From the NCBI GenBank assembly GCA_035559535.1, contig DATMBG010000051.1, positions 496,001 through 520,766 of the forward strand: 24,766 nucleotides of DNA. The letters are read 5' to 3'. The position numbers and the translations under genes are program-made. Shown here one piece after another: positions 1-24,766 of the stretch. Under the pieces are notes generated by a model. The model ran no database searches, was not told the origin of the DNA, and was given only the letters and a program-made list of their open reading frames with translations. Positions within the stretch are counted from its first letter, which is position 1, and each line of letters opens with the position of its first letter. The DNA is from Candidatus Limnocylindrales bacterium. Lineage in GTDB: Bacteria > Moduliflexota > Moduliflexia > Moduliflexales > JAUQPW01.

Positions 1-927
1 CAGGCAATGCGTTATTCTCAGCCAGGTTCCTGGATTCTGGCAGGAATTCTTCCCTATCACGAGCGAGAAGCCATGGTGAGGAATGAACAGAAAGTACTCT
101 TGATGCTGATAGTGGGGATCCATTTGATCCTCATAGGATTAATTTTCTTTGGTTTTCGAAGTCTGGTTCGACCTATCCTCCGCTTAACAGAGGCTTCTCG
201 GGAGATAGCTCGGGGGAAATGGCAGGGGAGAGTACCTGAAACTTCTCGAAGGGATGAAATCGGAGAACTGGCCCGTTCTTTTGAACAAATGATCCTTCAA
301 CGAAAACAGGTTGAAGACAGCTTGATAGAACAAACCCGGGAAATGCACCATCGGATCAAAAACAATCTTCAGATGATTAGCAGTTTATTACAACTTCAGC
401 TACGACGTAAAAACATCCAGGATCCCGAAGCCCTTATCCGATCCACCTTGGAACGTATTCAAAATATTGCCTTAACCCATGAGTTCCTCTCCTGTAGGGA
501 AAAGGATTCCATCCATGCCCTGGATTTGCTTGGTCGAATTGGAGAAGCCTGCCTTAAGACCCTGGTCCAATCCAATCAAACGATCGAAATCTCCGTAACA
601 GGTCAAGACATCTTGATGAATTCGACGACCGCTCTCCCCCTGGCTTTTATCACCCATGAGTTGGTGGTTAATGCGATTAAGCATGGATTTAAAAATCGGG
701 ATAAGGGTTTGATTCAAATACACTTGATCCCAGAAGGTAGCCGGGTTATTTTACGAATCCAGGATGATGGACAGGGTCTTCCCGAAGAAAGTCCCGCCTC
801 CCAGGATTTCTATAACCTGGGACTACAATTGGTCCAACGATTTGTGAGCCGGGATCTAAAAGGGACTTTTCATTTAAGTAAAAACCTTTCCCAAGGAACC
901 ACGGCGCAAATCGTATTCGAACCTTAA
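1..927 (+). CDS. Membrane-bound sensor histidine kinase, HAMP + HisKA_2 + HATPase (PdtaS/EutW-type kinase core); probably 5'-truncated by the window
   Basis: Frame open from base 1; TM helix (VLLMLIVGIHLILIGLIFFG), HAMP (RPILRL...RRDEIGELARSF), H-box EMHHRIKNNLQ typical of HisKA_2, N-box ELVVNAIKHG, G1 DDGQG, G2 LGL. Confidence 0.93.
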   Translation, partial: QAMRYSQPGSWILAGILPYHEREAMVRNEQKVLLMLIVGIHLILIGLIFFGFRSLVRPILRLTEASREIARGKWQGRVPETSRRDEIGELARSFEQMILQRKQVEDSLIEQTREMHHRIKNNLQMISSLLQLQLRRKNIQDPEALIRSTLERIQNIALTHEFLSCREKDSIHALDLLGRIGEACLKTLVQSNQTIEISVTGQDILMNSTTALPLAFITHELVVNAIKHGFKNRDKGLIQIHLIPEGSRVILRIQDDGQGLPEESPASQDFYNLGLQLVQRFVSRDLKGTFHLSKNLSQGTTAQIVFEP

Positions 928-956
928 GTTTATTTTCTATGGCCAGAAAGGAAAAT

Positions 957-1541
957 ATGCCTGAACCATTACGGGTTTTGATTGCAGAAGATGATACGGT
1001 GATTGCTATGGATCTCCGAGAAGCCCTGGAATCCCTGGGGCATCGGGTAATCGGAGAGGCTTCAACGGGAGTGGAAGCCCTTCGACTGGCTCGAGAACTG
1101 AAACCGGATCTCCTTCTGTTGGATATTAAGATGCCGGAACTGGATGGAATAGAAGCTGCTACCAGAATTCTGGCAGAATATCCCCTTGCCATTATCATGC
1201 TTACGGCCTATACCGATGAGGTTTTGATCCAACGGGCAGAAAAAGCCGGGGCTTTAGCGTACTTGGTTAAACCTATCCAGGAGGAAGCTCTAAAACCAGC
1301 TATTCGCGTAGCCATGGCTCGATTCAGAGAACTTCAGGCACTCCGTACCGAGGTCAGTAACTTGAAGGAAGCCCTTGAAGCCAGAAAACTCATCGAACGC
1401 GCCAAAGGAATTTTGATGGAAAAGTTGGGTATATCCGAAGCTGAGGCTATGAAGCGGCTGCAAGAGCAGAGCCGTAACCATCGTAAGAAACTGGTCGAAA
1501 TAGCTAAGGCCATCCTCATGGCTCAAGATCTATTGGCTTAA
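957..1541 (+). CDS. REC-ANTAR response regulator (AmiR/NasT/PdtaR/EutV family RNA-binding antiterminator)
   Basis: RVLIAEDD, phospho-acceptor DLLLLDIKMP, LTA, YLVKP; C-terminal ANTAR signature RKLIERAKGILM...ISEAEAM..L...S; AAGGA at 948-952 favours ATG 957 over ATG 939. Confidence 0.95.
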   Translation: MPEPLRVLIAEDDTVIAMDLREALESLGHRVIGEASTGVEALRLARELKPDLLLLDIKMPELDGIEAATRILAEYPLAIIMLTAYTDEVLIQRAEKAGALAYLVKPIQEEALKPAIRVAMARFRELQALRTEVSNLKEALEARKLIERAKGILMEKLGISEAEAMKRLQEQSRNHRKKLVEIAKAILMAQDLLA

Positions 1542-1712
1542 AAGGTAGAAATCCAAAAAACGAAATTCCTCAAGACCCCAATAAAAATAGAGAATTTCCC
1601 ATGATAGCGTTCTCTCCCCATTTTTCGTCTTCAAGGCGATGGCCATGGACCTTACAGGGGCAAAATTTTTAATAACAGGAAAAAGCCCAGGATAAGAGAA
1701 GAAGGAGTTTAT

Positions 1713-1760
1713 ATGCGAGAGGTAACTCTGGATGAAGAATTGACAAAGATTCTGGAATGA
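1713..1760 (+). CDS. Putative 15-aa small ORF MREVTLDEELTKILE
   Basis: Strong SD GAAGGAG (1701-1707) 5 nt before ATG 1713; TGA 1758-1760; no homology evidence. Confidence 0.3.
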   Translation: MREVTLDEELTKILE

Positions 1761-1772
1761 CTATTTTATAAT
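1740..1772 (+). promoter_or_regulatory. Candidate sigma70 promoter for the ssu-like operon
   Basis: Perfect TTGACA at 1740-1745; TATTTT at 1762-1767 (16-nt spacer) and TATAAT at 1767-1772 (21-nt spacer); -10 assignment ambiguous. Confidence 0.45.
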
Positions 1773-1837
1773 AACAGGAATAAAAAATTACCAGAGTATC
1801 ACAAACCCACGGTTGCTTTGTGATACCCGGCTATGGG

Positions 1838-1882
1838 AGCCTTTTGGGAGAAGTATTCTTTTCTCCAAAAGGCTTTTTTTTT
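1838..1882 (+). terminator. Intrinsic terminator in the leader of the ssu-like operon (possible attenuator)
   Basis: AGCCTTTTGG(G)AGAA ... TTCTCCAAAAGGCT stem followed by a run of T's; lies 65 nt before the ATG at 1947. Confidence 0.85.
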
Positions 1883-1946
1883 GGAACCGAGCCTGAGGTA
1901 AGAAAAATTCTTGTGCCCAGGATTTTAAGGGGGAGGGACAGAAACC

Positions 1947-3017
1947 ATGAATTCTAAAACAGTCAGGATGGTAGCAGAGAGTTTAGGAGGAATTGTTCTC
2001 ATCGTCGGGTTGATACTTCTAACCCTTTACCTATCCCCTGCGGAGTCAGGTGAAAAAGTAAAAATTCGGGTGGGACATTTTCCCAATATTACCCATGCCC
2101 AGGCAGTTATCGGCCATGGATTATCCCGAAAAGGGGAAGGGTGGTTTGAACAGAGATTAGGTCCGGAGTACTCCCTCGAGTGGTTCACTTACAATGCCGG
2201 TCCTTCGGCTATGGAAGCCATTTTTGCCCGGACTGTGGATTTTACCTATGTAGGTCCCAATCCGGCTATTAATGCCTATATAAAATCCAAAGGGGAGGAC
2301 ATTCGGATTATTGCCGGTGCAGCCAGTGGGGGAGCAGCTTTTGTGGTACAACCCGATGGAAGGATTAAGACCGATGCCGATCTTAAAGGCAAAAAAATTG
2401 CAACCCCTCAGCTTGGGAATACACAAGATGTAGCAGCAAGGGCCTATCTTCTCTCTAAAGGTTATAAAGTGACCCCCTCGGGAGGGGATGTATATGTTAT
2501 ACCCACTCAAAATCCAGACCAGCTGGCTTTGTTTCTCAAAGGAGAAGTAGATGGGGTTTGGACCGTAGAACCCTGGGTGACCCGTCTTTTGGTGGAAGGA
2601 AAAGGGGTCATTTACCTTGAAGAAAAGGATCTCTGGAAGGACGGAAAGTACGTAACCACCCATCTTGTGACCAGTGTTCAGTTTCTTAAAGATCATCGAG
2701 ACATTCTTAAAAAATGGATTGCGGCCCATATAGAATTGACCCAATGGATCAACCAGAATCCGGACGAAGCCAAGAAAATCCTTAATGAGGAAATCGCCGT
2801 TGAAACCGGAAAATCTCTTTCGCCCCAGATATTGGAAGGATCCTTCGCACGTCTGGAACTAACCTATAATCCCATTAGGGATTCACTTTTTAAAGCTGCC
2901 GAGGATGCTTTTAAAATTGGTTTCCTGGGCAAAGAAAAACCGGATTTATCTCGGATTTATGATCTCTCTATTTTAAATGAAGTTTTGAGAGAAAAAGGGC
3001 TGCCGGAGATTCCCTAA
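1947..3017 (+). CDS. ssuA: ABC transporter substrate-binding protein, SsuA/NitT-TauT family (sulfonate/sulfate-type)
   Basis: N-terminal hydrophobic signal/anchor; motifs RVGHFPNITHAQA, NAGPSAMEA, YVGPNPAINAY, IATPQLGNTQDVA, EPW; SD GGGAGG; exact substrate not determinable. Confidence 0.88.
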   Translation: MNSKTVRMVAESLGGIVLIVGLILLTLYLSPAESGEKVKIRVGHFPNITHAQAVIGHGLSRKGEGWFEQRLGPEYSLEWFTYNAGPSAMEAIFARTVDFTYVGPNPAINAYIKSKGEDIRIIAGAASGGAAFVVQPDGRIKTDADLKGKKIATPQLGNTQDVAARAYLLSKGYKVTPSGGDVYVIPTQNPDQLALFLKGEVDGVWTVEPWVTRLLVEGKGVIYLEEKDLWKDGKYVTTHLVTSVQFLKDHRDILKKWIAAHIELTQWINQNPDEAKKILNEEIAVETGKSLSPQILEGSFARLELTYNPIRDSLFKAAEDAFKIGFLGKEKPDLSRIYDLSILNEVLREKGLPEIP

Positions 3018-3042
3018 TTTAGCACAAGAAGGAGGTAAGAAT

Positions 3043-3855
3043 TTGAGTAGCCTGGTAAAAAATCAGCTTTTAAGGGAGGAAACTCCTCCAAAGCTCATGA
3101 TCGATGGGATAACAAAATCTTTCCAGACTAAGGCGGGTCGTACCCAGGCTTTAGAGGAGGTTTCTTTAAGTTTGAAAGAAGGAGAATTTGTCTGTCTGGT
3201 AGGTCCTTCAGGGTGTGGGAAATCGACCCTACTCAATATCATTGCCGGACTGGAGAAACCCGATTCCGGAACCATTCTGGTCGATGGAAAACCTGTGACA
3301 GGTCCAGGGAGGGATCGGGGGATGATGTTCCAGGAGCCGGCTCTTTTTCCCTGGTTAAATGTACTGGGAAATGTTTTATTCGGATTAAAGTTGAAACCCG
3401 GTTTGACCCAGGCGGAGTGTCGCGAGGTAGCCGAATTTTATCTCCAACTGGTTCATCTAGAACAGTTTAAGCAAGCCCACATCCATGAACTCTCGGGTGG
3501 GATGAAGCAACGGGTCGCTCTGGCACGAGCCCTGGCTCCTAATCCCAGGATTTTACTCATGGATGAACCCTTTACCGCCTTGGATGCCATGACCCGGGAA
3601 CAGCTTTACACAGATCTCCAGGAAATTTGGGAGAAACGACGAAAAACTATTGTCTTTGTAACCCACAACGTTCGGGAGGCTTGTTGTTTAGGGGATCGGG
3701 TGGTTATTTTTTCCCCTCGACCGGGCCGGATCTGCGAGGAGTTTCAAATCCATTTGAAACGACCCCGAGATATCAACGACGTAGAACTGGCCCGCTATGC
3801 CACGGAAGTTACACAGGCTTTAAGAACCCATATGCTTAGCAAAGCGGAGGTGTAA
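3043..3855 (+). CDS. ssuB: ABC transporter ATP-binding protein, SsuB/TauB/NrtD family
   Basis: Walker A GPSGCGKST, signature LSGGMKQR, Walker B LLMDEPF, VTHN; TTG start after strong SD AAGGAGGT. Confidence 0.92.
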   Translation: MSSLVKNQLLREETPPKLMIDGITKSFQTKAGRTQALEEVSLSLKEGEFVCLVGPSGCGKSTLLNIIAGLEKPDSGTILVDGKPVTGPGRDRGMMFQEPALFPWLNVLGNVLFGLKLKPGLTQAECREVAEFYLQLVHLEQFKQAHIHELSGGMKQRVALARALAPNPRILLMDEPFTALDAMTREQLYTDLQEIWEKRRKTIVFVTHNVREACCLGDRVVIFSPRPGRICEEFQIHLKRPRDINDVELARYATEVTQALRTHMLSKAEV

Positions 3856-3857
3856 CC

Positions 3858-4625
3858 ATGCCAAGAACCTTAAAAATGACCGGCTTCTTTATTCTGCTCC
3901 TTCTGGTCTGGGAATGGGTCTACAGAATGCACATTTATTCTCCGGTTCTTTTTCCTTCTCCTATAGAGGTGGGACGATATATCGTCGAAGGGTTTAAGGA
4001 CCATTCCCTCCTGGAGGGAATTTATATTACTCTACGTCGATTGCTACTGGGTTACTCAATCTCTGTGGCAATAGGAATTCCCCTGGGCCTACTGCTGGCA
4101 CAATCTCCTCTTCTCCAAGATACCCTGGGAGCTTTAACCCTGGGATTACAAAATCTGCCCAGTATTTGCTGGACTCCTCTGGCCATTTTGTGGATCGGAC
4201 AAAATGAAACGGCGATTCTGTTCATTGTGGTTATGGGAGCCCTGGGTTCAATTATTATTTCCACTCAAGCGGGAGTTCAAAGTGTTTCCCCTATTTATGT
4301 ACGGGCCGCAAGAACCATGGGATCCCGAGGATTACACACCTATTTAAAGGTCAGCATTCCGGCCTCTCTTCCGGCCATTGTAACGGGTATGAAAATGGGA
4401 TGGTCTTTTGCCTGGAGGTCTTTGATGGCCGGAGAAATGATTCTCTTCACCATCGGAGTTTCTGGCCTGGGTCATATCCTCCACATGGGACGTGAACTAC
4501 TGGATATGCCCCGGGTGATAGGGGTTATGCTCATTATCATTGCCATTGGGTTAATAACCGATAAGGCCCTTTTTGGCCGCTGGGAAGCCCATATCCATGA
4601 GCGATGGGGAACTTCAAAGGCTTGA
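3858..4625 (+). CDS. ssuC: ABC transporter permease, SsuC/TauC family
   Basis: Multiple TM segments, LFPSP motif, EAA-like loop AARTMGS, WRSLMAGEM. Confidence 0.92.
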   Translation: MPRTLKMTGFFILLLLVWEWVYRMHIYSPVLFPSPIEVGRYIVEGFKDHSLLEGIYITLRRLLLGYSISVAIGIPLGLLLAQSPLLQDTLGALTLGLQNLPSICWTPLAILWIGQNETAILFIVVMGALGSIIISTQAGVQSVSPIYVRAARTMGSRGLHTYLKVSIPASLPAIVTGMKMGWSFAWRSLMAGEMILFTIGVSGLGHILHMGRELLDMPRVIGVMLIIIAIGLITDKALFGRWEAHIHERWGTSKA

Positions 4626-4846
4626 GGCAGCCAACAGAAAGACCACCCAGTGAAAAAAAGATCTTTGTAAAAACTTCCCTCCGGTCTGATTGAATAAGAG
4701 CGTGCATACCGGAGCGGAGTTTTCCTGTCGATTTTTAACGGTCCAGGGAACAGAAGTTCTTTGGTCATCCGCCGGTTATTCTAGCCTATCCTTCCGTCTT
4801 TATGGGACTTTCCTTTACTTTCCAGGTCCGGGTGGCTGACTTTTTC

Positions 4847-4868
4847 ATTATGTTTTTCTATTCATAAT
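4847..4868. promoter_or_regulatory. ModE-type palindromic operator 1 (ATTATG-N10-CATAAT)
   Basis: Perfect 6-bp inverted repeat with 10-nt AT-rich spacer; same geometry as the ModE consensus (TATA-N10-TATA core); upstream of the mod locus. Confidence 0.55.
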
Positions 4869-5002
4869 AAAAAATTTTCTAAAAAAATTTGTCAATTCTT
4901 TCTTAAAGGTATTAATTATTATCTAGTTACCATCCGGTAATGGGTTTTAATCTAAGGCTGGGATTAACACCAGGAAGTTTTCCGGTATTTAGCCCGGCAG
5001 TC

Positions 5003-5024
5003 AATATGCTTTATAAAACATATT
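5003..5024. promoter_or_regulatory. ModE-type palindromic operator 2 (AATATG-N10-CATATT)
   Basis: Perfect 6-bp inverted repeat, 10-nt spacer, 27 nt before the molbindin ATG; shares TATG-N10-CATA with 4847-4868. Confidence 0.62.
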
Positions 5025-5051
5025 AAATTTTCCCTATAGGAGTCCCCAACG

Positions 5052-5261
5052 ATGCAAATCAGTGCCCGGAATGTCTTAAAAGGCAAAGTAAAAAGTATCA
5101 CCCACGGCTTGGTAAATTCAGAGGTTATTGTTGAGTTACCCGGTGGAACCGAAATCGTTTCGGTAATCACCAAAACCTCAGCCGAAAAGTTAGGTTTAAC
5201 CGAAGGCAAAGAAATCTATGTGGTTATTAAAGCAACCCATGTCATGATTGCCACAGACTGA
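5052..5261 (+). CDS. mop: TOBE-domain molybdate-binding protein (molbindin, Mop family)
   Basis: MQISARNVLKGKV...VITKTSAEKLGL..G...VVIKATHV, the classic single Mop domain; SD AGGAG. Confidence 0.93.
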   Translation: MQISARNVLKGKVKSITHGLVNSEVIVELPGGTEIVSVITKTSAEKLGLTEGKEIYVVIKATHVMIATD

Positions 5262-5295
5262 ATAAGATATTGCCTGAAGGGAAGTAACACCGGTT

Positions 5296-6372
5296 ATGGA
5301 TGCCAGATCCGAGGTCTGGATTGAAGTACAGGGTAAAGTCATTTTAAATAACAAAATGGCCAGGCTCCTAAAGGCCATTGATGAATCCGGTTCCTTAAGA
5401 AGGGCGGTAGATACCTGTGGACTATCCTATCGAAATGCCTGGGGGCTCTTACGTGAGATGGAAGCAGCCTCGGGAATTAAATTTGTACACATGCGGGTAG
5501 GTGGGAGGGGAGGGACCCATTGTTTTCTTACCCAGCAAGGGAAGGAGTGGCTTTCTAGGTATTTGACCTTCCAAAGAAACGTAGAGAATTTCATTCGGGA
5601 CGAGTTTGATAAAACCTTCAAATGTTTACGACTGGCCACCACCAGTTGTTCTGTCAGTTCCGGATTATTAACGGCTTTGCTTCCCCCCTTTGAGAAACGA
5701 TTTAATATCAAAGTGGATGTATTTCCCGTCGGCACAAGAAAAGCCTTAGAGTTAGCTTCCTTAGGACAGGTAGACGCCATTTTGGTTCATACCCGGAAAT
5801 TAGAGGAACACTCCGTTCCTCTGGACTATGGAGTCAATCGACGGGATATCCTGTATAGACAGTTTGTTTTAGTAGGACCGACCCAGGATCCGGCTCAAGT
5901 CCGGCAGGCCCGAACTGCTGTAGAAGCCTTCAAACGTATAGCCGACAAACAGGTCCCCTTCCTCTCCCGGGGAGATAACTCCGGTACTTACCTCAAGGAG
6001 AAAGAAATCTGGGCCTTAGCCCACATAAACCCTCAAGGGGACTGGTATATAAAAACAGGAAAACAGCTCTCGGAGATCCTTGAGCTTGCTCAGGAGCGAA
6101 GGGCTTACCTCCTTGCAGAGCGAAACAAATTCCTGGCTTTGAAAGAATTGTCTGATCTGGACCTCCTCTTTGAAGGAGATCCCATCCTTTACAATCTCTA
6201 CAGTATCATGGCCATTGACCCTGTCAAACACCCTCAGGTCAATTACGTAATGGCCATGACTTTGATCGGCTGGTTGACTTCTCAAGAACAAAAAACTATT
6301 CAACAATTCAAGAATGAAGGATCCCGGCAATTTCTATTCCACCCGGTGCTTCTCTCTGAAGTAAAGAGTTAG
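5296..6372 (+). CDS. ModE-type winged-HTH regulator fused to a TupA-like (tungstate-binding PBP2) domain
   Basis: N-terminus LLKAIDESGSLRRAVDTCGLSYRNAWGLL...GGRGG...LT (ModE N-domain); C-terminus LRLATT...SGLL..LLP.FE, VGT.KAL, DAILVH, FVLVGP..DPA, FLSRGDNSGT (TupA-like); no signal peptide. Confidence 0.85.
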   Translation: MDARSEVWIEVQGKVILNNKMARLLKAIDESGSLRRAVDTCGLSYRNAWGLLREMEAASGIKFVHMRVGGRGGTHCFLTQQGKEWLSRYLTFQRNVENFIRDEFDKTFKCLRLATTSCSVSSGLLTALLPPFEKRFNIKVDVFPVGTRKALELASLGQVDAILVHTRKLEEHSVPLDYGVNRRDILYRQFVLVGPTQDPAQVRQARTAVEAFKRIADKQVPFLSRGDNSGTYLKEKEIWALAHINPQGDWYIKTGKQLSEILELAQERRAYLLAERNKFLALKELSDLDLLFEGDPILYNLYSIMAIDPVKHPQVNYVMAMTLIGWLTSQEQKTIQQFKNEGSRQFLFHPVLLSEVKS

Positions 6373-6397
6373 ACGAAGGATAAAGAAAGGAGCAGAT

Positions 6398-7174
6398 ATG
6401 AAAAAACTAAATGTCTTCCTGGGTTTTCTAATTAGTCTCATCATCTTGAGTAATGTTTTTGGAACCGTCAGCCTGGCTCAAGACAAAATAACCGTTTACG
6501 TGGCCGCCAGCCTCACCAATGCCCTTAAAGAGCTTGCAACCCTCTATGAACAGAGGATGGGAGTAAAAATTCAGACTTCCTTTGCCTCGTCATCTGTCTT
6601 AGCCAAACAGATTGAAGCCGGAGCTCCCGCAGACATTTTCATATCCGCCGATCTTGAGTGGATGGATTATTTAGAGGGAAAAAACAAAATCGAACCGAAG
6701 AGCCGCCGGAATTTGTTGAGTAATTCCCTTGTAGTGATTGCTCCTAAGGGTAAAGCCTTTGCCCTTAAAATGGAAAAGGGTTTTAACTTCGCTGAAGCTT
6801 TTCACGGTAAATTGGCCATGGGAGATCCGGATCATGTACCGGCCGGGAAGTATGGAAAAGAAGCGCTGATTTATATGGGATGGTGGGACGCCCTTACTCC
6901 AAGGATCGTAAGGGGGGAAAATGTTCGTGCAGCTTTAGCCTTTGTAGAGCGCGGAGAAGCTGATGCAGGGATTGTGTATGCAACCGATGCTAAACAGTCT
7001 GATAAAGTCGAAGTCCTGGGAACTTTTCCCGAGGAGAGCCATAAACCGATTACCTATCCTGCCGCATTGATACAGGGTGCCGGAAGCTCGGCTAAAGCGT
7101 TTTTAGATTTTCTTTCCTCCGAACAGGCCGGAAATATTTTTACCAAATACGGTTTTATCGTCTTAAAACATTAG
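6398..7174 (+). CDS. modA: Molybdate ABC transporter substrate-binding protein
   Basis: Signal peptide; AASLTNAL, FASSSVLAKQIEAGAPADIFISA, DPDHVPAGKYG, NVRAAL, GIVYATD. Confidence 0.96.
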   Translation: MKKLNVFLGFLISLIILSNVFGTVSLAQDKITVYVAASLTNALKELATLYEQRMGVKIQTSFASSSVLAKQIEAGAPADIFISADLEWMDYLEGKNKIEPKSRRNLLSNSLVVIAPKGKAFALKMEKGFNFAEAFHGKLAMGDPDHVPAGKYGKEALIYMGWWDALTPRIVRGENVRAALAFVERGEADAGIVYATDAKQSDKVEVLGTFPEESHKPITYPAALIQGAGSSAKAFLDFLSSEQAGNIFTKYGFIVLKH

Positions 7175-7290
7175 ACCCTCGCAGGCAGGCAGATGAGAAG
7201 TAACCATAAAAACAAAATAAAGATTAAGGATCCTTCCCCTACCAGAGGTGAGAAGCCTTTTCAGGTTGTTAGGGTGAATTTTTGTAGACA

Positions 7291-8004
7291 TTGACGGATA
7301 TGAATTTCTCCTTGTTTCCACTCACACCTGAAGAAGTCTCTGCGATTTGGCTTTCTATTAAAGTAGGGTTCTGGTGTGCAGGGATCACTTCCATTCCGGG
7401 CGTGATCTGCGGTTGGCTTTTGGCTAAAAAGAATTTTTTCGGAAAATCCCTGCTGGACGGATTTTTTCATTTATCCTTGGTTCTCCCTCCCGTTGTAGTG
7501 GGATATCTTTTGCTTTTAACCTTCGGCAATCAAGGGTTTTTAGGTAAATGGCTTCGAGAAATGCTGGGTATTTCCATTGCTTTTACCTGGAAGGGAGCCG
7601 TATTAGCTTCCGCGGTTATGGGATTTCCTCTTATGGTTCGCTCGGTCCGCCTCTCTATGGAACTGGTGGAACCAAAGCTAGAAGAAGCTGCCCGTACCCT
7701 CGGAGCCGGACCTTTATGGGTTTTTTTTACCGTCACCCTACCCCTTGCGTTTCCAGGAATCCTGGTCGGTCTGATTCTCTCTTTTGCTCGAAGTTTGGGA
7801 GAATTTGGGGCTACCATTACCTTTGTATCCAACATTGTAGGAGAAACGCAGACGCTACCTTTAGCCATCTATACCTATACCCAAACCCCCCAGGGGGATA
7901 AGCCTGCCCTTCGTCTGGTGATCTTGTCCCTGACTCTGGCCTTCATGGCTTTGATGACCAGTGAAATACTGGCCAAAAGGGTTGAAAAATTACTGGGAAG
8001 GTAG
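7291..8004 (+). CDS. modB: Molybdate ABC transporter permease (start may be ATG 7300)
   Basis: LVLPPVVVGYLLL, EEAARTLGA, FARSLGEFGAT, TQTLPLAIY. Confidence 0.96.
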   Translation: MTDMNFSLFPLTPEEVSAIWLSIKVGFWCAGITSIPGVICGWLLAKKNFFGKSLLDGFFHLSLVLPPVVVGYLLLLTFGNQGFLGKWLREMLGISIAFTWKGAVLASAVMGFPLMVRSVRLSMELVEPKLEEAARTLGAGPLWVFFTVTLPLAFPGILVGLILSFARSLGEFGATITFVSNIVGETQTLPLAIYTYTQTPQGDKPALRLVILSLTLAFMALMTSEILAKRVEKLLGR

Positions 8005-8017
8005 AAGACAGGATAAC

Positions 8018-9112
8018 TTGTTAGATTTAGACATCCAATTAAGCCGCGGTAGTTTCAGTTTGGAGGCAAGCTTGAGACTCCATGAACCCATCACGGGCGT
8101 TTTTGGACCCTCGGGTTCCGGCAAGAGTACGCTCCTCCATGTCATTGCAGGTCTTATCACTCCTCAAGCGGGTAAAATCAAACTGGGAGAGATCCTGCTC
8201 TATGATACAGAAAAGAAAATTAACCTGCCGCCCCATAAACGAAGAATCGGATATGTATTTCAGGATGGTCAACTTTTTCCCCATCTTTCTGTAAAAAACA
8301 ATCTCCTCTATGGTTATTGTCTTGTTCCTCGAAACCAAAGACGTTTTAAACTTGATCAAATCGTAAATTTGCTGGAAATTCAATCCCTACTTTCTCGCTA
8401 TCCCCGAAACCTCTCTGGGGGCGAGAAGCAAAGGGTTGCTCTAGGCCGAGCCCTTTTAACGTCTCCCAGGCTCCTGTTATTGGACGAACCTCTGGCTTCT
8501 CTAGATGAAGGCCTTAAGAGGCAGATTCTGCCTTTTTTGAAAAGAATTGCCATTGAAACCCATATCCCCATGATTTATGTGAGCCATGCCATCGGCGAAA
8601 TTCTCCAGTTAACCGATCAAATGGTCGTAATTAAGAATGGACGAATTCTTGGTCAGGGTTCTTTTCTGAAAGTTATGAAAGATGAAAAAATCCTGGAACT
8701 GGCTAAATTATCCGGGCTGGAGAATGTCATACCCGTAGAGGTGGTAGGACACGAGCGGGAGTTGGGACTCACCTTGGCAAAGCTCCACCATCAAACCTTG
8801 AATCTACCCTTCTCCTCTATTCCAGAGGGAGAAAGAACCTTTGTATCGGTTCGACCAGAAGATATTGCCCTGGCTATTCAGCCTGTGACAGGCACTTCCA
8901 TTCAAAATCAGCTTGAAGGAGAGATTCTCGGAATGACGGATGTGGGCAACCGGATATTGGTGGAGGTAGATATCGGCGTCGTGGTACTGGCAGAATTAAC
9001 CATTAAAGCCTTCCATGATCTTAATCTAAAAGAAGGTATGCCCGTTTACTGCTTAATTAAAACCCATGCCTTTACTTACCTGGGAAAACCCTTGAATAGA
9101 GAGGTTTCTTAA
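8018..9112 (+). CDS. modC: Molybdate ABC transporter ATP-binding protein with C-terminal TOBE domain
   Basis: GPSGSGKST, LSGGEKQRVALGRALL, LLLDEP, C-terminal SIQNQLEG...L.LKEG..VY.LIK; TTG 8018 after AGGA preferred over 7961, which overlaps modB. Confidence 0.95.
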   Translation: MLDLDIQLSRGSFSLEASLRLHEPITGVFGPSGSGKSTLLHVIAGLITPQAGKIKLGEILLYDTEKKINLPPHKRRIGYVFQDGQLFPHLSVKNNLLYGYCLVPRNQRRFKLDQIVNLLEIQSLLSRYPRNLSGGEKQRVALGRALLTSPRLLLLDEPLASLDEGLKRQILPFLKRIAIETHIPMIYVSHAIGEILQLTDQMVVIKNGRILGQGSFLKVMKDEKILELAKLSGLENVIPVEVVGHERELGLTLAKLHHQTLNLPFSSIPEGERTFVSVRPEDIALAIQPVTGTSIQNQLEGEILGMTDVGNRILVEVDIGVVVLAELTIKAFHDLNLKEGMPVYCLIKTHAFTYLGKPLNREVS

Positions 9113-9753
9113 TTCTGTAATCCCAGCTTCTCCAGGATAGTTAACTTTTTCTCCTGAACAGATTTCAGTTCCCCTTTTTTGAGAAGATCTAAAATATCCC
9201 AATCTAAAATTTGATGAACAAGCGTTCTTCTCAGAAAGGGGTCTTTAACCTGCCGGTGTATGTTTTCCCTTAATTCTCCCAGGATTTTCAGAAAGGGTTC
9301 GTACTCCTCCCCAAATTCCCTTTCCAGTTTTTCTCGAATTTTTTTAGCCAACGCCGGACTCTTGCCACTGGTAGAAATACTCAACAACAGATCACCTCGC
9401 TTAACCAAAGCCGGAACAATAAAGTTACAATATCTGGGACAATCCACTACATTAACCAGGATGTTTCTTCTCGAAGCATCCCGATAAACCCGGGCATTAA
9501 CCTCAGGTCGGTTTGTAGCGGCTATGACGAGGAACGCCTGGTCCAGATCTTTCTCGTCATATTTTTTGGGTAGATACGTGACCTTTTTCTGATCAATTAA
9601 ATCTTTCAATCCTGCGGTCACTTCGGGACTGATGACCATTACCGAGGCTTCACAGGCTAACAAAGAATTGACTTTCTGCTCGGCTATCTCTCCTCCGCCT
9701 ATAACCAGGCATTTTCGGCCTTTTAATTCGAGGCAAATGGGATAATAAGACAC
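9109..9753 (-). CDS. sirC: Precorrin-2 dehydrogenase / sirohydrochlorin ferrochelatase (SirC/Met8p, CysG N-terminal-like)
   Basis: YYPICLEL.G..CLVIGGGEIA Rossmann motif, VNVVD.P..CNF, ISTSGKSPALAK; likely GTG start at 9753 (ORF track extends to 9810); no methyltransferase domain. Confidence 0.9.
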   Translation of the reverse strand: MSYYPICLELKGRKCLVIGGGEIAEQKVNSLLACEASVMVISPEVTAGLKDLIDQKKVTYLPKKYDEKDLDQAFLVIAATNRPEVNARVYRDASRRNILVNVVDCPRYCNFIVPALVKRGDLLLSISTSGKSPALAKKIREKLEREFGEEYEPFLKILGELRENIHRQVKDPFLRRTLVHQILDWDILDLLKKGELKSVQEKKLTILEKLGLQN

Positions 9754-9781
9754 CGCAATCCATAAGGAGTAGGCCCTAGAC

Positions 9782-9811
9782 CATGGGAAGTAAAACCGGC
9801 TACCTCCCATG
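9782..9811. other. Intercistronic inverted repeat (hairpin)
   Basis: CATGGGAAGTA-AAACCGGC-TACCTCCCATG, 11-bp stem, one position of which pairs only as G-U on the minus-strand transcript. Confidence 0.6.
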
Positions 9812-9836
9812 TACGGTCATAGTCTACGGCCCATCC

Positions 9837-10286
9837 TTAAATACCTACCTCAATATTTTCTATCCTGGCCCCATCTGCATCGATACCCAAGATGATATGA
9901 CAAAGGTGGGTATCGATGGTCAGGCGATAGGCTCCTGGATTTTTAAGGGAGAAAGAAATATTTCGGATTAATTGATCCTTTAGGGTGGTCAGCGACCGAT
10001 TGGTTTCTTTGATCAAACTCAGGATCCTGGAGCCTCTTAAAGTTTTGTGATAAATTCGTAGAAAAACTTGCTCATCTTCACGATCGTAAACCTTCCCGAT
10101 TCTACCTGTTTCAAAACCTATTTCCAGGAGTCTTTCCACATAGCCCATGAGTTCTTCCGGAACTTCTCCCTTTTCAAGGGATTCCAGGAGTGAAATATAT
10201 TTATTACGGGTTTCTCCCTGAAGCTGCCCAGTAAGGGCTTTTATTTCCCGTATAAGGAGTTCTTTTTCTTGAAGATCTATTTCCAT
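9837..10286 (-). CDS. Hypothetical protein in the sulfate-assimilation operon
   Basis: 149-aa ORF, co-oriented between cysH and sirC, protein-like composition; no motif recognised. Confidence 0.8.
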   Translation of the reverse strand: MEIDLQEKELLIREIKALTGQLQGETRNKYISLLESLEKGEVPEELMGYVERLLEIGFETGRIGKVYDREDEQVFLRIYHKTLRGSRILSLIKETNRSLTTLKDQLIRNISFSLKNPGAYRLTIDTHLCHIILGIDADGARIENIEVGI

Positions 10287-10371
10287 TTAAAAAGTTTTCA
10301 GGTATCCATCCTTAAAGGGCTTAAAGTGAGCTAGAGTTGGAGAAAACTCTAGCCATTCTAAGCCCTTTCCT

Positions 10372-11178
10372 TCATCCTTCCTCTTCTTTCAATAAAGCTT
10401 CCAGTTCGTGCTCAAATCCGCCTGTGAGAAGGCTGCAATGCATACCACACTCCTTAGGTGCATTAATTTCCCACCACCAGCGGCCTGCCCGGGGATTCTC
10501 GCCGGGTTTAACAGGACGCGTGCAGGGATAGCAACCGATACTGGTATAACCTTTATCGTAAAGTCTGTTGTAGGGAACCCGATGAGTTCTGATATAATCC
10601 CAAACCTCTTCCTCCGTCCAATCGGCCAGAGGATTAACCTTCACCACACCCCCGTGATCGTGATCCAGCTCGATTTTCCGAATATTGGTTCGGGAGGCCC
10701 ATTGATCTCTTCTCAATCCGGTTATCCAGGCGTCCAACCCAGTTAAAGCCCGAAGTAAGGGGCGCACCTTTCGAACTTCGCAGCACATCAATCGGAGTTT
10801 AACACTTCGGTAAAAGAGGTTGACTCCATGTTTTTTGACCAACTTCTCCACCTCGTGGGTATTGGGATAGTAGACCTCTATGTTGATTCCATATTGCCCC
10901 CTTACTTCCTCCATGAGTTCGTAAGTCTCCTCTGGAAGTCGACCGGTATCCAGGGTGATGACCCGTACCTCGGGATTGATTCGCCAGGCCATATCCAGAA
11001 GAACCATCCCATCTATTTGAAAACTGGTAATCAACGCCAATCTCGGATGAAACTCTTGGAAAGCCCATCGGATGACTTCTGTTGGTTCCTGGTCGTCGAA
11101 CTGAACGGCCAGTTCTCCGACTTCTAAGTCGTCTAACTTTCGTCGAGGTTCTGATTGTAATAAGTTGGTCGTTTCCAA
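10372..11178 (-). CDS. cysH: Adenosine 5'-phosphosulfate (APS) reductase, [4Fe-4S] type, CysH family
   Basis: LDTGRLPEETY, CC pair (MCCEVRKV), WITGLRRDQ, CxxC (SIGCYPCT), RAGRWWWE, C-terminal ECGMH; TTG start directly after the sir stop, SD GGAGG. Confidence 0.95.
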   Translation of the reverse strand: METTNLLQSEPRRKLDDLEVGELAVQFDDQEPTEVIRWAFQEFHPRLALITSFQIDGMVLLDMAWRINPEVRVITLDTGRLPEETYELMEEVRGQYGINIEVYYPNTHEVEKLVKKHGVNLFYRSVKLRLMCCEVRKVRPLLRALTGLDAWITGLRRDQWASRTNIRKIELDHDHGGVVKVNPLADWTEEEVWDYIRTHRVPYNRLYDKGYTSIGCYPCTRPVKPGENPRAGRWWWEINAPKECGMHCSLLTGGFEHELEALLKEEEG

Positions 11179-11179
11179 T

Positions 11180-12796
11180 TTATTTTCCCTCCATTAAATT
11201 TTTAAGTTGTTCGTCCTGATGTTTGAGACAAAATTCTTGAAAACTTATAGCCTCCTTTTCTTTCCGGTAAGCCTGATAAGCCCGGATCAACCTCTCCAGG
11301 TAGTATTTAACTTGATCTGCCGGTACTCTTCGTCCTATGGCCTTGCCGATAAGGGGCTTATTTCCCAATCCACCTCCCAGGAAGATATCATAAGCTTCTA
11401 TTTTTTCTCCTTCAGGAGATCGGGCCGTGGTCCCTTGAAGACCGATATCTCCCACCCAGTGGGCCCCACAGGCATGGGGACACCCGTCCAGGTAAATCCG
11501 AAGATCGTCGACTCCTTCCCCCATGGCATTCTCCAGATGGGAAATGATCTCGGCAAGTCTTCCCTTTGTTTCGGTGACGGCAAAGTTACAATGAGGTTGT
11601 CCGGTACAGGCAATTCCGGGTCCCCGGAGCCGACTGACTTTGAGTGTAAAACCTATTGCTTCCATTCTTTCAAGAACCTGGGTTAGTCGGGATTCGGGAA
11701 TATAGGTGATAATAAAATTCTGCTCTCGGGTTAGACGAATATCCTTTCCCTCCTGGGCAACAAGCTCTGCTATCTGAATCATCTGCTCACTGCTAAGGCG
11801 TCCTGTGAACACCGGAAACCCCAGGTAGTAGAATCCCCTTTGTTTCTGTTCACAAATACCCAGGTGGGAAGTTCGACCAACAGATTGCTCCAGCAGAGGT
11901 AGTTCCGGGAAATCTTCCAGCTTCCTTCCTAACTTGTTCTCAATGAGGTTTCGAAAAGCTTCCGGACCGTAATCATCGACCATGAACTTCAGGCGTGCCT
12001 TGATAAAAGATCGGCGATAGGTCAGGTCATCTTTCCAGACATCCAGAATGGCCCGAATCACAGGTAAAGTATCTGCCATGGAAACGAAAACCCCCAACGG
12101 TTTTGCAATCCTTGGTACTGTTGAGAGACCTCCTCCGACCCAAACTGTAAAGCCCAGTTGCTCCTGACCTGCTACCATCCTTTTAACCCCTACAAAGGCC
12201 TGGCAGTGAATCTCTGGGGCATTACATCGATAGGCACAGGCGGAAAGTGTTATTTTATGTTTCCTGGGAAGATCTGAATATTCTGGATTCCCATCCAGGA
12301 ATCGGGCAATTTCCCTTACAAGGGGCGATGCATCGAACAATTCCTGCCTATCCAATCCGGCTACCGGACACCCGGTTATATTTCTTACCACATCCCCACA
12401 GGCTCCCACCGTGGATAAACCTGCTTCCTGAAGGATTTGGAAGATCTCCGGCAAGGTTTCCAGTCGAATCCAGTGAAGTTGAATATCCTGTCGGGTCGTA
12501 ATTTCTCCATAGCCCTTACCAAATTTCCTGGAAATCTCTCCGATGGTTCTTAATTTTTGAGGGGTCAAAATGCCGTTAGGGATCTTAATACGCATCATGA
12601 AAGTACCCATTTTAGGTTTGTCATGATACAACCCGTACCATTGAAGACGAACCATATCTTCCTCGGGAATATCCTCGTAGCCTTTCTGGATCAGTTCAGG
12701 AAGTTCGTGGATAATCTCCAACGGCATTTTCTCCTTCTTCAACCGTTCTCGAGGATTCTTTTTGATGATTTGATCATACGTCCCTATTTCACCCAT
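11180..12796 (-). CDS. sir: Siroheme ferredoxin-dependent sulfite (nitrite/sulfite) reductase
   Basis: LQWYGLY, ITTRQDIQLHW, GACGDVVRN, LPRKHKI, siroheme/Fe-S ligands ACTGQPHCNFA and GCPHACG; SD AAGGAG; context with cysH indicates sulfite. Confidence 0.92.
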   Translation of the reverse strand: MGEIGTYDQIIKKNPRERLKKEKMPLEIIHELPELIQKGYEDIPEEDMVRLQWYGLYHDKPKMGTFMMRIKIPNGILTPQKLRTIGEISRKFGKGYGEITTRQDIQLHWIRLETLPEIFQILQEAGLSTVGACGDVVRNITGCPVAGLDRQELFDASPLVREIARFLDGNPEYSDLPRKHKITLSACAYRCNAPEIHCQAFVGVKRMVAGQEQLGFTVWVGGGLSTVPRIAKPLGVFVSMADTLPVIRAILDVWKDDLTYRRSFIKARLKFMVDDYGPEAFRNLIENKLGRKLEDFPELPLLEQSVGRTSHLGICEQKQRGFYYLGFPVFTGRLSSEQMIQIAELVAQEGKDIRLTREQNFIITYIPESRLTQVLERMEAIGFTLKVSRLRGPGIACTGQPHCNFAVTETKGRLAEIISHLENAMGEGVDDLRIYLDGCPHACGAHWVGDIGLQGTTARSPEGEKIEAYDIFLGGGLGNKPLIGKAIGRRVPADQVKYYLERLIRAYQAYRKEKEAISFQEFCLKHQDEQLKNLMEGK

Positions 12797-12854
12797 ATCT
12801 TTCTCCTTGAGTTTGCTTACCTGGTTTCAAGAAAGGTCCTCCGTATCTTAAACA

Positions 12855-12883
12855 CAAAAAGTTATGGGTCTAAAGTCCATAAT
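12855..12883 (-). terminator. Weak terminator-like hairpin in the sir leader
   Basis: Minus strand TTATGG-actttagac-CCATAA followed by CTTTTTG. Confidence 0.35.
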
Positions 12884-13131
12884 TCCCTTCTCTCTTTCCA
12901 GGGGATAACCTTCAGGGTTCTAATAATTCCCTTTTAAAATTTTCCGTGGGTTATTTTCCCCACATCATCTGCTCATGGGACTAAAGACCTTTGATAAAGA
13001 ACCCGGCATAGACAGAAAACTGCCGGCAAAACCCTTGGACCCCAATAGGTACCAAAATAAAATTTTAAGAAACTTGAGTTATTTGCCGCTCATAACGGTT
13101 TATTGGGAAATTTTTATGAAGGAACTCAGAA

Positions 13132-13350
13132 CTAGCTACAACAACACATGTTGCAACAACAGGGGGAGGACATGGAGGCTCGGAGGAAGGTTAAAGTATG
13201 GGGGGAGGTTTTCACAGAGGCAGGTAATACACTTCCCTTAAAGGGAACCAGGGAATAGTAAGGATAGGATAAACAATCACTCCTCGAATTACTCCTCAAG
13301 GGTATTGCTCCATTGAAACGATAGATTGTAGATGGATTAATCGTTTTCAT
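13132..13350 (-). CDS. Putative cysteine-rich leader peptide (72 aa, ends MSSPCCCNMCCCS)
   Basis: ATG at 13350 preceded by AGGACGG; last codons TGT TGT TGC AAC ATG TGT TGT TGT AGC TAG; same strand as and 335 nt upstream of sir. Confidence 0.6.
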   Translation of the reverse strand: MKTINPSTIYRFNGAIPLRSNSRSDCLSYPYYSLVPFKGSVLPASVKTSPHTLTFLRASMSSPCCCNMCCCS

Positions 13351-13498
13351 AGTTAAACCGTCCTACTTTAGGATCTCCGGTTCTTGCAGGATTCCAGGAT
13401 CCATAAAATAAGAAATTCTTATATTGATATAAGATTCCCCTACGACCTTTAGATCATAACGGGGGATCAATCCCATTCAAGCTCACAGCTATGTATTA

Positions 13499-13525
13499 AG
13501 TATACCAGGGGATGAAAACTGTCAA
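13499..13525 (-). promoter_or_regulatory. Candidate sigma70 promoter for the leader ORF and sir-cysH operon
   Basis: Minus strand TTGACA (13525-13520), 15-nt spacer, extended -10 TG-G-TATACT (13504-13499); spacer is short. Confidence 0.5.
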
Positions 13526-13973
13526 TAGGATTTTATCATTTTTTCAGCAGTAAACCAATTCAGCTGAAGGTTTTGAGTATTTGTAATAACCTTTGATCTC
13601 TAACTCGGATACAAAGGACACCCCGGTTAGAGGGATAATCGAAATCCCCTTTGACTAAGAGGTAGTTTTTTCTAACCTGACCCCCTCATCCCTCCTGATC
13701 TCTCTGGAGGATAAAAAGAATAGGTGAGCGAGGAATCGGAAAAGCAAGACTTGAAGGCTCCCCGGCTTATAAAGCCGGCAAATTTAATATTCCTTTCATT
13801 ATTTTTTTATATTTTTTTAATCATTAAGCCCTATCCTTGACTTAAGTAAAGATAAATGAGACTTCTTCTCGTATTAAGAGTTCTAACTATCAGAATAACA
13901 GCTTTTTTATTATCATTTGTATTGTTTTATGCTATTCGATTATTTTTAGTATTTTTTACCCTATAAATTTCCG

Positions 13974-14003
13974 TTGACTACTTAGGGAATATGTGCATAG
14001 AAT
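13974..14003 (+). promoter_or_regulatory. Candidate sigma70 promoter for the receiver-domain gene
   Basis: TTGACT-N18-TAGAAT preceded by a very AT-rich tract. Confidence 0.45.
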
Positions 14004-14145
14004 ATATCACAAAAATTCTTCCGACCGGTTTTAATTTATTCCTATCTTAACTCATAGATTCTTAATATGAGTCAATTGGATTGAATGATAAGGATAAAGA
14101 TACAAAGGTAGTGGGTAGTCCCAGTAAAAACAAGGAGGCGTTACC

Positions 14146-14538
14146 ATGCTAGAAACAGATCATTTTCCCAAGGCTTTGGTCATAGACTCGGATCCCAGTA
14201 GTCGAAAAAGTCTGGAGGAAATGCTGAATGAACAGGGTTATCAGGTCAGAGGGGTTGGGGGAATAGGTGAAGCAGCCCCGTTTTTTAAGGATGAAAATTT
14301 TTCTCTGATTATCGGTGAGTTTGGATTTCCAGGATCCGATGAAACCCAAATTTTAGAATTTGTGCGGCGTTTAAGATCCAAAGCCAAAATAATTTTGATT
14401 GCTCCTAACTTAGGGGCGGAAATGTATATTAAAGCTCGAGCTTATGGAGCCTTCGATTGTATCGACAAATCCTTAGAGAAATCGGCTTTAAGGGAAATTA
14501 TCAAACTAAAAAACTATGACCTTTCCCATATTTTGTGA
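14146..14538 (+). CDS. Single-domain response regulator (atypical receiver, Glu at the phospho-acceptor position)
   Basis: REC-fold pattern KALVIDSD...L...GY.V...SLIIGEFGFP...GAFDCIDK; SD AAGGAGG. Confidence 0.85.
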   Translation: MLETDHFPKALVIDSDPSSRKSLEEMLNEQGYQVRGVGGIGEAAPFFKDENFSLIIGEFGFPGSDETQILEFVRRLRSKAKIILIAPNLGAEMYIKARAYGAFDCIDKSLEKSALREIIKLKNYDLSHIL

Positions 14539-14968
14539 TCTCCATGTCTTTATCTGATCGCCTTATCACAAACTTCTTTGCAGACTTTTTTGTCCAGGCT
14601 GGGAAAAAATCGAGATACTCTCCCCTTGTAAAAATATTTTCCCCTGGAAGTCCACTTGAATCAAGGGTATCAGAACGATAATAACGGTCTATATTTTGTT
14701 TCTTCTTTTTGTTTACGTTTCCCTTCTTTAACACCAGCATACCAGGTGCAGCGGTGAAATAATCACCCGTCAAAGAGGGGCTGATCACGTTATATCCTGC
14801 ATATATTCCTCGTCCTGAGTTAACTCCTTCCTGATGGCCAATTTATTAAGCAGGTATCTGGTATCCTTGCCTAAAAAGCTGGCATTTTCATCAGGGGGGA
14901 ATCTTACTTCTTTTCCCAGAACTTTAGAAATTATGGTACCTTACACAGGTATTTAACCAACCACAAGA

Positions 14969-14984
14969 TGGTACTCCCTTTGCT
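14969..14984 (+). promoter_or_regulatory. Sigma54 (-24/-12) promoter upstream of the Dpp/Opp ATPase genes
   Basis: TGGTACTCCCTTTGCT: GG-N10-GC with TTGCT, matching TGGYAC-N5-TTGCW. Confidence 0.7.
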
Positions 14985-15068
14985 TTTATATTTTCAGAGG
15001 TTTCAAAAGATTTCAACAGGCAAGGTCGGTCAAACGTCCTCGTTTGACGGTGGGTCATCGGTAAGATT

Positions 15069-16127
15069 ATGTACGGTACCCAACTTCTTACAAACAGAAA
15101 GCAAACAGATGAAATGTTGTTCCAGATTAAAGACCTGAGTCTTACTCTGTACGGTCAGGGAAAACCAGCTCGCATTTTGAATAACATTGATCTTTATATT
15201 AGAGAATCGGAAGTTGTGGGATTGATAGGAGAAACTGGTAGTGGAAAGTCATTAACAGCACTCACAGCGCTTCGTTTACTTCCACCTTCGATATCGGCTT
15301 CTGTAGAAGGAGAAGTGTTTTTCGAGGGAAGAGATTTACTTCAAGAGGATGAGGATTATCTTCGAACCATTCGGGGGAGCAGGATTTGTATTATTTTCCA
15401 GGATCCGATGAGTTATTTAAATCCTGTTTTGACGGTGGGAAGACAACTGGTGGATGTTATTCTGGCTCATAACCTTCTGGGAGAAAGTTCTCGGCGATTT
15501 CCTTTATACAAAGGGGATCTACGAAAAAAAGCTACCGCTCATGCCCTTCAAATCCTCAAGGATGTTGGGATTCCCAGACAGGAAGTAATTTTGAGGAGCT
15601 ATCCCCATGAGCTAAGTGGTGGGATGGGACAAAGGGTTTTGATCGCGATGGCGCTTCTATGTAATCCCCGATTGATTATCGCCGATGAACCTACGGCCTC
15701 CCTGGATGTGACCCTACAAGTCCAAATTCTCAAACTTTTGAAACAGAGGGTTCAGGAACGTAAGACGGCCCTGCTCCTCATATCCCATGATCTGGGTATT
15801 ATCCGTTCTCTATGCCATCGGGTTTATGTCATGTATGCGGGTGAAATCGTAGAGTCAGGGGATGTCGAGACGGTGATCCATAAGCCTGCACATCCCTATA
15901 CCCAAAAACTTATTAATGCCATTCCGAGTCGTGAGTTGGATAAGAGATTAACCGGTATAGAAGGGACGGTTTGTGATTTTACAGAACCTCCTCCAGGATG
16001 TCGATTTGAACCGCGATGTTCAAGTAGAATGCTTGTCTGTAAGTTGGAAAAACCTATTCTCATCGAGTTTGAACCCAACCATCAAGTAAGTTGTTTTCTC
16101 TATGAAAACCGAAACCATCTTGAATAA
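15069..16127 (+). CDS. Peptide/nickel-family ABC transporter ATP-binding protein (DppD/OppD-like; start may be ATG 15114)
   Basis: GETGSGKS, IFQDPM..LNP, YPHELSGGMGQR, ADEPT, C-terminal HPYT...GCRFEPRC...C...HQVSC. Confidence 0.94.
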   Translation: MYGTQLLTNRKQTDEMLFQIKDLSLTLYGQGKPARILNNIDLYIRESEVVGLIGETGSGKSLTALTALRLLPPSISASVEGEVFFEGRDLLQEDEDYLRTIRGSRICIIFQDPMSYLNPVLTVGRQLVDVILAHNLLGESSRRFPLYKGDLRKKATAHALQILKDVGIPRQEVILRSYPHELSGGMGQRVLIAMALLCNPRLIIADEPTASLDVTLQVQILKLLKQRVQERKTALLLISHDLGIIRSLCHRVYVMYAGEIVESGDVETVIHKPAHPYTQKLINAIPSRELDKRLTGIEGTVCDFTEPPPGCRFEPRCSSRMLVCKLEKPILIEFEPNHQVSCFLYENRNHLE

Positions 16128-17115
16128 GAACCCAGAAAAATCAGGAGTTCTCGAGGCTCCTTTACTGAGAGTAATAAATTTAAAAACCTATTTTCCACTG
16201 AAACCAAGATTCTTTCGCCCAAAGGCTTATATAAAAGCTGTAGATGGGGTCAGCTTTCAACTCCTTCGTGGAGAAACGCTGGGTGTTGTGGGGGAATCCG
16301 GCTCAGGTAAAACAACGCTGGTTAAAACGATTGTCAGGCTATTGGACCCCACAGAAGGGCAGATTTTGCTCAATGGCGAGGATATTGCCAAATTATCCTA
16401 TGAAGAAATGAGACTCCGTAGACGACACATTCAGATGGTCTTTCAGGATCCTTATTCATCTTTGAATCCTCGTTTTAGCGTTCGGCAGATTATCGAAGAA
16501 CCTCTCCAGATCCATGATAATCTTTCGGAGGAAAAACGGATCGATGAGGTGGTTAGGCTTTTGGATCTGGTCGGGTTAAACGCAAGTTATATGGAGCGAT
16601 TCCCTTATGAATTAAGTGGTGGGCAACGTCAACGCGTAGGCTTAGCACGGGCCTTAGCCTTAAAACCCAAATTACTTCTTTTGGACGAGGTTACTTCCGC
16701 CCTGGATGTATCTACCCAGGCAAATATTTTAAACCTCCTTAAAGATCTTCAACAAAGGCTTTCACTGGCTTATTTGATGGTTTCCCATGACCTGGGGGTC
16801 ATCGGATACTGCTGTAACTGGGTCGCCGTCATGTATCGAGGACGAATGGTAGAATTAGCCAGGACCCAAGATATTTTTGCTTCCCCCAAACACCCGTATA
16901 CAAGACTTCTTCTCTCCAGTATCCCCGGTTCGGATACTTTTCTATTAGAAGGGGAGATAAACCATAAAACCACCGGGTTCCCGGGCGATTCGCATACCTG
17001 GACAGGTTGCGCGTTTTATTCCCGTTGCAGGGAGCACAAGGAAATATGTAGAGAAGTACAACCTGAGGAGCGTTACCTTTCCAAGGAGCATAGGGTGGCC
17101 TGTCACCTCTGGTAA
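16102..17115 (+). CDS. Peptide/nickel-family ABC transporter ATP-binding protein (DppF/OppF-like)
   Basis: KAVDGVSF, GESGSGKTT, VFQDPYSSLNPR, LSGGQRQR, HPYT...GCAFYSRC...HRVACH. Confidence 0.94.
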   Translation: MKTETILNKNPEKSGVLEAPLLRVINLKTYFPLKPRFFRPKAYIKAVDGVSFQLLRGETLGVVGESGSGKTTLVKTIVRLLDPTEGQILLNGEDIAKLSYEEMRLRRRHIQMVFQDPYSSLNPRFSVRQIIEEPLQIHDNLSEEKRIDEVVRLLDLVGLNASYMERFPYELSGGQRQRVGLARALALKPKLLLLDEVTSALDVSTQANILNLLKDLQQRLSLAYLMVSHDLGVIGYCCNWVAVMYRGRMVELARTQDIFASPKHPYTRLLLSSIPGSDTFLLEGEINHKTTGFPGDSHTWTGCAFYSRCREHKEICREVQPEERYLSKEHRVACHLW

Positions 17116-17182
17116 GACTTCATCCGGCCAGAGTCGGGTCCCTCTGCTATCTGGAAAGCCTGGGGAGCATTCCATTTAATCT

Positions 17183-18193
17183 ATGTTTCTAACTTTTTTA
17201 ATTAAAAGGTTTTTAGGGATGCTCACGACCCTGATCGGGGCCCTGACCCTGACGTTTTTTCTGACTCAGGTCATCCCGGGAGATGCCGCCATTATGAAGG
17301 TGGGTCAATTTGCAGACCCCACGGCCATAGCCAACATGCGAAAATTGATGGGACTGGATGAACCTCTTCACCGACAATATTTAATTTATTTAAAAAATAT
17401 TCTGCAAGGAGAATTGGGTCATTCCTGGAAGACAGGAAACGAGGTGGTAGAAGACCTTAAAGTTCGTCTCCCGGCCACACTGGAACTGGCCTTCTGGGCC
17501 ATGTTTTCTTCCTTTTTCTTAGGATTAGTTTGGGGAGTTGTCAGTGCCTTTCGTAAAGGAGGATTGGCAGATATTGCCACGCAGGTATTTGGAATCTTGG
17601 GAGGAGCCATTCCTATTTTTTGGCTGGCCTTGATGGGAGTTTATGTTTTCTACTTTCTTCTTCATCTCGCCCCGGCACCCACTGGCCGTCTGGGTATCTT
17701 AGATGAACCCCCCTCTCCGATTACCGGGTTTTACGTCCTGGATAGCCTTCTGGAAGGAGATCTTGACCTGTTCTTTAAGAGTCTTCACTACTTGATTTTG
17801 CCGGTCCTCTGTCTGGACATACTGCTCATCCCTCCGATTTCCCGTATGGTTTATACCTCCATTTTAAATGTTTTATCCTCAAACTATATCCGAACGGCTA
17901 AAGCCTACGGACTCCCAGAACGCCTTATCCGCTATCGATACGCCCTAAGAAATGCTCTGATTCCGGTCATAACCCTTTGCGGTCAATTATTTACCCACCT
18001 CATTGGAGGAATCGTACTGGTCGAAGTCGTATTTGCCTGGAATGGTATCGGGCGTTATGCCGTAAACAGCCTGCAGGTTGCCGATCTGGCCCCGGTTCGT
18101 GCGTTTATTCTCGTGGTTATCGTCTGTTCCCTCCTCGTAAATTTTATCATAGATCTTATCTACTTTTATCTAGACCCCCGAATAAAGGGATAA
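17183..18193 (+). CDS. Peptide/nickel-family ABC transporter permease (DppB/OppB-like)
   Basis: PGD, GLDEPL..QY, RLPATLEL, YIRTAKAYGL, ALRNALIP, DLIY..LDPRI. Confidence 0.94.
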   Translation: MFLTFLIKRFLGMLTTLIGALTLTFFLTQVIPGDAAIMKVGQFADPTAIANMRKLMGLDEPLHRQYLIYLKNILQGELGHSWKTGNEVVEDLKVRLPATLELAFWAMFSSFFLGLVWGVVSAFRKGGLADIATQVFGILGGAIPIFWLALMGVYVFYFLLHLAPAPTGRLGILDEPPSPITGFYVLDSLLEGDLDLFFKSLHYLILPVLCLDILLIPPISRMVYTSILNVLSSNYIRTAKAYGLPERLIRYRYALRNALIPVITLCGQLFTHLIGGIVLVEVVFAWNGIGRYAVNSLQVADLAPVRAFILVVIVCSLLVNFIIDLIYFYLDPRIKG

Positions 18194-18411
18194 GGAATAT
18201 GACCCCTACCTCCAGTTTTATAGTCCCCTTTGTTTTGAAATTTCCCCCTACCTTCCCAAAGAAAGACTCCAGAAACGCCCACAAAATAAGCGAATAATCC
18301 CAGAACTGTATAGAAAATTAGCACCCTTGATCGACCTGTCTTTCTGCCCTTTATCTCCTAATCTCTTATTTTGTAAAGAGTTAGTTAAATTTTCAATATT
18401 TAGACCTGGGG

Positions 18412-18427
18412 TGGTATAGGCCTTGCT
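18412..18427 (+). promoter_or_regulatory. Second sigma54 (-24/-12) promoter, internal, upstream of the solute-binding protein gene
   Basis: TGGTATAGGCCTTGCT: GG-N10-GC with TTGCT; within the 447-nt gap between the permease and SBP genes. Confidence 0.7.
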
Positions 18428-18640
18428 CTTTCAGATAGCCGGTATATTCAGTAATCCAGAGAAGTGGATGGTTCTTGCCACACAGGTATAGGGAAGTGTC
18501 ATATTGACTTCACATGGAAGCTGGCCACGGGCTATACCCCATTCATCTTTTTTCAGGCTTAGAACAAATGGGATAGGACCTATATCTATGGGAATTTGGT
18601 ATAAGTAAGTCCCATCCCCCTTATAAAAAGGAGTCAGAAG

Positions 18641-20314
18641 ATGAGGAAAGGCAGAGTTCAAAATCATCATACAGAAGCGGATATGGTCAACCTTACCCTT
18701 GACCGGCGCTCCTTTCTAAAGCTTGTGGGAGCTACAGGAAGTTTGATGGCCGCAGGGGATTTACTAACCGGATGGGAGAAGGTCGGGGAAGCTGCCGGTA
18801 AAAAAGTAACCCTGACGGTGGCTTTTCCTGCGGATATCGCTTCTTTGCTCCCGGATGTTTGGGCGGGAATGACCGAACATGTCATCAAACGCACCATCTA
18901 CGACTGCCTGCTCCATTACCAGACTCAAGAGGTCAATGGGAAACTCTATTATGACAATGATCGTTATGATATGCTCATTGCCAGTGACCTTAAGGTTTCT
19001 GATGACCGTAAGACCCTTACATGGACCATTCGGGATGGATGGACCTTCTCCAACGGGAAGAAGATTGATGCTTATGCCTGTGAGAAGTGCTTCCGATGGT
19101 ACTTTAAGCGGGATAGTATTGGGGCTGCCCAGATGAAGGTCGATGGAATTACCCGGCTAGAGGATGTGTATGCTGTGGATGCAAGGACCCTGGTCCACCA
19201 GCTTACCTATCCAGCTCCTTGGGGGGCCATTGCCAATTATATTCAACTGCTCAGCATCGTGGATGTAGATGAAATTATGAAACATGCCACCGAGAGCGAT
19301 CCCTATGGGGTAAAGTGGTTGGAGCGGGAAACGGTATGTTCAGGTCCTTACAAGATAGAGAAGTGGATAACAGGAGATCAATTCGTGGTGACCGCACGGG
19401 AAGATTACTATAAGGGTAAACCGAAAATAGACCGGATTATTTTTAAAATTATCCCGGACCCTTCAACCCGTTACATGATGGCCCAAAGGGGCGAACTGGA
19501 TATGCCGGCTAATCTGGATATGAAGGATCTGGAAATTTTGAAAAAAGATCCCAACTTCCTGGTCGAAGGATACGAAACCCTGGATTGGTGGTACCTGGGT
19601 ATGAATTGGAAAACGCCTCCCTTTGAGGATTTAAATGTTCGCAAAGCCATTGCCCACGCCATTCCCTACGATGAAATCATTAATACGGTCTGGTACAATT
19701 TTGCTACCCGCCTCAAGAGTTGCTATCCCATTCCGGTACCCGGGTATGATCCAACTCTATGGCCTTACGAATATGATCTGGATAAAGCAAAAGGATATCT
19801 CAATCAGTCGAGTCGTCCCAAAGGATTTGAGGTGGAGATGGCAGTGGATAACGATAATATCAATGAAGAACGAACGGCTATCCTGATCCAGGATGCCCTC
19901 AAAAAAATTGGAATCAATGTAAGTATCCAGAAAATGACGGCCGCTAAAAAATGGGAATCCTTGATTGCCAGGAAAATTGACTCTGCCGTGGCTGCTTTTA
20001 TGCCCTGGATTGCCGATGGAGGATATCATACCCACTGGAATCTCCTGGAAGATAGTTTTGCCAATTTTTTTAATTATAAAAATCCCGAGGCTGATAAAAT
20101 CGCTAAAGAATTTATCTATATGGATCCTAAAGATCCCCGACGCATTGAACTCATGAAGAAACATCAAACCCTGTTAATTAATGACGTTCATGCCGTTTAT
20201 CTCTTTGCCCCTCAGTGGATTTATCCCCACCGAAAGAACCTGAAGGGATTTGTTTACTTTCCAGATTCTATGCCTCGATTCAGCCTCATGGAGAAAACCA
20301 ACGATTTAGGCTAA
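18641..20314 (+). CDS. Family-5 (DppA/OppA-like) solute-binding protein with Tat signal peptide
   Basis: Twin-arginine motif DRRSFLK; IYDCLL, SGPYKI..W, PPFEDLNVRKAIAHAI; SD AAAGGAG before ATG 18641. Confidence 0.93.
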   Translation: MRKGRVQNHHTEADMVNLTLDRRSFLKLVGATGSLMAAGDLLTGWEKVGEAAGKKVTLTVAFPADIASLLPDVWAGMTEHVIKRTIYDCLLHYQTQEVNGKLYYDNDRYDMLIASDLKVSDDRKTLTWTIRDGWTFSNGKKIDAYACEKCFRWYFKRDSIGAAQMKVDGITRLEDVYAVDARTLVHQLTYPAPWGAIANYIQLLSIVDVDEIMKHATESDPYGVKWLERETVCSGPYKIEKWITGDQFVVTAREDYYKGKPKIDRIIFKIIPDPSTRYMMAQRGELDMPANLDMKDLEILKKDPNFLVEGYETLDWWYLGMNWKTPPFEDLNVRKAIAHAIPYDEIINTVWYNFATRLKSCYPIPVPGYDPTLWPYEYDLDKAKGYLNQSSRPKGFEVEMAVDNDNINEERTAILIQDALKKIGINVSIQKMTAAKKWESLIARKIDSAVAAFMPWIADGGYHTHWNLLEDSFANFFNYKNPEADKIAKEFIYMDPKDPRRIELMKKHQTLLINDVHAVYLFAPQWIYPHRKNLKGFVYFPDSMPRFSLMEKTNDLG

Positions 20315-20384
20315 AAGCAGCAGCTAGGGGGCAGGAAGAAGTGGAGTAAAAAACTGCCCATGGTCTCTGTTTTCTGAACTTTTA

Positions 20385-21284
20385 ATGGCTGTTGAAAGGG
20401 AAAGTCTTTTTCAGGCTGAAGAAATCTTCCGGCAAAGGATGCAAAGTCCCCTTCGAAGGCTGGGGGTATTTCTGGGACTGACCTGCAATCGACGGATCCA
20501 AATCGGTCTAATTTTAATTACGTTCTGGGTTCTGGTGGCCCTCCTGGCTCCTTTCATAGCGCCCTATGGTCCAGAAGAGGTTTTTCAAGGCGATAAACGA
20601 CTTAAACCCCTGGATAAATACTGGCTTGGAACAGATCAATTTGGACGTGACCTTCTCAGCCGAATATTATACGGAGCGAAATATGAGTTACTCATCGGCA
20701 TTATTTCAACAACTGGAGCGGTATTCATGGGAATCGGTCTGGGGGCTATAGCCGGATTTTATGGAGGGGGGGTAGATCAGGTGATCATGCGGATCATGGA
20801 TCTTCTCTTTGCCTTCCCCAGCTTTATCTTAGCCCTGATATTTGCTGGAATCCTAGGCTCTGGGGTGGTAAACCTCATCCTATCCTTAATTCTGGTCTCC
20901 ATTCCCATTTATGCCAGACTTATTCGAGGGGAAATCTTGCAACAGAAAAGACGACAATACGCCGATGCGGCCGTCGTTACAGGATGTTCTAAAAATCGGA
21001 TGTTGGTTCATCATCTCTTGTTCAATAGTTTGAATCCTGTGATCACCCAGTTTCCTATGACCATTTCCTGGGTAATCCTTACAGCCGCCGGAATTAGCTA
21101 TCTAGGTTTTGGCATTCAACCTCCGGCCCCGGAATGGGGGCTTATGATCAATGAAGGGAGTAATTATATTGTTTCCGGAGATTGGTGGATTTCCTTCTTC
21201 CCGGGAATAGCCCTGTTTACCCTCCTTTTAGGTTTTTCTCTATTGGGAGATGGACTTAATGAGAGCTTATACGCCCGAGGCTAA
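20385..21284 (+). CDS. Peptide/nickel-family ABC transporter permease (DppC/OppC-like)
   Basis: LGTDQFGRDLLSRILYG, MRIMD...AFP, SYLGFGIQPPAPEWGLMI, LLGDGL. Confidence 0.94.
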   Translation: MAVERESLFQAEEIFRQRMQSPLRRLGVFLGLTCNRRIQIGLILITFWVLVALLAPFIAPYGPEEVFQGDKRLKPLDKYWLGTDQFGRDLLSRILYGAKYELLIGIISTTGAVFMGIGLGAIAGFYGGGVDQVIMRIMDLLFAFPSFILALIFAGILGSGVVNLILSLILVSIPIYARLIRGEILQQKRRQYADAAVVTGCSKNRMLVHHLLFNSLNPVITQFPMTISWVILTAAGISYLGFGIQPPAPEWGLMINEGSNYIVSGDWWISFFPGIALFTLLLGFSLLGDGLNESLYARG

Positions 21285-21309
21285 AACCACTACACTAAAA
21301 AGAGTGTAC

Positions 21310-21355
21310 CAAGGACTATGAACTCTAAACAGGGGTTTAGGGTTCATGGCCCTTG
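21310..21355. other. Long intercistronic hairpin (21-bp stem)
   Basis: CAAGGACTATGAACTCTAAAC-aggg-GTTTAGGGTTCATGGCCCTTG with two G-U pairs and one mismatch; no U tract. Confidence 0.7.
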
Positions 21356-21367
21356 AGTCCGTAGATC

Positions 21368-22144
21368 ATGATACCTCAAAAAGGAAAACCTCTACTTTGG
21401 GAAGAACTTTCTTGGACAGAGGTTCAAGAACTTACTAAAACCATGAAAATGGCCATTTTACCGTGTGGAGCAATTGAACAGCATGGTCCACATCTCCCAT
21501 TGTGTGTGGATACTCTGGATGTCTATGAGGTAGCCAAACGAATTTCAGCGGCAACCGGGGTACCCGTCCTACAACCCTTTTGGTATGGGGTTTCCCAACG
21601 CCATGGAGACTTCCCAGGAACCATTGCCTTCAGACCGGAAACCTTTATGATGGCCGTTTTAGACATTGCTCACTGGCTTTATAAGGCTGGAATCCGTAAA
21701 CTGCTACTGCTGAACGGACATATGTGGAATATCGGTTCTTTACAGGCTGTTCGGGATAAAATTCTGGACGAATTCCCCCGGGATATGCGGGTCCGTTTTA
21801 TGAATTGGTGGGAAGTCTCCGAACGGGTTCGTAATAAAGCTGCCGAAGATAACCCAGAAGATCCCACATGGATTCATGCCAATATTGCCGAGACTTCCTG
21901 TGTACTGGCCATACGTCCAGACCTGGTAGATATGAGTAAAGCCTCTAATTACGACGATATTAAAGTGTTCTGGGATTATCGAATGGATCAATATACTCCG
22001 ACAGGTATCGTCGGTAGAAAAACAACGGAATCTACCGCCGAGTGGGGAGAAGCACTCTTTCAAATGGTTATTGAAGATCTGGTTCCTCAAATTAAAGAAG
22101 CTCTGGAAGAACAACCTCGGGTGAAAGGAGATCTGTTCAAATAA
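21368..22144 (+). CDS. Creatininase / creatinine amidohydrolase family metallo-hydrolase (substrate unknown)
   Basis: LPCGAIEQHGPHLPL..D, YGVS..H..FPGT, LNGH..N, HA...ETS; metal-ligand motifs intact. Confidence 0.92.
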   Translation: MIPQKGKPLLWEELSWTEVQELTKTMKMAILPCGAIEQHGPHLPLCVDTLDVYEVAKRISAATGVPVLQPFWYGVSQRHGDFPGTIAFRPETFMMAVLDIAHWLYKAGIRKLLLLNGHMWNIGSLQAVRDKILDEFPRDMRVRFMNWWEVSERVRNKAAEDNPEDPTWIHANIAETSCVLAIRPDLVDMSKASNYDDIKVFWDYRMDQYTPTGIVGRKTTESTAEWGEALFQMVIEDLVPQIKEALEEQPRVKGDLFK

Positions 22145-22301
22145 TCAACTTCCTATCACCTTTATTTTGAAATTTTTATCTGTCTCAGGTTATAAAAATC
22201 CAGCATAGAAGATTCAAGATAGAAGGACTTTACCCCATGGACTGTGAACAAAAATCCTCCTTCCCTGGTTCATGGGGTAAGTAGATTCCCTGGAGAAATT
22301 T

Positions 22302-23006
22302 ATGGTAAAATCCCCGGTTATTGTCCAGGCAGACCCCTACGATTGGCCCTATGACGGAAATTTGGTCCCCGAACGAACGGCTCTTCTGGTAATTGATATG
22401 CAGATCGACTTCTGTGGGAAAGGGGGTTATATAGATCAGATGGGATATGATATTTCTTTGACCCGAGCCGCTATTAAGCCTATCCAAACGGTTTTAACTG
22501 CTATACGAAAAATCCCAGGTTTTACTATTATCCATACCCGCGAGGGTCATAAGCCTGATCTATCCGATCTTCCAGCAAATAAATTATGGCGAAGTAAAAG
22601 AATCGGTGCCGGAATCGGAGATCTGGGACCCCGGGGTCGTATCCTTATACGAGGTGAACCGGGATGGAATATCATTGAAGAGCTTAAACCACTTCCCGGA
22701 GAACTTATTTTGGATAAACCGGGGAAAGGAAGTTTTTATGCTACGGACCTGGAGTTGATCCTTAGAAATCGGGGGATTACCCATCTGATCCTTACAGGTA
22801 TTACAACCGATGTATGTGTCCACACAACTCTGCGAGATGCTAATGACCGGGGATATGAGTGCCTTCTTCTGGAAGATTGTACAGGGGCTACTGATTATGG
22901 AAATTACCTGGCAGCTATTAAAATGATTAAAATGCAGGGAGGCGTCTTCGGAAGCGTTTCAACCTCCAAGCGTTTGCTGGAAGCCTTAGAAAAACTAAAA
23001 ACCTAA
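22302..23006 (+). CDS. biuH: Biuret hydrolase (isochorismatase-like cysteine hydrolase)
   Basis: Closely matches BiuH as I recall it: [73 protein letters not shown]; Asp/Lys/Cys catalytic triad present. Confidence 0.88.
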
Positions 23007-23302
23007 TCCCACTCCTATCCCAGGAAAAGAAGTCCTTTGATAAGGAACGGGTAAACGTTAACAAGGCTATGGGTTGTTTAAGATAGATGAAATTTATAAT
23101 GGATCTTTTACACCTTTTATCACCTGGAATAACCTATCAACAAAAATCTTCTATAAAGAAACCGATTATAAAATTTTATTGAATATTTAACAATTTTGAT
23201 CTATTTTCTCTAATACCATGGATATAAAGTCTTATTGAAGAGAATTTTGGGTCATCCTGAGGATGAAAGTTTAGATTTTTATTTTTTGTAAAAGGAGGTT
23301 TT

Positions 23303-23611
23303 ATGGCCGTTAAAAAGACGGGTGCAAGAGGTGAGAAAAAAGAACAACCCACCAAGAAAAAAGTCGTATTCCAGCTTTTAGCTCCTGAAGCTCAAAGCGT
23401 CAGAGTAGCTGGAAGCTTTAACAACTGGGATACCCAATCCTATGAATTAAAAAAAAATAAGAAAGGACTCTGGAAGACAACTATTTCTCTGGAACCCGGA
23501 ACCTATGAATATCTTTTTTTAGTAGATGGAAAATGGGAGAAAGATCCGGCCTGTACGGAGTTTGTCTCCAATCCCTTTGGGGGTCAGAACTGTACCATTA
23601 CCGTAACCTAG
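23303..23611 (+). CDS. Stand-alone glycogen-binding CBM48 (isoamylase early-set / AMPK1_CBM) protein with Lys-rich N-terminus
   Basis: APEAQSVRVAGSFNNW...GLW...L.PGTYEY.F.VDGKW..DP...NPFGG.N; SD AAGGAGG. Confidence 0.9.
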   Translation: MAVKKTGARGEKKEQPTKKKVVFQLLAPEAQSVRVAGSFNNWDTQSYELKKNKKGLWKTTISLEPGTYEYLFLVDGKWEKDPACTEFVSNPFGGQNCTITVT

Positions 23612-23750
23612 TGTTTAAAATAGAGATCCCTTTGTAAAAAGAGTTGAAAGGTAAGAAGAATTCTGGAGAGTCCCAGCTTTCAAAAATTAATCTAAAAAGA
23701 TTGATTTAAACAGTAACTATGCTATTAATGAAAAGAACTGAAGGGCGAAA

Positions 23751-24131
23751 ATGAAAATTTTTTTCAATGGAACGGTCCTGCAGGGTCAACCGGACCATGC
23801 TAATCTAGAAGGTTGTCTTTTCCTTAAAGCCACTTATACCGCTCCTGCCTACGCCTTATATTCTATCCAGGATAAACATCCGGGGATGTTTTGGGTTGGA
23901 AAAGAAAAAGGGGTTAAAGTATTCGGAGAACTCTACGAAGTACCTGAAAAGATATGGGAAGAACGTATCAGTAAGACAGAACCCCCAGGTCTATACCTGG
24001 GGCCCGTTCTACTGGAAGATGGGACCCAGGTCTATGGAATGCTTTATCCTGAAGAAGAAGCCCGTAAACATCTAGATATTTCCTCATTCGGAAGCTGGAT
24101 CAACTATCTCAAGAGTAAAAAATCCCCTTAA
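23751..24131 (+). CDS. Stand-alone allophanate-hydrolase C-terminal-like domain (gamma-glutamylcyclotransferase-like fold)
   Basis: F.NGT...G...H, TAP.Y.LY, HPG, GELYEVP, PPGL.LG.V.LEDG..V.G, C-terminal DISSFGSWINYL resembling the AtzF C-domain DIS.FGGWR.Y. Confidence 0.8.
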   Translation: MKIFFNGTVLQGQPDHANLEGCLFLKATYTAPAYALYSIQDKHPGMFWVGKEKGVKVFGELYEVPEKIWEERISKTEPPGLYLGPVLLEDGTQVYGMLYPEEEARKHLDISSFGSWINYLKSKKSP

Positions 24132-24147
24132 ACAACATTTACAAGTT

Positions 24148-24766
24148 CTACTTTAACCAGGGCCATTTAGCAGACTCGGGAGGGAAATAGGTCGTTTTCC
24201 TTTCTTGTTTACGAGCTTGTGGGGCTCTTTTTTTTCTATCCTTTGTATAAAAAGGCGGGGTGAAATCCTTTTGAGCCTGTTTATTCAAAATGGGATAAGG
24301 AGAGAAAGGAGCATTTTCCTTAATTGAAGTTAAGTTTTTGTTTTCAATGCTATATTCTTTGTACTCTAAAGCTTCAGTAATTTCTCTTCTGGATGGAGCA
24401 GAATCATTAGCTCCAGGGTCGATAGAACCATTCTTTGAATTACAATCCGAGGGGTATTCCTCCGGAACTATACAATCCACGCCCCTACTTACAACGTCTG
24501 CAACAAGAGTCAGATCTTTGGAAGGTTCTGGAGAAGTTTCAGGCTTCCAGATTCCATAGATTTTATCCATGAACGCTACCCAGATGGGTAGTGCTGTATG
24601 AGTTCCATCCCACTGAATCGGATCCCCCTGATCATATCCTACCCATACCAGGGTCAAATACTCGGGAGTGTACCCCATAAACCACCCATCCTTGAAATCA
24701 CTGGTCGTCCCCGTCTTCCCAGCTACCAACCCCTTATAACCCAGCTTCCTGGCCTCATAGCCTGTC
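24148..24766 (-). CDS. Class A penicillin-binding protein (PBP1A family), C-terminal part; 5'-truncated by the window
   Basis: Frame open to the window end (TGYEARKLGYKGLVAGKTGTTSDFKDGWFMGYTP...VWVGYD...ALPIW..FM); KTG transpeptidase motif. Confidence 0.9.
   Translation of the reverse strand, partial: TGYEARKLGYKGLVAGKTGTTSDFKDGWFMGYTPEYLTLVWVGYDQGDPIQWDGTHTALPIWVAFMDKIYGIWKPETSPEPSKDLTLVADVVSRGVDCIVPEEYPSDCNSKNGSIDPGANDSAPSRREITEALEYKEYSIENKNLTSIKENAPFSPYPILNKQAQKDFTPPFYTKDRKKRAPQARKQERKTTYFPPESAKWPWLK

Follow-up and report, generated by a model that had tools for sequence, protein, structure and literature searches.

The window, a stretch of 24,766 nucleotides, comes from a genome of 5.6 Mb that is 95.8% complete (G000). 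Its minus strand, on which the leader and its elements also lie, carries an operon of sirohaem, APS-reductase and sir genes (9109..12796), identified with Pfam and NCBIfam. These comprise a NirA-family sulfite/nitrite reductase (sir; Pfam NIR_SIR; 11180-12796), an APS/PAPS reductase (10372-11178) which is recognized by Pfam and scores 268.9 against NCBIfam APS_reductase TIGR02055 (cut-off 235.3), a 149-aa ORF without a Pfam or NCBIfam family match (9837-10286), and a sirohaem synthase N-terminal-type (CysG-N-terminal-like) protein (9109-9810; NCBIfam cysG_Nterm, above the cut-off). The start region of sir (12794..12808) reads as a ribosome-binding site, AAGGAG (12803-12808), and an ATG (12794-12796). 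The phylum comprises nine genomes, and a sir of this type is found only in this genome and in that of a genus-mate (G001). These two, a third orthologue known from proteins P0003 and P0006 alone, and the outgroup contig L089 form the comparison set; the identity of ca. 83% at the 4-fold sites of sir between G000 and G001 was taken as the neutral reference.

A promoter block with an A/T-rich upstream part was read in the sequence at 13499..13550. It possesses a -35 element TTGACA (13525-13520) and, after a 15-nt spacer, TGgTATACT with the -10 hexamer at 13504-13499; transcription is predicted to start near 13492. The consensus scan missed this promoter because it allows spacers of 16–18 nt. The element at 13499-13525, which the earlier note had called promoter-like, stands as described: the block is 87.7% identical in G001, and the promoter region of L089 gave a 55-nt local alignment to it (E 1.6e-5, as a pairwise comparison only). 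Since both G001 and L089 have a homologous promoter, located in L089 some 175 nt before sir, it is the sir promoter. A second, weaker promoter-like site (TTGAAT-16-TATGAT; 13453..13480; 9 of 12 consensus matches), also present in G001, was found by the scan within the 5' untranslated region, and the count of promoter-like sites in the leader region is not above that in shuffled sequences.

Between the promoter and sir, on the same strand, the ORF list contains an upstream ORF (uORF) of 72 codons (13132..13350). Its translation, MKT...SPHTLTFL...MSSPCCCNMCCCS*, ends in a run of Cys codons placed close to the stop, codons 64-66 and 69-71 (13138..13161; TGT TGT TGC AAC ATG TGT TGT TGT), followed by Ser and TAG (13132-13137). 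Translation confirms the ending CCCNMCCCS reported in the earlier note, with six Cys and one Met in the last nine sense codons, and the 335 nt given there as the distance to sir also holds (end of the uORF stop at 13132, sir ATG at 12796).

Such a run is an outlier in this genome. Cys makes up 0.84% of the codons in long ORFs, and all six frames of the genome together contain only 22 windows with at least five Cys in nine codons. Of the 13 shortest Cys-dense frames examined, twelve coincide wholly or partly with an ORF of 82-1052 aa read in a different frame; the uORF is the exception, its sole overlap being with an 88-aa antisense ORF without a Pfam family. Nowhere else between the genes of the 5.6-Mb genome is there a Cys run as dense as this one. 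The 22 intergenic frames of the CCC type that lie upstream of genes include 13 copies of one palindromic repeat, and among the nine non-repeat frames the uORF alone precedes a sulfur gene; the downstream proteins, annotated for seven of the other non-repeat frames, included no sulfur gene. A genome-wide "Cys ribulon" was rejected. Neither sat nor either of the two best cysK-like genes of G000 is preceded by Cys-codon pairs, and no SATase_N match was obtained in this 95.8%-complete genome. One of the other CCC-type frames (C42) has the appearance of a genuine small protein rich in Cys.

All six Cys residues, M60, M68, S72, the ATG (MKT), the frame and the 72-codon length are kept, without indels, in three of three orthologues. 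Within the run G001 differs by one synonymous Cys change (TGC to TGT) and by replacement of the intervening Asn with Arg, and its uORF stop is kept as well. P0006 contains all 72 residues from MKT onwards without indels and at 58% identity, 40 of the 72 columns being invariant. Overall the three orthologues are 58-83% identical, with conserved blocks MKT, FNG.IP.R, SPHTLTFL and MSS. In this comparison, a check of the kind proposed in the earlier note, 6/6 Cys are conserved in 3/3 orthologues while 32 of the 72 columns vary; the nearest outgroup leader does not carry the ORF (see below). Between G000 and G001 the uORF frame has a pS of 0.164 (0.168 at the 4-fold sites of sir) and a pN of 0.084, values which derive from only 22 changes; pN/pS in the other two frames of the region is 1.19 and 0.71.

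In principle the ORF could have arisen by chance within inserted or decaying DNA, sir being served by a promoter of its own in the spacer. L089 shows a leader of 175 nt to be sufficient for the operon; the word TGTTGTTG is of low complexity, and a conserved TAAGAT box, noticed by eye and missed by the scan, lies about 60 nt before sir. The scan detected no minus-strand promoter-like site within 12797-13131 at its threshold, although a weak promoter may exist there. A chance origin of the run is very unlikely, because it is the densest intergenic run in the genome, is unique in lying beside sulfur-assimilation genes and is kept in three orthologues together with frame and length. The sequence of the leader (12797-13525) occurs only once in the genome, a repeat or mobile origin was rejected, and no remnant of the G001 Sir paralogue was found upstream in G000. 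Taken as a whole, this explanation is very improbable.

The earlier note had regarded the absence of a Cys-run ORF from orthologous leaders as grounds for abandoning its proposal. The ORF is present in all three orthologues. In L089, the closest outgroup (79% identity in Sir), the promoter is homologous but the leader has neither a Cys-run ORF nor a Cys-codon pair in any frame, which counts in part against the proposal. The Cys-run element is confined to one genus-level group.

The conservation also has to be weighed as that of a genuine protein of 72 aa whose tail is rich in Cys; it might bind metal or sulfur as a partner of the reductase, for instance, and be co-expressed with the operon without regulating it. 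The constant ATG, frame, length and blocks would suit such a protein, and the ORF is called by the gene callers of two sources. Codons 1-25 (13276..13350) are the most conserved part of the leader (93.3% nucleotide identity against ca. 83% for neutral sites) and have a pN/pS of 0.19 compared with 0.68 and 0.41 in the other frames, although these figures come from only five changes. Codons 26-59, by contrast, are near neutral (pN/pS 0.88). Searches covering 1.84 billion representatives and 5.8 billion clusters revealed no homologue of the peptide outside the group, the other matches being to repeat proteins; the real matches were only P0003 and its cluster-mate P0006. A word-based search found no homologues, and the peptide belongs to no Pfam or NCBIfam family. 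The ORF furthermore lacks a conserved Shine-Dalgarno (SD) sequence and is missing from L089, although the operon has the same promoter there. We regard a free-standing small protein as rather improbable.

The 5' untranslated region of the uORF is predicted to be about 140 nt long and to contain a stable hairpin (13355..13418), which ends some 5 nt before the ATG. The fold is stable in both genomes (G000, -21.7 kcal/mol, z -3.24; G001, -24.2 kcal/mol, z -4.05), and of its 21 consensus pairs none is broken between the two, three one-sided changes keep the pairing and none is compensatory. The SD-like site noted previously, AGGA 10 nt before the uORF ATG, did not prove to be conserved: G001 has AAGA at this place, and the site is base-paired within the hairpin, as part of its 3' arm. 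Ribosomes may therefore start inefficiently at M1. A rough count, however, finds SD-like motifs before no more than 37.7% of the long ORFs of the genome (control window, 16.1%), and the absence of one therefore does not disqualify the uORF. The hairpin architecture and the peak of nucleotide conservation in codons 1-25 would also be expected if a protein or small RNA acted on 13276-13350 or on the 5' hairpin, the Cys run being a by-product or of minor importance; a promoter-proximal block is, moreover, common to L089. Such control is quite improbable, since it leaves unexplained why an open frame before a cysteine-pathway operon should end in six Cys codons that are conserved, and no known RNA family matches. 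In the window no Rfam family reached its gathering score; there were only chance-level matches (E above 3) in 12600-14200, and nothing in the L089 leader.

Directly 5' of the Cys codons lies a C-rich, G-poor tract (13161..13220), a candidate Rho loading site. The sequence CCTTCCTCCGAGCCTCCATGTCCTCCCCC, described in the earlier note as immediately preceding the Cys codons, is indeed found there. CCUCC motifs occur several times in the tract, which also includes codon 60, an ATG in frame (13171-13173). Its excess of C over G is 24 in 60 nt, which places it in the top 0.12% of genome windows, and in both G000 and G001 there are 31 C and 11 G among the 78 nt that precede the Cys codons. The two genomes are 90.5% identical in the tract, compared with ca. 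83% for neutral sites. As it encodes the invariant peptide SPHTLTFL its conservation could serve the peptide and not a rut site, and C-richness alone is no proof of the latter. Rho itself is encoded in G000 (Rho_RNA_bind, 120.7 bits, in a 436-aa frame).

The 335 nt between the uORF and sir (12797..13131), proposed here as a zone of premature termination, are untranslated. G000 and G001 are 77.7% identical over 13131-12900 and 84.5% over 12899-12797, with seven gap columns, against a neutral value of ca. 83%. A spacer which changes at the neutral rate and tolerates indels fits a Rho termination zone and not a precise RNA switch. The scan found no terminator-like site in the G000 spacer. Each genome does have a small hairpin beside a U-rich stretch, a weak 6-bp one at ~12993-13026 that is present in G000 only and a different 6-bp one in G001 (TAAGCGTTTCGCTTG, with the U-rich stretch AAGTTTTCTG), but the two are not homologous and the counts of terminator-like sites are not above those of shuffled sequences. 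The description of this region as a long structured leader was not borne out: apart from the neutral rate of the spacer, the whole-leader fold has a z of only -1.62, and the minimum-energy folds of G000 and G001 differ. The consensus fold of the two genomes, which is not informative here, has one compensatory pair in 163.

These data bear on the possibility that the same Cys sensor has another output, the stalled ribosome refolding the leader RNA and thereby preventing a weak intrinsic terminator (trp/his type) or freeing the sir ribosome-binding site (Ms5788A type). The latter is the mechanism described in mycobacteria, a duplex between Cys codons and SD sequence (10.1101/834739), and the CCUCC motifs of the C-rich tract can pair with the GGAG of the sir site. 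The self-complementarity of the Cys codons (TGTTGCAACA) pointed out in the earlier note does produce a 9-bp hairpin in the G000 fold, where the local fold at 13066-13165 reaches a z of -2.87, but this hairpin is lost in G001, in which the corresponding region adopts another structure and is no better than shuffles (z +0.18). A conserved switch just after the uORF was rejected for this reason. Sequestration of the ribosome-binding site by the C-rich tract or the Cys codons was likewise discarded, the best duplex between leader and site (-16.7 kcal/mol) being equalled by 29 of 100 shuffled sites; the uORF stop is, in addition, 335 nt away from it. In favour of refolding are also five other sir loci, discussed below, at which a GC-rich hairpin with a U-rich tail comes after a Cys-run ORF. 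At the present locus we consider refolding unlikely.

That the 72-codon uORF is a Cys-sensing attenuator of some kind is, on the sequence evidence, probable. Masking of a Rho loading site, the second of the two mechanisms suggested in the earlier note, is the one which the data favour and is our preferred model, because the C-rich tract is conserved and a genome outlier and Rho is encoded. In this model transcription would start at the conserved promoter near 13492, and a ribosome would translate the uORF. When charged tRNA-Cys is scarce the ribosome would stall on the six terminal Cys codons; stalled and queued ribosomes would then cover the C-rich tract, Rho loading would be blocked, and RNA polymerase could cross the 335-nt spacer into sir. 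With cysteine plentiful, the ribosome would reach the TAG and leave, Rho would load on the bare C-rich tract, and transcription would end in the spacer. Translation of the uORF, stalling, its co-transcription with sir and any role of Rho are parts of the model that we infer. The complete statement, that the uORF is the cysteine sensor of the sir/APS-reductase/sirohaem operon and acts by masking a Rho loading site, is accordingly put forward as tentative, though a serious candidate. More doubtful still is a fuller version, according to which the leadered uORF may form a stall module that combines a conserved nascent segment in the exit tunnel (K47, SPHTLTFL, MSS) with a six-Cys hunger site and hides the Rho site; it would be a tna-like, Rho-dependent device that switches on a biosynthetic sulfite/APS reductase operon and derives from a gain of ~500 nt in the leader within one genus-level group of a phylum of nine genomes.

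The tna leader of E. coli (tnaC, rut site, Rho) resembles the present one in having a leader ORF, a long spacer without an intrinsic terminator, and a C-rich site near the ORF end that a stalled ribosome would hide from Rho; here, too, a C-rich, G-poor tract adjoins the predicted stall site, and rho and a long spacer are present. The tna spacer is ~220 nt long, compared with 335 nt here. TnaC stalls at its stop codon on free tryptophan and induces a catabolic operon, whereas the stall proposed here would occur at hungry Cys codons and induce a biosynthetic one. In our case the C-rich tract lies inside the uORF, 5' of the proposed stall site, and Rho dependence is a candidate property. A Rho/tna-like mode has been proposed, with tna as the analogy, for actinobacterial cys leaders without terminators (PMC1262725). 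The locus is a natural test case, since its ORF is long and conserved, a terminator is lacking and the C-rich tract is extreme in composition, and it could show whether stalling by codon hunger can couple to Rho, as was proposed in 2005 for the actinobacterial leaders.

Mycobacteria use poly-Cys sORFs to attenuate their cysteine operons (Canestrari et al. 2020, 10.1101/834739), and Rv2391A is listed as one of the Cys-response attenuators (PMC13096801). The mycobacterial polycysteine leaderless sORFs (Ms5788A, and Rv2391A, Rv2334A, Rv0815A and Rv0485A in M. tuberculosis) have, like the uORF, a terminal Cys run followed by the stop and a co-directional position upstream of cysteine-pathway genes, and ribosome pausing at limiting tRNA-Cys is the common proposed sensor. 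The uORF differs from them in being leadered, with its predicted 5' untranslated region of ~140 nt and stable hairpin: no -10 box is placed so as to start transcription at M1 or M60, and the only conserved promoter predicted from the sequence is that ~140 nt upstream of the ATG. It differs further in its 72 codons with conserved non-Cys blocks, in the 335 nt between its stop and the ribosome-binding site, in that the duplex of Cys codons with the SD sequence which defines Ms5788A was not found beyond chance, in being a single locus and not part of a multi-operon "ribulon", and in its host, the phylum of which has nine genomes.

A motif, uORFC-8-2, occurs upstream of cysS in Rhodobacterales (PMC8632094). 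With it and with the classical trp, his and leu attenuators the uORF shares a run of cognate codons in the leader ORF of a gene dependent on that amino acid. In those systems the ORF is directly followed by a terminator/antiterminator pair that is conserved, whereas none is conserved here.

This kind of switch has, then, already been shown in mycobacteria; what the present locus offers is an unusually long form in a little-known lineage. We take Rv2391 to be the sulfite reductase sirA of a sirA-cysH operon and, if this is correct, the controlled operon is the same as here. To our knowledge experimental proof of cysteine-sensing leader ORFs comes from mycobacteria only. The remark in the earlier note that a 72-aa version would be unusual is right in so far as the length, kept in three orthologues, is not accidental, but the novelty is smaller than was assumed, because poly-Cys control of sulfite reductase is described in mycobacteria and classical versions occur at the five other sir loci. 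For annotation the lesson is that a 700-nt "intergenic" leader can contain the regulator of its operon.

The main texts of the literature found deal with mycobacteria, actinobacteria and the cysS motif of Rhodobacterales; in them Cys-run leaders in front of sir are not described for any group other than Actinobacteria. The five sir loci belong to other labelled taxa (L015, L050, L063, L066 and L082; labels Blastocatellia, Dehalococcoidia, Tectomicrobia and Actinomycetota, i.e. four taxa), and each has a classical arrangement of Cys-run leader ORF, GC-rich hairpin and U-rich tail. Together with the uORF locus they suggest that ribosome-based cysteine sensing of sulfite reduction arose repeatedly, with different outputs. 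In the sample from which they come, Cys-run leaders were found at 5 of 131 sir loci outside the genus and at 2 of 132 on the control strand.

The operon studied here lies on the minus strand and comprises four genes, of which the first is sir, encoding a NirA-family sirohaem reductase (11180-12796). It is followed by genes for a thioredoxin-type APS reductase (10372-11178) and a CysG-N-terminal-type sirohaem protein (9109-9810), between which is an ORF of 149 amino acids without a Pfam or NCBIfam family (9837-10286). Upstream of sir, 335 nt without a long ORF form a spacer to a 72-codon upstream ORF (uORF; 13132-13350, minus strand), the product of which terminates in MSSPCCCNMCCCS. Reading of the sequence upstream of the uORF revealed a promoter block, TTGACA - 15 nt - TGgTATACT (13525-13499, minus strand); our consensus scan was limited to spacers of 16-18 nt and hence did not list it, giving a weaker promoter-like site at 13480-13453 on the same strand. 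The coordinates and descriptions of the uORF, its Cys-run end, the 335 nt and the promoter block in an earlier note proved correct on re-reading. Upstream of the promoter, some 30-40 nt at ~13655-13695 have 17 other matches in the genome (81-96% identity) and constitute a short dispersed repeat. Convergent with the operon (5052-9112, plus strand) are genes for a TOBE-domain mini-protein and an HTH_1/PBP_like_2 regulator, together with those for an SBP_bac_11 ABC transporter whose ATPase is TOBE-tailed; this transporter has the appearance of a molybdate- or sulfate-type system. Further upstream (7-4625, plus strand), the genes encode a histidine kinase, a response regulator with an ANTAR domain and an ABC transporter of NMT1 type.

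The window is part of contig C51 of a 5.6-Mb genome (G000) from a phylum represented by only nine genomes in the collection. Among these, this sir and its leader were found outside G000 only in the genus-mate G001 (83% identity over 778 nt), the homology beginning at ~13574. G001 has an intact uORF that differs in 19 codons, synonymously in 7 and not in 12, its end, ...MSSPCCCRMCCCS, being unchanged. Directly upstream of the G001 leader, on the same strand, is a second NirA-family reductase gene (L008:1423-2994), its product 36% identical to Sir; G000 has neither this paralogue nor a remnant of it. A full HMMER pass of the uORF peptide against 1.84 billion representatives yielded one further real relative, protein P0003 (31 aa), with its cluster-mate P0006 (103 aa); the three other matches were repeat proteins and were rejected. 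From its MKT, P0006 aligns with the uORF over 72 residues without indels (58% identity). Across the three orthologues 40 of the 72 columns are invariant, including M1-K2-T3, F12-N13-G14, S49-P-H-T-L-T-F-L56, M60-S-S, all six Cys, M68 and S72.

As a neutral yardstick we used the 4-fold degenerate sites of sir, 16.8% of which differ between G000 and G001 (~83% identity). Identity along the leader is 87.7% in the promoter, 75.6% in the 5' UTR, 93.3% in uORF codons 1-25, 83.3% in codons 26-45, 90.5% in the C-rich codons 46-59, 92.9% from codon 60 to the stop, and 77.7% and 84.5% in the spacer at 13131-12900 and 12899-12797, respectively. In the uORF frame pS is 0.164 and pN 0.084, a ratio of 0.51 (0.19 for codons 1-25, 0.88 for 26-59 and 0.35 for 60-72) against 1.19 and 0.71 in the other two frames, figures that derive from only 22 changes and so are no more than suggestive. 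Added to the invariant ATG and to the third orthologue, which has no indels, they lead us to favour M1 as the start of real translation. In place of AGGA, the SD-like site of the uORF, G001 has AAGA; since, by a crude count, SD-like motifs precede only 37.7% of long ORFs in G000 (16.1% in a control window), a missing SD is not disqualifying in this organism. The AGGA is paired within a 5' UTR hairpin (13355-13418, minus strand) that stops ~5 nt short of the uORF ATG. Both genomes keep this hairpin (z -3.24 in G000, -4.05 in G001), with 21 consensus pairs, three one-sided changes and none broken, even though identity in the 5' UTR around it is no more than 75.6%.

Apart from that of G001, the nearest Sir (79% identity) is encoded on a metagenome contig, L089, where a block aligning over 55 nt with the G000 promoter block precedes sir. 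We therefore regard the conserved block as the sir promoter, which places the uORF inside the sir leader. The L089 leader is only ~175 nt long and contains neither a Cys-run ORF nor, in whichever frame it is read, a Cys pair, so that the predicted conservation of the Cys run in related sir leaders holds for the three orthologues and breaks down in this outgroup. The ~500 nt holding the uORF would thus be a lineage-specific gain or else have been lost in L089. The L089 leader (L089:1320-1500) is very G-rich, with GGGG runs and no Rfam match, and may contain a different, undescribed control element. The Cys-run uORF in the sir leader is real, conserved and lineage-restricted.

Chance is no serious explanation of it. 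Cysteine accounts for 0.84% of codons in long ORFs of the genome, and windows of 9 codons that include 5 or more Cys number 22 across all six frames. We examined the 13 whose stop-to-stop frames are shortest, of which 12 lay in or overlapped ORFs of 82-1052 aa in another frame; the only overlap of the uORF is with an antisense ORF of 88 aa that has no family. A looser motif, applied to intergenic frames that precede a same-strand ORF (at least 110 aa) by no more than 600 nt, gave 22 frames, 13 of them copies of one palindromic repeat; none of the seven annotated proteins downstream of the other nine is a sulfur gene product. Nor does a Cys pair occur upstream of sat or the two best cysK-like genes in the genome, and these counts therefore leave a single locus, at a place where a cysteine sensor makes sense. 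The palindromic repeat spans ~120 nt; its arms, long and G/C-rich, enclose a GTTGCTGCTGCTGAA centre, and its flanks are TTTAGTAGGTG and TACTAAAT. There are at least 13 copies, all intergenic (contigs C8, C13, C22, C32, C36, C40, C41, C44, C51:447754 and C55; none in the window itself), in which the TGCTGCTGC centre mimics a tiny Cys-run frame. Another frame (G000:C42:56881-57039, plus strand), at least 45 aa from stop to stop and ending ...GEIYQCPDPNCGCEITVTKAPASGKGGNLPPRCCCGKEMMLKSKQ, precedes an ORF of 334 aa by 135 nt; from its appearance it would encode a genuine small protein rich in Cys, perhaps metal-binding.

The table of sir loci held 155 of 160, L077, L152 and L167 being left out (match starting well inside the gene) and the twin loci L009 treated as duplicates. 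With loci having <225 nt upstream dropped and identical sequences counted once, the survey covered 132 upstream regions, each 450 nt long at most. In six of these a Cys-run frame is read in the direction of sir, and in two against it; since one of the six belongs to G001, the tally is 5/131 non-genus loci versus 2/132 for the control strand. The five are L015 (2217-2453), L050 (2249-2426), L082 (~2180-2440), L063 and L066 (both ~2100-2430), labelled Blastocatellia, Dehalococcoidia, Tectomicrobia and, twice, Actinomycetota. All possess a TTGACA box (in the scan, L015 and L050 each gave a full promoter-like site and L082 gave none) and 3-5 consecutive Cys in frame, with an evident start codon in all except L066. 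In each, a U-rich tail behind a GC-rich hairpin ends 20-40 nt ahead of the start of sir (a 17-bp stem in L050, z -7.55; a 15-bp stem in L015). Classical Cys attenuators therefore precede sir under several labelled taxa, and the G000 leader, which lacks the terminator layout, is the odd one out.

The cysteine-sensing Cys-run uORF is already a known kind, of which the G000 form would be a new variation. We take Rv2391 to be sirA. Rv2391A is named among the M. tuberculosis Cys-response attenuators (PMC13096801), and a Cys-Cys uORF with a terminator is described before Rhodobacterales cysS (PMC8632094). The poly-Cys sORFs of M. smegmatis are reported as experimentally established cysteine-responsive attenuators, in which pairing occurs between the Cys codons and the SD of the gene that follows (10.1101/834739). 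The G000 uORF shares the defining sensor features of the mycobacterial sORFs; in contrast to that subclass it is predicted not to be leaderless and has no Cys-tract/SD duplex beyond those of shuffles.

The earlier note had also proposed a long structured leader and an RNA-refolding switch. Comparison of only two DNA sequences supports neither, because folds differ, shuffles do as well and there is no conserved terminator, though with so few sequences either may still apply. The leader matches no Rfam family and as a whole folds no better than shuffles (z -1.62), and the minimum-energy folds of G000 and G001 are unlike. A hairpin at the Cys codons in G000 (z -2.87 for 13066-13165) is lost in G001 (z +0.18), and the best duplex of the leader with the sir RBS, which includes the C-rich tract, was equalled by 29 of 100 shuffled RBS sequences. 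The scan found no terminator-like site in the G000 spacer, which has nothing more than a weak stem of 6 bp closing a 12-nt loop, and a different 6-bp hairpin is present in G001; counts of such sites in both spacers are within the range of shuffles.

The second option of that note, masking of a Rho loading site, fares better. The genome has a rho gene, and the 60 nt at 13220-13161 show an excess of C over G of 24, a value attained in just 0.12% of the windows of the genome, both strands counted. In G000 and G001 alike, the 78 nt leading up to the Cys codons contain 31 C and 11 G. Rho-dependent attenuation of the tna type, a mode put forward for terminator-less cys leaders of actinobacteria (PMC1262725), fits both this conserved C-rich, G-poor tract abutting the predicted stall site and the long, neutrally drifting spacer without a conserved terminator. 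A ribosome stalled at the Cys codons, with others queued behind it, would hide the Rho loading site, and release at the TAG would expose it. That the uORF is a cysteine-sensing attenuator of some kind we consider probable; for the whole model, with Rho-site masking as the best-fitting output, we would give slightly less than an even chance. Since the C-rich tract also encodes the invariant SPHTLTFL, its constraint could be on the peptide. These residues would occupy the exit tunnel once the ribosome is at the Cys codons, so that an arrest-peptide effect could play a part as well.

What the first reader, a model, noticed from the sequence alone, without database searches (positions are those of the whole stretch)
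14969..24131. Candidate undescribed nitrogen-catabolic pathway feeding biuret hydrolase
Seen: sigma54 promoters, a Dpp/Opp-type importer, a creatininase-family amidohydrolase, BiuH and a nearby allophanate-hydrolase C-like domain; no cyanuric acid hydrolase (AtzD) or triuret hydrolase in the window. Known: BiuH converts biuret to allophanate plus ammonia; creatininase-family enzymes open cyclic amides or remove formyl groups (ArfB-type deformylases). Inference: the imported substrate is an N-rich heterocycle or acyl-biuret, for example 5-azauracil/oxonate-type urate oxidation products or N-formylbiuret, which the creatininase homologue converts to biuret. The substrate is a hypothesis only.
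Basis: partly seen in the sequence, partly recalled or inferred. Interest (0 to 1): 0.75.

Follow-up and report, generated by a model that had tools for sequence, protein, structure and literature searches.

The report
Creatininase-like enzyme feeding biuret hydrolase
A bacterium keeps an importer, an uncharacterised creatininase-family enzyme and a biuret hydrolase in one gene row, the same enzyme pair recurs in soil ammonia-oxidising and other archaea, and the pair likely lets cells win ammonia from a formylated relative of biuret by a route that is still untested.

Summary
The genes are real, intact and under purifying selection. BiuH is a true biuret hydrolase (above the curated cut-off; all catalytic and specificity residues kept). 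The creatininase homologue (Crn) keeps its metal site but fails creatininase membership. The link is not local chance. Of 21 loci with close Crn relatives (49-58% identical, archaeal), 12 have biuH 1.6-4.8 kb downstream, always with an NCS1 permease between; 0 of 11 paralogue loci do. The window genome shows no AtzD, TrtA, AtzF or AmiF. In Rhizobium and enterobacterial operons a formamidase (AmiF) occupies the slot before biuH, and the creatininase family includes proven formamide hydrolases. Best reading (about 45%): Crn removes a formyl group from an imported formyl-ureide such as N-formylbiuret. Cyanurate or triuret hydrolysis is the main rival. No substrate is shown, co-transcription is untested, and three intact archaeal Crn genes have no biuH nearby. 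One archaeal creatininase-biuH pair was noted in print in 2025 without a function. Earlier scan notes cover the archaeal cluster and the unexplained formamidase on other DNA, but found no look-alike of this locus.

The parts
14969..14984 (+). sigma54-type -24/-12 promoter site before dppD
   Evidence: 1 mismatch to consensus; boxes kept in G001; motif class enriched in non-coding DNA; function not tested
15069..16127 (+). DppD/OppD-type ABC ATPase
   Evidence: PF00005 + PF08352; dN/dS 0.14 against G001
16102..17115 (+). DppF/OppF-type ABC ATPase
   Evidence: PF00005 + PF08352; dN/dS 0.13
17183..18193 (+). DppB-type permease
   Evidence: PF00528 + PF19300; dN/dS 0.085
18412..18427 (+). second sigma54-type site, before the binding protein gene; would drive SBP-dppC-crn-biuH
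   Evidence: 2 mismatches; identical in G001; function not tested
18641..20314 (+). family-5 solute-binding protein with a twin-arginine-like signal; ligand unknown
   Evidence: PF00496; no NCBIfam family above cut-off among those listed; beyond the genus only 9 homologues at 42-52%, several from Chloroflexota, then a drop to 34% or less; dN/dS 0.04
20385..21284 (+). DppC-type permease
   Evidence: PF00528 + PF12911; dN/dS 0.10
21368..22144 (+). Crn: creatininase-family metallo-amidohydrolase of an uncharacterised subfamily (signature NGHMWN, HAN, aromatic-D/E-YRMDQY)
   Evidence: PF02633; below the TIGR04448, IolN and MftE cut-offs; creatininase fold, TM 0.72-0.75; most constrained gene of the row, dN/dS 0.021; linked to biuH elsewhere
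22302..23006 (+). BiuH, biuret amidohydrolase
   Evidence: NF050097 409 > 370; PDB 6AZO E 3e-111; D32/K139/C172 triad, F37, K142, T168, Q212 and all six BiuH-type discriminating residues
23303..23611 (+). small CBM48/AMPK-type carbohydrate-binding protein, probably unrelated to the pathway
   Evidence: PF16561, PF02922; 296-bp gap after biuH
23751..24131 (+). stand-alone allophanate-hydrolase C-domain/GGCT-like protein; possible carbamate-handling accessory, membership uncertain
   Evidence: PF21986; PDB 5C5Z E 2e-13; homologues lie beside an AtzD-like gene (L257) and in a cysteine-hydrolase/AllFGH cassette (L258), but in an unrelated context in L256; dN/dS 0.04

Best explanation
The row encodes an ABC importer, an intact creatininase-family metallo-amidohydrolase (Crn) and a true biuret hydrolase, Crn is linked to biuH across bacterial and archaeal lineages, and Crn likely removes the formyl group from an imported N-formyl-ureide (most likely N-formylbiuret, the predicted ring-opening product of 5-azauracil/oxonate) so that BiuH would release ammonia from the resulting biuret. 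Inferred steps: import by the Dpp-type system; formyl-ureide to biuret plus formate (Crn); biuret to allophanate plus ammonia (BiuH, by family membership); allophanate would then decay to urea, or be helped by the AH_C protein or a distant amidase, and urease (present in the genome) would finish. A close variant of the same reading: BiuH strips the carbamoyl end first and Crn hydrolyses the formylurea or formamide left over. In both, Crn would do the job that AmiF formamidase appears to do in proteobacterial biuH operons.
For: Shown: (1) biuH lies 1.6-4.8 kb downstream on the same strand in 12 of 21 loci with close Crn relatives, against 0 of 11 loci with 29-33% paralogues. Among 160 further creatininase-family loci, only the 58%-identical one (L091, already among the 12) has it. 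(2) In 238 genomes of one ammonia-oxidiser family, 12 of 19 Crn genomes have a BiuH-like gene, against 40 of 219 others (Fisher p 6e-5, overstated because kin are not independent). (3) The link spans two BiuH lineages: the window BiuH groups with Rhizobium/Enterobacter BiuH (support 89), the archaeal ones form their own clade (98), and it spans two importer types. (4) All 12 linked archaeal loci use an NCS1 permease and none a Bmp-ABC, whereas 19 of 40 further archaeal biuH loci, none with a full crn, carry Bmp-ABC genes, which fits Crn acting on a different imported compound. (5) No AtzD, TrtA, AtzH, AtzF, urea carboxylase or AmiF orthologue was found in the window genome. (6) A formamidase above the NF009803 cut-off (590 and 552 bits against 406) lies directly before biuH in Rhizobium and Enterobacter operons that also hold a TrtA-like gene, and AtzD in Rhizobium; 123 plasmid records carry that tandem; none of the crn loci in hand has AmiF. 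Established: creatininase-family members BrbF and ArfB are formamide hydrolases (PMC9478397; ArfB's family placement is recalled). Inference: a deformylase would also make sense without biuH (formylurea to urea, then urease), which would explain the unlinked copies.
Against: No activity is measured; the formyl substrate rests on one positional analogy, and AmiF's own role in those operons is unexplained. Three intact archaeal Crn genes (L200, L201, L204, one sub-clade) have no biuH or NCS1 nearby; two of those genomes show no BiuH, and one shows only a fragment. NCS1 does not prove a new substrate: 8 of the 40 further biuH loci have it without a full crn, Pantoea has amidase-NCS1-biuH with neither crn nor amiF, and an NCS1 importer of linear metformin is reported (PMC13390362, listing only). 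The careful tree does not resolve window plus archaeal Crn as one clade (30% of bootstrap trees). The nearby sister group (Streptomyces L011, 43%) has no biuH within 10 kb. Most linked loci come from one archaeal family, so there are only about three independent cases. The 123 amiF-biuH records appear, from the rows listed, to be near-copies from two lineages. The 5-azauracil and oxonate chemistry is recalled; the paper search for it gave nothing biological.
Confidence: 0.45

Rival explanations
1. Crn is a non-homologous stand-in for AtzD or TrtA: it opens cyanuric acid, or deaminates triuret, to 1-carboxybiuret, which decarboxylates to biuret for BiuH.
For: These are the only proven precursors of biuret (PMC7948467). 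No AtzD or TrtA was found in the window genome. Carboxybiuret decays by itself with a half-life of about 20 min, so a Crn+BiuH pair would suffice. Creatininases act on cyclic amides. PurE-like and AH_C proteins near biuH could be carbamate decarboxylases (inference).
Against: Cyanurate has a highly stabilised ring that needs a dedicated fold (PMC6557486 abstract). Triuret/biuret operons usually use Bmp-ABC importers, which no crn locus has. PurE, FAH and the amidase follow biuH whether or not crn is present (25, 25 and 28 of 40 loci). Cyanurate opening yields no nitrogen without BiuH, which fits the unlinked intact copies poorly.
Confidence: 0.22
2. Crn works in the same nitrogen-scavenging unit but not on a formyl compound upstream of BiuH: it hydrolyses allophanate or another carbamate downstream, or a different co-imported ureide or guanidino heterocycle (ammelide, oxalyl-biuret, a carbamoyl-hydantoin).
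For: No AtzF above cut-off in the window genome, and only one amidase (GatA-like) in G063 and G913, so a downstream step is open. FAH and AllFGH genes near archaeal biuH point to oxalyl-ureides. Intact Crn survives without biuH in three genomes.
Against: Eight of the 12 linked loci also hold a GatA-like amidase, proposed in print as the allophanate hydrolase (PMC12625717). Urease is present in G000, G001, G913 and G923. A downstream enzyme would not be expected to track the importer type. All linked BiuHs aligned keep the glutamine that binds biuret, which argues against guanylurea as the product.
Confidence: 0.2
3. The genes are a loose cluster of nitrogen-scavenging functions under common control; Crn and the Dpp importer have no metabolic tie to BiuH.
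For: Gaps of 83 and 157 bp with strong hairpins separate dppC, crn and biuH. Scavenging genes cluster and travel together. The importer differs between lineages. No expression data were found.
Against: The same order crn-(permease)-biuH recurs in a bacterial genus, a bathyarchaeon and many ammonia oxidisers, with different BiuH lineages. 5' remnants of crn abut biuH in three more loci. Copies without biuH are more often broken (4 of 7 against 2 of 12; p 0.13, not significant).
Confidence: 0.09
4. Crn is an ordinary creatininase and the importer takes up creatinine.
For: Databases name the homologues 'creatinine amidohydrolase'; same fold and metal ligands.
Against: TIGR04448 score 124 against a cut-off of 235; 26-27% identity to the solved enzyme; Ser78, Tyr121, Glu122 and Asp175 are not kept (roles recalled); no creatinase or sarcosine gene among the recurring neighbours.
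Confidence: 0.04

Closest known systems
Archaeal biuH / codB / purE / FAH / 'gatA-like' clusters of soil ammonia-oxidising archaea (PMC12625717, passages and supplement part 1 read; figures not seen)
   Same: Same BiuH core; the paper notes one genome with biuH near a creatinine-amidohydrolase-like gene from uncultured Nitrososphaeraceae, the group that holds the window Crn's closest relatives.
   Different: The paper proposes no reaction for the creatininase and treats it as a single case. Here it is a recurring crn-NCS1-biuH module, also in a bathyarchaeon and, with a Dpp-type importer and a bacterial-type BiuH, in a bacterium.
Cyanurate/triuret/biuret operons of Rhizobium and Herbaspirillum (AtzD, TrtA, TrtB, BiuH, AtzF, Bmp-ABC; PMC5806882, PMC7948467)
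   Same: A feeder enzyme plus BiuH plus an importer; window BiuH is 74% identical to Rhizobium BiuH.
   Different: No AtzD, TrtA, AtzH/TrtB-like or AtzF gene found; importer is Dpp-type; a creatininase-family gene stands where those operons have an AmiF formamidase.
Creatininase CrnA of Pseudomonas putida (PDB 1J2T, 3A6D-L)
   Same: Fold (TM 0.72-0.75), five metal ligands and catalytic histidine.
   Different: 26-27% identity; creatinine-binding residues replaced; NGHMWN in place of NGHYEN; no creatinase context.
Formamide hydrolases ArfB (archaea) and BrbF (Sinorhizobium meliloti) of riboflavin synthesis (PMC9478397, passages)
   Same: Creatininase-family proteins that remove an N-formyl group: the chemistry proposed for Crn.
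   Different: Their substrate is a formylamino-pyrimidine nucleotide in biosynthesis; Crn sits with an importer and BiuH and with no riboflavin genes. No direct sequence comparison with ArfB or BrbF was made.

Membership tests
BiuH biuret amidohydrolase | Score above the curated NF050097 cut-off | tested here: met
   409 bits against 370. Archaeal partners score lower: 338 (G063) and 270 (L091) as proteins, up to 286 in the genome search
BiuH biuret amidohydrolase | Asp-Lys-Cys triad plus Phe41, Lys145, Thr171, Gln215 | tested here: met
   D32, K139, C172, F37, K142, T168, Q212 (residue list from PMC5806882)
BiuH versus TrtA | BiuH-type residues at the six discriminating positions (TrtA F35, N41, A134, E160, Y187, I205) | tested here: met
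   Y43, Y49, S144, D170, T197, V215; 74% to BiuH against 45-46% to TrtA-like proteins. The AOA proteins have Ala or Gly at the Ser position
BiuH biuret amidohydrolase | Hydrolyses biuret to allophanate and ammonia | not testable with these tools
   needs an assay
Creatininase superfamily (PF02633) | Fold and binuclear metal site (E34, H36, D45, H120, E183; catalytic H178) | tested here: met
   E37, H39, D48, H118, E175, H170 invariant in 28 aligned relatives; model matches creatininase structures; residue roles recalled
Creatininase CrnA (EC 3.5.2.10) | Score above TIGR04448 cut-off | tested here: not met
   124 against 235
Creatininase CrnA (EC 3.5.2.10) | Creatinine-binding residues Ser78, Tyr121, Glu122, Trp154, Trp174, Asp175 | tested here: not met
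   His79, Met119, Trp120 replace Ser78, Tyr121, Glu122; Asp175 is not aligned; Trp154 is kept; Trp174 is Trp here but mostly Tyr in archaeal relatives; roles recalled
MftE and IolN (creatininase family) | Score above family cut-offs and typical gene context | tested here: not met
   86 against 172 and 90 against 245; no such context in the window
ArfB/BrbF formamide hydrolases | Orthology and riboflavin-pathway role | tested here: inconclusive
   No ArfB model matched and no riboflavin genes are adjacent; archaea with Crn can carry separate 31-34% paralogues; no reference sequence was compared. Works-like claim only
ArfB/BrbF formamide hydrolases | Releases formate from an N-formyl substrate | not testable with these tools
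   needs an assay
Cyanurate/triuret operon (atzD or trtA with biuH, atzF) | AtzD or TrtA feeder gene | tested here: not met
   PF09663 gave no match but had no positive control; two AtzD queries that find each other at 47% find nothing in the genome; the TrtA-like query's best hit is BiuH itself; genome 96% complete
Allophanate hydrolase AtzF | Amidase domain fused to AH_C, above cut-off | tested here: not met
   AH_C stands alone; six of the seven amidases were scored and reach at most 261 of 487 and 235 of 511 bits; the seventh lies in a gatCAB row
Sigma54-dependent operon | GG-N10-GC site in non-coding DNA, RpoN in the genome, activator dependence | tested here: inconclusive
   sites and RpoN found and conserved; transcription start and activator not testable here

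The most novel reading that the evidence does not exclude
Crn founds a new enzyme subfamily, an N-formylbiuret (5-azauracil) hydrolase, and marks a third natural entrance to the biuret pathway beside cyanurate and triuret. The same entrance is served by AmiF in proteobacteria, so formyl-ureides from oxidative breakdown of purines and pyrimidines are an unrecognised nitrogen source in soil and a possible energy substrate for ammonia-oxidising archaea.
Probability: 0.35. Interest if true: 0.75.

Novelty: new variant of a known kind. Interest (0 to 1): 0.56.

Why it matters
Most biuret hydrolase genes have no cyanurate hydrolase beside them (PMC7948467), and the natural sources of biuret are still an open question. 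A conserved, uncharacterised partner enzyme gives a direct handle: one purified protein and a panel of about ten compounds would name a new substrate. The module is carried by 19 of 238 genomes of a soil ammonia-oxidiser family, so the answer bears on which organic nitrogen compounds fuel nitrification. It would also explain the formamidase that sits unexplained in Rhizobium biuH operons, and correct a 'creatinine amidohydrolase' label on more than a hundred proteins. If the substrate proves to be cyanurate or triuret, it would be a second, unrelated fold for that reaction.

Tried and rejected
Family search centred on G102: 0 of 401, small-genome ammonia oxidisers, no positive control. Thermoproteota sample: 1 of 401. 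Relatives of G063: only G063 itself, 1 of 56, so the bathyarchaeal case is a single genome. Contexts of the binding protein's Chloroflexota homologues could not be reached, nor those of bacterial Crn relatives P0002, P0118-P0120 and P0141-P0163; this is the main gap. Search for fused forms: the 120 listed of 154 carry only the creatininase Pfam label; no Crn-BiuH fusion seen (weak evidence). Plasmids hold no close Crn (best about 35%). Seven same-order genomes show neither close Crn nor BiuH. ESM Atlas gave only generic creatininase clusters. Sequencing runs: no RNA holder listed, which is no evidence on expression. Rfam: no match. Sigma70 and terminator scans were at chance level. The intergenic hairpins are not a genome-wide repeat. 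I considered guanylurea as the product and rejected it because the linked BiuHs keep glutamine (the GuuH glutamate is recalled). I considered PurE and FAH as clues to the Crn substrate and set them aside because they follow biuH, not crn. Ten paper searches found no function for a creatininase beside biuH; only PMC12625717 mentions the pair. Four key papers were not held (PMC8208167, PMC6952224, PMC3166513, PMID 29528550); their neighbourhood analyses and supplements could mention creatininase or formamidase neighbours. No complex prediction was run.


Full report
Observation. The window ends at the end of contig C51 of a 5.6-Mb, 96%-complete bacterial genome from a small lineage: one other genome in the genus and seven more in the order are held. 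From 15069 to 24131 nine genes run on the + strand: two Dpp-type ATPases, a permease, a family-5 binding protein, a second permease, a creatininase-family gene (crn), biuH, a small CBM48 gene and a stand-alone AH_C/GGCT-like gene. The order is kept in the second genome of the genus and on an 8.9-kb contig from another study. All nine genes are under purifying selection between the two genomes (dN/dS 0.02-0.14), with crn the most constrained. GC content matches the genome. Two sigma54-type sites, at 14969 and 18412, are conserved. The motif class is real in this genome (64 of 95 sites in the 13% that is non-coding; RpoN present), but it precedes many kinds of genes, so nitrogen control is plausible and not shown.

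BiuH. The protein passes the curated family cut-off, matches the Rhizobium structure at E 3e-111, and keeps the triad, the biuret-binding residues listed in PMC5806882 (passages) and all six positions that separate BiuH from TrtA in PMC7948467 (passages). Family membership is met; activity is inferred.

Crn. The model has the creatininase fold (pLDDT 83; TM 0.72-0.75), and the metal ligands and catalytic histidine are invariant. It scores far below the creatininase, MftE and IolN cut-offs and replaces the creatinine-binding residues (roles recalled). After one unnamed 78% relative, its closest relatives, at 52-61%, are largely archaeal, and those with a taxon name are mostly Nitrososphaeraceae. 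They share a signature (NGHMWN, HAN, an aromatic-D/E-YRMDQY flap) absent from the 29-33% paralogues. In the careful tree the archaeal members form a clade (99/98) and are the window protein's nearest rows after P0002, but a single origin of window plus archaeal proteins is not resolved (30% of bootstrap trees).

Linkage test. I searched all 238 genomes of the family centred on G923, inferred to be Nitrososphaeraceae: 19 carry the close Crn, 52 a BiuH-like gene, and 12 both. These counts include two genomes flagged unpublished (G1149, G1150); without them the figures are 17 and 11 of 236, with the same result. Locus counts do not use them. I read 21 loci: 19 from 17 of these genomes, one metagenome contig (L091) and one bathyarchaeal genome (G063). 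Twelve have biuH on the same strand 1.6-4.8 kb downstream, each with an NCS1 permease between. Two end within 400 bases of crn and say nothing. Seven are unlinked: four broken and three intact. None of 11 paralogue loci has biuH, and of 160 other creatininase-family loci (median 12 kb) only L091 has it. I also read 40 of the 54 BiuH-like places: 19 have Bmp-ABC genes, 8 NCS1, 28 a GatA-like amidase, 25 PurE, 25 FAH, and 3 a 5' remnant of crn abutting biuH. Four of the 40 come from genomes whose crn lies on another contig, and short contigs make these counts lower bounds. So amidase, PurE and FAH belong to biuH, while crn travels with NCS1 in place of the Bmp importer. The smallest forms, in the bathyarchaeon (crn-NCS1-biuH) and in the window (Dpp-crn-biuH), have only importer, Crn and BiuH. 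The window BiuH is of the Rhizobium type and the archaeal ones form a separate clade, so the pairing holds across BiuH lineages. Kin are not independent: this amounts to about three independent cases.

What is missing from the genome. No AtzD (the two queries find each other at 47%), TrtA, AtzH, urea-carboxylase domain, AtzF above cut-off, AllFG/carbamate kinase or urate-pathway gene matching the queries used, or AmiF orthologue (best 28%) was found. Urease is present about 55 kb upstream with its own sigma54-type site. The genome is 96% complete, so these read 'not found'.

The formamidase parallel. In the two canonical biuH operons I opened, from Rhizobium (with atzD and a trtA-like gene) and Enterobacter (with atzF and a trtA-like gene), the gene directly before biuH is an AmiF formamidase above its cut-off. 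123 plasmid records carry the tandem; the rows listed are Rhizobium and enterobacterial near-copies. The two BiuH/TrtA papers I could read do not use the word formamidase. Earlier scan notes, seen after this observation, call it a conserved and unexplained companion. No crn locus in hand has AmiF (whole archaeal genomes were not searched), and six bacterial ureide loci have no crn. Because the creatininase family contains proven formamide hydrolases (PMC9478397, passages), the simplest joint reading is that two unrelated folds fill one role: removing a formyl group. Two other bacterial loci, Pantoea and Paroceanicella (the latter's hydrolase is TrtA-like), have neither gene, so the role is optional.

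Mechanism. Shown: genes, residues, linkage and absences. By family: BiuH converts biuret to allophanate and ammonia. Inferred: Crn acts on the imported compound or its first product, and the compound is a formyl-ureide. N-formylbiuret, formed when 5-azauracil (from oxonate, a urate oxidation product) opens, would give biuret and formate; this chemistry is recalled and was not confirmed in the library. Formylurea or formamide are variants. I put this at 0.45, cyanurate or triuret hydrolysis at 0.22, another ureide or a downstream step at 0.20, loose clustering at 0.09 and creatinine at 0.04. A functional tie between Crn and BiuH of some kind is thus about 0.85.

Against. Three intact archaeal Crn genes stand without biuH. 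NCS1 also serves biuH without crn. The 43% Streptomyces relative lies with a Dpp importer, an amidohydrolase, an aldehyde dehydrogenase and a cyclase, not with biuH. The Dpp importer is tied to the pair only within one genus. AH_C homologues occur beside ureide genes in two of three loci opened, but a CBM48 gene separates it from biuH here.

Known and new. PMC12625717 (passages; supplement search and part 1 of 3; figures not seen) reports archaeal biuH clusters and one genome with a creatininase nearby, without a function. Ten searches found no other mention; four relevant papers were not held, and their supplements may bear on this. Other papers seen: PMC6557486 (abstract), PMC5770610, PMC12623156 and PMC12135143 (passages), PMC13390362 (listing). 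The lower pathway is known. The recurring crn-importer-biuH module, its bacterial form and the parallel with AmiF were not found in print. Verdict: a new variant of a known kind of pathway, with a probably new enzyme activity that is cheap to test. Interest 0.56.

Noticed in passing
L174:1557-9468 (G063, bathyarchaeal): Directly upstream of crn-NCS1-biuH lie BioY, BirA, two urea-carboxylase-like carboxyltransferase halves, OadG, OadB and a biotin carrier, with no biotin carboxylase seen in the locus and no urease found in the genome. This could be a sodium-pumping allophanate decarboxylase that conserves energy from biuret breakdown; single genome, untested, and possibly more surprising than the finding itself.
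   Followed up: partly
L262:5943-6959; L263:5975-6979: AmiF formamidase directly before biuH in Rhizobium and Enterobacter operons; 123 plasmid records carry the tandem; role unexplained.
   Followed up: yes
L176:609-7558 (G001) and G000 C29:5650-9726: ABC importer, amidohydrolase, second binding protein, a cysteine hydrolase with Glu at the BiuH Gln215 position (GuuH-like, recalled) and an arginase-family gene: a possible guanylurea/guanidine-type operon. In the window's genome the middle is deleted, leaving an 82-residue remnant of the hydrolase.
   Followed up: partly
L212, L233, L240: 5' remnants of crn (first 64-75 residues) end close before biuH in three archaeal loci, the trace of deletions that removed the rest of crn and the permease.
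   Followed up: partly
L091, L179-L248: A PurE paralogue and an FAH-family protein accompany archaeal biuH with or without crn (25 and 25 of 40 loci). PurE could act as a carbamate decarboxylase and FAH on an oxalyl-ureide; speculation.
   Followed up: partly
L257:7398-12201 (Pseudanabaena plasmid): Stand-alone AH_C/GGCT-like gene between uraH and an AtzD-like gene inside a urate catabolic cluster, which links cyanurate hydrolysis to urate breakdown.
   Followed up: no
L264:3223-6674 (Pantoea plasmid): Three-gene amidase-NCS1-biuH unit under a LysR regulator, without crn, amiF, atzD or trtA.
   Followed up: partly
L011:2132-16322 and L092: Sister-group creatininase (43%) with a Dpp importer, an Amidohydro_2 protein, an aldehyde dehydrogenase and a cyclase; the amidohydrolase-creatininase pair recurs in L092. 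A separate uncharacterised catabolic unit.
   Followed up: partly
window 21285-21367 and 22145-22301: Strong hairpins between dppC and crn (about 14-bp stem) and between crn and biuH share a short GGAC-TGAAC...GTTCATGG motif; not a genome-wide repeat; may stabilise or process the transcript.
   Followed up: partly
window 1947-12796: Left half of the window: an NMT1/SsuA-type ABC importer, a molybdate importer with a ModE-like regulator, and a sulfite/nitrite reductase, APS reductase and siroheme synthase row; a small TOBE-like reading frame near 5053-5262 falls below the ORF size listed. Ordinary.
   Followed up: no
P0292-P0409: A large family of 760-800-residue proteins with one creatininase domain and a long region with no precomputed Pfam label (some source names mention a 7-cyano-7-deazaguanine term).
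   Followed up: no
G000 C29:9790-13391: The window's genome carries what look like RuBisCO large and small subunit genes with a CbbX-like ATPase (recognised from the translations, not scanned), so the host may be an autotroph.
   Followed up: no
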